Source: Takakia lepidozioides (Eukaryota > Plantae > Bryophyta). Taken from it: a stretch of 64,000 nucleotides of DNA. The stretch covers positions 5,394,001-5,458,000 of the forward strand of contig CM060731.1 of the NCBI GenBank assembly GCA_030704615.1, given 5' to 3'. The number at the start of each line of letters is the position of its first letter. The first letter of the stretch is position 1. The notes under the pieces are model-generated. The model saw nothing but the letters and a program-made list of their open reading frames with translations, was not told the DNA's origin and did not search any database. Of the stretch, positions 1-64,000 are shown in pieces. The position numbers and the translations under genes are program-made.

Positions 1-34
1 GATTGATAGTTTGGGTCTAATGGAGACAGGGGAT

Positions 35-1291
35 TTAAGAAGAGTCAGGTAGCTTAGCAAGTGTGGTGGTCTTTTGCACATGCCAGGTGAGTGATGGGAC
101 TAGTTGGATACCTAAGTATGTTTCATCGGGTCCCAAAAAGGGGAAGGGGTTGTTTAGGTAATGGATATAGAGTTTACAATGAGAAGCAATCGCAATTTTT
201 GTTAATTTACTGCGGTGGGTTGCTGCGGTAACGGCGCACTTGTGGAGGCTAAGTTCCATGCCGGACCATAAGTTAAAGCGGGATAACTTGCTGACTTGTC
301 GGTTGAGGTGTTGGGGTTTGTGAGCTAGAATAGCGAGGTCGTCAGCGTATGCGGCAGCGGAGATTGCATTAAGGGAGGTTTTATAGTGATAGCCAAGATT
401 TCCGCGTGCTAACCATCTTAGTAGAGGTTCTAAAAAGATAATAAAGAGGTATGGACTGAGGGTGTCACCCTGGATGGTACCGCGTAGGATAGGAATAGGG
501 GGGGTAGTACCATAGTATGAACCGGAGTATTCCGTAGTGCTGTTGGTATAAATGTTGCCAATGAGTTGGATGGCATCGATGGGATAACCGAGGTCCGTCA
601 TGTTTGCAAGTAGTCTGGCATGGTCTAAGGATCCGAAGGCATTTTTAAAGTCTATATACAAGAGATAGATATCTTGTTTAGTGAGCTTGGCATCTTCAAG
701 GGCTGAGAGGACGTATTGTATTTGACGAGTTGTACTACGTGTGGCTCGGAAGCCCTCCTGGGGGTCACTCAGAATATGGTGTTGTTCACCGTAATTGGAT
801 AGCAGCGTGGTCAGTGTGCTGGTAAACAATTTATAGATAGTATTGGCTAGGGCTATGGGTCTGTAGTTACCGAGGTTAGTTGGGTCGCCTTTCTTAAATA
901 GCAGGATGGTGCGGCTATGTTTCCAAGTAGGTGGGATACGTTTGAGTTGGTAACATAGTTTGAAAAATTTGAAGAAGAGGGTGTGAAGATGGGGGTCGAG
1001 CGCCTCTAATATAGCCCTAGGGATCATATCTGGTCCAGGGGCCTTTGATTTGGATAGACCTTTAAGGCAAGAGTCATAGAGATCTAGCGTGAAAAGGTCA
1101 TGTATGCGGTCCGTGGGTACCCCACGTTTGTCTAATGAGAAGCCGTCGAGGTCATGCCATGGGTAATGTTTGACTTTATATAAACAGTTGGGGTGGTGGT
1201 GGTCAGGGTGTAGGCAGTTTGCGACAACGGGCGTATAGGAAGCGGATGCTTGTATCCATATTTCTTTGTTGATATCAGTGGGGCTTGTCAA
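35..1291 (-). pseudogene. LINE reverse transcriptase domain
   Basis: Non-LTR RT motifs PGPD, YRPIAL, QxGFR, DFKNAF, QGDTLSP, YADD. Confidence 0.92.
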
Positions 1292-1560
1292 GAAGTGGCC
1301 CAGTCAATGTTTAAGGCTGTCAATTGGTGGATTGAGCGTAGGGTTAAAGATGGCTTTGTGTGCTCTTTTAGGATGGTTATGTAGGAGGTGGCCAAAGGAG
1401 GTGATAAACTTTTTGTGGTTATCGCCAGCTTTTTGTTTGGTTATAAGATATGCGGCTTTTTTTGCGTTCCTTCCTAGCTTGGCGAGGGCAGCAAGCCAAT
1501 TCGGGATGGTACTGTGGTCCATAGGAGGGGGCAAGAGGGCTTGGCATACTGGGAGAGAGT

Positions 1561-2706
1561 TTAGGCAAATAATGCAGGGGTCTCGTCTCCATTCTGTGTG
1601 ATGATTGTTGGATGGGGAATTGGGGATGATAGTAAGGGCACGGCGTATGATATGATGGGTGTTAAGGTGAGAGGTCCAGGCACATTTTTGTGTGCGGGTA
1701 AGGTATCCTCCATTTTGTTTGGATCTGGGGTGTGGACTCCGTTATTTGTGTGGCCCGATAGAGCAATGTCCCGGTTGAAGTCGCCAGCCAGTATATAGTG
1801 ATGGTGTTGGTGCGCGGGGTGCTTGATTGTATTAGAGATTGTGTCCAATATGTCGGGTATCAGGGATAGGTCCTCAGTATGGGATGGCATATATAAGTGG
1901 ATGAGAGTGATGGGCGTAAGTGCAGGGAGATGCAGCTGGACAATTTGAAGGTGAGATCGGAGAGGGATGGGTACTAGAACTTTGGTGGTGGTGCTGGGAG
2001 AGTGATGGGTGCGGAGGATGCCAAGTGCCACACCACCCCGTGTAGGACAGTATGGGGTGGAGCAACGACGGAGACATTGTGTGGCTGTCATGGGGGTCCC
2101 ATAGAGGAGGTAGTAGGCTGATAAGAGTTTGTTAATATAGGAGCTGTTGGTGTTGTTAGTGTTTAGTTTGGGTTCTTGGATGAGAATAATGTGTGGGGGC
2201 GTGGAGTCCGTGAGGAGGTGGATCAAACTCTGGATACTGGTGGCAAGGGATCCGACATTCCAAGTGGTGATGTTAAAGGAGTCTGACTGTAGATCGGGGG
2301 TGTTCGGAGTGTGGCAGCGAGGTGTAGCGGGTGAGGGATACAACTGGTGTGGTGGTGAAGGAAGATGGTGGGTAGGGGGGGGGGGGGGGGGGTGGAACCC
2401 TGGGAGGGGCGTGGTAGCGTTAAGCGTAGCTGTCAGGATGTTGGCAGAGAGAAACGGGAATTTGTTGATGGTAGTGGAAATGTTTGGGACAGAGGTGGGT
2501 GCAAACGCTAGATGATCACCAAGAATTTTGTGTATAACTCCGGGATGGGACTGTAACAGGTTTAGGGACGCGTGGAGATCAGTTAAGCAATGTGGTGGGC
2601 CCAAGTAGTTGCTGGTATGTGTGGGTAGGTCTTGTAAGTGATGTAGTAGGGAAATGAGTTGGGAATCTGGTTGGGACGTAAGGTAGTCATTACATTCTTG
2701 GGGCAA
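1561..2706 (-). pseudogene. LINE apurinic-like endonuclease (partial)
   Basis: WNV, QE and GDFN motifs of the EEP/APE fold; the C-terminal motifs are missing. Confidence 0.85.
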
Positions 2707-3656
2707 AGGGGAGATGAGGACAATAAGGGAGAAGAGAAGGTGGTGTGGTGGAAAGGCTTGAAGTTTGTGGGAGGTGTGGGAGAGAGCAGGGTATGGGCAG
2801 GCTGGGAGGCCAAAGGTGGAAATGTAGTGGGGGCAGTCTGTAGGTGAGTGGAGGGGATGAGTAGTGATTTGGGGAGGTAGGGGTCGAAGTGGGTAGCAAG
2901 ATGTTTGTATTGGTGTATAAAGGATAGGGTGTCCGGCTGGAAGTATAGCGCATAGCGATCTTGTGCATCAGCAGGGAGTTGAGTTGTGATGGTGGAAATA
3001 GTGAGTGGCCCGGGGTTAGGGTGGATGTCCCCACATCGGAGCAGTGTAAGTGTGGTACATAAGTTGAGGTATAAGGTTTCATGTGAAAGGGGATGATGGA
3101 GGCTGTGTTTGGATTTTAGGGGGTGGTAAAGAGAGCGCCCGTTTGGGCTGTGAGTAACGAGAGGGTTTTTTCTGGGTAGTTCAGAGGGTAATTTATGAGG
3201 GTAGGATGGATTGATGTGCGGTGAAGTTAAGGGGCTATGGTTGTTAGAAGCTAGGGTGGGGCTGGTGTGTTGGGCGCAGGGGGGGGGGAGATATATAGTG
3301 GGTAGGGGAAATACCCTCCCCACCAACCCACGAGACTTAGCCCACCCCCCACTACTCCCTACCACACCCACGGTGGGAAGGTCACAACCTTATCACTAAG
3401 CCCCAACTGGTCACAATATCATGGAACCAACCCAAATATAAACTCACCACACCTCTATACACATGGACACCTGTGCTACCCTATGCCCATATTACCGACA
3501 CCCCTGTCTCCGCTCAATCAACCCGCCAACCGCTCCAAATTTTCCCAATAATCTCCCCACCAAATTACTATGTCATTACTCAGCATACTTATACATCATC
3601 CCAACTATCATATACAACTCTCATCACCGACAAGATACTAGGCCCAACCGCCAAAC

Positions 3657-4298
3657 TGTCAAGGACGAGAACATGACTGAACACAAATAAGAGATCAGAC
3701 TAGAGGTACAAGACTAGACAAGAAGTCAAGGTCGGTGTGACCGTATGCACGATGAGTAAATAAGAATCAAGACGATCTTTATAACAATAAACATGAGTAC
3801 AAGATATTGGAACACGACTTGAATACTGGAATGCTGGAAACTGGACTGGAGTACCAGATACTGGAAACTGGGCTAGAGTATTGGAAACTGGACTGGAGTA
3901 TTGGGAACTGGAAACAAGAGTAGCTTGAACTAGTGTTGGCGTGACTGACGAGTGTCCAGTCTCGCCTCCTATATATACTGGCTACTAAGAAGCTTCCCTA
4001 AGAAGCTTCCCCTATGGAGGTTTCTTGCTGGAAAAGTTTCCAAGATTAAACAAAGGTTTCTTGATGGAGAAGCTTCCTTAAACAAATGATGTATCTTGAT
4101 GGAGAAGTTTCCTCCAAATGAAGCCTCTTGAGCAGTTTCCCAAGTTAGTCTTGGTAATTTGGTAAACTCTCGGTAACTTGGTAAGTAATGGTGAATCATG
4201 GTAGATCATGGTAAGTCATGGTAATTTTCGGTGACATGGTAACACGGTAACTTTTGGTATTTACTCCTGGTAAGTTCCTCTGGGCTATGTCCATGACA
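3657..4298 (-). repeat. LTR (inverted copy of the LTR at 4459-5085)
   Basis: Reverse complement reads TGTCA...TGACA and aligns along its length with 4459-5085. It is followed by the same GTTTGGCG (3649-3656). Confidence 0.92.
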
Positions 4299-4458
4299 GA
4301 TATCTGGAAAACCCAGATTAATTCTATATATGAAGGTAAGTCTTACTACCAACGTCAGCCTTGACAAAGGCAGGTTCTGTCCCTTTTGTTTCCGCTCAAA
4401 CTGGGCGCGGGATCAATGGCCACAAGGCTATGGCAAACAACGTTTTATGAGTACAATC
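4299..4458 (+). mobile_element. 3' terminal fragment of LINE family 2
   Basis: Near-identical to 41945-42088 (gatatctggaaaacc...ggccacaaggcta...atgagtacaatc). Confidence 0.85.
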
Positions 4459-5085
4459 TGTCACGGACATAGCCCAGAGGAACTTACCAGGAATAAATAC
4501 CAGAAGTTACCAAGTTACCATGTTACCGGAAGTTACCATTACTTACCGTGATTTACCATGATCTACCATGATTCACCATTACTTACCAAATTACCGAGAG
4601 TTTACCAAATTACCAAGAGTAACTTGGGAAACTGCTCCTGAAGCTTCCTTTGAAGGAAACTTCTCCATCAAGATACCTCCTTTGTTTAAGGAAGCTTCTC
4701 CATCAAGAAACCTTTGTTTTATCTTGGAAACTTCTCCAGCAAGAAACCTCCATATGGAAGCTTCTTAGGGAAGCTTCTTAGTAGTCAGTATATATAGGAG
4801 GTGAGACTGGACACTCTTCAGTCTCGCCAACACAAGTTCCCAGTACTCCAGTCCAGCTTCCAGTCTCTAGTCCAGTTTCCAGTATCTGGTACCCCAGTCC
4901 AGTTTCCAGCATTCCAGTATTCGAGTCGAGTTCCAGTATCTTGTACTCTTTGTCCATTGTTATAAAGATCATCTTGATTCATGTACCCACCATGCCTTCG
5001 GCCACGTCGACCTTGACTTCTTGTCTAGTCTTGTACCTCTAGTCTGATCTCTTGTTTGTGTTCAGTCATGTTTTCGTCCTTGACA
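4459..5085 (+). repeat. 5' LTR of the chromovirus (627 bp)
   Basis: TG...CA termini with 5-bp terminal IR, a TATATATA box near 4789, and a TGG-initiated putative PBS (TGGCGAG) 3 nt downstream, followed by gag. Confidence 0.9.
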
Positions 5086-5246
5086 GTTTGGCGAGACTAA
5101 AGTTTGTTCCTTAGTTAGTTAAGATGGAAGGCACATTTGCGGAAATGGTCGCTACATTGCAGAGTCTTCAGCTCCAAATGCAAGAACTTCGTACCTCTAC
5201 CGCCTAATTACAAGCTGATCAGTCTCAAGATAAAAGTCTCCACAAT

Positions 5247-6158
5247 TTGCAACAACAAATTTCAGAGTTAAAGGAGTCAAACAATGGATCTTCAACCATA
5301 CGAGTCTGTACTGCAACAACTCATACTGCAACGGTTCCTCTTCAACAGATTACGAGAGAACCAAAGATTAGCATGCCCGAGAAATTTGATGGGATGAGAT
5401 CAAGATTTCGCGGTTTTGTTCAACAAATACGACTATTCCTACGACTACATCCACAACGTTACCCCGATGAAGGTATTCAAGTGAGATTCGTGGGCACCCT
5501 TCTATCAGGCACTGCCCTATCTTGCTTTGCACCGCTATTAGAAAAAAAATCACATTTACTATACAATTCTGAAGCATTCATGTCCGAGTTCACTGCAACG
5601 TTTGGAGAAAATCATAGGGAGAGAGTTGCGGAGACAAAGATTCGAAATCTTCGACAAGGAGCACGTCTTGCTTCCGTTTATACTGCCGAATTTCGACAAC
5701 TTGTGTGCGACCTCGACTGGAATGAGAAGAGCCTCATTAGTCAATTTCGATTTGGTCTAAAAGATGATGTAAAAGATTTGTTGCTGACAATGCCAAACGT
5801 GAGCACACTGAGCGAATTCATCACCCAAGTCATTGCATGCGATAATCGTGTGTTCGAAAGACGTCAAGAGAAGCGATCTGGATGGTCGACGACGCATCAT
5901 GCCGCTGCTACTACGGCACCAAACACAACGATCCATCAGACATCCGGTAATGATCCTATGCAGATTGATGCTGTCCGATTCAAGCCATTGACGCCACAAG
6001 AAAAACAAAGACGAGGCTCGAATGGATTATGCCTCTATTGCGGAGAAGAAGATCACATAGCATTAAACTGCCCCAACAAGAGAAGATTCAAAGCTCGGGG
6101 CACAACTCAAGTGTTCGATACGAGGAGGTCAGAAAACGAAGATGTCCAGTCACAGTAG
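5247..6158 (+). pseudogene. Gag (retrotransposon capsid plus CCHC knuckle)
   Basis: PEKFDG...F, LRQG...Y..EF, F..GL..., CX2CX4HX4C. An upstream in-frame part from ~5124 is interrupted by a stop. Confidence 0.9.
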
Positions 6159-9100
6159 GGACCATGTAGCTGGACACCACAAATTCCTCACCAAAAAATG
6201 TCTATTTCTACTTCCAGACCCTGCACTTTGCTTCACAGTTTCGGTAAAAATCAGAGTGTAAAATCGAGATATCTCTATAGAAGCACTTTTGGACTCAGGG
6301 GCTTCAGCATGTTTTATTGACAAAAACTTTGCGAAGCAACACAATTTAACGCTCGTAAAGAAGAAACTTTCGGCCCCCGTTGCAGTCATCGATAGACGAC
6401 CGTTAGCATCAGAAAATGTTGACCATGAAACTCGACCACTTGAAGTAAAACTTGAAGATCAAGACATAACACTGTATTCGAAATGTCCATACCTTGTTCG
6501 AAAAGTTGTTTTCCATTCGTCTCTTTCTTTTATCCGTACAAGGTTATAAGCTCCTCTCAAGTCAATTTTGGTGAAAATCTTCGCTTGTTCCAGTTGGTCG
6601 AGAAACCCAGAAATCAGTGGCACGGATAACGATTCTTAATTGTGACTTTGTTGAGACCGTGATAGTCCACACACATGCGTAATGATCTGTCCTTCTTTTT
6701 CACAAACAAGATAGGCGCCCCCGGTCTTACAAATGCTCCAGCAATTTTTCAACATATTATGAATGATATCTTTCGAGAATTTTTAGATGACTTTGTAGTC
6801 ATCTATTTGGACGACATTTTGATATTTTTCACAAAATGATGAAGAACATGACCGCCATGTACGCCTTGTCCTTGATAAATTAAGAGAAAGAGGACTATAT
6901 GTCAAGTTGGAAAAATGACTTTTTCCATCAATCTGAGGTCGAATTTATGGGCTACATTATTTTTGACAAAGGCGTCTTTATGGATCAAAAGAAAATACAA
7001 ACCATCATCGAGTGGATTAAACCAACTTCGGTCCGAAATGTACAATGTTTTCTGGCAAAATTGCTGCACCATTGACACGACTAACAATGAAGGACAAATT
7101 TGTATGGGACGAGGAGGCTGACCAGACATTTGAAAGGCTGAAGTAGACATTTACAACGGCCCCAATACTGGTACATGCAGACCAATCTAAACCATTCTTT
7201 TTGGAAGCAGATGCATCGGACTTTGCATTTGGCGTTATACTCTCTCAATACGGTACGGATGGCCGACTTCACCCTGTTGGTTTTCGTTCTCGCAAATTTT
7301 CCGCTGCGGAGATCAATTATGAAATCCATGACAAAGAATTTCTAGCGATTATTGATGATTTTGAGGAGTGACATCATCTATTCAAGGGAGCTCAACATCA
7401 GATCACTGTCTATACTGATCAGAGAAACCTCGAGTATTTTATGAGTGCTCGGGTTTTGAATCGACGTCAAGCGAGATGGAGTATGTCACTACCAAGGTTT
7501 GATTTTGTTATTACCTACCGTCCCTGACATTTTCAAGGAAAACCAGATTGTTCTTTCTCGACGATCGTATCTTGTGCCAAAAGAAGAAGATGCAGCTTTT
7601 GACCAACAGAAATCCATCATCTTGAAACCAACAAATCTCCAATTGAATATGCTATCCATGTCCACCTATGACGATGTAGAGATCATAAAAGAGATTCAAA
7701 AAGCACTGAAGAGCGACAAATTTGCTACGACACTACGAAGTCAACTAAATCAACCTCGAGATAACCCACATGTTACAAACGACTTCGAATTCAAAGATGA
7801 CTTACTTTATTTCAAGGGACTTCTCTATGTACCTCCAGGATCTATACGACTTCGAATTCTTCAAACATGCCATGATCTTCCGGCTGCAGTACATTTCGGC
7901 TTCAACAAAACAATGGAATTGATATCCATGGACTATTGGTGGCCGCAGATGTGGAAACTCGTGGAAAGAATTTATAAAAATCCATTGTTATTGTAGATCG
8001 GGTACGAGATTAACATTTCAATTACATGTAATAAGTACATGTTACCAACCCGTCGAAGAAACTGCAAGACTCTTCCTCATAATATCTACCGCATTGCATG
8101 GACATCCCGAAGGACATCCGTATCTATCGAGGACCACAGTTCATATCAAATTCTGGAGGGGATTATTTCACATATTGGATACTAAGATCAACTTCTCTAC
8201 AACTAATCATCCACAACGAATGGTCAAACCGAACGTGTAAACCAGATTCTGGAGCATATCTCTTCGCTGTAGGATAAGTATCACCAAGATAATTGGACTG
8301 ACCTTCTGTCATTGCTGAGTTTGCACAACAACACTATACATTCTTCGACCAAACAAACTCTATGTTTTTCTAATTATGGTCATCATCTTCGAGCAAACCC
8401 TTTCCACCTGAAGACTGTTGGAAGCCCTGCTGTAGAAAACCTTGCTACTTCATCTCGTTACGATTCACAACGAGCTTACATTTCACTTCGCAGAAGCTCA
8501 AAAATAATACAAGGAGTACGTAGATCAACGTCGTCAACTCCAACCCCAGTTCAAGGTCGGAGATCGTGTGTGGCTTCTTCGACGGTACATACAAACCTCT
8601 TGACCATCGAGGAATTGGATTATCACCACCGCCTGGGACCATTCAAATTATTCGAGACAATATCCGGTTCAGTTTTCGGCTTGAACTCCCACAAGTATGT
8701 GCGCATCCATCCAGTCTTTCATGTTTCATTATTGGAGTTGTATCATCCATTGAGTATGAAGTCGATGAAGTCCGAGACTCTCGCATCAAGTATAAACGTT
8801 TTGAGTATTTTTTACATTTGAAAGGCTACGACATCAGCGAACGAATGTGGGAACCTTCATCCAATCTTGTCATTCCATCTGACAAAGACCAAGAGTTTCA
8901 TCAACGATATTCAGCTAAGCCCCGAGCTACACATCAATAAGACGTCACAAAGCGGGTGCACACGTCAATGACATCACGTCACGTCGGACCTGCCGCTGAC
9001 ACGACAAACGTCACGTCAGTTTTGCCGAAAAATCAGTAAACATGAGTTAGGTGAAAAATATGCCACGTAGGTGGACCCGTTGTATTCCAATCGACACCTT

Positions 9101-9179
9101 GGCAAAATGAATGATTGTTGTATAATTAACTCCATTCCACCAATATTTGAGGTCATTTTTAAATCATTATTGTTAAATT

Positions 9180-9925
9180 GGTGCGACCTCCAAATGGTGG
9201 TGGTCGCAGAATTTATCTTATTTTTAATAGTTGCGACCACCAGCAAAGAGGTTGTCGCAACATTTTTTATTTTTTTAATAGATGCGACACCATCATGGGT
9301 GGTCCGCATTTTTTCTTTTCTTAAACGTTGCGACCAGGCTACTGGCGGTCGCACAATTTTTATTTTATTTATAATAGGTGCGACCACCATCAGGGGGATG
9401 GTGACAACATTTTTCTAGTTTTTAATATTTGCGACCACCAGCATGGGGGTGGTCGCAGCATTTTTTTGTTTTTTTAATAGGTGCGACCACCAGTCAGAGG
9501 GTGGTTGCAAATTATTATTATTATTATTATTTTGTTTTGAAAAATATCTTTGTGACCACGAGCATAGGGGTGGTCGCAACATTTTTTTGTTTTATATTAG
9601 GTGCGACCACCAGCATGGGGGTGGTCGAAGATTTTTTTTTGTTTTTTTAATAGGTGCGACCACCAGCATGGGGGTGGTCGAAGAAATTTTCTGTTTTTTT
9701 AATAGGTGCGACCACCAGCAGGGGGTGGTCGCAACAATTTTTTATTTATTTATTTAATTTTAAAAAAAAAAATCTTTTATGACAACAACTGTGACCACGC
9801 AGGTGGTCGCAACTTTGTCTTTTTTTTAATATGTTGCTACCACCAGCAGAGAGGTGGTCGCAGCATTAAAAAAATAACATAACATAACGACTTTCCTCGT
9901 GCGACCTGAGCGGTCGCCACCTTGG
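9180..9925. repeat. Array of ~14 palindromic units (TGCGACCACC-N8-GGTGGTCGCA) separated by T-rich spacers; probable subterminal repeats of a CACTA-like DNA transposon
   Basis: Units recur about every 50 bp. CTGTAGTG at 10109-10116 is the reverse complement of CACTACAG, a possible CACTA terminus. Confidence 0.7.
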
Positions 9926-10837
9926 ATCTGATTCGTCGAGCGTGTGAGGCTTGGAGGCTGGAGGGTAGTATAAGGTGGTTCCAATGCCCTTCACTTCTTT
10001 TGTGGCAAACATTTTTGTGGCGAGTAAATGTTCTCTATTCCTTGAGCAAGAGTGTAAGCCCAAGAGGAGGGTGCAAACTTTTTGCTGTTGTGGCTTCCAC
10101 CAGAGCCACTGTAGTGTGAAAAGAAGGGGCTTGAATCCCCTTCTGGGTGATTCTAATCTGTCTACCCTCCTCCCCAGTTGAAGTCAAAGCAAAGGACGGA
10201 CGTTCTAAAATCTAGTGATCCAACCATCTTCACATGGCTGTGGATTTCCCTTATTCGTTCGTGATTCAGAGTTCATGCAATCCTCATCCACGCGGCGCAG
10301 AGGAAGAGAAGACATGGAATGGGGAGTTTTGATTGTTCTTGGCTCTTGGTTCTACTTTATACAACAGCCTTGCCTATGATCACAACGGCCAACTGCCCTG
10401 TCATGATCTTTTCTGTGATGCAACCAGCCCTATGACAAACGCTGAACACGACCCTTAATGTGAAGGCTCCCTTGAGCAGTGATACGTCGGAAGCCCCCTT
10501 TGTAATGGTGACACACAGATTTAGAGGAGGCAGCTCAGATCTGCCATGAACTCTGCAAGGGTCATTGGTCTCTTTCATTCAGATTCATGTTTTTTCTTCT
10601 TCTCCATCTTCCCTCCCTTCCCAAATTGGCCATCCCCCATCAACCCCCTTTTACTTGAGCATCTCTCCCCCTTCCCAAAATCCTTTTCTCTCTCTCTCTA
10701 ATCTTGGTCTACAGGTTCTCCTTCCTCAACAGTATCATATCTACCATGCACTGCATGCACAACTCAGCCAGGCATCCAGTGCACCCAGCCTTGAAATCAT
10801 CCTCGGTCACACAAGGCATAATCATCCCATTCATCAG

Positions 10838-10893
10838 TCTCTCTCTCTCTCTCTCCCTCTCTCACTCTCTCTCTCTCTCCTCTCTCTCTCTCT
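10838..10893 (+). repeat. (CT)n microsatellite
   Basis: Imperfect CT dinucleotide run. Confidence 0.9.
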
Positions 10894-11816
10894 CCATTCC
10901 AAGTCCCAACCCTTTCACACTACCTTTTTCCAAAGAAGCCATTGCCCAACAGCTCTCAAGCTCAGCCTTTCTACAGGTTTCAGGTTTCAACCAAATACCC
11001 CCAACAGCCCTCTTTTTCCCTTCAAATGTGAACCTCAGTTGTTCATACCCTGAGACCATACTGGAAATCAGTTCCAAAACCAATCAGTGTCGGTGTTTGC
11101 TTCCCCATCCACATTATCCTTTCTCTCTGTTTTCAACAGTTCTAACTAACTACCTCACTCCTCTGGTGTTTTCAATCAGCCAAGCTAGTCTACATTGGTT
11201 CCAGTGTAATCAATACCCAGGGCAGCATTGTGTGCAGGTTCATAACACTGAAACAAAGAACAAGAATGAAGACAAACAGTGACCATTCTGATTCAGTGAC
11301 AAGCGTCCTCTCCTCTCCCTCCCCCCACTCATTTCTCTCCTACTGACACTATAACATCAGGGTGCATCCATCCTTTCCCTATCCTGGTTTAAGTCCCGAG
11401 TCTCCATTCCATTTCCAAAAACTTTTTCCTCCATCACATATTTCTACCCTCCTTCTCCTCTACTACCAAGAGCCAGTCCTAAATTCACACCAAACGATTT
11501 CTAAGTCACCATCCCAAAACCGAAGCCCACAGTCTACGAACTTATCTGTTTTATCCTCCATCGAAGCGGTGGATCTGCCTGCCAAGATGGCACCCCCCCT
11601 CACCATCGTCTGTCAGCAGCCACTTCAACCTATTCTCCTTGTCTTGATTCCAGTATTTATCATGCCATGATGGCTCCCTCTTCATCCTATGGAACATCCT
11701 GTGGCTTGCCAACTAAATACTCTATCTATCCTTCTATTCGTGCAATTCTTCTTCCCCTAAGAATTGACATGTTCCTTAGTAAGAAACCAAAAAGCAGCTA
11801 TAAGCTTTGAGAACAG

Positions 11817-12105
11817 ATGTATGGAGCTACCAAGGGGCCTCGTAGGTACTCTGGAGCTGTGGGCACAATCGAGTTGGATGACTTTATCCGGAGTTCGACA
11901 ACTGGTGTGATTTTGCAGCAGATGCGCACATCCACAGCTATTCACCCCTTCATGGCGTGGAAGGGACTGTTCCACCATTGCATTGGAAGGCCCGCCTATG
12001 GACGATTACCACGAGTTCAGGCGAGGACATGAAGCGAGATTGAGGAGTGGAGGATGTATTTTGGTCACCTGACTACATCTCCATTACTCGAGGCACGACG
12101 CGACC
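11817..12105 (+). pseudogene. Frameshifted gag-like N-terminal fragment
   Basis: Joining frames gives roughly YSGAVGTIELDDFI(R)EFDNWCD...AWKGLF...LEGPPMDDYHEFRR, which resembles a retrotransposon gag start. It abuts a 14-bp piece of the short LTR (12106-12119). Confidence 0.45.
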
Positions 12106-12362
12106 AGTAGTCTGCCACAATAGTGATAAGAAAGCTAAAGACACACTGTTCACACAAGAAACATGAAATCCATCAACATCACTTTTTAAGATAATAGTCG
12201 AGCCAGGGGCACCCAAGCTATGGGGAGTCCACCCCACAACAACCTATATCCCTACATAAGCACACTCAGATTCTATAGCATGAAGGAGCTCTCGGTCGCG
12301 CAGGCTCATTCGAGAGAGATAGCTGCGCGACTGACGCTCTCGTGAAGATAAGACGGTTCAGG

Positions 12363-12476
12363 TGTCAAGCTCAAACTTGATACCTGACTTAAACACTTGA
12401 ACTAAATCCAAGTGTTAAATACAAAATAACTAGTTTTTATTCTAGTTAGTTTCACACTGTGTTTATTAACTTGACA
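12363..12476 (-). repeat. Putative short (114-bp) LTR of a related element, with leader 12120-12362
   Basis: TGTCAAG...CTTGACA terminal inverted repeat. LTR plus leader weakly resemble 32357-32620. Confidence 0.5.
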
Positions 12477-12478
12477 GC

Positions 12479-12580
12479 TGTCGTGCGCATACATATCGCT
12501 ACACAACTACATACAACTACATATCAACATCGCGTCCAACCACACCACACATAGATGCACAATAAAGTAAGTCTGCCACA
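12479..12580 (-). repeat. 3' LTR of copy A (102 bp)
   Basis: Starts TGTGG right after the PPT and ends CGACA. A second copy at 17520-17604 ends at the same nucleotide. Confidence 0.8.
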
Positions 12581-12853
12581 ATCGCCCCCCCTAGCTGGTG
12601 GATAGGTCCCTCTAACTCCAGATAGCTACAAGATAAAAAGATATAATGCCAGCCCGTACTAAGTCCTCTATCACTGGCCCTGTTGTACTCAAACTCTGTA
12701 GACCAAGAGGCCGGGTACAAGAGTAGCCCCATCGTTAGTCGCCGTCTTGCAATCTGTGAACTTGAGCCAGGATCTCTCGTGTGTTCAAAAGGTCTCCTAG
12801 AGTAGCTTGGCCTTGCATTTCTTGTTAGCCTCCCATGGTTGTATCCACTCCCA

Positions 12854-14543
12854 CTATCCAATGCAATGCAGACATAACCAATCCCCAACAGGGACCATCT
12901 CAAGAGGTGGAGTCAAGCTTCCCATATGCCATCCTCTAGAGCATCGATCACACACCAGCATGGTGGCTGCCCCTCTAGCAGACCCATACAACATGCACCT
13001 CAAACTTGCAGATACCACTGCCAGGTTTGGGTCAATCCTGCCATCGATATTCGGAAGGTGATATGGCGCACAATTACGCACATGGTCCTTCCAAGTTATG
13101 CCATCCCGACCCTCCAAGACCAAGACGCCTGAGGGCAAAACCTCTCGAACCCTCAAAATAACACGTCCTGCAGTCACATCCAATGTCGTAGGAGCAGTCT
13201 GCTGCAGATAGACATAGTCACTAGGGTTGAATCTCCGAATCCCAGGACGATAGCCCCCACCACGTATGGTAGCATACCTCAACGTATCACCATGTTGTGC
13301 AATGGCAAGGTTCTCGAAAGCCATGGGCATGACTTTCTTGAACAACTCTGTACGCTGCTCACATGCACGTGCCCACACGTCCGGATCGTCAAGGTTAAGA
13401 ACTGTAGCAGCTTCTCTGCGAATGGATGTAGGCAAATCCGGCTCTCGGCCAAAGAGAAGAAAGTATGGTGAGAAGGAGGCAAGTGATGCTTGCTTGCTGA
13501 ACCTGTAGCCCATGGCTAACCAGGGTAACTGAAGGTCCCAATCTCCTAGGTGTCCCTTCTGCAAGCCATACTTGCGCAAACCCCTCTTTATTGTTTGAAC
13601 AACTCTCTCTGCCAAGCCATCGGCCTCAGGATGATCCCGAGAAGTGGTGCGGTGGTCTATCAAGGCCTTGTCACACAAAGCCTGAAACTCCCCCAAAAAC
13701 TCTCTCCTTGGTCCGTGAGTACCTCAGCTGGAGCACGAATCGACTAAGCACACATCCAAGAATGCATACGCAGCTCCCTCACTAGCCTTATCAGGCAATG
13801 GAACCAATTCAATCCACTTGGAGAAGTGCTTCACCATCACCAACACGTACTTGTTGTGGCGCATGGTCAGTGGCAACGGCCCTGCGAAGTCAAGACTCCA
13901 CCTGTAGCCCAATCCCATGATCGGAAGAGGGTGCAATTGTGGAGTAGGGGCGTTGAATGAAGCACGCACCCTGTGACACACCATGCACCTAGCCACAAAT
14001 TGTTGCACCTCTGTGTGCATACCACGCCACCAATACTGCCCCTGCAGTAAGACTATGAGTGCGTCGTACCCCAAAATGCCCCAACTCCTCATGGGCATGC
14101 CGCACTAACCGTGCCCGCTGTGTTGGGTGAGGCACAATCCTCACTCGACCATCCTCCCACACTCGGAGCAGGTGTGTCCCCTCCCACTTGAACCTCTTGG
14201 CTCGTTGTAGGATCCGATCCCTCTCCTTGGCAGTCACAGTGACTGCATTGTCTCCAGTGCGGAGGTAGTCCAACACAACTGAATCCTCATGTATATCTTT
14301 GGCGCCACCTTGCTCATTGCTGGCCTCAGGGTCCTCAGACACTTGATCTACAATAATCCATGTTGCAGGTCTAACCTGGCCTTTCGCTGCTAAGATACAC
14401 AGAAATGCAGATGCATGCCATCCGGGCACCATATCCTCGTCCATCTCACCATGCCACCGAGCTCCAGTGTCATCCTGCTGGCTCATGCATGGATTGCGAC
14501 TCAACCCATCTGCATTGCGATTGACCAAACCCAGTCGATGCAT
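12854..14543 (-). pseudogene. Integrase (HHCC, DDE core) with C-terminal PHD finger, copy A
   Basis: ORFs 13989-14543, 13724-14098 and 12854-13696. The C-terminus CMLYGS...LVCDRCSRGWHMGSLTPPL..VPVGDWLCLHC is a C4HC3 pattern with two ligand substitutions. Confidence 0.88.
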
Positions 14544-14576
14544 AACCTGAAAGTCATATTCTTGAAGGATGAGTGC

Positions 14577-15732
14577 CTACCATGCAAGCTTCCCCGTAAG
14601 CTTGTCTGACTCCATCAACCACTTGAGTGGTTGGTGATCCGTGACAAGGGTGAAGAGATTGCCATATAGATAGCACCTGAAGTGTGCCACGGCCCACACT
14701 GCAGCTAAGCATTCTCCCTCATATGAGCTATACTTAGACTCTGCAGCATTGTTCGAGCAGCTAGCATAAGCCACTACGAACTCTCTTCCTTCATCATCCA
14801 TCTGTGTGAGCACCGCTCCAAGCCCCAGCATGCTCCAATCTGTATGCAGCTGAAAAGGACGCCCCCTGATAGGTCGTCTCAAGATGAACGCCGAGGTCAG
14901 CCTTGCCTTGAGCTCTTGAAAAGCTTGTTCTTGCTCGTCTTCCCTGCCACTCCTGGTCCACCTTGGTCAGTTTGGTTAGAGCCTTTGCAATGGTACTAAA
15001 TCCCTTAACAAACCGTCTATAATAGTTTGCTAACCCCATGAAAGCTCGAACTCGGCTCACATTCGTGGGGCGTGGAATCTGTGCAATGGACTCTACCTTA
15101 GTCTGTTGTACCCCCAATCCTCCAGGATATATCATGTGACCCAGATACTCAATCTGGTTGTGGAAAAACTTGCACTTTCCCGGATGTAACTTCAATCCGT
15201 GCGTCCTCAAGCGCTCAAATACCCCCTGAAGGTGTCTCTCATGCTCCTCCACCGTAGCACTAAAGATGATGATGTCATCTATGTAGCACCGAGCAAACTC
15301 CACCCCTGCTAGAATCCTGTCCATGACTCTTTGAAACTCTGCAGGAGCGTTTTTAAGCCCAAATGGTAAGAACTGCCACTGGTATAGGCAATCCTTCCCG
15401 TGCTCATTGATCCCCCAGAATGTCGTCTTCTGCTTATCCGCCTCCTTGATCGGCAACTGGTGATGTCCGGATCGTAAATCCAAAGTGCTAAAGACCTTGG
15501 CATGCCCAATGGCATCAAAGATCTCCTCTGGTGTCGGCATAACATACCTATCGGACTTGGTCTGACGATTTACAGGCCGGTAATCACCGCACATACGTCT
15601 CTCCGTCCAATTGCCATAGACATCCTTCTTGGCTGGCATCACTGTGGCTGAAGCATACTCTCCCCCAGATAGCTCCACCAAACCAGCCTCCCAAAGGTCC
15701 TGAGTTCTCATCTGAATCAAGGACCTCTCCAT
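14577..15732 (-). pseudogene. Gypsy RT-RNase H, copy A
   Basis: RMCGDYR, LDLRSG, LPFGLKNAP, YIDD, LHPGKC, YLGH, TDWS, GECLA, TDHQPL. Confidence 0.95.
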
Positions 15733-15980
15733 ATCACTGTATCTATAGGGTCTCCGAAAGATTGGCGTGTAGCCAATTCAATGCGAATCTCTTGACCCTT
15801 CAGTGCTCCTAAGTCCTTCAAACTGAAGGCAAAGCAGTTCTTGTAAGCCCTCAAGAACCGCCGTATACGTCGTCTCTCTCCTCCGGTGACTATAGGTCCA
15901 ACATCAGGCTCCCAGTTGTCCTCCGTGACTGCAACCTTGAGTCCAGCTGGCTTAGAGGTAGAAGACGCGTCTCGTGGTTG

Positions 15981-17235
15981 CTATGCTGCAACCTCTTGAG
16001 CAGTGACCACTGCCTCCTCTGTCAATGACAATGTCTCATCCTGCCCCATCATCCCATCCTTGAGGACCTCCTCAACCCGAGAAAAATCCCCAACCTGATC
16101 CATCACCGCCGCCTTGGCTGCCAACTCCTTCTGAACCTCGAGCACCTCCCACGTGTGCCATGGATGCGGCCTGCACCTCGTGGTCCTCACCTGCTCGCCC
16201 CCACTCGCTGCCTGTACCGTCTCGGTAGGCGGGGAGACCATGAAGGGAAGTGTACTCTGTACTCTGCGCTGCTCAGCCATAGCCAAGCTGATAATCCAGG
16301 TCAAGCAATTGAGATCCATTGCTTGCCCCAACACCTGACGACGTGATGCCTCAGAAAGAGATGACACCGCCGTGGTACCAGTGGTAAAACCCATCGCTCG
16401 CTCGCGCTCGTCAGCATTGGGCTCCACTAATTGTTGTAATTGACTATCCCACAAGAGGCCAGATCCACCATCCCGAAAAGCATGGGATCCTGGGAAACTG
16501 AGCAGTGTAGGTAATGCTGCTCGTGGTTGATTCACCCTGTTGACCACTGCCAAAGGCGAACGGTCATCGTGTCTCACACGTTGAGACTGCCTCCCTGTGT
16601 CCAAAATGCTATCCACTGTGAGGTGTGCTGGTCGCTGTACCCCATCAAATGCACGCTTGAGCAGTGCGGGTGGCATCAAGTTAGTCCACCATAGCCGTGG
16701 ACGATGAGCCCGTGACCCCACTGCAGCTGCATCCAGCAACACTGCTGACCCAAGCCACGACCGGACTTGATGCACACTGGCCATCACCCTGGCCCAAGAA
16801 TCACCCATCAGTGGCACATTCTCCAAGATGTATGCTGGAGATACAACTTGATGAAGCTGCAAGTGGTGCAAAACCCGCATCATCTCCCAAAACAAACCCG
16901 TCCTTGAGTCTCGCAATCCATTGCCATGCCCGACTGATGAATGCCCTTGGCAGGGCCAACCTGCCACTACCAGATCAATGGAGCCAACCTGCTCCAAATC
17001 CTGCGCCCCCAGCAACGAAATGTCTGCTGGCAAGGCTTGTTGGTATCCATGCACTGCAGACACTGGCAACAAATCAAGGTACTGCTGTACCAACTGAGCA
17101 ACATGGCGCAGTGAGACGCGTCGTGCAATCTCATCCCTCTCCACTGCAGGTAACGTCAAACTCGTACACCTGCCTGTAGTACTGCAACTAATCCAGTGCT
17201 GATCCTGCCAAACAAGTCCAGAAGACATATGCCTT
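15981..17235 (-). pseudogene. C5 cytosine methyltransferase domain (DNMT3-like), copy A
   Basis: Motif I LDLFG(R), II VERDE, III ADI, IV IDLVVAGWPCQGHS, VI ILENV, VIII AHRPRLWWTNL, IX ERERAMGF, X RRQVLGQAMD. One frameshift lies near 17155. Confidence 0.9.
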
Positions 17236-17519
17236 TATGCGGGCATTGCCACATAAGAGGTGTGGTGTCCAATGGTGACAACTGAGGTGGTCTTGGTGCA
17301 ATCACCGCACTCTCCACTTCTCCTGACGGTACGAAGGCCTCTACCCAGGCTTGTTGTACCCGTCCATCAGCAGCCTGCTGCAAATCCTTGCTCGTACCCC
17401 ACAATGGAGTGTGAGCAACCATGGCAGACAACTCCACCGTACCATGCATGTCATCCTGCTCTGCTGAAGGTGGCACATCCTCTGCATGGGCATTGCCTTC
17501 CAGCAACTCTCCAGCAACT

Positions 17520-17604
17520 TCTAGCAGACTACTTTATTGTGCATCTATGTGTGGTGTGGTTTGGACAGCGATGTAGTTGTGTAGCGATATGTATGCGCAC
17601 GACA
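17520..17604 (+). repeat. Second copy of the short LTR, inverted relative to copy A, no TSD
   Basis: Reverse complement matches 12479-12580 apart from a ~17-bp internal indel. Flanks CAACT and TCTTC differ. Confidence 0.85.
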
Positions 17605-19350
17605 TCTTCAACAGTTTCATGCTTCTTTTGCTTTAACTGTTGTAAACTCCCATACACTTCATCCTCAGTTTTGCTTGTCCTGAACCTATTTTGGAACGCT
17701 GTACTAAGGCCATTCCAGGTTAGGAAATGATTATCAGGGAATCTTGCATACCATTCACTTGCTTTCTTGATAAGTGAACAATGAACAGTCTCATCTTGGC
17801 ATCATCGCCATTCTCATTGTTCACAATACACATGTGTTCAAATTGGCTGATGTGTACATCAGGATCCCCTTTCCCTGCATATATTGGAAAATGTGGTTTT
17901 GCCCGTGTTGGAGGTACCTCCATCTGTGGCCCGACACCCTACCCACTGACAGGTGCTGGTCCTCCTGTTGTTGTTGGTCCTTGAGGACCTGTTGTTGTAG
18001 TGGTGGAACTCCCACCGAGTATTGGCCCTTGAGCACTCCCTGCTACTGGCCCATCTATACTTAGAGTATTCCCAGCTCCAGTTGCACTACTTCCCACACT
18101 CCCTGTCCTCCCAGAGCCAGATCCAAGCTACCCGCCTGATCCCCCTGAGCCAACACCTTCGTTGGCCTGTGATTCAAGTGCTCCACTTGATCCAGGTCCA
18201 ACAGGTTGGGATGTCTTGGTTGTAGTCTCAACCTCAACTGTTGGGTCTACTTCTTCATACTCCTCATCTTCCAAATTCTTCTCTCTGTTTTCATCTTCCA
18301 AGTTCTTCTCCTGGTTTTCTTCTTCTTTACTCATGTAACTCAATTGCAATGGTGTTGGAGAGTCTGAACTCTCCGTTGGCTCTGCCACATCTTCCTCTCC
18401 TTCTTTATCTTGTAATTCAGAAGCTGGAGTTCCTGCCTTTGGTGTCCCATGCCAACTCTTATCAAAGATTTCCGTCAAATCTTTTATCAAGGGATGTACC
18501 TCAGATCTCTCCCCTCGTGGCTGATCTTCTTCCTGTACCAAATCCCTTAATCTTTCTTGTAAAGAATAAGAAGGTGTGGCATCCAACTCCGGTTCTTCCG
18601 GTATGGGTGATGTACTCTTTGATCTTAATGGTGTGAAGACAAATGATTTCCCTATGTCTATTCCCCTCTCCCAAAGATATGGATAATTAGCTTTCAAATA
18701 ACTTTCTCTCTTCGCTGAATATCTGTGGAGTCTAGCTTCCCTTTCATCACTCATGTCCCATGTTTTTCTTTAATGAGGTAATAACCAAAACTCTCTTCTA
18801 TAGTATCTCTCATATATGCCCGGGTTTCTTTCCAGCTTCAATGCACCCTTGGCTACACTAGAAGTCTCTGTTACCATATAACCATATGGCAAGCACGTCT
18901 GAAAAGCTGTTCTTGGTATCAGTTTGATCCATAGGATATCCTTAGGAATTCAATTCTTTACCGGTACCAGTTCCTCATGCATATGAGTGTAAACATTCAC
19001 CTTCCGTTCCTCCCAACCTTCAAACTCTACTCGTTTAATGGATAGCAATGCTATCACATAAACCAGTGTTGGTAACCAACTTGCTCTCCCTCTATAGGCC
19101 ACTTGATAAATCTTTATCACAATTCCAAGAACCTCTGGAAGAATTGTTTGGACAATCTTTCTTTCTCAGTTCCACAAGGAATTTGATTCACATCAAATTC
19201 TTTAATTCTCCAACCACCATAATCCCACCAGATGTCTGTCACATCATATGCCATCAGGCTGACAGGCATCTGGTTGTTTTTGATCAGACATTCTTCATGC
19301 TTCATATATGGCCTTACACTACAGCCTACAAGTCAGTTTCATCTAGCAGG
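17605..19350 (-). mobile_element. Decayed gag region of a different gypsy-type element
   Basis: HFPIYAGKGDPDVHISQFEHMC...AKMRLF, then in another frame EWYA...TW..L..AF..RF...LQQLKQKKHETVED (Retrotrans_gag-like). An acidic ORF 18128-18754 lies upstream. Confidence 0.7.
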
Positions 19351-19389
19351 GTCAGTTCAAGTCCAGCCTAAAGTGAGAGAGGGAGATGA

Positions 19390-19462
19390 ACTTATGAAAC
19401 GTTGATTGCCGTAGTCTTATGGCCATAGACCCCATGCCCAGTTTGGGTGGAATGGGAAAAGT
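19390..19462 (-). mobile_element. 3' terminal fragment of LINE family 2
   Basis: Reverse complement aaactgggcatggggtctatggccataagactacggcaatcaacgtt matches 42028-42075. Confidence 0.7.
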
Positions 19463-19609
19463 GTATTCATGAGATATTGTTTTCTGTAGCCTTGGTGGAA
19501 CGAGGGAGAGAGAGAGATGTGATAAAAAACAATGACGTATACCTATTTTTCTCGCCCTTGAAACCCGTCTACAGTTGCCACTTCCAAAGCTGCAAGCTTG
19601 TGCTTGTCT

Positions 19610-20440
19610 TTATCCTGACCTGCAGATGCTTGGAAAAGGTCTCACAGCAATCTGACCTGAAATGCAAGGCCAACAGACGTTATCTTGGCATGCAGGGTTC
19701 CCTTCTCCAGCATGGAAAGACTCCAGTGAAGCCCATCCAAGTTCACAACCTAAATGCACACTATAACAAGACATGCCTTTGCAACATGTAGAAATTAGAA
19801 ATAAATTTCATGGTGGTGTCTACTTGAGCAGCATATGAGCAATGACACCAATGTCACCAGAAATATCATCCTCGGAAACAACAGTTGGGCAATCCTCACC
19901 ACCTACAGCCTCCAGCCCTGCTGAAAACCTCTAAAACACTGCTGATGTACTGCAAAGTGACCACCAGCTAACTCCACCTTGGTAGTGCACTACAACATGT
20001 ATATGCATATGAATAAAAGGCTAACAAGAAATTGGCTGGCCACAAAATCTGGTTGCAGAATTACAGCACAAGTAATGCAAAAAAAAAAAATGGCTACACC
20101 TGTCTATAGTGAAGATGAGTACATACTTTCCCCTGAGGCTCCATGATCTCCATTTCCAACAATATTTCATATTAACTTGAGAAGTGAAATACAAGATTCC
20201 ATGCATCAGACAATCTGATTCAAGAGCACCTAAACATGCCACGTGATATATCATAGTAGTGCTACATTAGGAGAGACCTTAAGGTATGGTCATTTTTCAA
20301 GTAAAGACATCAAACCTGTAAGGCTTCCTTAAGATTCAGCCAAGAGTTGCCCTCTGCAGTAGTCTCCTCCTTGCCAGTACCAACACAGTTTACGAATACA
20401 AGTGGCTTCTCCATGTTGGGCCAATGTAACCTAATAAACC
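19610..20440 (-). pseudogene. Spliced remnant of a UPF1/SF1-like helicase C-terminal domain
   Basis: An AG/GT-bounded exon ~20316-20431 encodes HWPNMEKPLVFVNCVGTGKEETTAEGNSWLNLKEALQV, resembling the SF1B F..V.G.E....G.S..N..EA..V motif. A downstream micro-exon near 19620-19665 reads QVRLL followed by a stop. Confidence 0.5.
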
Positions 20441-23202
20441 AAGTTGTCTTCACATTAACATCACAAACCTGCGAGCTATAACGGAACAATGCATTTGCAT
20501 ACCAGACAACATACTGAGCAGTACACCTAGTTTTCATTGCAGCTTGAGATGGATTCATCACCTTTCTTACAGAGTCTGATTTCTTTCTTCTTAAAGGAGA
20601 ATATTACCATCAGTTTACAAACTAGATTGTACTGGCTGTTGATTGCTCCTAAGCACTATGCTCCAGTAGTAACTAAAACTCTAGAACTCAGGGGGGCGTC
20701 GTTGAAAAGTACAAACCCTTTTGGTGCAAGTCTGTCAGAGGGCAAAGGATGAGACAAAAGGAGACCACCATAATTTAATGTGAGTGGCGATCAACAGAAC
20801 GGCCAGGAATCAAGCATACATAAAACTTTCAGACTTCCAGTCTTTCGGCTTACCAGTTCCTCTTTTTACAGCTGAAACATATGTGTCTAGTCTGAAACAT
20901 ATGGAGCATACCTACAATATCGAAATTTTGACCTTGACAATGTTGAGATCTTGAGGAATTCCTATTAGAAGATGAACAAAATGTGAGTCTGCCTTTATGC
21001 GGGTGCAATGATGCTTACGACACTGTGTGATTGAAAGCACCTGCGGTCAGAGATTGTAGCTGGCTTCGAAGCATGGAGATCAGACAGGGCACAGCAGGAG
21101 GGACAAACTCTTCAGTACTCTCATTGCAGACATGTCTTTCGGGAAGCAAGTCGAAGCACATAGAGAAAGCACAAGGCACTGTGTGAAAATTCATCACACA
21201 CTGGCGAGAACACAATTTTGGAGACACAGAATGAGAGGATGAAGATGCTGGGAACAGGTGGTCAATCATCTGGATGACAACAATCATCCGCTAAATGACG
21301 TCCATTCGTTTTGGAGGTACATTCAATGTTGTTTCAAATTTTAAATTTGAATGTTGACGGTCTCCAATATGTGTGTCTATGCTGTAGGACTGGTTCAAAT
21401 TTCAAATTTCAAATGTCAATGTTTAGGGTCTCCAATATGTGTGTGTAAGAGGAGCCATGTGCACACATACAGAATTGTATGATGGCAAAGTCATGATGCA
21501 ATGGATGTACTTATTGCATACATGGGGCATACATGATGGATGCGTGCAATACAGTAATACTCAATTAAATGTGTGCCAGTATTTTGGCGAGTAATGGACC
21601 CGGCGTGAGGGGGCGGCGCTTTTGCGAGAGGGGGGGGCGAGGCGGAGGGCGGCCCGCTGAGGCAGCATTCAACTCCCCGGCCTCTTTTATCACTTGCCAA
21701 TTAGTAGAGAGAGTAGAAATTGAGGGGCATGACTAAGCACTACACACCAACGGAAGCTCCGCCCACGTGGCAAGGGTTCTTTGACCAAACATTTTGTTCC
21801 CTACAAGAACATGATGTATAGTCGCACTTGAGTAGGTAGCCAAGTGGTGGGGTATTTGTTCCTTGCATGTGCATAACGTGGGTGATCATAGGTTCAATCC
21901 TTCAACATGTGCTTCAAACTGTCCATGAAAAGGAAAAGAAAAGAATAGAAGAGAGAAGAAAAAGACAAAAGGGTTTGAAGCGGGCGTCATTATGAGAGCT
22001 GCCATTAACTTCAGGGCCTCGAGTACCCGTGTATGAAGCTGTTTGCAGGAGATTGCGGCGGGCGAGAAGGATCCGTGTGAAACCAAGGCAGGATATAAGA
22101 AAGTAGTGGGGCCCCTCAACACGCAGCTCTTGCTCTCTATGAGTTACAAGCAGAGATTCGAAGCCTCATGGACAGATGCCAAAAAGAAGAAGAGAGATAC
22201 TGCCACTTCTGATCCTCGTAATGAAAGCCTGGCGTCTATATTCCTAGCTAGAATATTAACAGTTAGCTAGCTGATAGTTAGATGCAGTCAGGAACCCTGG
22301 ACCAGCCGGCGGCTGCAAAAAAGTGGGGCTTCAGCCGTCGCAGCCTGTACTGCAAGGGATTGTCCCGGAAAATTCTACTTTATAGTTATTTATGTAGTGA
22401 GAGAGAAGGATTACAGATCACCCACAAACTACAAAAATCATAATGTTCAACTAAGATTCCACTTCAACAGCTTTACACCGTGATCACGAGCAACGTTCAG
22501 GAAATAATCTGAGTTGAACTAGCATGTGGCCCCTCATTGCGGGCACCAACCGGCCAGCTTGGGGAGTCGATTGCTGCAAGGTCAACTACAAGGTCAATTT
22601 CGTAGGCAAATTTCCTATGGTTTCAATTATCACTCGGAAATTCTCGAAACCACTCGGGTAGCATGTAACTGGCTGCCGGTTCTCCCCCATTCACGAGACT
22701 GCATGCAGACTCCTTCTTGCTGATCACACCCACGTCTTTAAGACATGAACCACAACTTGCAATCGTGTTTTCAAATTTCCCGGGAGTTGGGATTTAAGAA
22801 ACTGGGCATAATAGAATTTACCGGAAACTAGCTTGCTGGCTCTACACTGTGTGAGACATACTCCTAGGCCTTTAAATCTGTATTTGAAACGTGCGGGTTC
22901 GCCTCTAGGCTCTAACTCGCATTTCCAAATTTCTAACCAGCTCATTTACTTGCTCGTTGCCGCCCACACTATATGCAACTTTCCTTGTGTTGCGCTGAGA
23001 TTTGTGAAATGTGCTGATTCGAACATATCATTGCGATTGATCACACTACAAAGTGACATAGGTGTATATTAAAGAATGAAGATTTTATCACGGATGCTCG
23101 AGTGAAACTGAACCTAAATCCTTCTGAAGAGATATTGTACAAATTCAAGTGCTGAAGAGTTTGTTCAGCAAAATAAACTTGAGTTCGAAAATTATGTACA
23201 TG

Positions 23203-23412
23203 TAGAGAATTCCAAAAAGGCCTTGATGTGAAATGCATCGCAATTCACTTGATCACCCCCTAAAAGTGCGCAATTCAATTGAACTAACCCTAATTTGCAA
23301 TTCAATTGAATTGCAGTCAACAACTCAATTGAATTGTCAACTCGCAATTCAATTGAATTGCTGACTACAATTCAATTGAATTGTAATCCATGATTTTTTA
23401 ACTTATTTCTGT

Positions 23413-23449
<37 letters not shown>

Positions 23450-24397
23450 TTAAATTATACATATATACATACACAGGTATAAGCTAAAAATACATGTTGC
23501 GCGTCTATTCTTGCTGTCCGTCAATCCTTTGCCCGTGGTAAGGCTTGAGCCCAAGATAAGCCTAAGGGAGAGCGAGAGAGGGAGAGAGAGAGAGGTTATC
23601 TATTAAACGGGGCCAGACTCGGTCAAGAGGGGATGAGCACTTGTAAAAGCGGGATTGTCTCTCTTTGTGGATGTTGGTGCCAATATATGGCTATGTACAT
23701 ATACCAAACATGATACCAATGTAAGAGTATCAACGTGTAAGAGTTTGATAAATTAAACTTATATAGAACACACATTCCAACTTCAACATGATACCTTTGT
23801 AAGGGTATCGAAAATTTTGATAATTCTCAAGATGAACATATTTTTTGTTTTCTTTGTACTCGGCCAGATACTAGTGTTTGGGGACTACATGGTGATGCAA
23901 GGGAAGCCTTTCATCAATTGTCAGGTTTGATTTTGTCTGTTTTTTTCGGAGCCAGCCATGTTTCTTTTGCCAGTGAATCACAGGAAGCTGCTGATTTATC
24001 TCTGGCTCTCCCTTTCTCGCTGAACCTGAGGGTGGTTTCTCAACTCCACAATTTCCTCAAGGGCACAAGAAAGAGGGCCAGCAAGAATAGACGGGCAACA
24101 TGTATTTTTAGCTTATACTCTTATATGTGTATAAATATAATTTGAATATATACATGTACATATATATTATATATTATATACAAAAATAAGTTAAAAATTA
24201 TAGATTACAATTCAATTGAATTGCCAACTAGCGATTCAATTGAATTGCGAGTTGAGTGTGCCGACAATTGAATTGAATTGCAAATTAGGGTTAGTTCAAT
24301 TGAATTGCCCTTGCAATTCAATTGAATTGCGCACTTTTAGGGGGTGATAAAGTGAATTGCCATGCATTTCACATCAAGGCCTTTTTGGAATTCCCTA
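23203..24397. mobile_element. Non-autonomous foldback DNA element with long (~300-400 bp) imperfect TIRs
   Basis: tagagaattccaaaaaggccttgatgtgaaatgcat... is mirrored by ...atgcatttcacatcaaggcctttttggaattcccta. Internal CAATTCAATTGAATTG palindromes and (TA)n. Flanked by TACATG on both sides (or a TA TSD if the ends are 2 bp inward). Confidence 0.85.
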
Positions 24398-24447
24398 TAC
24401 ATGCTCTTTAACTCCAGAAGTTGCATCCACGTAGTCAAGCTATGAAT

Positions 24448-28501
<4,054 letters not shown>

Positions 28502-28601
28502 TCAGGTATGTGGCCCTACTGGAGCGATGACTGACCCCAGAAACACAGTCCACCATCACCCACACATGCCAATAGTGAGAGATACAAGAGAAGCTGCAGC
28601 C

Positions 28602-28610
28602 TTATATATA
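28602..28610 (-). promoter_or_regulatory. Putative TATA box of SCPL
   Basis: TATATATAA on the minus strand ~120 bp upstream of the ATG at 28483. Confidence 0.55.
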
Positions 28611-30386
28611 GTTACCTAAGGAATCCTGGATCCATTCTCTGGCTGCAGCTGACTCTGAACTCGGTCTGGGTCAGATCTGAACGTTCGGTCAACCTAAGGT
28701 CGTGACTGGTGACATAAATATCGGTCAGACGTCGGCACCCAGATCGCCACCTTTTAAACCACCCCTAATTCTATTTAGGGTCCTGCTAACCATGACCAGG
28801 ACCCACACTCCATCTGTGGGGCCCACTACCTATCCACACTTGTAACTTCACTGGCAGTTAAAGAAACTTTATCCTTTACCAATCTACACCTGTAACTATC
28901 TCAGTATTTACTTATGTGAACTTTCACTCAAGCTCTTTCCAGTTTATAGACATGGGTGTTTTCCCTCTTCAAAAAAGAAGCTCCCGGGTGTTTCCCTTTA
29001 AGAAAGAAAGAAAAAAGAAAGAAAAAAGAAAAACGAAAAATAGAACTTGCCAACCTTTCTTAGGTTAGAGTTCATGTCTTGACAACTGGATTTACTGACA
29101 CACCCTTCAAAAAAGAAAATAAACGAAAATAAAAATAAAACTTGCCAACATTTCTTAGGTTAGAGTTTTTTCTTAAAAAAAAACACTAACAGGGGGTTAG
29201 AGTTCATGTCTTGACAATTTTTTTCAATTAGTAAATAAAGATAAATATGTAGCTCTAGAAATTGAAAATCCAGGGCATATGTTGAGAAACTTAAATTTTG
29301 GCTTTGAAGAGCCGGAAAAAAAGCTTCTGTTTCTTGAATAGCTGGTACGCTTATGTTACGGGGAAGTTTCCCTCGGTGAGCCTTTACGGCCTCTAGCTGG
29401 TTATTTTTTCCACCTTTTGTGACACTTTTTATTTTTAATTTGATTAAAAGGGCCCTGTTCCCCTTTCTCTATATTACCAAAAAAACAAAAAGAGCCAACA
29501 GTCAGTAGCTCAGCTGGATAGTGCACTGAGTGCCACCCAGATGACTCTGGGGTCACACATGACGGGTGTGGTATATTCTTCTCCCCCTTCCCTGGGCGGT
29601 GTCCCATTGGGACGCCCTCCTGGCTCTTGAACTTTATATAAAGGACAAAAACGTCCAGGCATAGACAAAGAGGAAAAAATAACCTCTGGAGGGTGCCATG
29701 AAGGCTATTTCAGGAGGTGACGTTACTGTGAAAAAGGGGAAACCTGGGACTCGCGGCTGCCCACAATTCAGGCCCTTGAGGTGGGGGAGGAAATTAACCC
29801 CTTTTCATTTATGGGCCACGAGACATACAGGACGAATAATGCCCAGGCAGACCCAACGAACAATCCACACACATAGCAGGGCAGCTGGTTTGACCCCAAA
29901 ACCACCAGGGTGACTCACAGTGCACTTACTAGCTGAGCTACACTCAGATGTCCATGTTGTTCCAAGTTGTAGCCCAATTGTAAGAAACATACCACCTTAC
30001 AACCGGTGGTTGTGGGTTCAATCCATGGGTTGGTGTCACGAAGGTGTCCACCTTCATGCAGTAGCCCTTGGGGGTCAAGAGACACCATAATTTACACTGC
30101 CTTCGGGAGCGTCATATGTAATAGTAAATACCAGCCCAAGCAAAGGGGGCTTGAGGGGGAAAATAAACCCCCTTTCTGAGCCAGGGAGGCATTACACTGT
30201 AGGTAGACTGTGTATTAGCAAGCACTAGGTAGTGTGGTAGTTGGGCATATTGAATGGTATCAGCGAGGTCGTAGGTTCAACTCTGGATGGTACTACATGT
30301 GCATTAATGATGGAAAAATGGGTGTTTTTCCCAAAAAAAATTCTAGTCCCCAAGGTGAGGCGTGACCCCACCGTGCACGCACGGAC

Positions 30387-31280
30387 CAGTGTTGGGCGGT
30401 TCTTGCATTTGTGAAGGAACCTTCGGTTCCGGTTCCAAAATTATTTCAAGAGACGGTTCCGGATCCGGTTCCGGTTTTTTTTTATTGAGCCAGTTCCGGT
30501 CCGGTTCCGGATCCAACTTTTAAACATGGGGGCGGTTCCGGTTACCGGTTAGTTGCTGATAAAAACCATGGGTTCCGGTTCTATTTTAAAAATATATTTG
30601 TTTAATTTAATTAGATTTAAAATATTTTATCAGTCCGGTAGATTAAATAGCAGTGTATTCACATATTTGAACTAAAATCCAACGATTTTGTTAGTTTTCA
30701 CTAACACAAAAAAACAAACAAAAATACTCTAAATAAACTGGTAGAAGAAAATGGGTAAAATTTTATGGGTTGAAAGTACTATTCAGCTACCTGGCAAGTA
30801 TTGGCATCTTCAAACATTTTATTAATGAACTTAGCCAGGATATCATGGAGCTGGAGATTGAACCCAAGATCTCATGGCGCTGAAGCATTGAACATAGAAT
30901 CTCATGGCCTTCAAGCATTGAACCCAGGATCTCAGGAGCTTAAGAGCATTAAATAAGTTTTTCCCTTGGGCCCACCAGCCCCACCAAGGGGTCAAGAACC
31001 AAGAACCGGACTTAGAAGCACTTTGGTAGGTACTAGAGACATTTAGGGCTACAGCCCACGGGTGGACCGGAACCGGAACCGGAACAGGAACCGCTTTGGA
31101 GCTGGAACCGCCGGTTCCCACACATGTGGTCGTAGCTGGAACCGCCGGTTCCGGTTCCCACACAATCCCCAATATGCGGTTCCGGTTCCGGTTCTGCACA
31201 GGCGGGTCCGGTTCCGGTCCGGTTCCACATAACCGGAACCGGCGGTTACCCGGGCCCAGGCGGGTAACCGCCCAACACTG
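30387..31280. mobile_element. hAT-type non-autonomous element (MITE-like)
   Basis: 15-bp TIR CAGTGTTGGGCGGTT / AACCGCCCAACACTG, many CCGGTTCC/GGAACCGG subterminal repeats, and a degenerate 8-bp TSD GCACGGAC vs ACCCGGAC. Confidence 0.85.
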
Positions 31281-31319
31281 ACCCGGACCCTACAATTGGA
31301 CCCGCACGTGACCCATAGC

Positions 31320-31620
31320 GGGGCCCATCAGTGCATTAAAGACCCAATTAATCTAAAATGATATATATATATATATATAATGGATCCAAAGCATGATATT
31401 AGTTTATTAACTTAGAGCATGATCAAGAGGAGTAGGACCCGGACCCGAGTGGACCCGGACCCGCGAATGGACTCGTGTGGAGGTAGGGGACCCTCAGCGA
31501 CCTTGCACGTATCCCAATACTAGCAGGGCCCACCAGCGCATTAAAGACCCAATTAGTCTAAAATTATCATATATATATATATATATATATATAATGGATC
31601 CAAAGCATGATATTAGTTTG
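31320..31620 (+). repeat. Local direct duplication of ~90 bp containing (AT)n
   Basis: gggcccaYcagYgcattaaagacccaatta...atggatccaaagcatgatattagttt occurs at ~31322 and ~31527. Confidence 0.85.
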
Positions 31621-33666
31621 TGAACTTTAATAATACCCCCGCAATTGGTCCCAAACGTCCAATCATCTCATGTGTTGTTGGTACTGCTTCACAATGGGGA
31701 AGTGGGTATGAGTCGGCGTGCATCACGGTGCCATTGCTCAACAAACAGTACAAATTCACGAGTTTGGAATCAACTAAATCAATGCTGCAACTTTGTTAGA
31801 AATATGCTTTCAGTATTGCAATCTACCTCTCTTCCCCGCCTATACTCAGATCTAGACAAAAAAGATAGTCAATTCGAGAAGTCCTTGCAAATGTGCTACG
31901 AGTTTACCGTTTCTTAAATTCATAGTACTGAGATCCTCCAAGTAATTATGCGGGGTTGTCCTTGAAGATAAAGATTTTGTTGTTTTTCTAAGATATCATG
32001 TACATAATCTTAGTATTTGGTTTGCGAATATGATTGAAGAGTTTGCAACGTAGATGGGTTGGTATGGGATATGAGCATTAACCCTACGTAAAACCCGTGC
32101 AGATCTGTGGGTAGGGTTATGATACTTAATATCTCGGACCACGACAAATAACACCTAGCTCGTCTTCAAGCATAACACCCGCGTGACCTAACATCGACCG
32201 GTGAGCTAACAACGTATCCACTGCTCACACCCGGTGGTTAGGGTTGTGATGTTAGCATCTAAGCACCTTAACACAAACATCATTCACACCTCGTGGTTAT
32301 TTGTTACCTCTATTTTCTGTTATCTTTTTTCCGGTGGTCCTGCTTGCCTCGGCGTTTGTCATATTTGTGATTAGTTAGAAATAGTTATTTCTAATTAATT
32401 AGGACATTATATATTTATATTTGTATTTTGTTGGCATTGGGACTTCATTTGGTTTTATGTGCCAAGTGAGGTGACGAACCTCACTTGGGACGTGAGGAGG
32501 TTATCTCCACGTGAGACGTAGGCAGGCTCGTCTTCTTCTAGTCGAGCCTCCCGAGGCCTCTCTCGCCGCCATAGCTAGAGTGGGTGAGGTCTGTATGGTG
32601 GAGTCCTTTAGCAAAGGTACCATTGGCTTGACTTATATAACGTGATAAAGTGGTTTCTCCTCTTTTCACCATTTCCGTATCACTAGAAGAAGACCTGCTT
32701 ACATCTATGAGTGCAAGGTATTAGCATAGTTAGCACTTGTGTATGGAAGAGAGCTTGGTAGATAGCTCTTAAGTTACAAGGTGTTGTAGGGTTTGCAAGA
32801 TGAAAGCCTTGTGGTGTTTATGTACAAGAGGAGGTCTTCAAGGAGAGCCCATTGAGAAGTTTGAGAGCTTGTGAAGAAGCTCTTGTTCTGCAAGTGTTGC
32901 AGGGTTTGAGGAGTTCAAGAAGAGCTCGGGTGTTAAGGGAGCAAGTGGTGCATGTGTAGAGCATGGTTTCAGCTTGTGGGAGTTTTCAACTTCAAGTTTA
33001 TGAGAGCTATGAGTAAAGGTAGACATCTGATTTCTCTTTGAGGCAGAATAGTGTATTTGTAGAGCATGCTTTGAGTTGGGGTTTCAATCCCAAGCTTGGA
33101 AAGAGCATGTCTATGGAAGTGACAAGTGCATGGCTGGATTAGGAGCTCTAAGAGGTGCACTATGGCCATGGAATGAAGCACTGTGATTGCATGCGATGGC
33201 TAGAAGAGGGTATGTCATAGAAAACTCAATAGCTTGTTCTATGCTTGTTTCAATAAGTTCTATAGAGAAACAGCGCTTGTTGTGTGGCAAATAGCTTGCT
33301 CAGGAAATGGTGCTCCTAGGCAGAGAAGAATGAAGTTTTGCTGCGGGAAACATTTTTCGTCAAGTCCAGGGGGTGCAGACACACCTGCGCGAATTAGAGG
33401 TGACGGCTACGGGGGTGGCGGGGAAGGAAACTGTACCCGACGCCTGGGATGGATGTAAACTCGTCAGGGGATTAGAGGCACTCTTGGTGGTCTATTGATG
33501 CTCAAGAAACCAAGAACAGCACCTCTGGTTGCTCCATAGAAGCCATAGCTCGTTGCAGCAATCGCAGAGGCAAAGCGGCGCAAACCCTAGCTAGGGAACG
33601 CGTGGGAACGAATGGGAACGCGTGGGAATATTGCCCCAGAGTTGGGAGCACCACCATTGTCCCATC

Positions 33667-34160
33667 GGATGAACTATTGAGCCAGTGGATGAAAATTGGC
33701 GCTCCTGGATGAAAATCGGTTGCAGTGGATGAAACTGCGCCAGCGGATGAAATCGTGTCAGCGGATAAACTATCGCGCTATCGGATGAAAAATCACGGCG
33801 ACGGATGAAACTGCGTCAGCGGATGAAATCTCGTCAACGGATGAACTATCGCGCTATCGGATGAAAAATCGCGGTGACGGATGAAACTGCATCAGCGGAT
33901 GAACTATCGCGTTATCGGATGAAAAATCGATGCGACGGTTGAAACTGCGCCAGCGAATGAAATCTCGTCAGCAGATGAACTATCGCACTATCAAATGAAG
34001 AATCGCGGCGACGGATGAAAAATTGCGGCGACGGATGAAATATCGCACCAACGGATGAACTATCGCGGCGGATGAAATATCGGACCCGTGGATGAGAAAT
34101 TGCTGTTTTGGATGAGATTTGGTCAGTGACGGATGAAAAATCGACTGACTGTGGATACTT
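33667..34160 (+). repeat. Tandem array of ~25 GGATGAA-core units, 18-20 bp period, CpG-rich, with a ~76-bp higher-order unit
   Basis: Direct reading; e.g. cggatgaaactgcgtcag-cggatgaaatctcgtcaa-cggatgaactatcgcgctat-cggatgaaaaatcgcggtga. Confidence 0.9.
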
Positions 34161-34470
34161 TTGGAGCCTTATGGGGGCTTGTTTGAGGATTATTTGGGGT
34201 CTATTTAGGCCAATATCTAGCAGACATTGGGACCCGTTTGAGGACTATTTGGGGTCTATTAGAGCCAATATCTTGTAGGCTTGTGGAGCTTGCTTGGGGC
34301 TATTTGAAGAACTATTTGGGGTCCTTTGAGGCCAATGTTTTGCAGGCCTGTGGAGCCTTGTGAGGGCTGGTTGAAGGACGATTGGAGGTCTTTGGAGGCC
34401 AATACTTGGCAGATTTGAGGAGCTTCTTAAGGGCTGTTGGGGGACTGTTGGAGGTCCTTGGAGGCCAATT
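34160..34470 (+). repeat. Degenerate tandem repeats (ttggggtc...ggccaatatcttgcagg...)
   Basis: About five diverged copies of roughly 60-70 bp directly upstream of the gag remnant. Confidence 0.7.
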
Positions 34471-36320
34471 CTCGTATGGGATATTGGACAAGGAGCTGAG
34501 GAGAAGGGTGCGGGATGCAACTCTCCTACAAGTGGACCAACCCACCTTAACAAACGTGTTTTTGCTGGCAGAGCGGATAGAGCTCAATATGGTGGAGGAG
34601 CAAGTGGTCATGGTGGGGTTTGGTAAGGAGACACAACGAAGTGGGGCTCCTAGCCAACAACAACCACTACCCCAACGTGCTCAAGGCAACAAGGGGGCTC
34701 AGATGAAGCCCAGGGAAGGACAAAGAGGATCTCAATTGCAGAGGTCACTTCCTTCATTCTCAGGCCAACAACAGTCGGGTGTGACATGTTGGGATTGTGG
34801 AGGACCCCATGTTAAGAGAGATTGCCCGGAGAGATGCAAAGGGCCGACACAGGCACAACCTACACAACTACAGTGTGGGCATTGTGGCAAGTATGGACAT
34901 GAAGAGACCCATTGTTATGACTTGCATCCTGAGCTACGGCCAGGCTAGTTCCAAGGGAACAATGGTGGCCGAGGACGAGGCAATGTAGTCCAGAGAGGTA
35001 GAGGAGGCAGAGGTCGTGGTGGAGGTCGTAACCAAAACCAAGGAGCACAAGGTCAAGGTCAAGGTCATGAGCAAGGCATGGTGGATATGCTTGCCCAGCT
35101 AGAGCAACGTCTTGCTGCCATGGCCACTACTAATGTGGCGTCAGCTCCAAGGCCTGAGGTTCAAGCTCCACCTGCACAACCTCCTATGCCTAGGGACGAC
35201 CAGATTGGTATGGGCTTCATGTGTGGAGCCGCACTTGCTGGACCATTGCATGTGGACTCTGCAGCTGCTGTCACTCGAGCAGCAACGCGTGCTCCTGAGC
35301 CAAGAGGACCAGATGTGGATTTTGATCCACAAAGGAGGGAAGCAAGTCGACAGACAAGGCTTCCACAGTCTTTCACATTGGCTGAGACAGTGCCAACTAC
35401 GCCATCGATGGTACCCGCTCACCCAAGTGTGTCAGAGGTAGAACCACGAGTATCAGTGGGGAGAGTTGGTGTGGCTCGGGAAATGCCAGTGGGTGATGCT
35501 GCAAAGCAGGGTGTAGCCAGTACATTGTTGGGGGCGGCTACGGTGATTTGCCAAGCTCCATTGTTTTCTGCGATGATCATTGCAATGCCGGGGATTCGGC
35601 CAGCTGTTGTGTTCAGACTAGCAGCTAGACTTTGTGAGAGTGGTGATGCATCGGCACTATCTGCGGGGATAACGGATAATGTGCAGTGCATGGATGTCAT
35701 GGACTCAAGGGTGAAGACAGCCACAGCTGCACCATGGCAAGCGGCAACTGCAAGGTTGCAAGAGTTGTCAACTAGACCAGCCATTGAGCGTAGTATGATG
35801 ACTCATGGGGTAGTCCTGGGGGACAATCAGGATGGTGTGTTTCAGTTGGGTGGCCCAGCCGGGAAGAGGTATAGGCTACTATGGGTCTTGTTGGACTCGG
35901 GAGCACAACCATTGATGTTGGGAAGAACAGCAATTGCAGGCTTGGGCCGTACAGAGGCGGATTTGGAGCCTTATCCTTTCCAAATTCAAACATCTTTGGG
36001 TGGTTCAGAGAAGGCACGAGGGATTACACGCCATGAATTCTTCATTCGATTGCAGCCAGATCATCCTACGGATGGCTCAGTCATGAGAGCTAAAGCCATT
36101 GTTACGGACGCGATGTCATATGATGTGCTTGTTGGTGGGGCTGTGTTATACCCCATGGGCTTTACTTTGGACTTTTGGGAGGAAACGACATCCTATAGGC
36201 CGGAATGGCAGTCAGGAGATGGCCGACGTGCACTGCTCTCAGTGCAGTTTATTGGGAATGTAGCGGTGGATCATAGGAACATGATGCCCACATTGGCTGC
36301 ATTTTCAGGGGCGGTGAGCT
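34470..36320 (+). pseudogene. Gag C-terminus plus aspartic protease, copy B
   Basis: CWDCGGPHVKRDC, CGHCGKYGHEETHC, RGRGGRGRGG, LLDSGA...YDVLVG. ORFs 34382-34948 and 35078-36457 are in the same frame, separated by a single TAG. Confidence 0.88.
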
Positions 36321-36553
36321 CTTGGAGGGCAATAGCCATGCATGTGATAGGCCATCACCTGATGAGGACAAACAATTGGCATATAAGGCTGATTTGCTTC
36401 CTTATGTGCCTGTGCATATTCCACTGTGGGGTACGGTTGGGAATTTGCATCGAGTAGCAGGTGAATGTGTGCACCAAACATGGCATGAGGCCTTTCCATT
36501 GATGAGTGAGGGGAGCTCAGTGACATTACCTGGACCTCCTGAGTTAGCTCCCT

Positions 36554-37879
36554 TTGGACACGGTGCCCATTATCTGGCAACCACCTGACACAGGGATTTG
36601 TTTGCTAGACCTGTTTGGAGGCATGAGCACTAGGCTTGCAGGAGTGTTGCAAGCAGGGATTAAAGTACACAAGTACTTGTATGTGGAGAAGGATGAGATC
36701 GCTCGACGTATTTCTATGTGTCACATCGCCTTGCTCACACACCGGTATCCTGAGTTGTTGCCTCTCTCAGCAATTCAAGGGTATCAAAATGCCTTGCCAG
36801 CAGACATTACCTTGCTGGGGGCGGATGATTTGGACCGGTATGGTTCCATTGACTTGGTGATAGCTGGATGGCCTTGCCAATGACACTCTCCCGCAGGTCA
36901 TGGGAATGGCTTGCATGATGCACGATCGCATTTGTTTTGGGAGATGTTGCGAGTGTTGCGGGACTTGCAGACGAAACAAGTGCAACCTCTAGGCTATATC
37001 TTGGAGAATGTTCTTCTTATGGGGGATTCTCGGGCCAGGGTAATGGCCAGTGTGCATCAGGTGCGGTCTTGGATTGGATCGGTGGTGTTATTGGATACAG
37101 CAGCGATGGGATCACACGCGCATCGACCTCGATTGTGGTGGACCAATCTTGCACCACCAAAGCTACTTAAGAGAGCATACGATTCCATTCAACGGCCACC
37201 CAATCTCACGGTTGAAGGCATTTTGGACCAAGGGAGGCAACCACAGAGAGTGCGACATGATGATCGTCCACCTCTAGCAGTGGTCAATCGAGTAGGGCAG
37301 CCACGTGCGGCCTTGCCTACGCTCATGAGCTTTCCCTCGTCTCATGCTTTCCAAGACAATGGTCCTAGGTTGATTTGGGACAGTGTGCTACAGCAATTGG
37401 TGGGGCCCAATGCGGATGAACGAGAGCGGGCAATGGGATTTGCCACCGGCACTACAAATGTGCCAGCTCTGTCAGCGGCATCACGCCGCCAAGTGTTGGG
37501 TCAAGCAATGGATTTAAATTGCTTGACATGGATAATTGGCTTGTGCATGGCTGAACAACGGAGATTGCAAGCATTGATGGCTACTTCTACACTCCCATTG
37601 GATGGTGCATCCTCCCTGCCAACCGGGACGGTTGAGGCAGTGAGTGGGGGCGAGCACAGGATCGTGGGTTGCAAACACCCATGGAAGATGTGGGATGAGA
37701 TGCGCAAAGAGATAGTCATTGGATCTCTCAAGCAGCAGTATGAGGAGTGGGAAGAGCCATGGACTGAGGATCAGTTGGAGGCCAAGGTGGCCAAGGTTTT
37801 TGAAGAGGTTGAGAATATTTCTTGCTCAGAGGATGTTCTCAAGGTGGCTATGGCGGAGCAACTGGAGGCTACGCCATAA
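36554..37879 (+). pseudogene. C5 cytosine methyltransferase domain (DNMT3-like), copy B
   Basis: LDLFGG, YVEKD, ADI, IDLVIAGWPCQ(stop at 36881-36883)HS, ILENV, AHRPRLWWTNL, ERERAMGF, RRQVLGQAMD. Both ORF halves are in one frame. Confidence 0.92.
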
Positions 37880-38077
37880 TCAGATTGGGCGGACAAGGCC
37901 CAAGAGGTTGTTATCTAGCAACCAAAGGATTCGTCTCTTACCTCCAAGCCTGGTGTACCCAAGGTTGCAGTCACTAAGGACAATTGGGAACCAGATGTTG
38001 GACCTACAGTCACCGGAGGAGAGAGATGGAGGATCCAGCGATTTCTAAGGGCTTATAGAAATTGCTTTGCCTTCGGT

Positions 38078-39248
38078 TTGAAGGATTTGGGAAGTTTGAA
38101 GGGTCAGGAGATTCGTATTGATTTGGCAAGTGACACGCCAATCTTTCGAAGGCCCTACCAGTATAGTGACATGGAGAGGTCATTGATCCAGTCACGGACT
38201 ATGGAGTTGTTCGAAGCTGGATTGGTGGAGTTGTCAGGCGGGGAGTATGCCTCGGCAACGGTGATGCCAGCTAAGAAGGATATCTATGGCAATTGGACAG
38301 AAAGAATGATGTGTGGGGACTATCGTCCTATGAACCATCAGACTAAGTCCGATAGATATGCCATGCCAACTCCAGAGGAGATCTTTGATGCCATTGGGCA
38401 TGCAAAAGTGTTTAGCACATTGGACTTGCGATCCGGTTACCACCAGTTGCCAATCAAAGAGGCTGACAAGCAAAAGACGGCATTCTGGGGGATTGACCAA
38501 CATGGGAAGGATTGTTTGTATCAATGGCGGTTCTTACCGTTTGGGTTGAAAAATGCTCTTGCAGAGTTTCAGAGGGTCATGGATAGGATTCTCGCAGGGC
38601 TAGACTTCGCCCGGTTCTACATTGATGATATCATCGTCTTTAGTGCTACGGTTGAGGAGCATGAGAGACACCTTCAGGTGGTGTTTGAGCGCTAGCGCAC
38701 AGGTTGAAACTGCACCCCGGAAAGTGCAAGTTCTTTCACAATCAGATTGAGTATCTGGGCCTCATGATATACCCTGGAGGATTGGGTGTTCAACAGACAA
38801 AGGTGGAGGCCATTGCATGCATTCCACGCCCCATGGATGTGAGCAGAGTTCGTGCTTTCATGGGATTGACAAACTACTATCGACGGTTTGTCAAGGGATT
38901 TAGCAACATTGCAAAGGCTCTTACCAAGTTGACCAAGGTGGGTCAGGAGTGGCAGTGGGAGGAGGAGCAGGAGGAAGCCTTTGAGGAACTCAAGACTCGA
39001 TTGACTTCTGCACCTATTCTGAGGCGGCCTTTCCAACTATATACGGATTGGAGTATGCTGGGGATTGGAGCAGTGCTCACACAGGTGGATGATGAAGGAA
39101 GAGAGTTTGAAGTGGCATATGCTAGTCGCTCGAACAATGATGCCGAGGCGAAGTATAGTTCTTATAAAGGGGAGTGTCTAGCTGCGGTATGGGCAGTGGC
39201 ACATTTCAGATGCTACCTCTATGGCAATCTCTTCACCCTTGTCACGGA
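38078..39248 (+). pseudogene. Gypsy RT and N-terminal RNase H, copy B
   Basis: MCGDYR, LDLRSGYHQ, LPFGLKNA, YIDD, TDWS. Ends at the insertion site in LVTD. Confidence 0.95.
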
Positions 39249-40078
39249 CCCGGGGGGTGCACTCCTCATTAAATGTACCAGCCACGTGCGTGCACAGGAG
39301 GGGGTATTTTAAACCCCCCCATGTACAACATTATACATACAGAGGGGGGTTTAAAACACCTTAAATATAATTTTACAGGAGGGGGTTGTTGAGTTTTTAG
39401 GGATAGTGTAGTGGTAAGAATGGCGATTCCGCCGCAATGCATCCTGGGATCGAATCATGGAATCGTCGTTTTGTATGTTTGTTTTTTTTTTTTTTTTCGC
39501 TCCACGATCTTTCTCCCCTGACCTCCCGCGGCTTTCTCTTTTCTTTCTCCTCCTCTCCCGCGTTCGCCTTCCCTTCCGCGGGCTTTCTCTTTTTCCTCCT
39601 CTCCTCTCCCCTCCTCTCCACAGGGCATGGTAGGACAATGTGGTGAGGGCACCAGAATGTGGTGAGGGCACTGACTTGGGAGAAGGTTTGAGGTTGTGAT
39701 GTATGTAGAGGGCAGGAATCGAAGGGGATGAAGTAAGTGCGCGGGAATGTGGGGCAGGCCTGGGCTAATCGGTGATGATATGCGGGTGTGGTGGCGGATT
39801 GTTGTGCAGCAATGACAGGAGGACATGGGCATCAAGATTCCCAGTCATCAGAGGTAATGAGCACATTAGGCCTATTTTCTTTCCTAATAATGATTGGCGT
39901 GACACAATGGTTGTACTCACTGTATCAGGCCTATTCTCATCCTTATTGAATCCAAACAGCCAGAGGGACAAGATGCCCCTAAGTGTACAGAACCTGAACG
40001 TCCTGAATCTGAAGGATTTGGTACTCAAGAGTTTACACAAGACGAGCAAAATCTACACATGGGGTAACTGTCCCCCCT

Positions 40079-42088
40079 TTGCAGAACGGTTGGGCGTCCA
40101 GGAGCAATCCCAAGCTACCTAGACGACAAACAATTCACATGCAAAGGGCTGGCTTGCGGCTGGCCATTTTCAACTTCTCAGGGCTTACTAACCAAAGGAA
40201 ACAACTCGAAGTGGGACAAGTCCTTCGGACTAATGATATTCATATCTGTGCTGGGCAAGAAACATGGGAAACTTCGGATAAACTGGTTGGAGATGTCAAT
40301 GGTTATAAATGGGCAGGTAGAATGTGTACTCTCAAGGAAGCCTCTGCCAAACGCGGTCAAAAAGGGGTTGGATTCTTTGTCCGTGATTTCTTGTTTGATA
40401 ATTGTGAAATTATCAAAAAGGGTTTGAGGTACGAACATAGTATCTGGCTAAAACTGAATCTGAAGGGTGGCATGAGTACGAAGGACCTCTTTGTGGGTTG
40501 TGTTTACATGCCCACAGAGGGGACCCTTAGTGTTGACGCAGACAAAGCCTTCGAAGATGTAAAGCTGGACTGTGCTTCGTTCCTTGCCAAAGGTCAGGTA
40601 GTGCTATTGGGTGACTTCAATGCCCGGGTGGGCAAAGGGCTCCATCAGGACGATATCCCATGATAGAGGCCCTAGTTCTCCTCTTTAACCTTATCTGGAA
40701 GACTGAAATGATCCCCTTTTGCTGGCGACAGGGGGTCATTGTCAGTCTATACAAGAAGGGTGACAGAGAAGAACCGGGGAACTACCGTGGCATCACACTC
40801 AGGAGTTGATTAATTGCGCGAAGCGATACTTTGATCTTTGGGGGCTAGAGGCTAATGTCAGCAAATGTGCAGTGGTAGCATTCAACGACAGAGGAGAGGG
40901 AGGAAGTGATCTTAAGTGGCAGTGGGGTAGCCAAGAGATCCCGGTCCTCCCTTCCTACACTTACCTGGGCGTTGAGTTTTCCTCCAATTGTAATTGGGAT
41001 GCACATATCCGGAAAGTTGTTCGAACTGGCAAGGGCAAAGCTCTGGGGCTCACTAAAATTTTTCACTGCAGAGGGGTCATCTCTGAGGTTAAGAAAACCA
41101 TGCTTTGTCGCGTTATTAGACCTGCCTTGGAGTACGGATCTGCTATATGGGTTGATAACTCCAACCAGGCTAAGTCTCTAGAATCCATTCAAGTGGGGGT
41201 GCTTAAGGAGTGTATGTCAGCATGCTCCAAAACAGCCAATGTGGCTGTTCGGGGTGAGTTTGGCATTCCATCCTTAAGCTCCCGACGAGATGAATTCAAG
41301 GTCAGATGGTGGGGTCAGCTGCAACATATGCCCAACACCATATATCCTAAGTTGATTGACTCTATATCTTGGAAACAGGACCGCCCTGTCAAACAGGCTA
41401 AGTCCTGGCAGAAGAGAGTAGAAAAGATTCTCAAGGACCTGGACCTGGATCCGCAAGTCTTGACCCTGCTGGATAAATCTGCCTTAGAGGCTGTAGTGTC
41501 TGAGGCCATGTCTGTTGCCATGAGATTGTCTGATGAAAATGAAGTTAGGCAGAGAACTTCCCTGAACTTGTTTCCAGTCAGTGACATGGGGGTGGACATC
41601 TTGGATGACCTCAAGGGTCTACCCACTCTCGGCACTAGACTGAAATTTAAACTCAGGGCAAGAAGCCTACCTTTGAACAGCAAACAGAAGCAGAGAGGAA
41701 AGGGAGAGTGCAATTGTCCGTTGTGTGGGCAATCTGAAGACAGTATTCATTTTCTGATACGCTGTCCGGGTTCTCTCACCAAAGAGAGGCTCTCTTCAAT
41801 TCTATCAAGGGAATTGTGCCTGTACCCCTGTTTACCAACTTTGAAAGTCTCGAGGCTGAGCCAAAAGCCCAGGTCCTCTTGAGGCCTAGTTTTTGGGCAA
41901 ATCACACACAACAGATTGATGCTTGTGTGAAGGGTTTTCTAGAGGATATCTGGAAAACCCGGATTAATTCCTTATACGATGGTAAGTCTTACTACCAACG
42001 TCAGCCCTGTTCCTTTTGTTCCCACTGAAACTGGGCGTGGGGTCAATGGCCACAAGGCTACGGCAAACAACGTCTTATGAGTACAATC
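40079..42088 (+). mobile_element. LINE family 2 (RTE/RTEX-like), internally deleted, with intact 3' end
   Basis: APE (FNFSGL, GQETW, LLGDFNARVG), jump to LYKKGD...NYRGITL, jump to post-YADD RT thumb (NVSKC, YTYLGV, RPALEYG) and a C-terminal Cys/His motif (CPLC...HFLIRC). Confidence 0.85.
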
Positions 42089-42599
42089 TCATCCTTATCA
42101 TCCCTCGCCTTTTGGAAAATTCCAGCCATAATTGAAGGGCAATTGGTTGTTGTACTTAACTGCATGAATGTTCCCCTTTCTGTTGGAATGAGCCGCACGT
42201 CCTTTCCATGCTGACATACCCTTTCTTCTTCCTGCAGGATCCTTTGCCCAGCCCTGTTATTTCTATCATTTGTGCCATCCTCTTGGTGTTTCCACAGCCT
42301 CCCCTCATTGCCAGTGAAGTGTTTCTTTCTCTTCCCTTTGTCTTTAAAGACACTCCAACTGTTAGCTGCAGTACCCTTCGCTGATTTCTTATTGCCTTTG
42401 ACCTCATGTATGTTTTCAATCATGTTTGAAGGGTGATCACTTGCTGCCATATGCATGACTGTGTCCTTGACTGCTTCTCTTGTCTCAGTATGATGTTTAA
42501 TTGTTGTCATGTCAGGCTGTGCTCACCTGCACCGTGGTGTCTTCAAATGGATCAATTTTTCAGACACGGTCTTGCCAACTGAATGATGCAGGTTCACTT

Positions 42600-43228
42600 G
42601 GGAGAGTGCACTCCCCCTTTCCTCTCTGCTTCTGTTTCATGTTCAAAGGTAGGCTTCCTTCCCTGAGTTTAAATTTCAGTCTAGTGCCGAGAGTGGGTGG
42701 ACCCTTGAGGTCATCCAAGATGTCCTCCCCCATGTCACTGACTAGAAACAAGTTCAGGGAAGTTTTATGCCTAACTTCATTTTCATCAGACAATCTCATG
42801 GCAATCATGGCTTTGGACACTACAGCCTCTAAGTCTGATTTATCCAGCAGGGTCAAGACTTGCGGATCCAGGTCCAGGTCCTTGAGAATCTCTTATACTC
42901 TGGCCTTGGGAAAACACCTTTTGATCTCAGTCCAGAAAGTGGTCAGAGGTACCAATATCAGTTCTGTCGATCAACACATTGGCACACTGGGGGAACAAAT
43001 TTTTGTCCATTATGATATAGTCCACAATGGAACGTTCCCCAGTTTGGGATTTCTCACGAGTCCACTGCACTTGGTCACCTCTTGTCTTGTTAATCAAGGT
43101 CAAAAGCTGAAGCTCTTCCAGACAGTTAATTAACCGTCTGCCATTAGAATTCAGCTCGTCCTCACCAGAAGACCCAATGATATCGTCCTGATGGAGCCCT
43201 TTGCCCACTTGGGCATTGAAGTCACCCT
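42600..43228 (-). mobile_element. Second internally deleted fragment of LINE family 2, inverted
   Basis: GDFNAQVGKGLHQDD...IVDYI...SDH joined to sequence matching 41415-41712. Confidence 0.85.
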
Positions 43229-43763
43229 ACAATAGCACCACAGAGATGAAGAGAAGCTTTGGAATGAGACACTTTTCTGACCCCAGTCAATGGTGGGACA
43301 ATGTGGGTCGGATGGTCAACTGGAAACAGCAGCGGCAACAGCGCAATTGATAAAGCAAGGCACTGCTGATGAAAGGTACCTTCTTCAACGTATTTCAGCC
43401 TGAGGGCACCTTCTGGTTTGACCTGTTTCAGCCTGTTTTTCCCTCTCATCAGACTCAGCCCTGAAGCATATGTATTGAATTCTGTAAGTTAGCTCGTTGG
43501 GTGGATCTGCGGTGCTCTGGAGTGACTTTGCAAGTTGCTGCCGAGGTGGTAGCATGACAGTACCTAAAAAAAGATAATAGATAGAACAAGGGACTGCTAA
43601 TGAAGGTACCTTCTTCAAACAGGCTAATGAAGGTGTTCACTATGCAAGGTGTCACATACAAATGCATCTGAGCAGAAATTATAGGTGATGAGCTTGTCTC
43701 AGCAAAATTTCATTTCATTTCCATGGGGGGGGTAGTGTCCTTTCAGCCAAGCAAGAAGAGAGG

Positions 43764-46700
43764 ATGGTTCTAAAAGGGGATACTGTACACATTAAGATTT
43801 TAGACCAAAATGATGGGGACCAAGGATTGAAAAGACCTCTATCTTCCAGTGGTTCTACGATCTTGCATGAGGACAGACCAGGCAAGGACCCGGCACCAGT
43901 GTCTACCAAGATGAGGATGGACCCTGATACACCCTTTGCTGGCGATGGTGGAAATGAAGACCATGCACATGAGCATGCACTTCAGCAAAGATCTGGTAGA
44001 TTGTGCAATACGTTGGCTACATCCAACGATATTCAAAAATGGCAGAAAGAGATTAGAGCCGTTGAAAGGAAAATCTCTGCAGAAGGACGATGTGACAAGT
44101 TTGAGCTGATGACAAAGGACCAACAAGGACAAGCAATGTTCCACATATGGTGTGTTGAGTGTGAGGATGTTTATGCACGGTCTGGGAAAAACAAACCATA
44201 TGATGCATGTGCAAACTTTATGAGATCTCATTTGAGGAGTGAGGGGGCATCGCATAGCCTATGAGAGGCGTCATGGGAAGGGTTCATCACAATGTGTCAT
44301 CAGCCCTGTAAATGCAGATGAAGCATTAGACGCAAAGAAGAACAGGGTGAAGGAGGCATTAGAGGAAGTCGCTCAGTTTTGTGAGGACAATCCTGGAAAC
44401 AGATTTGAGATTGTGGAAGCCACAATTGGAGACTATTCGCAGTTGGGTTCCATAAGGATTAGGTGCCCACTGGATTCGAAGTGGCTACTCTTGTTTCCAA
44501 GGACAGGTTCTTTGCAATCTTCTTTGACAGAGCATGTGAAAGGAAAAACTCATGTCAATGCAGAGATTTGCCAGAAGGTTGGAAGTAGTGAAGGACCTTG
44601 CAAAAAGAGAGGAAGGCCTCCAAAGCCTATGATTGCCAAAGATGTAAAGCAACGGGATCTAAGCTCTTTCTTGGTCAGTCAACCTGTGTTGTCGTCCCCA
44701 CCACTTGACAATCCAATTGTGGCATCAACAATGGGAGCATCCTCGTCACAAACTCCATACGCTTGTGTTGACGCTGCCCAACGGGGAGATCTGATCGAGG
44801 ATTGACAATTACAGCAAAGGTCCCAATGCAACAAAGGAAGAGACAGTTTGTGTTGGGGCCTATGGGATGAATGGTGGGAGTACAACCAGCAGAGAATAAG
44901 TCTGAAACCATTCCTTCAAGATAGCAAGGGAGGAAAGAAGTGGTATGTCGAGCCGTTGACAAATGCAACCATCACTCTAAACAATCAAGAGCATAAGGTT
45001 GTTGGTACATTTCGGCACGCGGATTGTTTTAGAGTGTCATTGGATGGGGAGCCATTTCCAAACTTGAGATGTTCACCATGTTCTTCCATTCCCTTGGAAA
45101 ATGACTTCAGAATGAGGGTATATAGAGAAAGAGGTGCCATGGAATGTAGAGGGGAGAGAGATACTGGCAAGGGAAGAAGGTTGTCATATCTTGGAAATGC
45201 GGAGATTGTCAAACAAGTTTACAAAAACAGACAGGAGTTGAGGCAGTTGAGGTTCAAATTGTGGGAGGCCAGGACCAAAGTGGCATCATTGTCTGTGCGA
45301 TGTAGGAGTTTGAAGGAGTCTGGGATTGAGGCAATTGAAAGAGGAGATGTTCTCAAATTTTGTCGTGATATTGTTGATGCACATAGGAGGGGGGATTTTG
45401 AAGGAAAAGAAAGTTTGTGGGATTTTCTTGTTGATATGGGCAAGAATATTGACAGGTCTCCACAAGGGAAGAGGTATGGTACTAGCACAAAAACAATGTT
45501 TGAGACTGTGCAGCTTTGGGGGGTCCGAGATTGCATCATTTTTTGGCTTCAAATGTGGGGGGTCCTTCTATTGATACTACAAGACGGTCTTTGAGGAAAG
45601 GTTTGAAGTATAGAACGGGAGAAACAGATGATATATTTCAGCATGTGGCTGGAATTTACAGAGATGTGATGGAATATGCAAATATTCCATTGGGAAGCAT
45701 CCCAGTGATGGTGGCCGAAGATGAAACTGTTGTGAAGCAATTGGTACGTTGGATTGCTAGGGATGACACCCTTCTCGGGTTTTGTGGGCTTCAAGACAAC
45801 CATGTATGTATTTCAAATTTTGTGGTGCAAGTGGGAGAAGGGGAATCAGGGTACCAACATATTGTGGAGGCATTCAAAAACAATGTGGTTGCCCATTATG
45901 CTAGAGTGTTGATAGCAAATCCTCTACATGTACAGTTACCTCGATTGGTATTGGTAATCCAGCTCACTTGCAATAGATTTGACAACAATTTTGTGAGATC
46001 ACAATGGGAAGTGGTGAGACAGTTGTGGGACAAATATGTGAGGGACGTGGTTGGGCCTATAATTGGGCATGCTTCAGACGGAGATAGTAGGAGGAGAAAA
46101 GTGATGTTAGAAGATTATGCCAATGGGGCTGGAAATAGATTTTGCATCCCTTGGGAAGGATGGTTGTTTACAGGTCGAGTGTGCAACGGGGGAGATATAT
46201 ACGGACTCCATGATCAGGACTTCATCCACAATGGGAAAAAATTGGTAAATCCCTTGGACAGTGCATCACGGACTTTGGTGTTGGGTGATGAGGTTGCTAC
46301 ATTGAATCATGTGTTATTGGTCTACCATTCATTTTCAGTGGACAAGCATGGACTTCGGAATGTGATATCAAAAGAGAAGATCGACAGAATTGGGCAGCAG
46401 CTCAACGACTGGCATCTCGGAAGGTGCAAGCTTATTTGAGGGAGTTACAATCAACTGTGAATCATCGAAGAGAGAGGACCAAAGGTACTGAAATTTACCT
46501 ATACATCATTTCATGCTACATCGACATTTTTTTGTCTCCTCACATGTCATTGTGTGAGAGGGTACAATCTGCTGCGAAGGTATCATTTTTTTCAGATTGT
46601 GGAAGTTATGGCTATTCCAGCACGAGGTGTATAATCTGAAATCCTTCTTCATTAGCAGGGAAGCATACTTGGATTTACAAATTTCATGCCACTACGTGGT

Positions 46701-47976
46701 TCTACTTATCAAATTGGTCAAGGATAAGTTTAATCATGTGCAAGTTCCTTTGAGCCTTGTTGGTTCAGATGTGTGTGATATATTCTTCAGCAAAGTGGGA
46801 GTTATGTCACGGAATGAGAGGACATATGACGGGTGTGATTTGATTGAGAGTGCGGGAGCATTAACACGCATATCCGAGTTCGAGGCGAATCCAAAAGGAC
46901 CCAAGTTCTCAAGAGCTCACAAGAAACAAGAACACATATGGTCTTCTTTGGAGAAGAAGCCAGGTATCCCCCTTGCTGATTTGTCCGACTTTTCTACTGT
47001 CCAATCGGATGATTGCATTGTGGAGGCTTTGAAAACTGGATTTCTAGAAGCGCAACTTTTATGCCATAAACTTGGGATGAAACCAAACAAAACAACAAAC
47101 TTGGATTGGTGGAATGAGCCATGGACAATTGAGAGACAAATGGAGGTCGAGCTATTCAAAAGCATGGAAGAGGAGGGTGATGATGTCAATGCCATAGATT
47201 CTATTTGTCCTCTTAATGCAGACACACATATTCAAAATGAGGTTGTGGAAGATGAATTGGTGTGCGGGCCTTCGAATTCAATGGAGGATGTTTTGAGCCA
47301 ACCTTTGGATGATCATGCGGAAGAGGTACTTGTTCAAAGTGAATTGAGACATACTCTGGATGCTGTCATTGATGAGTTTGAACAAGAGAAAGATGGATCG
47401 AAGGCAGTGGTTCCATTTGTCAAAGTAGACGGGAAGACCATATTCAAAAGCACTTTGGTTAGCCAACTCAATGGCAACCCTACTCTATCCAAGGATAGAT
47501 TGACACGAGTAAGAAGTGCATCGATGTTGTTTTGCCGAGAAAACAAACCAACTACCAGCAACAAAGCCACGAGCTTGGGATTGGGTTCGGATTGTGCTGT
47601 ATTTTTTGTTGATGGGGAGACTGCGATCCAAACTACAAACATGAAAGGTAGACCAGGGAAAACCTGCAGAGGAACAACCAAAGGCACTTGGTATTTGGGC
47701 AGGGTTCAAAGAATGCGGAAGAAAATCAATAAGCGGTTTGTAGAATGTAGGGATTCTGTTGATTTATTGGAGCGTCATTCTCATATGGAGATTGGATTAG
47801 CATGGTACCAAAAAATTCGAGGAGGGGTCTATACGTACGATTTGACGGATAACATGATGGTTGATTTGGATTCCATTATCGCGTTAGCATGTTTAAAGTA
47901 CAATGTCAAGTCAAACACATATGTTCTTGATGCAAATGACCGAAAAGTCTTTGACAACTTTATCAAAGGCAAATAA
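43764..47976 (+). pseudogene. P-element-like DDE transposase (six ORF pieces, ~1300-1400 aa if joined)
   Basis: N-terminal Zn-finger-like motifs and an AT-hook (KKRGRPPK). Core GGPSIDT, VAEDET, GHASDGD, DQDFIHNGKKLVNPL (DxxH) and GSDVCDIFFSKVG, in the order and spacing of P/THAP9-type catalytic motifs. Confidence 0.7.
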
Positions 47977-48286
47977 TTTTTTTAATTAATTTGTTAGATT
48001 TTATTATGTTTTAAATGAATAAATTCGATATAATATAAAAACATACATATACATATTGGAGGGTTATTTTTAATGATGAAAAATGAGAATATACATACAT
48101 AAGGGGGTACTTTTCGAAAATTGTAAATTTTTGTATATTTACAGGAGGGGATTTTATAATCTTCAAAAAGTATGTACAGAGGGGATATAAATTATCCAAG
48201 GACCCATATACAGGGGTTTTTTTATTAGGCGACGAACGCACGTAATACGCACAGTTTATAAAGAGTGCACCCCCCGGGGTCACGGA

Positions 48287-50043
48287 TCACCAACCATTGA
48301 AGTGGTTGATGGAGTCAGACAAGCTTACAATGAAGCTTGCACGGTGGCCACTTATGCTTCAAGAGTACGACTTCCAGGTGGTGCATCGAGCCGGTATTGC
48401 CAATCGGGATGCAGATGGATTGAGTTATAATCCATGCACGAGCGAGCATGATGATACTGGAGCTCGGTGGCATGGTGAGACGGATGAGGAGATGGTGCCA
48501 GGATGGCATACATCGGTCTTTTTGTGCATTCTAGCAATGGGCTCAAGTTGGTTCATCTCATGTGATTGGTCATGTAGATAGCGTGCATGACGATCCAGAG
48601 ACTAGTGAGGAGTTTGGTGGTGCTAAGGATGTACATGAAGATGCAGCAGTGTTGGCCTACCTTCGTACTGGAGAGACAGTAGCCAGTGTGACTGCTAAGG
48701 AGAGAGATCGGATCCTACAACGAGCCAAGAGGTTCAAGTGGGAGGGGACTCACCTACTCCGGGTATGGGAGGATGGACGAGTGATGATTGTGCCTCATCC
48801 AACACAACGAGCGCGATTGGTACGCCATGCCCATGAGGAGTTGGGACATTTTGGGGTGCGGCGCACTCATAGTTTGCTGCAAGGGCAGTATTGATGGGGG
48901 GACATGCACACGGATGTGCAATAGTTAGTGGCAAGGTGCATGGTGTGTGATAGAGTGCGGGCTTCTTTCAACGCCCCTACTCCATAATTGCATCCTTTAC
49001 CCATTATGGGTTTGGGCTATCGTTGGAGTCTTGACTTTGCAGGCCCATTGTCATTGACGATTCGTCATAACAAGTATGTGTTGGTGATGGTGAAACACTT
49101 CTCCAAATGGATTGAACTGGTCGTATTGCCTGACAAGGCAAGTGATGGGGCTGCATATGCATTCTTAGATCGAGTGCTTAGCCATTTTGGTGCTCCAGCC
49201 GAGGTACTCACAGACCAGGGGAGAGAGTTCTTGGGGGAGTTTCAGGCTTTGTGTGAGCAAGCCTTGATAGATCACCGCACTACTTCTTGGGATCATCCCG
49301 AGGCTGATGGCTTGGCGGAAAGAGTTGTTCAGACAGTCAAGAGAGGTTTGCGCAAGTACGGTTTGCAGAAGGGACACCTAGGAGATTGGGACCTTCAGCT
49401 GCCTTGGCTAGTTATGGGCTATAGGTTCAGCAAACAAGCTTCACTTTCCTCCTTCTCACCTTACTTTCTTCTCTTCGGCCGAGAGCCGGATTTGCCTGCA
49501 TCTATTCGCAGGGAGGCTGCAGTAGTTCTCAACCTTGATGATCCGGATGTGTGGACACAAGCATGTGCCCAGCGGGCAGAGTTGTTCAAGAGAGTCATGC
49601 CTATGGCTTTTGAGAACCTTGCTATTGCCCAACATCGAGACACATTGAGGTACGCCACTATACGTGGAGGGGGATATCGGCCAAGTGTTCGACGTTTCCA
49701 CCCTGGGGACTATGTGTATTTGCAGCAGACAGCGACTACGACCTTAGATGTCACAACAGGACATGTGATTCTAAGGGTCAGGGAGGTGTTGCCTTCAGGA
49801 GTGTTGATTCTGGAGGGTCGAGATGACATGGTATGGAAGGACCATGTGCGCAATTGTGCGCCATGTCACCTTCCACATGTGGATGGGAGGATAGATCTCA
49901 ACCTTGCAGTGGTACCTGCGGGGTTGCGTTGCATGTTATGTGGGCATGCTGGTGGCGCCGCAACCATGTTGGTGTGTGACAAATGCTCAAGGGGGTGGCA
50001 CATGGGATGCTTGACACCGCCACGTTTGCACCCGACCTCTTGA
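48287..50043 (+). pseudogene. RNase H C-terminus, integrase and PHD finger, copy B
   Basis: HQPLKWL...ADGLS, HEELGHFG...CMVC, WSLDFAGP, TDQGREF, GLAERVVQT, CMLC...LVCDKCSRGWHMGCLTPP. Confidence 0.93.
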
Positions 50044-51636
50044 TCTATCGACTTTAGGTGTTGGGACTTGTGCGATTGAAGACCAAGCGATGATCTTATT
50101 GGGGTGGATACTTGCAAGCTATCCGGTGTTAGAGGGACCTAATCACCAGCTAGGACTTCAACAATTACCATGAACTCATGTGCTTTGCTCCGTTTCTCTT
50201 CAATATACTTCATAAGAGAGTATAAGGAAAATATATAAATATCAAATGGTGGGGCTTGTGTTTTTGAGGCAGATAACCGGTATGTGTAAAAAAAATTTGG
50301 GAAAGTAAATTGTGAAAAAGATGTGGGAGAAAAATGCTCGCTTTGAGAAAACTGGGATGCGTAGTAACATGGTAAATTTGATTTTTTAGCCTGATCAGTT
50401 AATAATCTAATGTCTATTAATGGGGTTTTGTATGGACAACATGACATGCAAATAGCTCTTATTTTTTAGCAATTTTGGTGAATGAGTTTGTGGGATGTAC
50501 ATAGGGGGAATAATTCCACTCCACCATGCTGTAGTTCTCCCACACATATCTTACAATAGAAACTATATCAATATGTTTACATCTATATTACTCACAATAT
50601 TATTTATAATAACTACATTCTGATATACATGCTCTCTAAATATGATTCAAAACAGACTATGCTCCACAATCCTATCACATCTACCTTTTCACTGAGCACC
50701 TAATACAATACCATTCGTAGGTTCTGACGGTTGGGGTATTCCATGGTTTCCTGTATGGCAACATTCTTCTCTGTCGATCAACCTTTGCCCGTAAGCCACA
50801 TTCTGTTTCTACTTATCAATGTCAAACAAAGGCTGCCATATTTTACATGCCAATTTTCTCCTACATTATCATCTACTCTTTATTACAAACACGACACACA
50901 CCACATCTCACCAATCTATAAATAACTACCAGTACATCCAAATAAAACATTCATCCCATTCCCAAAAAGTCATCATGCCTACAAAAATTGTATTTCGGCG
51001 TTGATCACCCGTTGGCAGGATTGTGATGCTCTTGCTTGCTGGCTATAAGGTAGAAACATCTCAAATGGACCATTTAAGAAATGAGTGTAGTTTCAGGTGT
51101 GCAGTGTCGTCATATATATATTTCTGATGTGGGCACAAATAAATGAAATTTAATGAAAAAAAAGAAAAAAAAGAATCCGAATTATTTTAAAATATTGGTG
51201 AATATTCAATGTGAAATCATAGAATAATCCTTGAATGGACCAGTAGGGGGTACTATTTTGAACAGCAAGTGTACTCTGTCTAGAGGCAAAAAGTATGCGT
51301 CCTCTTTCACTTTACTGTTTAAACAAATAGTAACATGGACCATGTCATTCAACTAACATAATTATTTACTGACCTTAAAATAACCTCCCACTCCTAGAAA
51401 ATTGAGCTCAAGGTTGGATGAAACTCAATCCTAGATCGTTGATCTAGATGAAACTCAATCGTGATCATTGATCACGAAATGCGATCCCCTCTCATGCATG
51501 TTTGGATTCATTCTTCCTGTCTGGACTCATTCATGACTTGATACTTCTCTCAAAATGCGCGCCAGTGGATATTAATTTGTCCATTAAGTGGTATTATCAT
51601 GATCATGTATGAGTTAAAAGGGTTCATTGCAATTAC

Positions 51637-53832
51637 CTAATCTGGACCAATTGTGATCAAAGTATCTTTTAGAGATAACATATGGTTAGTTTTATATATT
51701 GTTCTAGGGGTCCGTTTAAGGTTACGCTCCCATTTAGGTGTTTCTACCTTAGCTATGTAAATCCCACATGGAGGATTGAGAGGGGATGGCCCCGCCCACC
51801 CTGGAGTGCCATGCAACCATGCATGTTCGTGTGTGCTTCTTTTTGGTGCGGTCCTATTTACAATTTTGTCAATGCGTTTGGGGGTGACGTATTTGAACAC
51901 ATCTGCATTCAGGTGGTAGCCAGGCGCAGTTCGATAAGCAGTCGGGGTGGCAAATCCTGGGATGCCAAAACTTTTGAACTGAGATAGTTTCTCAAGTATA
52001 ACGTTGGCATTCTTATATAAGGTTTCTAGATTGGTGCCCAAGTACTGGTCCGTGATGGACTTGTGCATCAATATCATGTAGGTGTGGTAATCAGTTCGCT
52101 GTGTCGTAATAATTGTGTCTCATACATGATTTTCCATGGAGACGGGCTCACCCCGAATGTCTATTTTGATCGTCATGGCAAGGGTAGCAAGCTTTTGGTC
52201 GATTTCAGACATGAGCACAACATGGCTAGTGTCAAGGACAATCATTTGCTGAATGCTGATTGATTCCACCGTGTCCGCTAGAGCTTGGTTGATATTTTCC
52301 GCCCACAGGCATTGCGGTATTTTTGGTGCTGGCGGAAGTGTCCCATTTAGGCTGCGTGTATGTGGCACAAAGTTTACAAGTTTGTCCGTGAGTGACACAT
52401 TTCTTTTGTTGCACCACTGTGTGAAAATTATTGGATTTTTGGAGATAAGTTGAGCCATTCATGTATGCTTTATTTTCTTTGAAGAATGGACATTACTGAA
52501 GAGGATCTCCTTGATGTTTCCCTATCCAAACAATTGTGACAAAGATTCATTTCTTGCCTCCTTGTTAGCATTAGGTCTAAGTTCTTGGCTACGATAGTGA
52601 GAGCGTTCATTTCCGCGATGATGTCCAACTAGGGTGGCTTTGATGCCTGTCATGCTTGTCCTTTGATGCGGGGAACAGGTTGAGGAGAGTTTGCTCAATG
52701 CGGACGCCCGTCTCCATTATTATTTTCCTTGTGTCCTCGGAGAGGCCGAGGTAGATGTGGCAGAAGGCAGAGTCAGCTTTGGGTTTGTTGACATGATAGA
52801 ATTTGAATTCATCTCCGTGGTTGTGCCATGTATATAAACAAGTGTTCAGACGAGGCTGTTATATATTCGTAAGCCTTTGAACTACCATACCGGCCTACAC
52901 CTGCTCTCCCGATGCTAATTCCAGAACGAAGAACGAAGGCCCTATCTCTGTGAAGGAGAGCAAGACCAACAACTTCAGGGTGATGAAGCTCAATTTTGAG
53001 GAGACCTAACCAGATTTTAGAGGCTGGCTTAGTGTAAACTGAGACATGATAGTACATGCCATTACCAAGCACAATACCAATGTCCTCAAATTATCGTTTC
53101 TTGGCTCCAAGTAGTACAACCTCCTTGGGCATGGTGGTATCATAGTCAAATCTGATTATAATATGTTAAGGAGTGGCAGACATGCCTGTGTGAGGATTCA
53201 CTTTGGTACTTTCGGGTAATTGAGTGAGATGGAAGAAATGTCCGTCTCTTCCGTCAATCGAGACCAAAGGTAGAGAGGTTGGTGGATCCTTGGGAAGGCT
53301 TTCATGCAGGTGAGCATGTCATGGCATTCTTCAGAGGAAAGACCCAATTGTAGGAGAGATTCCTTTGATCGAACTTCTTTGAGAATGGACCAATCTAGAT
53401 CGACAGTATGCTGCTCCATGGTTTGAAATCATATCCATAGTTGCATAAGAGCATAATAGCTGTCGATTTCCATGGCAGGTTGAGTACGTGGGGGGGGGAA
53501 TACCTCAAAACAGAGCGCGTGTTTCCGGCGGTTGAAGTGTCCATGTTGGTATCCGATTCTTGGGCCTGCATATTCTCAATGGGAGTTAGAGAGACAGTTG
53601 GTCTAAGTGCCTTGCTTTTAGTTTTGGAGCGGAGAGGTGAGTTCACTGGTAGGTGGAGAGCATATAATAGTAAGAGATGATTGAGACTTTTGGAGTGCTT
53701 ATAAGTGTAATGCTTAGAAGTGCTAAGGGATGTGGCTGACGGTTTCGAGCTAGAAGACTGACTCTGGGATAGTGTGGAAGGGTGAAATGGGGCCTTTAGT
53801 ACGAAAGATATGTACATGAACTTTTGGTACAT
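51637..53832 (-). pseudogene. Decayed multi-fragment ORF, probably an ORF1-like protein of a non-LTR retroelement
   Basis: Collinear minus-strand fragments (53395-53832, 53198-53419, 52809-53072, 52120-52458, 51637-52077) with protein-like composition and no evident introns. The family assignment is by impression only. Confidence 0.4.
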
Positions 53833-55145
53833 GTAAATGACAATTTTAAGTACCTTAGTTCGGTGTCATTGTTTTTACTGAAACATTTTCTAACATGCAC
53901 AAGTGGATTGAATGACAGAAAAACATTACTTGACATGCATTCGAAAGCCATTCGAAACACTCTTTTAGGGCCATGTGCCTTTTGGTATAAATAGAGCTCT
54001 TGTACTAATTGCTGAATAATGATTCTCTGATTGTCAATTTTATTGGCTCCTCTTTATTCTAAAGTGGAGACTACGCATTAGTGTCAAATATGGCTAGCCC
54101 CTGTTGTGCCTTCCCCAGGTGTCACCTCCTCTTTTTTTTCTTTTTTTTCCTGAAAACTACTTCATGACCTCGAGGTAACACCTCCCTCAGGTACCATCTC
54201 TCTTCTTGAAGAGTTTATGAAGAATAAATGGATGAAATTTCAAGTTTATTGCAGATGAAAATAGGTTTCATTATTCACAAAGAGGAGCCATACACAACTA
54301 GCCGCTTGTTATATATGTTTCTGATAAAAATAAAGTAAATGTTGAATTTTTTTGGAAAACTTGAATCCGACATTGTTGGCTGGAATAGTACAAAGCTCAT
54401 AGTACTAGTATTTTAGAATGTTGCGATGAGTAATATGCTGGTAAGGCAATAACATCAATAACTTTGAGGTGTAGGGTCAATTCTTAATGGACGCTGGTGT
54501 CACCCCTGTCCGTGTCACCCACTTCTGTGTCACTCCAATCTATGTCACTCTTGAGAGTGGGTGGGGAAGATTTGATGTACCGTGTTATTAGAGATCGCAT
54601 GCTTGCACTAATTTGTTACGTTATTCACTCTGGACAGTTTCCTTCCAAACACTACAAATAAATGTATATTACCCGCAATCTCAAGTATTTTCCCAGCGTT
54701 CTGTAGATCTCAGTGACCTACAAAACAAATACTTTGAATGCATTTCTTAGGTGCTCTCAAATATGACATTCTAGCGTTATTTTACCTGAGTTTTCATCTA
54801 AAACATACCATTGATCAGAAGCTAATTGTGTTTTTCCCCCTCCTCAAGGGCCTGAATTGTGAGCAGTCGCTCCTTTAAAAAATAAAAATAAAAAAATTGT
54901 GTTTTTCTGTTATGTAGCAAACTATAGAATATATATAAAATAGGGGACTGTAGAGATCACGGTGGCCGAGCTGCAGCCTTGGACTAGTTTTTCTGGTCGG
55001 GTGTAAGTTAGATCGTTTGTGTCTGTCTGTTTGTCTGTGTGAAATTGGATTGATTTGTGTCCAGGAAGAAGAATTCAGGGGAGGGGAGGGGGAAATTTGG
55101 AAGTTGTATTGGAGGAGGTGATGAGCCTGCAAATTTCAAACTCAA

Positions 55146-58100
55146 ATGCTCATCCGCACACAAGTGCATCGTCATCTGCGGCCATATCTCAGGCAGCGGA
55201 GCTGCATTGTACTCCCTCATTATATTTTGAAGGGCCCTTGTCCCGTTCATGTCCACCTTGGCCTGTGTTCATCTGACAGAAAATTCAATCACGTTGATCA
55301 AACCGTCGGGTTTAGGGTTCCCAAACATGGAATTTCTTCATCATCTTTCCATTTCTGGGCTTCAAAGCAAGTGCCGCGACCGTCGTCTGAGCATCAGAAG
55401 ATTTCCCTGGTAGACGGATTTACATTCTCGAGAAGCTGGCCGTATTTGTACAGGGACACTGCGCATGGGGTGTTGCGTCAAGGCAACGACCTTTCGTCGT
55501 CCCTGGAGAAAAAGAAAGGGTTCGATCTCCACAGCAGACAGCGAGTGTACTATTCAGCAGGGGCAGGGGCAGCGACCTTGCTTATGTTCATCGCTGCATC
55601 GGCTGCAATCTCTATGTCCGCTGCTGAAATGCATGGAATTGCGCTCTCGGGATTCTTGGCCCTCTACGATTCTGCAGTGGAATTTGCAAGGAAACTGGCT
55701 GGGATAATGTGGAGCTTCGAGGGGGCAATGGTGGAATCCATTGTAGATTTTGTGGAAGCAGGTGCGGCCGCGTGGGTGCTGGTTCGTTGCCTGGCTTCAG
55801 TGCTTGCATCAGCTAGTGACAGTGCGACACTTGATGCGTTCGCCTTGTGGCGACCGAGGGTAGCATCTCTACTGGCAGGTGTGGACGATGAAATGTCACT
55901 TAGAGCTCTTGGTCAGTAGGTAGCAGCATATAGTAGTCAACTGTGGCTGGAGATCTGGCTGGAGATCTGTCAATTAGGTTACTGCCTCTGTCAGGAGGCT
56001 TGGAAGTGATACCATCCCGCGTCTTGGCGCTGCTGATTTGCTTACATTTATAGCTTATCCATCCCTTGGCATGATAGAGGGGGCATAACTGTGTCGATTT
56101 CTTCCCCCACAGACTTCAGACCTGTAGGAACTCAATCTGGCAATGCCCAAACCATGACTGGATGGACCACAGAACTAACCTGTAAAGGTCGAGTGCATGT
56201 CCAAACACCTTCAGATGTACATTTCAATTTCAATGTTGCAGTCCTTCAATTCTGATTGCTCATTGAGGGTAGACTTACTCCAATTAACTGTCTAACGATT
56301 AAAGAGAAGCTATGGTGGCGCAGATCTTGCAGCACATGAGAACCGGAGAAAAGCTGTGGTGGAGTCAGGGAATGGCGCAGTGGTGGACTGGCTGTTGAAG
56401 GCTGTTGGAGGAGGCAGGTATGGTTTGCATGTAGTGCACGCCAACTCATAAAAAATGTATGTTTCCACCACTACTCATGGGATATTGTCTTGTTGACAGG
56501 CCATGTAAAAGGAAATCTCTTTCAGCTATGTGGGAAGGCCTTGCCTTCTAGTGGTAGCAATCTTGGCAGGCCATAATAGATGTTTTAATTTCATGGCAGG
56601 CCGGCGTGCATGGTGACCCAGGCAGAGGCATCAAGGGCTCTTGCTCACCTTCTGTCAGACGTAAACACATGTGAGAGTGTGTTAGGCAGGCCGCATGCTT
56701 TGCCCTACTTGCTACACTTTGCGGCTTCCCTGCAACCTCGTGATGCCATTGAGGTTTGTGACAATATGCACCATGTTCGTTTGTTGTATGGTAACAAGTC
56801 TTTGTTAGGTACTGACTTGGATTCCTACAGGCCCTCTCTGCCCCATGGGCAGCCCACTGAGCCTCCCTTGGAGGTAATGGAATTCTTCTCTCCATTGATG
56901 CAAACACCTCTGGGGATCTGATCTCGATAAGAAGCTTTCCAGATGAGATAAATTTTACCTGTTTGGTGTGTTGCTTTTATGCACAGTGAGATTAGTAGCA
57001 GGAGTAAGTGTTGTCACATGGTACATTTGCTTATGAGAACTTCATGAAGGGACTTTAGCTTTGCATAGTGCAAAGAATATACATGCATTAAATTGTCATG
57101 TAAATTTGGAAGTGCTGGAGGCTGTCTGATGTGCATCTGTATTTGTCACACGGAGCTGAATTCTTATTGTGTGGTAAATTTGGATGAGTAGTGGAGAATC
57201 TATAGGGTGATTACTCTTAATATTTTCACTATCAATAAATTTGGCTGCAGAGCTTGAAGCCAGGGAAGAAAGAGCACGTGACACAAGAAGGGGGAGAAGT
57301 TCCAAGAGGAAAGAGTCTTCTTGTTGCAGCTATAATGGACCTGATCACCTCGAGCTGTGATTCTGGGGATGCCTTTGCAGGATTTCGTCCCATGCTTCCA
57401 GGTTTATACACTCACTCCACACATCCTTGAAATACTAGATTCCCAGTTTCTTTTGTCAAGTTATTTCTATGTTCCATCCCCTGTCCCTATCTTTTGTGTA
57501 TCGCCACAGGGCTAGCTGTGTATTGTACATGATTCATACCTGCATCCGGGACACAAATACACATCTCTCCTAATCAGGTGTTGTTGTGATTGGGTTAAAT
57601 TCTACAGGGAAAGCGGACCCAGCAGATGTTGTGACAGCTTTGCAAGTGGTGGGGGGTGGCTGGCTCACAGAGGACGAGGGAAATTCTAAGGGAAAAGATG
57701 GAAAGGATAGAGGGGCGGTTTCTGTACCTGGAACATTAGTGCATCCAGGCACAGACGTTGTTGGCATCCAGAGAATGGAAGAGTTCTTTTCACAGGTTGC
57801 CATAGCTGAGTGGTGCAAAAAATCTGCACTTTTTATCATGGATTTTTGGGCCTTGAAAAGTCCATTAGGACGCAACTTGGGGGGCAGAGAGACCTCAGGT
57901 CCTGTTGGGACTGTGAAGTCTCTGAGGGTAGAAGGCACAGAGGATGCCAGAGGGATTATTAAGAAGAGGTCTAGTGGAAGCTCTGGTAGCAGCTATGGTC
58001 TGTGGGATGACCTTCCAGGTCTATATGTTGCAGTGCCATTGGCAGCTTGGGCACTTGCCACATGGGCACAGGCCTCAAGTGCAAACCGGTCAACAATAGC

Positions 58101-61100
58101 CCACATTGATAAGGATGGTGATGCCTTACTAGCTGCTGTTCTGGCACCTGAGCGAACAGTGAGGTGGCATGGGGCAAAGGCTATAATGTTTCTCCTACAG
58201 AATGTGGACCAGGGTTTTAGTGACGTTGCAGCTCGGTGGAGCTCCGCCCTACTGGCTATGGCAGCTCAGGCTGGCAGCACCAAAGACTCGCCACTGACAA
58301 ACTCAGCTCTCACTGCCCTCAGGGCCTGTGTGTCACACAGTCAGGGTTTGTGCGGCTTCCACCATGACCCCTTCTTCAAACATAAAATGTGAACCTACAT
58401 CTCACCCATGAATATGCTGATATTTTTATCGAATACCCTGCATAACAGTCACCAGGGTGTATAAAGCCTCCATTAGGAAGGGATTACTGACACGAATGTA
58501 GTCTTGACCTGACTCAATCACTTCTGCTGCCCAGCAGGTGCCCATGATCTGGTAACAGAGAAAGGCCTTCCAGTGCTGCGTAAGCTTGCCAAGCAGACAG
58601 AGATGGATGCCCGTGTCCAAGGTGCACTTGCACAAACTGTTGATTTGTTTACCGCTACCGGAGGAGACCTCTCATTGGATGAGAGCAAGAAATGGTCGCC
58701 AATTCTTCTCCGTTGGGTTTGTAGCCAAAAGTCAGAATATGTGACAAGAGATTGTGGGTGCCACATACTGATGCGAGTTGTAAATAGTTTGGGACAAGGG
58801 GGCATTCCAATCTCACAAGCGTGGCTCGCCATGCTCCTTATGGACATTGTTAGTGATAACATTAAGATAAAGCCCATCAAACTGAAGGGGGCTTCAACTG
58901 ATGTCAAGGAAGCTAAAGAGAGAGGCATGGTCCAGGTACGATGTTTATTTGGTTACCCCAACGCATTTCTTTTGGGTAGGATGCAGAATGGGCTGCTAGG
59001 GACTAGTCTCTTTTCAACCCACTTCCATTGAAGGTAGCCGAAAGCCTGGTCTTAGGTTGCAATGAGGTTCACCTATAAACAGATTGAAATTCAGCAATGG
59101 GGCAAAGGGGACAAGCAGACCAAAAAGGGGGAGCGGGTAATAAGAGGGATGAAAACCATATGATATGGAGGTAGATTGCACATTTTTGCAGAGTGAACGA
59201 ATTCAGGTGGCAACTGCAGCCGCTTCCCAGCTGGCAAAAGTTGTAGCCCAAGAAGCCGCAGCTGCAGCAGCAGCGACTGAACCGACAGAACAAGCTGTTG
59301 CGGAGAGTGCTGCTGAGTTGCCCATGGTGGATTTGCTAGGCTTTGATTTTCCTGGAGATTCGTCATCCAAGTCTGGTAATAAGGAGCCCCTGCCAAAAGT
59401 TACAGCTGGGGAGGCTGCCTTGGCTACCTTGAAGGCTGTCAAAGCTTTGACAGAATTGACAGCTGAGGAACCGGTGAGCTCATCTTATCATCACCAGTGT
59501 TTGTTCCAGTTGACTTTATCAGTGTTTTGGAATAACTATTCAGTACCATTTTGGCATGTGAATTCCAGACATTTTCTTACATCAGTAAGTATGTTATCTT
59601 ATTTTGGATATTTCAAACAGGTGGGTAGGCAACGAATCATAGATGCTGGTGGGCTCTATTTGCTACGGCGCCTCCTGCTCTGTGATGATTTTGGTGAGTG
59701 GGCAGCTGCTGAAGCGAGTGAGGATGCGAAGAAAAACTCCGGAGTCCAGCCAGGTAATGAAGGACTAGAAAAACAAGTGCTACCAGGAAGGCCCAAGGAT
59801 TTGTCCGACTCCAAAGGGCCCCCTATTGCCCATATTCAGAAGCATGCTGCCCGGTTGCTCTCCATTCTCTCATTGCAACCCTTGGCTTCATTGGAAATAG
59901 CAGACGACCCAGTATGGTGTGACTGGCTGGAGGCATGTGCTGAAGGTCAGTTCAGCAATGACTTAAAAATGCGCAGTTACGCCTGTGTTATACTGCTACA
60001 TGTGGCTCGAGCAAAGGAAATGGCAGCATCAGGGGTTGGATTGCAAGGGCCAGGGAGAGAGTCAGAATATGGTTCACTTGAGGGGGTTGAGATTTGGCCA
60101 CGTTATGAAGATACAGTCTTTCTGATGAACCCTGAGGCTCCCTATTGGAAGGTACAATTCGGTAGGAGAAGTATTGGAACCGCAAACAACAAAGGAGTCT
60201 TTGTGGTGGGAAAAGCAGAGGACCTGTCTGTGGGGTTTCCACGTAGTACACAGTCTGCAGGGATGGTGCGTAGTTATTTACGATGGTAGTAACAGAATTA
60301 ACAAACGTATACTGTTTCGTGTGTGTGTATGAAGGCTAGTTTAGCTAATAAGTAGCCAACTGACAGTACATTATGCACTTGGTGGAAGCTTTCAAGCGAT
60401 AGCCCAGTGCCTAGGGCATGTGGTGGTCATATTTAGGCAGCCCTGTGTTTCGAATCCAGAGAGTTTGTGCTACGTATTCAACCCAGCTGCAAGGGATTCA
60501 TTGGGTCAACTCGGTGACCTACCGACTGGATTTGTGGACGATTGAATCTTTGGTGACAAGTGATGTGGAAATACTGCATGCAGGAAGTGAACCGCTGGGA
60601 AACAGGATTACAATGTTGAAGGTGCAATGAGTTTTGGTTTATGGACCTGCATTTAGCATGATATGTTGCACAGATGCAAGCATGTAACACCTCTAGGATC
60701 ATCTCAACCTAAGAGAAGTTGACAATAGTGTGAAAGTTTCTGCAGCCTGCTGACCTCTCATAACTTATAACTAAGACAATGTTTTTGGTGAAACGGGGAA
60801 GATTATAGCTGTGTCTAGTCTGAGGGAAAGCTCGCAAAATCTTAATTGCTGAAGTACTGGAGTGTTATGATAAGCAATTTACAGCGGTATGCAGGAGGAG
60901 GACGACACACCAGTGATGGATGTGGTGTTTGTGCATGGCTTGAGGGGCGGCCCATACAGAACATGGCGTATAGCTGAGGAAAAAGCTTCAATAACTGGTA
61001 CTCTGGTCGTGAATATTGATGTGGATGCTGGAAAGGTGGGGACATGTTGGCCAGAAGAGTGGCTTAGTGCCGACCTTCCTCGCAGCCGCTTTCTTACGGT

Positions 61101-63845
61101 TAAATACAAGGTAAGTACTCATATCTCTGTGCCCTGTCATTCTTTGGAGTTCGCTGTCATGATGTTTTAGAAAGCAACTTTTGACTGAGTATATATTTGA
61201 CCATCACTTACAGCAGCAGCATCCTCATTTCCATGCTTGAAGTCTAGCATACAAGGAGTTCGTTGGCCCTCTTTGTTACACCATTGTTGATCAGTGCGAG
61301 AAAACAATACTAGGCATGGGGCAATACATGGGCCATTTTTATGCCACTTGCCTTCCTTTCAGCTGGAGTAGGCATAGCTCCTGTTTTTATATACTGACTT
61401 CCATCTATCTGACTGCCCTGCAGACGAATTTGTCACAATGGTCAGGTGCCACCCTTCCACTTCAGGTACTTCACCTGCAGTGATTTGTTGGCACAAGTTA
61501 GATTTTGGAGGTTTGTGTAATTGAGATATGTGACATCCAACTGGCCCTCAACATTTGAGCGCCCACTCATTGGTTCTTGCATACAATTGTCAGGATCTCC
61601 TGTCATCACCTCAAAGGGCTGGAAAGGCAATTATCTGTAATGTATTAACTGCCGAAACTCCACTATTTCAGCTCTTCAGTTACATCTGGTGTCCTATCCC
61701 TGCCATTTTGAGATAGAAGGGAAGGCAATGAAAAATCAGTCTGAATTCAACAGAAAGGGTGTTGGCTGCATACAGGAGGTCAGCTCTATGCTGCTCGATA
61801 AGTTACTTGCTGCAGGTGTTGGAGAGCGTCCGGTCTGCTTTGTCACTCACAGGTCAGCCTGTCTCTCTCAGCTGGAATGATTAACAGAGTCTGGATGTCC
61901 CGGAAGTGTCCATGGCCTCTTAAGATGGGAAGTTATACTATGCTTCATATTCAAATCTTGTAGAAGGTTTGGTACAAAAGCAGAACGGGCCATTAAATGT
62001 CTTGAATCTTCTGTTCAAAGTGACCATTTAAGGATTTTTCCTCCTCACTTCACCCATATTCAACAAGTACAATGTCTCTAGTCAATATCAGCATCCATCT
62101 CCACTCATGGAGACACACATTCAACTTTGCAAGTATGATAACCAACAGGAGTGACTCTTGGGAGCATGGGCGGGTGTTGCAGCATGGGAGGGCTAGTTGT
62201 GAAGCAAATTCTGCTGCAAGCAGGTCAAGATGAAAAGCGGGCCCATCTTGTGAATCAAACATCTGGCATTGTATGACTTCAGTTCTTATTTGTCTTTTGG
62301 AGATAAGTTGGATGATACTTGCAGTCCCCTATTTGTAGAAGAGAGACTTCACACCCATTGCAATGCTATGGTACATAGGACATGTCTCGTGTTTACCATT
62401 GTAAAAATAGGTATGGATCTGGTTGTTTGCTAGCCTTCTTTGGTTGCATGCTGGAGTGAGTGCAGGTACAAGAGGGTACTGGTGGGTCCCAGGCTGAAAT
62501 GATTTGGACAAATGTTCAAGGCTAGTCTGCAAGCTGCAGGTCAGGTTTTAGTGTTTAATGTTTCTGAATCAATGTACTACCAGTGGTCTAAAGGTTCGAT
62601 ATAACAGTGCATATGTTGTCTGCAATTTCCTTTTTTACAGGTATTTTATAGCTGCCCACATTTTGGAAGCAAGCTTGCAGACGTGCCTTGGGGCTTTGGC
62701 TATGTACTGCGACCTGCCCCCACAGTCAGCTCTTTCCCTGAACCTCCCTTCCTCTCTTGCCCCTTCTCTTTGTCAGTTAAGCTCGCTTCTGGTGCAGCTG
62801 ATGGATGACTATGCTCACAAATACACAAATGTGTGAAGGCCCACTTCACAAGAAAATCATTCTTCAAAGCATACATAGTGAGAAATGATTTTTGAAAACT
62901 TTGTAGTCTCGGTGTGGTGCAGGTAGGGGAGTTAAGGAGTGGGTCCCCCATGCTGGAAGAGCTGAACCGCACTATTCGCCTGCTTCACAACAAAGGCCAC
63001 CTGGATGTTCTCAGCTTCAGTGAGGTTTGTGGACCTCAAACAATTTGGTTTAATACTAGCCACATCCAGGATTGATTGCACTTCCTGGGTGGGTAAGACA
63101 GGGCACAGGATGAGGGTTGGTCGCTGAAAGTTTATGCAGAGGGGGTTTGGCAATTAGTTCTGGCCCCAAATTATCTGGCAAATTTGCAGCCAGTGGAATC
63201 ATAGTTGCTGCAGTGCTTAGGAGAAGACCTGGGACCATAATTGGACCTATGTGGCATGTCAATTCTCCAAGTCTGACAATTGCTTTGTGATGACTGCAGA
63301 CAAAAGTAACTCCCGTAGTTGAGGGCTATGGCGGGTATGCATTACGAATGGAAGTGGTGCCCATTGAGTCTGCCTATCCAGGCTTTGGTGATCTTGTGGT
63401 AATTACCTCCTTTCCCTGCTTAGCATAATCATGGCATGGTTTGTTCCTAGCTCTGCCCGTAGCTATTGTCTTTGCAAATATGGGATTTATGCAAGGTAAG
63501 TGTGGGGAGCCTTGTAGATTGTAACTGTGCTAGTTGCTTTGCTGCCGTTGGTTTGATTTTCCCTGGATTCGCAAAGAAGATGAACACACCAGAAAAACAT
63601 GCAATTTTTCGAATGTAAATAAACCACTAGGATGTCCATGATTAGAATCATCATATAGGATCTATTGGCTGGATATACTAATCCTGATATGAGTGGGTAT
63701 GTGTTGACAGCTTCTGGATGGTACAGACCACATTAATTCATGTAAACCTTTAAACCGATCTGACCCCGCATACACAAAGACACTCGACTTTCTACAGAAA
63801 CGCGCTGAGCTGGCTGTTAAAACCAGACCTAAGGCACATCAGTGA
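55146..63845 (+). CDS. SERAC1: SERAC1-like protein (ARM-like N-terminal region plus C-terminal alpha/beta-hydrolase), ~16 exons
   Basis: GT-AG exons approx. 55146-55878, 56333-56417, 56600-56752, 57251-57401, 57608-58345, 58538-58935, 59192-59473, 59621-60264, ~60893-61110, 61424-61465, 61775-61852, 62182-62270, 62641-62724, 62922-63024, 63300-63398, 63711-63845. Motifs DVVFVHGLRGGPYRTW, WPEEWL, FVTHSMGGLVVKQIL, FYSCPHFGSKLA and TDHINSCKP. The start codon is uncertain. Confidence 0.88.
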
Positions 63846-64000
63846 CTGCGTGCGTCACCAAGCTTGGCCACTCCTTCAGCGCCTGTTTACATTCAATGGG
63901 GTAGTTTCACATAGCATACATTTATTTGAGCAATTCCTCAGTGGATTGGCTGGCTGGAAAGACTTCTCCCTGCCCCAGGGCCGTGTGTCTATCTGGTAGG

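Follow-up and report, generated by a model that had tools for sequence, protein, structure and literature searches.

KnitGypsy-Dnmt3, from the alga Klebsormidium nitens, is a Ty3/gypsy retrotransposon whose DNMT3-like domain is intronless and unpermuted, evolves under purifying selection and is encoded in the same ORF as reverse transcriptase (RT) and RNase H (de Mendoza et al. 2018, PMC5890265). The review file of that paper gives a DIRS layout, in which A1 and A2 flank the ORFs and two B repeats lie around A2. Expressed in yeast, the Klebsormidium domain gave no methylation; human DNMT3B failed too, and the authors call the assay inconclusive (PMC5890265). SymbioDIRS-Dnmt3 methylates CG de novo in yeast (PMC5890265), and the DNMTs of EpiLTRs are sister to DNMT4 and accompanied by an adenine methylase and a chromodomain (bioRxiv 10.64898/2026.05.21.726589). 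The main text of the REXdb paper, on the plant lineages Phygy, Selgy, Tcn1 and OTA, makes no mention of a PHD finger or a methyltransferase.

Here we describe two copies, A and B, of a Ty3/gypsy family in a window of 64,000 nucleotides from Takakia lepidozioides (GCA_030704615.1 CM060731.1:5394001-5458000), the whole stretch of DNA analysed. Like SymbioDIRS-Dnmt3 and the EpiLTRs, the family consists of retrotransposons with a cytosine methyltransferase; unlike DIRS elements and EpiLTRs, it has a DDE integrase and a PHD finger. DIRS elements use a tyrosine recombinase. With KnitGypsy-Dnmt3 it shares the Ty3/gypsy type, the DNMT3-like domain and the DIRS-like repeats. It differs in its host, a land plant instead of an alga, in its PHD finger, of which the main text on KnitGypsy-Dnmt3 makes no mention, and in short A...B copies with 4-bp duplications, found among the relatives of copy B and not described for KnitGypsy-Dnmt3 in the text consulted (PMC5890265). 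The names of the relatives, on which the bryophyte assignment is based, and an intron-bearing carboxypeptidase gene in the window both indicate a land plant host; the carboxypeptidase exon has one weak angiosperm match, at 44%. The earlier note knew of no description in land plants, and none was found in the literature covered, which does not extend to most subscription journals or Repbase; the "streptophytes" of two later papers might include bryophyte copies.

Copy B is a dead, interrupted Ty3/gypsy element of an old family common to mosses and liverworts, and is incapable of activity. The earlier note had called it a Gypsy element running from gag to PHD. The domain order gag-protease-DNMT3-like methyltransferase-RT-RNase H-integrase-PHD is real, as seen by translation, tblastn and Pfam matches to RVT_1, RT_RNaseH, Integrase_H2C2, rve and PHD in the frames of copy B, but the copy is broken and its right end is gone. 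Its features are as follows.

32357..32670 (end approximate), + strand: likely left terminal repeat A1, beginning TGTCA (alignment to the A2 of copy A)
33649..34469, + strand: tandem arrays with unit lengths of ~20 nt (GGATGAAA) and 67 nt, lying after A1 and before the gag remnant
34415..35821, + strand: C-terminal part of gag, two zinc knuckles and linker, with a stop at 34946 (tblastn, translation)
35822..36253, + strand: aspartic protease, LLDSGA (translation; tblastn match to relatives)
36593..37591, + strand: DNMT3-like C5 cytosine methyltransferase domain (PF00145, best PDB match DNMT3A, motif table)
37916..37924, + strand: ORF1/ORF2 junction TAG-CAA-CCA, a CARYYA readthrough-type signal (alignment to relatives)
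37919..39248, + strand: RT and first part of RNase H (RVT_1 2e-20, RT_RNaseH_2 1.4e-29)
39249..48278, no strand: DNA-transposon-like insertion of 9,030 bp in RNase H (16-bp terminal inverted repeats, 8-bp target duplication)
48279..49919, + strand: end of RNase H, linker, integrase with zinc finger and DDE core (RT_RNaseH, Integrase_H2C2, rve 3.5e-13)
49920..50021, + strand: PHD finger, C-terminal part deleted (PF00628 1.6e-05, profile positions 1-32 of 47)
50019..50154, + strand: remnant of the 3' untranslated region, to the start of the polypurine tract (alignment to the 3' region of copy A)

The A1 alignment scored 70, whereas 60 shuffles did not exceed 46 and six other stretches of the window gave 28-35, and the element likely begins near 32357 instead of at 34470, where its start had been put. 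The tandem arrays, over which contig depth is below that of the coding part, are either the element's own leader or a nested repeat. Gag lacks its N-terminal part, the Marchantia protein P0003 aligning by tblastn from residue 178 onward. Pfam gave no match on the protease of copy B; the homologous region of the relative L055 matches Asp_protease_2 under the cut-off. In-frame stops stand at 34946, 36881 (directly after the catalytic PCQ), 37877, 48892, 48922 and 48985, an off-frame stretch at ~36316-36558, and frameshifts near 38693 and at 48535-48553. The match to copy A stops at 50021, inside the PHD finger, and no right repeat B was matched downstream. The span 34470..50043, formerly taken as all one element, contains the overlooked 9,030-bp insertion, and 58% of it is therefore foreign; copy A has an empty site at this position. 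The insertion holds a rearranged LINE fragment (~40013-43241, Exo_endo_phos match) and long ORFs at 44236-47973 without significant Pfam or PDB match.

Copy A is likewise decayed, has 69-82% DNA identity to copy B, and is rearranged by an internal inversion.

12860..17523, - strand: linker, methyltransferase, TAG CAA CCA, RT, RNase H, integrase and complete PHD finger
12110..12595, - strand: right end, with polypurine tract, B1, CA-GC-TG junction, A2 and start of B2
17524..17608, + strand: remainder of the B2 repeat, ending CACGACA, left in original orientation by the inversion
11811..12080, + strand: N-terminus of gag, on the far side of the inversion (tblastn 50-52% to residues 2-90 of P0002/P0003)

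Upstream of copy A no A1 was found (best score 29; shuffles at most 36).

Pfam, PDB profile and fold all mark the methyltransferase as DNMT3-like; PDB profile ranks and a fold search put it nearer DNMT3 than DRM, DNMT1, DNMT2 or bacterial enzymes, as the earlier note had held against DRM. With its stop read as X, the domain of copy B passes the curated cut-off of PF00145 (7.7e-12), and the open frame of copy A matches this profile at 3.4e-11; the best PDB match of copy B is DNMT3A (4.4e-12). In profile searches of PDB, DNMT3A reaches 6e-23, DRM-type enzymes 2e-9 to 6e-8 and DNMT2 3e-5, and the best Foldseek match is again DNMT3A (3.8e-20). Modelled from a natural sequence free of stops, the domain reaches pLDDT 90 and TM 0.71/0.84 to DNMT3A. 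All the motifs that had been listed are present in unpermuted order (in copy B DLFGG, PCQ, ENV, AHRPRLWWTNL, ERERAMGF, RRQVLG). At family level motifs I to X, with motif II assigned by eye only, keep the catalytic PC, ENV and RxR; copy B is broken at I, where Arg takes the last Gly position, and at IV. Host DNMT3 (human DNMT3A/B/C structures, Physcomitrium DNMT3) has the same fold, motif order and catalytic residues, whereas the element domain has ~22% identity to it, lacks PWWP and ADD, and is embedded in a retroelement.

The catalytic Cys is retained in 91 of the 93 homologs covering the site, the ENV Glu in 110 of 115, and the motif VIII arginines in 110 of 125 and 113 of 123. Across the seven between-subfamily pairs with usable intervals, methyltransferase dN/dS is 0.10-0.20, with dS near saturation in most such pairs and one of the seven unsaturated (dS 0.26); the young intact pair L055/L058 gives 0.12. 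Purifying selection between subfamilies is thus supported by these sequence comparisons. Within young or dead families the ratio is 0.44-1.02 (8/8 pairs) and exceeds that of RT in all five pairs where both were measured, a rise that would fit decay after insertion and also recent relaxation. C-to-T decay in 56 copies (CG 0.22, CHG 0.25, CHH 0.07) and a CpG o/e of ~0.5, like that of neighbouring elements, show the pattern of host-type methylation and no signature of self-methylation.

The domain is common to copy A and to records from Marchantia, Riccia, Calypogeia, Sphagnum, Closterium, Klebsormidium and Scenedesmus. Copy A carries it at the corresponding place, and so do most of 80 metagenome loci and named liverwort, moss and algal proteins. 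The K. nitens protein GAQ93235.1 (P0279), not necessarily one of the published copies (PMC5890265), matches the profile at 1.6e-86 with the order zinc knuckle-protease-methyltransferase. In all, 626 clusters at 50% identity match the profile (E up to 1e-30), and in another search Marchantia polymorpha copies filed as hypothetical proteins make up 14 of 36 matches; no relatives were found in the viral sequence collection. Other relatives, including chlorophyte records, carry the domain between RNase H and integrase (RT-RH-MT-IN-PHD), and P0311, P0284 and P0289 are continuous ORFs joining DNMT with RT and RNase H. The domain and the PHD finger co-occur in both architectures. The family has the order protease-RT-RNase H-integrase with a Ty3-type RT, and in PDB the ORF2 of a relative matches Ty3-G Gag-Pol best (4.4e-98). 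The 60 best PDB matches of the PHD finger are all of CHD4/PHF21A/KDM5-PHD1/UHRF1/AIRE type, which prefers H3K4me0.

The rearranged and interrupted state of copy B could raise the suspicion that a host DNMT3 piece was captured just once, that the domain is a nested insertion, or that the assembly is chimeric. Such an origin is exceedingly improbable, and is refuted by the shared position of the domain, by contig depth and by concordant trees. Depth over the methyltransferase lies within the range of the protease region (summed over bins 81,064-193,251 from 21,157 contigs, which is not a copy number), and the methyltransferase and RT trees, built from element sequences and two bacterial-type outgroups only, recover the same group. 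FastTree deep nodes, on which the ancestral domain position and the order of events depend, are weak (0.5-0.92). None of the three results named by the earlier note against its claim (no DNA_methylase match, family members lacking the domain, dN/dS near 1 across copies) arose. In two runs guessed to be RNA, contigs lay over parts of the protease and RT and none over 36978-37445, which is no evidence on expression either way.

The methyltransferase and RT had been placed in one polyprotein ORF, but a conserved stop at 37916 parts them. A stop at the homologous site occurs in 49 of the 51 non-duplicate aligned junctions of this clade (37 TAG, 12 TAA); 44 of the 51 junctions belong to one Sphagnum-like family, mostly CAACCC and short of full CARYYA; 12 of 76 records were unalignable here. 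CARYY follows the stop in 48 junctions, versus 3 of 550 other in-frame stops. TAG-CAR-YY is found in all six subfamily groups, and full CARYYA in five. In intact relatives, ORF1 encodes Gag-zinc knuckle-protease-DNMT, followed in the same frame by one UAG-CAR-YY(A) and by ORF2 with RT-RNase H-integrase-PHD; L055 has an ORF1 of 1,369 aa (protease, PF00145), TAG CAG TTA, and an ORF2 of 1,047 aa. Because this stop separates it from RT, the methyltransferase belongs to Gag-protease and not to Pol, unlike in KnitGypsy-Dnmt3 (PMC5890265). CARYYA is a plant-virus readthrough signal, and the TMV-type UAG-CARYYA, with the same in-frame stop followed by CAR-YYA, is read through at ~10% in vivo (PMC4132726, PMC2754532). 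Unlike in TMV, the stop here sits between a Gag-protease-DNMT frame and RT, and the RT-RNase H-integrase-PHD frame is likely made by UAG readthrough. Tca2 has a gag-UGA-pol stop arrangement. Readthrough of an in-frame stop finds a further likeness in SIRE1.

The ends of the relatives are of split type: they run from repeat A (TGTC...) on the left to repeat B (...GACA) on the right, with 4-bp target duplications, and ordinary direct LTRs at both ends are absent. TG...CA ends and a polypurine tract before B1 are present. The duplication is exact in six of nine loci with both ends and has one mismatch in two. In 17 distinct left ends at A (L045 merged with L006, long forms counted separately), B never precedes. 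The A1 end was located in nine of ten loci, and in these no TGG start directly follows A1, a count that covers the TGG start itself. Longer copies carry A1...B1-A2-B2 with a CA-GC-TG junction between B and A: L045 is complete with its duplication, copy A is inverted, and B1-A2 is present in L006, L055 and L061. The B1|A2 junction reads CACGACA-NN-TGTC in five records. Short A...B copies could stem from B1 x B2 recombination after insertion. Foamy virus integrase cleaves palindromic LTR-LTR junctions, a precedent for a Ty3-related integrase opening a palindromic junction in a circle (PMC1180852). The junction of the copy B family, unlike that of foamy virus, joins dissimilar repeats, B and A, and its mechanism is inferred from integrated ends.

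We favour, with a probability of roughly 0.6, an old moss and liverwort Ty3/gypsy family in which ORF1 ends in a DNMT3, pol is likely made by UAG readthrough, and this DNMT3 likely acts on newly made element DNA, methylating it in the particle. With readthrough of about 1 in 10, the methyltransferase would be made at roughly the level of Gag and in clear excess over RT; the large excess in each particle that the signal predicts favours action on packaged cDNA. The element protease would release the enzyme in the particle, and 5mC would be added to double-stranded cDNA before integration. New copies may thus arrive marked, the marks being kept by host maintenance enzymes. The integrase would cut the palindromic CA-GC-TG B/A junction in cDNA that is circular or bears LTRs, and would itself be tethered, through the PHD finger, to nucleosomes without H3K4 methylation.

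We consider it rather unlikely that the enzyme works instead once inside the nucleus, at the target site or in trans on host chromatin, with the aid of the PHD finger. In favour of this, the PHD finger is of a class that reads unmethylated H3K4 and could act much like the ADD domain by which DNMT3 is guided in animals; domain and PHD occur together in both architectures, and in RT-RH-MT-IN-PHD relatives the domain adjoins the integrase. In the clade of copy B, however, the readthrough stop groups the domain with Gag, at a distance from integrase and PHD, and the K. nitens methylome is ordinary and plant-like (PMC5890265). A further reading, also unlikely, is that the domain owes its retention to something besides DNA methylation, such as binding nucleic acid in the particle or methylating RNA, or that it was needed once and recent land-plant families can now do without it. 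The inactivity of the algal homolog in yeast (PMC5890265), the dN/dS above that of RT within recent families and, if readthrough holds, production in excess like a structural protein would agree with that reading; yet catalytic Cys, Glu and Arg are among the best-kept positions, PDB profiles rank DNMT3 far above DNMT2, and the ratio in the young intact pair is low.

Methylation of packaged cDNA is also part of a broader reading, possible if rather doubtful as a whole: a green-plant-wide Ty3/gypsy lineage, from chlorophytes to mosses and liverworts, would have retained a functional DNMT3 together with a PHD finger, the methyltransferase moving between two positions. In land plants readthrough would supply the enzyme at capsid level, methylated cDNA would give insertions born silenced, and integration without terminal LTRs would proceed via the palindromic B|A junction, making this a DDE-integrase element with a DIRS-like life cycle missed by LTR finders.

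The family adds to the published Klebsormidium element a readthrough-type junction, A...B ends with 4-bp duplications and, in other relatives, the alternative domain position between RNase H and integrase. With it, the hosts of retrotransposons that bear a methyltransferase go beyond one alga to include land plants and, likely, every green lineage. The many copies in Marchantia polymorpha, a model liverwort for which methylation mutants exist, make it possible to test what benefit a transposon draws from carrying a DNMT. From the A...B ends it is predicted that this abundant family is overlooked or wrongly annotated by standard LTR finders, and that it inflates some counts of bryophyte DNMT3 genes.

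Two diverged copies of one Ty3/gypsy element lie in the window in opposite orientations, with the order gag, protease, methyltransferase, RT, RNase H, integrase and PHD.

Features of the window
35-2967, minus strand: LINE (endonuclease, RT), next to a foldback element at 3649-5093
5208-8940: decayed remains of a Ty3/gypsy element of chromovirus type (DUF4939-containing gag, integrase, SH3, chromodomain)
9160-9870: tandem array of 51-53-bp units with internal palindrome (GGTGGTCGCA...TGCGACCACC)
17523-12860, minus strand: copy A, second copy of the same element
23203-24397: MITE-like element, inverted arms of ~400 bp
24450-28500, minus strand: intron-rich host gene, serine carboxypeptidase-like (Peptidase_S10)
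34470-50043, plus strand: copy B, as delimited in the earlier note
39249-48278: DNA-transposon-like insertion of 9,030 bp, flanked by a target duplication of 8 bp; its inverted ends (CCCGGG...) are 16 bp long
55100-62000, plus strand: multi-exon host gene

DNA identity between the copies is 69% in the methyltransferase, 79% in RT-RNase H and 82% in the integrase. The RT, RNase H, integrase and PHD that the earlier note read in copy B all have Pfam matches in its frames, and the DNA_methylase profile it proposed as a check (PF00145) matched copy B at 7.7e-12, above cut-off with the stop read as X, and the open frame of copy A at 3.4e-11. Copy B is a dead element, because it carries stops at 34946, 36881 (directly 3' of PCQ), 37877, 48892, 48922 and 48985, an Arg in motif I and frameshifts, lacks half of gag, has a truncated PHD and ends on its 3' side at the polypurine tract. 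Its left end is likely a stretch at 32357 resembling terminal repeat A of copy A (alignment score 70; shuffles ≤46). The 9,030-bp insertion interrupts its RNase H at 39248/48279, where copy A keeps the empty site. The insertion's long ORFs (43692-47973) gave no significant match in Pfam or PDB; their motifs may resemble those of P-element-like DDE transposases. A LINE fragment at 40013-43241 has the endonuclease followed by the post-RT region, with the RT core absent, and contains inverted duplicated pieces (41415-41712/42607-42901 and 40598-40657/43179-43241).

The methyltransferase had been described as DNMT3-like and not DRM-like, and homology searches agree. The best PDB matches of the window domain were DNMT3A structures (4.4e-12), and a profile of 42 homologs ranked DNMT3A first (6e-23), then DNMT3C and B; lower came the DRM-type (2e-9 to 6e-8) and bacterial (4e-7) enzymes and, after them, DNMT2 (3e-5). 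The naturally stop-free domain of a related metagenome locus, L006, was predicted to fold with pLDDT 90, and all 32 Foldseek matches listed for this model were DNMT3 family (best TM 0.71/0.84). Of 93 homologs spanning the catalytic Cys, 91 retain it; the Glu of ENV is unchanged in 110 of 115, and the arginines of motif VIII in 110/125 and 113/123. The enzyme is probably active. In the available text of PMC5890265, a Klebsormidium homolog expressed in yeast gave no methylation in an inconclusive test, and a DIRS-borne DNMT3 was active in the same work.

DNMT3-bearing gypsy elements are already known as a kind, according to the same text (PMC5890265). As the earlier note supposed, no land-plant description of the family was found in the available text of the published literature, where two later papers say 'streptophytes'; neither readthrough nor a second domain position was found described for such elements. 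Two protein searches returned 36 and 103 relatives, those named being from Marchantia (14 and 10), Sphagnum (1 and 3) and Closterium (1 and 2), with Calypogeia (5), Riccia (1), Monoraphidium (1) and one bacterial MAG label, the last a likely contaminant; none of those named in these matches was from a vascular plant. The domain therefore recurs in Marchantia, Calypogeia, Sphagnum, Riccia and Closterium relatives, which argues against the one-off capture that the earlier note had considered. A metagenome scan detected 128 related stretches, 80 of which were retained. In run X1, 21,157 contigs fell on a 7-kb part of copy B, their depth over the methyltransferase being within the protease range, and the family is therefore highly repeated in its host. 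P0069, a homolog labelled as a cytosine methyltransferase of a bacterial MAG, agrees at its C-terminus with the protein translated from locus L058, so the bin is likely contaminated with DNA of a plant or algal element.

An exhaustive search gave 626 clusters (E up to 1e-30). Among 141 new representatives in its best 150 matches, the domain stood after RT/RNase H or directly before the integrase in 88, after the protease or before RT in 13, and alone in 40. Ten representatives looked up included K. nitens GAQ93235.1 (protease-methyltransferase), two from Closterium and one from Scenedesmus, the last being a pol with the other order, in which the domain stands on the integrase side. In 64-row trees (midpoint root) the protease-side group had support 1.00 for methyltransferase and RT alike, and distances in the two trees correlated at 0.67. 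A 51-row tree placed both window copies with Marchantia, Riccia, Calypogeia and Sphagnum (support 1.0), with weak deeper nodes; this placement makes a bryophyte the likely host.

Selection was estimated as dN/dS by NG86 for the domain and RT. A ratio near 1 across copies, named beforehand as a refuting result, did not occur: for the domain, the comparison of copy A with copy B gave 0.10 [0.05-0.15], pairs from different subfamilies gave 0.10-0.20 (7 of 9 pairs, those with usable intervals) and the locus pair L055/L058 gave 0.12 at dS 0.26, with RT at 0.04-0.10. Eight pairs inside recent or dead families gave 0.44-1.02 for the domain, exceeding RT in all five comparable pairs. The pattern fits long conservation followed by post-insertion decay; the higher within-family values may reflect a recent relaxation of constraint. 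Decay in 56 copies was mainly C-to-T (CG 0.22, CHG 0.25, CHH 0.07; A/T 0.02), and the excess at CG and CHG is what host methylation would predict.

The claim that the methyltransferase lies inside the polyprotein held for its upstream side. In L055, an intact relative, a Gag-protease-DNMT frame of 1,369 aa is followed by TAG CAG TTA and then, without a change of phase, by an RT-RNase H-integrase-PHD frame of 1,047 aa; in both window copies TAG-CAA-CCA separates methyltransferase from RT. Seventy-six records reached the domain end, 64 aligned there and 51 were left after dropping same-insertion duplicates. A stop occupied the junction in 49 of these 51 (37 TAG, 12 TAA; the others TAC), with CARYY next in 48 and full CARYYA in 8, where 44 of the 51 came from one Sphagnum-like family, mostly CAACCC; the remaining five groups all had TAG-CARYYA. 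Among 550 other in-frame stops, CARYY followed 3 and CARYYA none. CARYYA is described in the available text as a plant-virus readthrough signal, with ~10% for TMV (PMC4132726, PMC2754532), and UAG readthrough at the ORF1/ORF2 junction is very probable. Since the stop separates Gag-protease-DNMT from the pol frame, the enzyme would be made at Gag level. P0311, P0284 and P0289 have a single continuous ORF instead, as the Klebsormidium element does per its authors (PMC5890265, available text). Overall, we put at about 0.6 the probability that the methyltransferase acts on the element's own cDNA within the particle. The PHD finger, from its class match by structure-database comparison, would read unmethylated H3K4, which we take to be the preference of this class.

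For the Sphagnum-like family, repeat A (TGTCATG) opens 17 distinct left ends, with repeat B in front of none of them, and 21 distinct right ends lie at repeat B, ~117 bp past the polypurine tract and ending in CACGACA or a variant. Among nine two-ended loci the 4-bp target duplication was exact in six, carried one mismatch in two and was absent in one. Locus L045 is a long form, A1...B1-A2-B2, with target duplication; its B1|A2 junction, CACGACA-NN-TGTC, also occurs in L006, L055, L061 and copy A (NN = GC in 3/5, L045 included), copy A being likewise a long form, rearranged by an inversion inside it. The same DIRS-like repeat layout is noted for KnitGypsy-Dnmt3 in the available text of PMC5890265. 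On the simplest reading, B and A together would serve as the LTR during reverse transcription, and the integrase would cut the internal palindrome at the B|A junction, a step to which we give even odds; short copies could also originate by B1 x B2 recombination. Foamy virus integrase cuts palindromic circle junctions, according to the text available (PMC1180852).

In L045, 18 extra bases (10838-10855) between A2 and B2 may record a circle junction; relative to the polypurine tract, B2 begins where B1 does. In loci L012 (6107-6222) and L013 (6117-6232) most of A1 has given way to an inverted B repeat with 3' region. The rearrangement resembles in type the one seen in copy A, whose inversion (11811-17608) has a ~7-bp stretch at both junctions. 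Copy A sits within the gag of a different element (17532-18769, Retrotrans_gag 7e-9). The gene at 55100-62000, without a Pfam match in two frames tested, resembles one for a SERAC1-type protein. The foldback element has inverted arms of ~650 bp, and its stretch 4299-4459 shares sequence with the end of the LINE at 41945-42089.

Follow-up and report, generated by a model that had tools for sequence, protein, structure and literature searches.

A broken DNA transposon of Takakia lepidozioides with a predicted P-element transposase fold

We analysed a 64,000-nt stretch of the Takakia lepidozioides genome (CM060731.1; hereafter the window), in which a 9,030-bp element (39249-48278) lies within a Gypsy LTR retrotransposon and interrupts its RNase H (Table 1). 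The nearest named relatives of this Gypsy come from Calypogeia (80%), Marchantia, Sphagnum and Klebsormidium. The element is a genuine DNA transposon, and the perfect 16-bp terminal inverted repeats (TIRs), the exact 8-bp target-site duplication (TSD) and the empty site in a paralogous copy on which the original prediction was built were all recovered at the sequence level. The two ends match at 16/16 bp and patchily onward to about bp 41, and the flanks of the empty site are ~81% identical to those of the element. In addition, the empty-site joint (39240>48279) was present in contigs of two of the four sequencing runs. As a control, 20 shuffled windows were searched for 12-bp TIRs with an adjoining 8-bp TSD and yielded no such pair, while the real window, besides the element, held TIR/TSD pairs at a small number of further sites, all foldback or AT-repeat.

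Inside the TIRs, each end carries subterminal repeats in the same orientation, not inverted, with a motif picked by eye from the element's own ends; by analogy with P elements, these are likely transposase-binding sites. The 5' part of the element holds ~3.2 kb of LINE debris, which the earlier reading had missed, comprising an internally deleted LINE without a reverse transcriptase match and an inverted fragment of the same family (90-93% identical). Contigs show loose ends at the 3' end of the first LINE (42085-42090). An Rfam search returned no match.

The element also holds a transposase gene that is collinear with intron-free relatives of 1,423-1,530 aa. Its start, originally placed at 45,516, lies instead near 43,700-43,770, so that the N-terminal part had been overlooked; this part contains a putative end-binding region, by analogy with P. 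The reading frame is broken by four frameshifts (near 44243, 45517, 46356 and 46590) and an in-frame stop at 44803-44805. The predicted transposase motifs are all present, starting at 45714 (AEDET), 46074 (SDGD), 46218 (DxxH..KK..N) and 46762 (GSDxxD), with the qualification that the third catalytic position (46777-46779) is D in the window copy and E in 81/82 aligned relatives. The window copy is dead or non-autonomous. In-frame forms of the transposase are present in contigs under the same species label. Positions 46277-47805 are also spanned, with 21 differences and 14 gaps, by a 1.6-kb contig; that its run is RNA is no more than a guess, and the contig carries no weight as a sign of expression.

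Table 1. Features of the element and its insertion site (window coordinates).
Feature	Position	Strand	Remarks
Empty site in paralogous Gypsy	14638-14645	-	1 copy of 8-mer
Gypsy LTR retrotransposon, host of insertion	37919..50043	+	RT, split RNase H, integrase, PHD finger
Left TSD	39241..39248	none	GTCACGGA; 1 copy at paralogous empty site
Left 16-bp TIR	39249..39264	+	CCCGGGGGGTGCACTC
Left subterminal repeats	39293..39385	+	ACAG..GGGG type; n=3, at 39293, 39338, 39374
Internally deleted LINE	40013..42090	+	endonuclease ORF PF03372; 3' end near 42090
Second LINE fragment, inverted	42501..43241	-	PF14529, E 3e-5, below cut-off
Broken P-like transposase gene	43692..47976	+	~1,400 codons
N-terminal region	44100..45081	+	two Cys/His zinc-finger-like motifs, KRGRP (AT-hook-like), conserved Cys cluster
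First catalytic Asp, AEDET	45720..45722	+	strand beta-1 of model; invariant, 99/99 aligned relatives
Second catalytic Asp, SDGD	46077..46079	+	placed by strand end in model; 101/103 relatives
DxxH signature	46218..46229	+	onset of helical insertion domain; D in 98/100, H in 96/99 aligned relatives
D-x-x-E motif	46768..46779	+	P: D528/E531 by spacing
C-terminal beta-barrel	47563..47960	+	BAH/Tudor-like; bounds approximate
Right subterminal repeats	48140..48218	+	same orientation as left
Right 16-bp TIR	48263..48278	-	
Right TSD	48279..48286	none	GTCACGGA

A Pfam scan of the window's own ORFs gave no significant P-family match. When PDB sequences were searched, no transposase was matched by the window ORF, by either of two family profiles or by two relatives; profiles built on alignments of 103 and of 58 sequences missed the PDB entry of P transposase even with E allowed up to 10. 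The full-length fold was examined with an AlphaFold model of an intact relative (P0005) that is ~55% identical to the window copy over the core. Foldseek matched this model to P transposase at E 1e-10 vs 6e-4 for Hermes (hAT), and VIA Z was 26.9 for the Drosophila P chain 6P5A, 11.1 for Transib, 9.1 for Hermes and 8.9 for ISCth4 (MULE-like); all non-P chains reached Z <=11.1, both in the Foldseek re-alignment and in a search of 48,161 chains. The alignment to 6P5A pairs model residues 268-781 with chain residues 128-566 (rmsd 4.4 over 415 residues) at 14-15% identity. For the window's own 280-aa segment, 6P5A again ranked first (Z 9.8; next 7.2). The transposase core is therefore predicted to share the Drosophila P-element fold, with a coiled coil, an HTH (helix-turn-helix), an RNase H domain split after beta-5 by a helical insertion, as in the P superfamily, and a helical C-terminal domain (CTD); a helix (215-262) and the HTH, aligned to P residues from 128, precede the catalytic domain. 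This predicted match, Z 26.9 vs 11.1, argues for a deeply diverged P-related lineage rather than hAT or MULE, and lends support to the P-like identity first proposed. In the ESM Atlas, the ten best family-bearing matches all carried a P-type family or clan. Among 45 diverse members scanned against Pfam, PF12017 was matched in four and PF21787 in three, both P families, and P families were the only ones matched by more than one member among the 25 of 37 families listed.

Further members of the family supply ends for comparison. L009, a complete but unrelated relative, combines 26-bp TIRs and an 8-bp TSD with an ORF of 1,520 codons that is intact. Of four elements with both ends, three (window, L009 and L042) have 8-bp TSDs; L042 carries two extra C at its left end, and L011 has both TIRs with unmatched flanks. 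P-superfamily TSDs range from 7 to 9 bp and are mostly 8 bp, and TIRs with TSDs in this range were found in the window element, L009 and L042. An unbiased TIR/TSD scan took in 40 of 80 loci, most contigs being too short for both ends, and within that scope L009 was the only convincing element; 13 short 5-6-bp TIR/TSD pairs from the same scan were judged to be chance. Three further right-end flanks were found in contigs. The elements start with CCC (window, L011 and L042) or CTC (L009), unlike canonical CA ends, as had been noted, and all four keep the 3'-terminal G. The terminal consensus is common to plant-clade and non-plant-clade members and is the family's own. GT opens all three matched TSDs, and likewise the consensus sites of P (GTCCGGAC) and Galileo (GTANTAC); since AT, GC, GG and CG starts occur among the eight single flanks inspected by eye, no target consensus is claimed.

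The likeness to the P superfamily (P, 1360/Hoppel, Galileo, THAP9/Pdre) extends from the predicted fold, alike in Drosophila P transposase (6P5A/6PE2) from coiled coil through CTD, to a D-D-E triad with DxxH, a D three residues ahead of the catalytic E, 8-bp TSDs, short TIRs with subterminal repeats, and the 3'-terminal G. The D(2)H signature is also found in hAT, MuDR, Kolobok and Dada and is thus not specific to P. Spacing from the second D to E is 237 residues here, 228 in Drosophila and 245 in zebrafish, whereas first-to-second D spacing is 120 vs 73 in P, the longer stretch holding conserved Cys/His. P ends begin CAT, in contrast to the CCC/CTC G-run of the family, and zebrafish Pdre2 ends begin CATACC, sharing the first C and 3' G alone. 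The P transposase has 751 aa encoded in four exons, whereas family proteins have 1,000-1,530 aa and are intron-free; the family also differs in its same-strand subterminal repeats, its extra C-terminal barrel and its occurrence in land plants. A further difference from P is that Pfam scans found no THAP match in the window's ORFs or in sets of 21 and 36 relatives, nor among the 25 of 37 families listed for the 45 members. THAP is said to be absent from plants and fungi, so the lack of a THAP match does not define a non-animal P.

P transposition is GTP-dependent, with 17-nt staggered end cleavage, and GTP is contacted by D528, K385, K400, V401, S409, F443, D444 and N447. The D528-equivalent is D in 77/82 relatives; by motif analogy, D/E stands at the likely D444 place and the N447 place is variable. 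The four complete elements all keep the 3'-terminal G, a GTP contact in the P complex, and with a conserved D528-equivalent as well, GTP could plausibly assist strand transfer in the family.

The C-terminal barrel, also missed originally, is conserved in 134/139 full-length relatives. Its core alone aligned with BAH domains when the C-terminal 120 residues were compared (Z 7-8.4, rmsd 2-3.5, ~80 residues), with Tudor and chromo barrels below BAH at Z up to 7.0, and ten of the highest-ranked non-transposase rows from the whole-protein model were BAH-containing chains (Z 7.2-8.4), values of 7-8 being in the range typical of common folds. BAH domains aligning to the family tail include those of AIPP3, EBS/SHL, Rsc2, DNMT1, ORC1 and TNRC18. 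The tail differs from them in lacking a Pfam BAH match (0/14 members at E up to 1). The sole PDB sequence match of a tail profile was the TNRC18 BAH over GDCAVF...YIGRIQ, at a non-significant E of 0.99, and the ESM Atlas gave no named family. A family motif, KSTLV..L..N..LSKDRL.RV, lies upstream at 47446. Support for a BAH-like identity is weak, and the barrel is a putative chromatin-binding domain that may recognise chromatin marks.

The family is large, with 6,069 clusters at 50% identity, a breadth beyond that first recognized, and its named range is patchy: liverworts, one fern, a sea spider and a mussel, all annotated as hypothetical or unnamed proteins. In a tree without a true root, all 14 named plant sequences (liverworts and fern) and the window copy formed one clade (99/99) apart from animal relatives. 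The clade is long-branched, with deep internal lineages, several from liverworts, plus fern lineages, and one lineage joins Riccia and Calypogeia (100/99). Pattern matches in viral and prokaryotic contigs were confirmed as relatives in 0/25 and 0/81 cases, and the sole match in a viral structure library was a hAT protein from a Pandoravirus (E 9e-4). Viral contigs held the exact 16-mer of the TIR three times, as single matches seen in local context only, and these were taken as chance.

Several other readings were weighed. We give almost no credence to the idea that the element belongs to hAT, MULE or Kolobok and has unusual ends. An 8-bp TSD is the hAT length, and 8-bp TSDs and C/DxxH are common to these groups. 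Yet hAT and MULE identity was refuted by the fold, as Hermes (Z 8-9) and ISCth4 of MULE/IS256 (Z 7.4-8.9) stand against 26.9 for P, the very comparison singled out in the original prediction as the one to overturn it; these enzymes and Transib/RAG1 share an RNase H core with helical insertion but align at Z 7-11 only and have different ends. No hAT or MULE family appeared among those listed in Pfam scans of 21 and 36 relatives, or among the 25 of 37 listed for the 45 members. The fold ranking covers other transposases, with no Kolobok or Dada chain among the ranked structures; Kolobok TSDs are TTAA, and those found here are variable 8-bp sequences. A separate superfamily sister to P, working in a P-like way with different ends, DNA-binding domain and tail, is unlikely. 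The absence of profile convergence on Drosophila P, the family's own terminal consensus, its conserved C-terminal domain and its number of clusters speak for such a rank, but some members (P0037 and P0238) exceed, over the homologous region, the curated cut-offs that Pfam sets for P families, TSD length and fold agree with P, and Repbase ranks converging groups, such as Sola1-3, as subgroups of one superfamily.

Repbase or Dfam may already list the lineage, entered from the genome of a bryophyte, fern or cnidarian under P or as an 8-bp-TSD family without classification; this is possible, with the balance somewhat against it. Public genomes contain the family, which is large, TE libraries issued with genome papers on bryophytes, ferns or algae could include it, and P elements are reported from Chlamydomonas. 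Against this, named matches carry only hypothetical or unnamed annotations, two published lists of six or seven plant DNA-transposon superfamilies omit P, as originally stated, and a search of the open literature by title or abstract start found no paper on the family. Acquisition of the plant elements from an aquatic animal by horizontal transfer is quite improbable. It would fit the patchy range, the lack of algal or seed-plant sequences among named matches, and the similar pattern of GingerRoot (PMC6839031), which likewise occurs in seed-free plants and aquatic animals and was missed by angiosperm-based catalogues; GingerRoot differs in its unrelated integrase-like enzyme, 6-bp TSD and 100-150-bp TIRs, and was not found in ferns, where the P-like family is present. 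However, the plant sequences form one clade apart from animal relatives, so a recent transfer from animals is unsupported; given the depth of that clade and the lineage uniting Riccia and Calypogeia, any transfer would be very old, and with an unrooted tree no donor can be named. Of the two origins initially suggested, an ancient lineage fits the tree, and horizontal acquisition has no support as a recent event.

The window element is very probably a broken cut-and-paste transposon with CCC-starting 16-bp ends, an 8-bp TSD and a predicted P fold, likely an old, deeply diverged P subgroup that seed-free land plants have in common with aquatic invertebrates. If it works as P does, the N-terminal zinc-finger region, standing in for THAP, would bind the subterminal repeats, the coiled coil would dimerise the transposase, the HTH would grip the TIR, and the D/D/E residues would cleave the element at its two ends and join these to the target DNA, staggered by 8 bp, possibly with a weak preference for sites starting GT. 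The BAH-like barrel would bind chromatin and may steer insertion, the weakest step of the proposal. A bolder version is tentative and rather doubtful: an ancient lineage related to P and without a name, with the rank of a superfamily or major subgroup, resident in seed-free land plants since before the liverwort-class split and widespread in aquatic invertebrates, in which other zinc fingers replaced THAP and a built-in BAH reader aims insertions at marked (repressed, repeat-rich) chromatin. If true, it would be a DNA-transposon counterpart of chromodomain-targeted retrotransposons, and its intact, likely active members would be usable as tools.

With our analysis, a likely P group joins the land-plant DNA transposons; its family runs to thousands of clusters, escaped both Pfam and sequence profiles, and could be placed only by a fold search. 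Two questions thereby become open to experiment. One is whether the whole group inherited the GTP cofactor, known so far from P/THAP9 alone, from its ancestor; the other is whether a transposase of the cut-and-paste kind can pick its targets by means of a histone-mark reader of its own. Elements such as L009, with a single intact ORF and defined ends, ease such assays and could yield a native tool for tagging in bryophytes and ferns.

The TIRs, the TSD and the empty site in a paralogous copy described in the original prediction were all borne out. The 8-bp GTCACGGA is duplicated beside both ends of the element, whose TIRs are perfect, and the duplication cannot be extended further to the left or right. 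The insertion point falls within a Gypsy element, in its RNase H region, and a second Gypsy copy, ~81% identical to the surroundings of the element on both flanks, carries the 8-mer only once. In addition, the joint from 39240 to 48279, lacking the element, was found in contigs from two of four runs. As a control, 20 shuffled windows were scanned for 12-bp TIRs directly flanked by an 8-bp TSD and gave none; the real window holds a few more of these pairs, located at foldbacks and AT repeats. Among the contigs listed, the right end adjoins three different flanks besides this one (in X1 and X2, two runs of one sample, and in X5), indicating that this end is present at several sites.

Features of the P-like element, its Gypsy host and the remaining window
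Feature	Position (strand)	Description
P-like element	39249-48278	9,030 bp; 16-bp perfect TIRs, 8-bp TSD
LINE	40013-42090	internally deleted; in 5' 4.4 kb of element
Inverted LINE fragment	42501-43241	same LINE family; in 5' 4.4 kb of element
Transposase gene	~43,700 to 47976	six ORF pieces
Empty site in Gypsy paralogue	14638-14645 (-)	one copy of the 8-mer
Gypsy ORF	36884-37879 (+)	upstream of RT; ENV and RxR-type motifs
Unassigned ORFs	57574-60289 (+)	three ORFs without Pfam match, resembling helical-repeat host-gene exons
Foldback	23203-24397	1.2 kb; 81-nt inverted arms (96%), internal CAATTCAATTG repeats, TACATG at both flanks; possible MITE
Foldback	3649-5093	1.4 kb; long nested inverted arms (87-94%); includes 3' end of the LINE family also inside the P-like element
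Tandem array	33649-34472	~20-nt GGATGAAA-based units, then 67-nt units
Tandem array	9160-9863	~52-nt units with hairpin-like GGTGGTCGCAA cores
Inverted arms	29505-29941	54-nt arms (78%), 329 nt between; tRNA-like start; no Rfam match

The transposase gene is collinear with relatives that lack introns (1,423-1,530 aa) and is interrupted by frameshifts near 44243, 45517, 46356 and 46590 and by a stop at 44803. For the first three of these frameshifts, contigs of two or three runs among those listed have the in-frame form, which points either to intact sister copies or to assembly errors in the window. The third catalytic residue is D in the window copy; 81 of the 82 relatives aligned carry E there. 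Both ends have G-rich subterminal repeats, and these share the same strand. Across the four complete elements (the window copy and three metagenome loci), the 250 bp next to each end together hold 19 plus-strand copies and one minus-strand copy of a loose subterminal motif, compared to at most 0.5 copies per 250 bp inside, counts that are descriptive since the motif was picked by eye from the same ends. Contig depth over the LINE-bearing 5' part (39625-40019, 42063-42634) was similar to that over the transposase, a weak hint that LINE debris travels with several element copies; summed depth was higher over the last 250 bp, which faintly hints at short derivatives or sister families.

The flanking Gypsy element has its closest named relatives in Calypogeia (80%), Marchantia, Sphagnum and Klebsormidium, which makes a seed-free land plant the most likely host. 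A PHD finger follows the integrase of this Gypsy element. The ORF upstream of its RT has a weak C5 DNA methylase match (PF00145, E 0.0013, below the cut-off). Methyltransferase-carrying Gypsy elements occur in charophyte algae; in a land plant, such an element that also has a PHD finger behind its integrase would, if true, be notable.

The 311-aa core ORF of the window transposase, used as query, matched 108 longer proteins, and in a set of 1.84 billion representatives the family profile reached 6,069 clusters at E ≤0.001. Named matches were found in Riccia sorocarpa, R. fluitans, Calypogeia fissa, Adiantum nelumboides, Nymphon striatum and Mytilus edulis, every one annotated as a hypothetical or unnamed protein; relatives were also looked for in viral and prokaryotic contigs, and none was confirmed there. 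Both element ends are present in three of 80 metagenome loci. L009 (6,096 bp) has perfect TIRs of 26 bp (CTCGGGGGGG...), the TSD GTTTTCAT and a single 1,520-codon ORF; in L042 the TSD is GTTACAGC, the left end has two additional C and the ORF is broken; L011, with CCCGGGGGGAGCACT ends, has an ORF of 1,517 codons, and its flanks do not match each other. Three of the four complete elements match, so this type of end and the TSD length of 8 bp are family traits. All three matched TSDs begin with GT, as do the consensus target sites described for P and Galileo (PMC2577343, PMC4168063), a sample too small to yield a TSD consensus. Some relatives (P0232, P0240, P0247, P0099, P0104) carry further domains, including Tudor (PF21743), SAP, C1/FYVE-like fingers and Ulp1 protease, which suggests that chromatin-related modules have been captured repeatedly.

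An AlphaFold2 model of the intact relative P0005 (103-row alignment, pLDDT 83; ~55% identical to the window copy over the core) contains a long helix, an HTH and an RNase H fold that carries a helical insertion; its C-terminal part is helical, with a beta-barrel at the end. Foldseek placed Drosophila P transposase at the top (E 1e-10), followed by RAG1 (1e-4) and Hermes (6e-4), while VIA gave P a Z of 26.9 over 415 residues, compared to 11.1 for Transib and ~9 for the hAT transposase Hermes and the MULE-like ISCth4. A 48,161-chain search run without Foldseek reproduced this gap, and the window's own 280 residues also ranked P first, at a score that is modest for this partial domain (Z 9.8, next 7.2). 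In the ESM Atlas, P-type clusters were recovered (top score 0.93, PF21787 on 21% of that cluster's members), and, of the Pfam families, only those of P were matched by two or more of 45 diverse members. At the sequence level, two family profiles did not reach P transposase at E up to 10, and the window ORFs had no significant P match in Pfam. The predicted P-like rather than hAT or MULE identity is therefore upheld by fold, and we are highly confident that the family works like P; because CAT-type ends and THAP are both absent, it is at best a divergent P subgroup.

In P, D230, D303 and E531 carry out the cutting and joining of DNA, with target cuts 8 bp apart, and the insertion domain binds GTP, which contacts the terminal G (as described in PMC7776569). 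D389, D509 and E746 of P0005 occupy matching places, with a spacing from second D to E of 237 in the family compared to 228 in P. An Asp three residues ahead of the catalytic E, equivalent to the GTP-contacting D528, is present in 77 of 82 relatives, and all four complete elements have a terminal G. From these features we infer that the transposase acts as a dimer, by cut and paste with target cuts staggered by 8 bp, possibly using GTP; the N-terminal zinc-finger region would recognise the ends through the subterminal repeats.

In a tree built with IQ-TREE from 57 core sequences, rooted only at the midpoint and omitting three partial Riccia models (P0097, P0105, P0107), the window copy and all 14 named plant sequences formed a single clade (99/99), separate from five animal sequences, three of which we take to be animal from the style of their identifiers. 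The window copy grouped with fern sequences (96/91), and Riccia and Calypogeia shared one lineage (100/99); a 212-row FastTree agreed (0.992). The single plant clade, with its joint Riccia/Calypogeia lineage, indicates that the family is old in land plants. Of the predicted ancient or horizontal origin, antiquity thus stands, and any horizontal origin would be very old; vertical descent and a very old transfer both fit, and neither is favoured here. P elements are described from animals, Trichomonas and a few fungi, and reportedly occur in Chlamydomonas. The land-plant TIR superfamilies enumerated in a 2022 review number six (PMC9033089) and the plant DNA superfamilies in a 2019 paper seven (PMC6839031), P being absent from both enumerations. 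No publication on the family was found among the titles and abstract openings of the open literature searched; a Repbase or Dfam entry may already exist, although we consider this somewhat doubtful.

Finally, residues 971-1092 of the P0005 model aligned best to BAH domains (AIPP3 Z 8.4, Rsc2 8.2, EBS 8.1, DNMT1 8.0), above Tudor and chromo barrels (Z ≤7.0), and a 14-sequence tail profile matched just one of 177,635 PDB sequences when hits up to E 10 were admitted, namely the BAH domain of TNRC18 (E 0.99). Pfam assigned BAH to 0 of 14 members, and an ESM Atlas query with the tail returned no named family. These two weak lines agree in suggesting a BAH-like tail, which might act as a reader domain. 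It is kept in 134 of the 139 relatives reaching at least 280 aa beyond the core and is homologous across plant-clade and other members. Reader domains fused to transposons are known, chiefly Chromo and PHD as described in bioRxiv 2021.11.30.470311, and no BAH-transposase fusion was found by title or abstract opening. Taken together, the element is a real transposon from a deeply diverged P-related lineage in land plants whose ends are distinct and whose BAH-like tail is conserved.

Follow-up and report, generated by a model that had tools for sequence, protein, structure and literature searches.

A degraded PHD finger in a moss retrotransposon and the DNMT-bearing Ty3/Gypsy lineage to which it belongs

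A stretch of 64,000 nucleotides from the moss Takakia lepidozioides (referred to here, at its full length, as the window) contains two copies, A and B, of a retrotransposon in which a PHD finger follows the integrase. The feature is a real PHD, of which a broken remnant survives in copy B, and both window copies are dead. By its sequence, the element is a member of a large Ty3/Gypsy lineage of green plants that extends over mosses, liverworts, charophytes and chlorophytes. On balance, we lean towards a reading in which the integrase of that lineage has the finger as a conserved component. In live copies, the finger likely anchors the integration complex on nucleosomes by binding the free N-terminal end of histone H3, and probably does so independently of the DNMT that the same elements carry.

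The PHD finger in the two window copies

In copy B, the frame that begins at position 49930 of the plus strand reads CMLC-x11-CDKC-x4-H-x2-C-LTPP, and is continuous with the C-terminal end of the integrase open reading frame (48988-50043, plus strand). The Pfam profile PF00628 scores 25.3 bits in this copy and 26.8 bits in copy A, both above the curated cut-off of 24; an earlier note, made from the letters of the window, had claimed that a PHD finger is fused to the integrase C-terminus and had named this search as a check, and the claim is borne out. Homology to PHD fingers stops at 50022 in copy B, and the tail that leads from there to the stop codon at 50043 is non-homologous. The finger of copy A, described in the same note as the full-length version, is complete in length and incomplete in its ligands, since ligand 2 has become a tyrosine (12988) and ligand 6 a serine (12919). 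Six of the eight C4HC3 ligands are thus left in each copy, and neither is intact.

The lesions in both fingers are private to copies A and B, and all eight ligands are retained in other copies in the same organism. In run X1, from that organism, a cysteine codon is found in 66 contigs at 12919 and in 73 at 12987, and these contigs hold nearly all of the summed depth at the two positions. Loose contig ends at 50018-50023, 27 of them at 50023, extend with sequence that resembles the C-terminal half of copy A.

Copies A and B are 82% identical over 1.7 kb, and a comparison of the two gives dN/dS values of 0.09 for the integrase, 0.08 for the DNMT and 0.07 for the N-terminal half of the PHD, the last being drawn from 30 codons only, with dS near saturation. 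These ratios point to purifying selection on all three domains, with a constraint that is equal among them.

Architecture of the element and its surroundings

Pfam matches and alignment give the domain order gag-PR-DNMT-RT-RH-IN-PHD, in which the Gypsy order PR-RT-RH-IN, with a DDE integrase, is present (Table 1). The ends of relatives display split repeats of the form A1...PPT-B1-A2-B2, complete in six of the 31 loci examined and represented by B1/B2 alone in six more, and a target duplication of 4 bp was seen at three of five loci inspected. The split repeats of L021, L044, L058, L059, L073 and L077, and those at 12470-12591 of the window, have TGTCATG/CAYGACA ends; the B1-A2 junction resembles a two-end circle junction with two spacer bases.

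Reads cover the element far more deeply than the flank, but this depth is not to be taken as a copy number. One contig covering the integrase-PHD of a family member came from a run guessed to be RNA, and was set aside as evidence of expression. CpG depletion, considered as a possible trace of self-methylation, proved uninformative, the observed/expected ratio being 0.47-0.55 for the copies of the element, 0.44 for the transposon inserted in copy B and 0.35 for the host gene.

The 9-kb DNA transposon that splits copy B contains an open reading frame (45504-46436) that resembles P-element-type transposases in Atlas (0.92-0.93, PF21787) and has no Pfam match of its own, and it also holds a 298-bp inverted repeat; it would be unusual for a moss to carry a P-like element. 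The SERAC1-like host gene near the end of the window scores about 1,200 bits against Ceratodon and Physcomitrium, about 1,030 against liverworts and about 700 against named seed plants, as is to be expected if the host is a moss.

Table 1. Features of the window, with positions counted from its first nucleotide
Feature	Position	Strand	Remarks
L1/RTE-like LINE remnant	1-3400	-	
Unrelated Ty3-type remnant	5208-8821	+	little CpG loss (o/e 0.98)
Polypurine tract, repeat B1, start of repeat A2 (split terminal repeats), copy A	12470-12591	-	
PHD finger, copy A	12863-12997	-	full length; ligands 2 and 6 lost
RT, RNase H, integrase, copy A	12998-15765	-	several frameshifts
TAG-CAA-CCA between DNMT and RT, copy A	15975-15983	-	in frame
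DNMT3-like domain, copy A	16269-17260	-	frame shifted around motif I; lacks the protease region
Inverted copy of the family's B repeat	17524-17611	+	interrupts Gag remnant of copy A
Gag (zinc-knuckle-like motifs) and aspartic protease, copy B	34364-36223 (protease 35807-36223)	+	one premature stop
DNMT3-like C5 methyltransferase, copy B	36566-37558	+	motifs I, IV PCQ, VI ENV, VIII RxR; premature stop directly after motif IV
Readthrough-type stop TAG-CAA-CCA between DNMT and RT, copy B	37916-37924	+	in frame
Reverse transcriptase and 5' part of RNase H, copy B	38132-39248	+	frameshift at about 38690
DNA transposon inserted in copy B, splitting it	39249-48278		16-bp perfect TIRs, 8-bp target duplication, P-element-like transposase remnants, nested LINE fragments
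Integrase, copy B: H2C2 zinc domain, DDE core, SH3-like C-terminal barrel	48535-49929	+	frame broken near 48.9 kb
PHD finger remnant, copy B	49930-50022	+	ligands 1-6 kept, 7-8 deleted
3' untranslated region remnant, end of copy B	50117-50154	+	directly before polypurine tract
Multi-exon SERAC1-like host gene	55400-63840	+	

Fold and position of the finger

A structure model of the matching region of a relative (L013), with a pLDDT of 84, consists of a beta-barrel followed by a PHD, and so shows the fold whose absence the earlier note would have counted against its claim. The model superimposes on solved PHD fingers (DPF2/3, ATXR5, UHRF1 3zvz and BAZ2A) with rmsd values of 0.5-1.3 Å over 45-48 aligned columns, the value for the ATXR5 PHD being 0.8 Å over 47 columns. 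Chromoviruses carry a chromodomain after the SH3-like barrel of their integrase, and the order of barrel and finger in the L013 model therefore puts the PHD behind that barrel in the chromodomain's place, in agreement with what had been proposed for the element; a Pfam scan of the window open reading frames and of 19 long relatives produced no chromo match. Tudor-PHD proteins, which were the top Foldseek matches, were rejected as structural counterparts at rmsd values above 12 Å, the likeness consisting only of the order of a barrel and a PHD.

All 60 of the best PDB matches listed for an intact relative are PHD proteins, with the unmodified-H3 readers CHD4, BHC80, KDM5A/B PHD1, ATXR5, DPF3 and UHRF1 at the top. 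The element shares with animal DNMT3A/3L the presence of a zinc-finger reader and a DNMT3-type enzyme within one genetic unit, a resemblance that had led to a suggested analogy between the finger and the ADD domain. That analogy is not supported: the finger is a canonical C4HC3 domain that lies on a different open reading frame from the enzyme and is not adjacent to it, no ADD family was matched at E<=0.01 in a Pfam search of the window open reading frames, and no DNMT3 ADD chain is found among the 60 best PDB matches listed.

What the finger may read

Among 120 homologs, 99 possess all eight PHD ligands, and the residue counts that follow refer to these. The Ala1 pocket (P-x-G-x-W) and the aspartate that binds Arg2 were mapped from KDM5A PHD1, as described in the accessible text of 10.1101/715474. 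The corresponding residues are widely kept, with the aspartate after Cys3 found in 91 homologs, the proline in 84, the glycine in 78 and the tryptophan in 99. A tryptophan two positions before the histidine, which we take to be the place of the invariant cage residue of H3K4me3-reading PHDs, occurs in none of the 99, and 90 of them have a glycine there. The role of the cage tryptophan in K4me3-reading PHDs is described in PMC3241642. Judged by these residues, the finger belongs to the class that binds unmodified H3 tails; the fold and the Ala1/Arg2 pocket residues are common to it and to the unmodified-H3 readers KDM5A/B PHD1, ATXR5, BHC80, BAZ2A and UHRF1. To this extent the earlier note is supported: a PHD that is under purifying selection is fused to the integrase of an element that has a DNMT3-like domain.

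A role in which the finger reads no histone at all, and instead has a host or element protein or a nucleic acid as its partner or serves to stabilise the integrase, appears improbable: while some PHDs do have non-histone partners (PMC3241642), and while much of the negative charge has been lost from the finger of the moss subclade, the residues of the Ala1 and Arg2 pockets are conserved throughout the lineage.

The window subclade differs from the readers listed above in its treatment of Lys4. In PHDs that bind unmodified H3, acidic residues hold Lys4, and the neutralisation of both wall residues in BAZ2A reduces H3 binding 17-fold (PMC5415848). Acidic Lys4-pocket residues are present in only two of the 14 near relatives that make up the window subclade, as against 80 of the 85 other homologs, and the acidic wall and the aspartate before Cys1 are absent from copies A and B and from 12 of the 14 nearest relatives. 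Because the Ala1/Arg2 pocket is kept and the acids that hold Lys4 are mostly lost, the finger of the window subclade is likely to be an H3-tail tether, and its service as a sharp sensor of H3K4 state is doubtful. The proposal that the element targets its integration by H3K4 state is not upheld for this subclade, in which residues of the KDM5A/BAZ2A type that would read Lys4 are missing.

It could nevertheless be supposed that the finger is a strict H3K4me0 reader in the moss subclade as well, employing backbone carbonyls in place of acidic side chains, and that it steers integration away from active promoters in the manner of a chromovirus chromodomain. Main-chain carbonyls likewise hold Lys4 in KDM5A PHD1 (10.1101/715474, accessible text), the cage tryptophan is missing throughout the 99 homologs, and intergenic insertions of a PHD-bearing element of Chlamydomonas, Gypsy-7a_cRei, are reported at 2.6 times expectation in the accessible text of PMC9940879. 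The authors of that study, however, allow that the insertion bias may reflect selection, and the absence of the wall and pre-Cys1 acids from 12 of the 14 near relatives, set against the 17-fold effect in BAZ2A (PMC5415848), makes such strict reading unlikely. In the reading that we favour, the PHD of live copies would bind the H3 tail through Ala1 and Arg2 and thereby tether the integration complex to nucleosomes, with a discrimination of Lys4 that would be weak in the moss and liverwort subclade and a preference for K4me0 that would be stronger in the algal branches. The finger is likely to help steer the landing sites of new copies.

Distribution of the lineage and placement of the DNMT

A search seeded with the DNMT returned 273 clusters (50% identity, E<=1e-30). 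Among the best 150 of these 273 clusters, 41 of the 43 DNMT-bearing representatives with a complete integrase also carry the PHD; this count is used in place of the PF00628 matches found in 115 of 120 integrase-PHD homologs, a figure that is biased because the query contained the PHD. The named relatives come from Marchantia, Calypogeia, Sphagnum fallax, Klebsormidium, Coleochaete, Haematococcus, Pleodorina, Tetrabaena, Chlamydomonas eustigma, Scenedesmus and Hariotina, and the viral contigs that were scanned yielded no relative. A DNMT is absent from three full-length polyproteins that carry the PHD (P0071, P0423 and P0426). Four Marchantia gene models (Mp_4g09160, Mp_8g17980, Mp_6g11220 and Mp_7g09570), annotated as hypothetical, as DNA-methyltransferase or as PHD, are pieces of the retrotransposon, and P0394, a member of the plant family that is filed under an uncultured cyanobacterium, probably reflects bin contamination.

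The DNMT3-like domain is intronless, lies in the polyprotein region and has its catalytic motifs. For the DNMT of one relative (P0134), the best PDB matches are DNMT3A/3C/3B, at E values from 2e-6 to 1e-5, and the bacterial enzyme HaeIII follows closely at 3e-5. Two placements of the domain are found: before the reverse transcriptase, as in the window, a layout with streptophytes as its named members, and between RNase H and the integrase, a layout with chlorophytes as its named members; in the chlorophyte branch the DNMT directly precedes the integrase, and DNMT, integrase and PHD are contiguous. A tree of 51 chosen DNMT rows separates the two placements (24 versus 27 rows, SH 99), and a tree of 137 integrase rows (>280 aligned residues) largely does so. 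Both trees were made with FastTree and midpoint-rooted without an outgroup, and they fit a single capture of the DNMT followed by relocation, or two captures, alike.

Motif IV of the DNMT reads PC in the window subclade and EC in 75 of 150 representatives (the best 150 of the 273 clusters); the substitution of Glu-Cys for Pro-Cys is seen in L038, L049, L059, L065 and many algal proteins, in which motifs VI and VIII are kept. Some members of the algal type (P0158, P0237 and P0332) have a G-patch domain between DNMT and integrase, and many (within P0031-P0120) extend for a further 100-380 residues beyond the PHD, with no Pfam match in that extension.

An in-frame stop between DNMT and reverse transcriptase

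Both window copies have the sequence TAG-CAA-CCA in frame between the DNMT and the reverse transcriptase (Table 1); the 9-mer readthrough pattern occurs five times in all over the two strands of the window, two of these occurrences being at this homologous spot. A stop followed by CAR-YY is found there in 21 of 24 loci with a reverse transcriptase anchor (18 TAG, 3 TAA), most of which are copies of one family, so that the count amounts to about two further lineages. The sequence UAG-CAR-YYA is the TMV-type readthrough signal, with an efficiency of about 10% in TMV according to the accessible texts of PMC3542737 and PMC2754532. The main moss family reads CAR-YYC, and so falls short of the full CAR-YYA; in L013, two open frames of 1369 and 1047 amino acids are joined by TAG-CAG-TTA. 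No in-frame methionine lies between the stop and the reverse transcriptase in copy A, copy B or L013, and 29 database proteins contain the DNMT with neither reverse transcriptase nor integrase, most of those listed ending 75-170 residues past the DNMT. The conserved stop is likely to be leaky, if its sequence context is a guide. In a second family, of 13 loci, no stop is conserved between the two domains, and the DNMT consequently shares one open reading frame with the reverse transcriptase and the PHD.

In the window subclade, the DNMT ends the first open reading frame and the PHD ends the second, in the same frame and separated by about 1,000 residues and the stop. Translation would then yield mainly Gag-PR-DNMT, with RT-RH-IN-PHD made in lesser amounts by readthrough, and the methylase would accordingly be packed at Gag-like amounts, where it would most likely methylate the element's own cDNA within the particle. 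A DNMT made in bulk with Gag, together with a minor integrase-PHD, fits methylation of cDNA in the particle better than it fits methylation guided by the PHD. The DNMT thus probably works apart from the finger rather than as its partner.

The opposing view, in which recognition of H3K4me0 by the PHD would guide or activate the DNMT of the element in the way of the ADD domain in animal DNMT3, so that the new insertion site is methylated, draws upon the co-occurrence of the two domains in 41 of 43 representatives (best 150 of 273 clusters), which, like the equal constraint on the three domains, also counts against separate action, upon the DNMT3A/B/C proteins that head the PDB matches of the DNMT, and upon the algal fingers, which keep the Lys4-reading acids in a branch where DNMT, integrase and PHD are contiguous. 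Against it stand the stop and the residues that separate the two domains in the window subclade, the loss of the Lys4-reading acids there, the identity of the finger as something other than an ADD, and the retention of the PHD in the three full-length elements that have no DNMT; moreover, Gypsy protease normally cleaves Pol into separate enzymes. We regard such coupling as improbable, and a coupled DNMT3-like pair as unlikely in the window subclade, in which the reader/writer pair in cis that had been suggested from the window is not supported. Generalisation of separate action is opposed by the second family, which lacks the stop, and by the chlorophyte elements, in which the DNMT adjoins the integrase and may be coupled to the finger.

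Relation to known elements and significance

REM1 of Chlamydomonas is said to be a PHD-bearing LTR element. The PHD, taken alone, is an ordinary accessory domain: it is described as such on the Gypsy polyprotein of Gypsy-7a_cRei from Chlamydomonas in the accessible text of PMC9940879, and the accessible texts of PMC6673714, PMC8557442 and PMC9940879 treat PHDs as widespread in retrotransposons and as a possible guide to integration. Gypsy-7a_cRei and REM1 resemble the window element in having this domain on a Gypsy polyprotein, with a role in integration already proposed; the figure legend for the former names no DNMT.

The closest described element is KnitGypsy-Dnmt3 of Klebsormidium nitens (de Mendoza et al. 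2018, PMC5890265). According to the accessible text of that paper, it resembles the elements described here in its Gypsy domain set with a DNMT3-like domain, its DIRS-like split repeats and the purifying selection on its DNMT. It differs in that its DNMT lies within the Pol open reading frame, rather than at the end of the first open reading frame before a readthrough-type stop as in the window subclade, and in that it was reported from K. nitens only, whereas the relatives described here come from mosses, liverworts, Coleochaete and chlorophytes and have their DNMT in either of two places. 'PHD' has no match in the text of PMC5890265, the Fig. 4c and main supplement of which may show one. An integrase with a PHD from K. 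nitens (P0008, 54% identical) falls within the integrase clade of the window element; it was retrieved with no link to a DNMT, and the named K. nitens DNMT was not among the retrieved matches. The same accessible text proposes in-particle methylation of cDNA for such elements, and describes the Klebsormidium DNMT as showing no activity in yeast, a result it calls inconclusive. PMC12344493 repeats the 2018 report without adding to it.

EpiLTRs of Cymbomonas and Euglena, as described in the accessible part of a preprint (bioRxiv 10.64898/2026.05.21.726589), likewise combine a histone reader and a cytosine methyltransferase within one LTR element, and differ in having a chromodomain, a DNMT4-sister enzyme and DAM where the present elements have a PHD and a DNMT3-like domain; no DAM was found in Pfam scans of the window open reading frames and 19 long relatives. 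An opinion paper (PMC6338049) states that land plants 'such as tracheophytes' have no transposons that code for a methylase, and the text of the REXdb survey (PMC6317226) contains neither 'methyltransferase' nor 'PHD'. PHDs on Gypsy elements, DNMT3-bearing Gypsy elements and elements with a chromodomain and a DNMT are therefore already in print, as is the proposal that PHDs guide integration, an idea that is plausible for the present finger. A Gypsy lineage across green plants that bears both PHD and DNMT3, with two DNMT positions and a leaky stop, was not found in the literature searched, which mostly excluded subscription papers.

What sets the present elements apart, within the literature searched, is the wide range of the lineage, the two positions of the DNMT, the loss of the residues that read Lys4 and the readthrough-type stop. 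DNMT retrotransposons have been described as rare, with the Gypsy kind known from a single alga; that kind now comprises the 273 clusters, reaches land plants, including records from Marchantia and Sphagnum, and almost always ends in a PHD. A larger scheme is tentative and rather unlikely to hold as a whole: that this is an old, green-lineage-wide Gypsy clade with its own reader and writer, wired in two ways, in which streptophyte elements would produce Gag-PR-DNMT as the bulk product and obtain integrase-PHD by leakage past a TMV-type stop, with cDNA methylated beforehand in the particle, and chlorophyte elements would keep DNMT-integrase-PHD uncut, docking on nucleosomes unmethylated at H3K4 and methylating upon integration. 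If it were true, the chlorophyte protein would be a transposon-built analogue of DNMT3 targeting. The lineage offers two handles on mechanism: the readthrough-type stop, from which the methylase would be expected to be a particle protein at the level of Gag, and a comparison supplied by nature, both of PHDs that have or lack the residues that read Lys4 and of elements that have or lack a DNMT.
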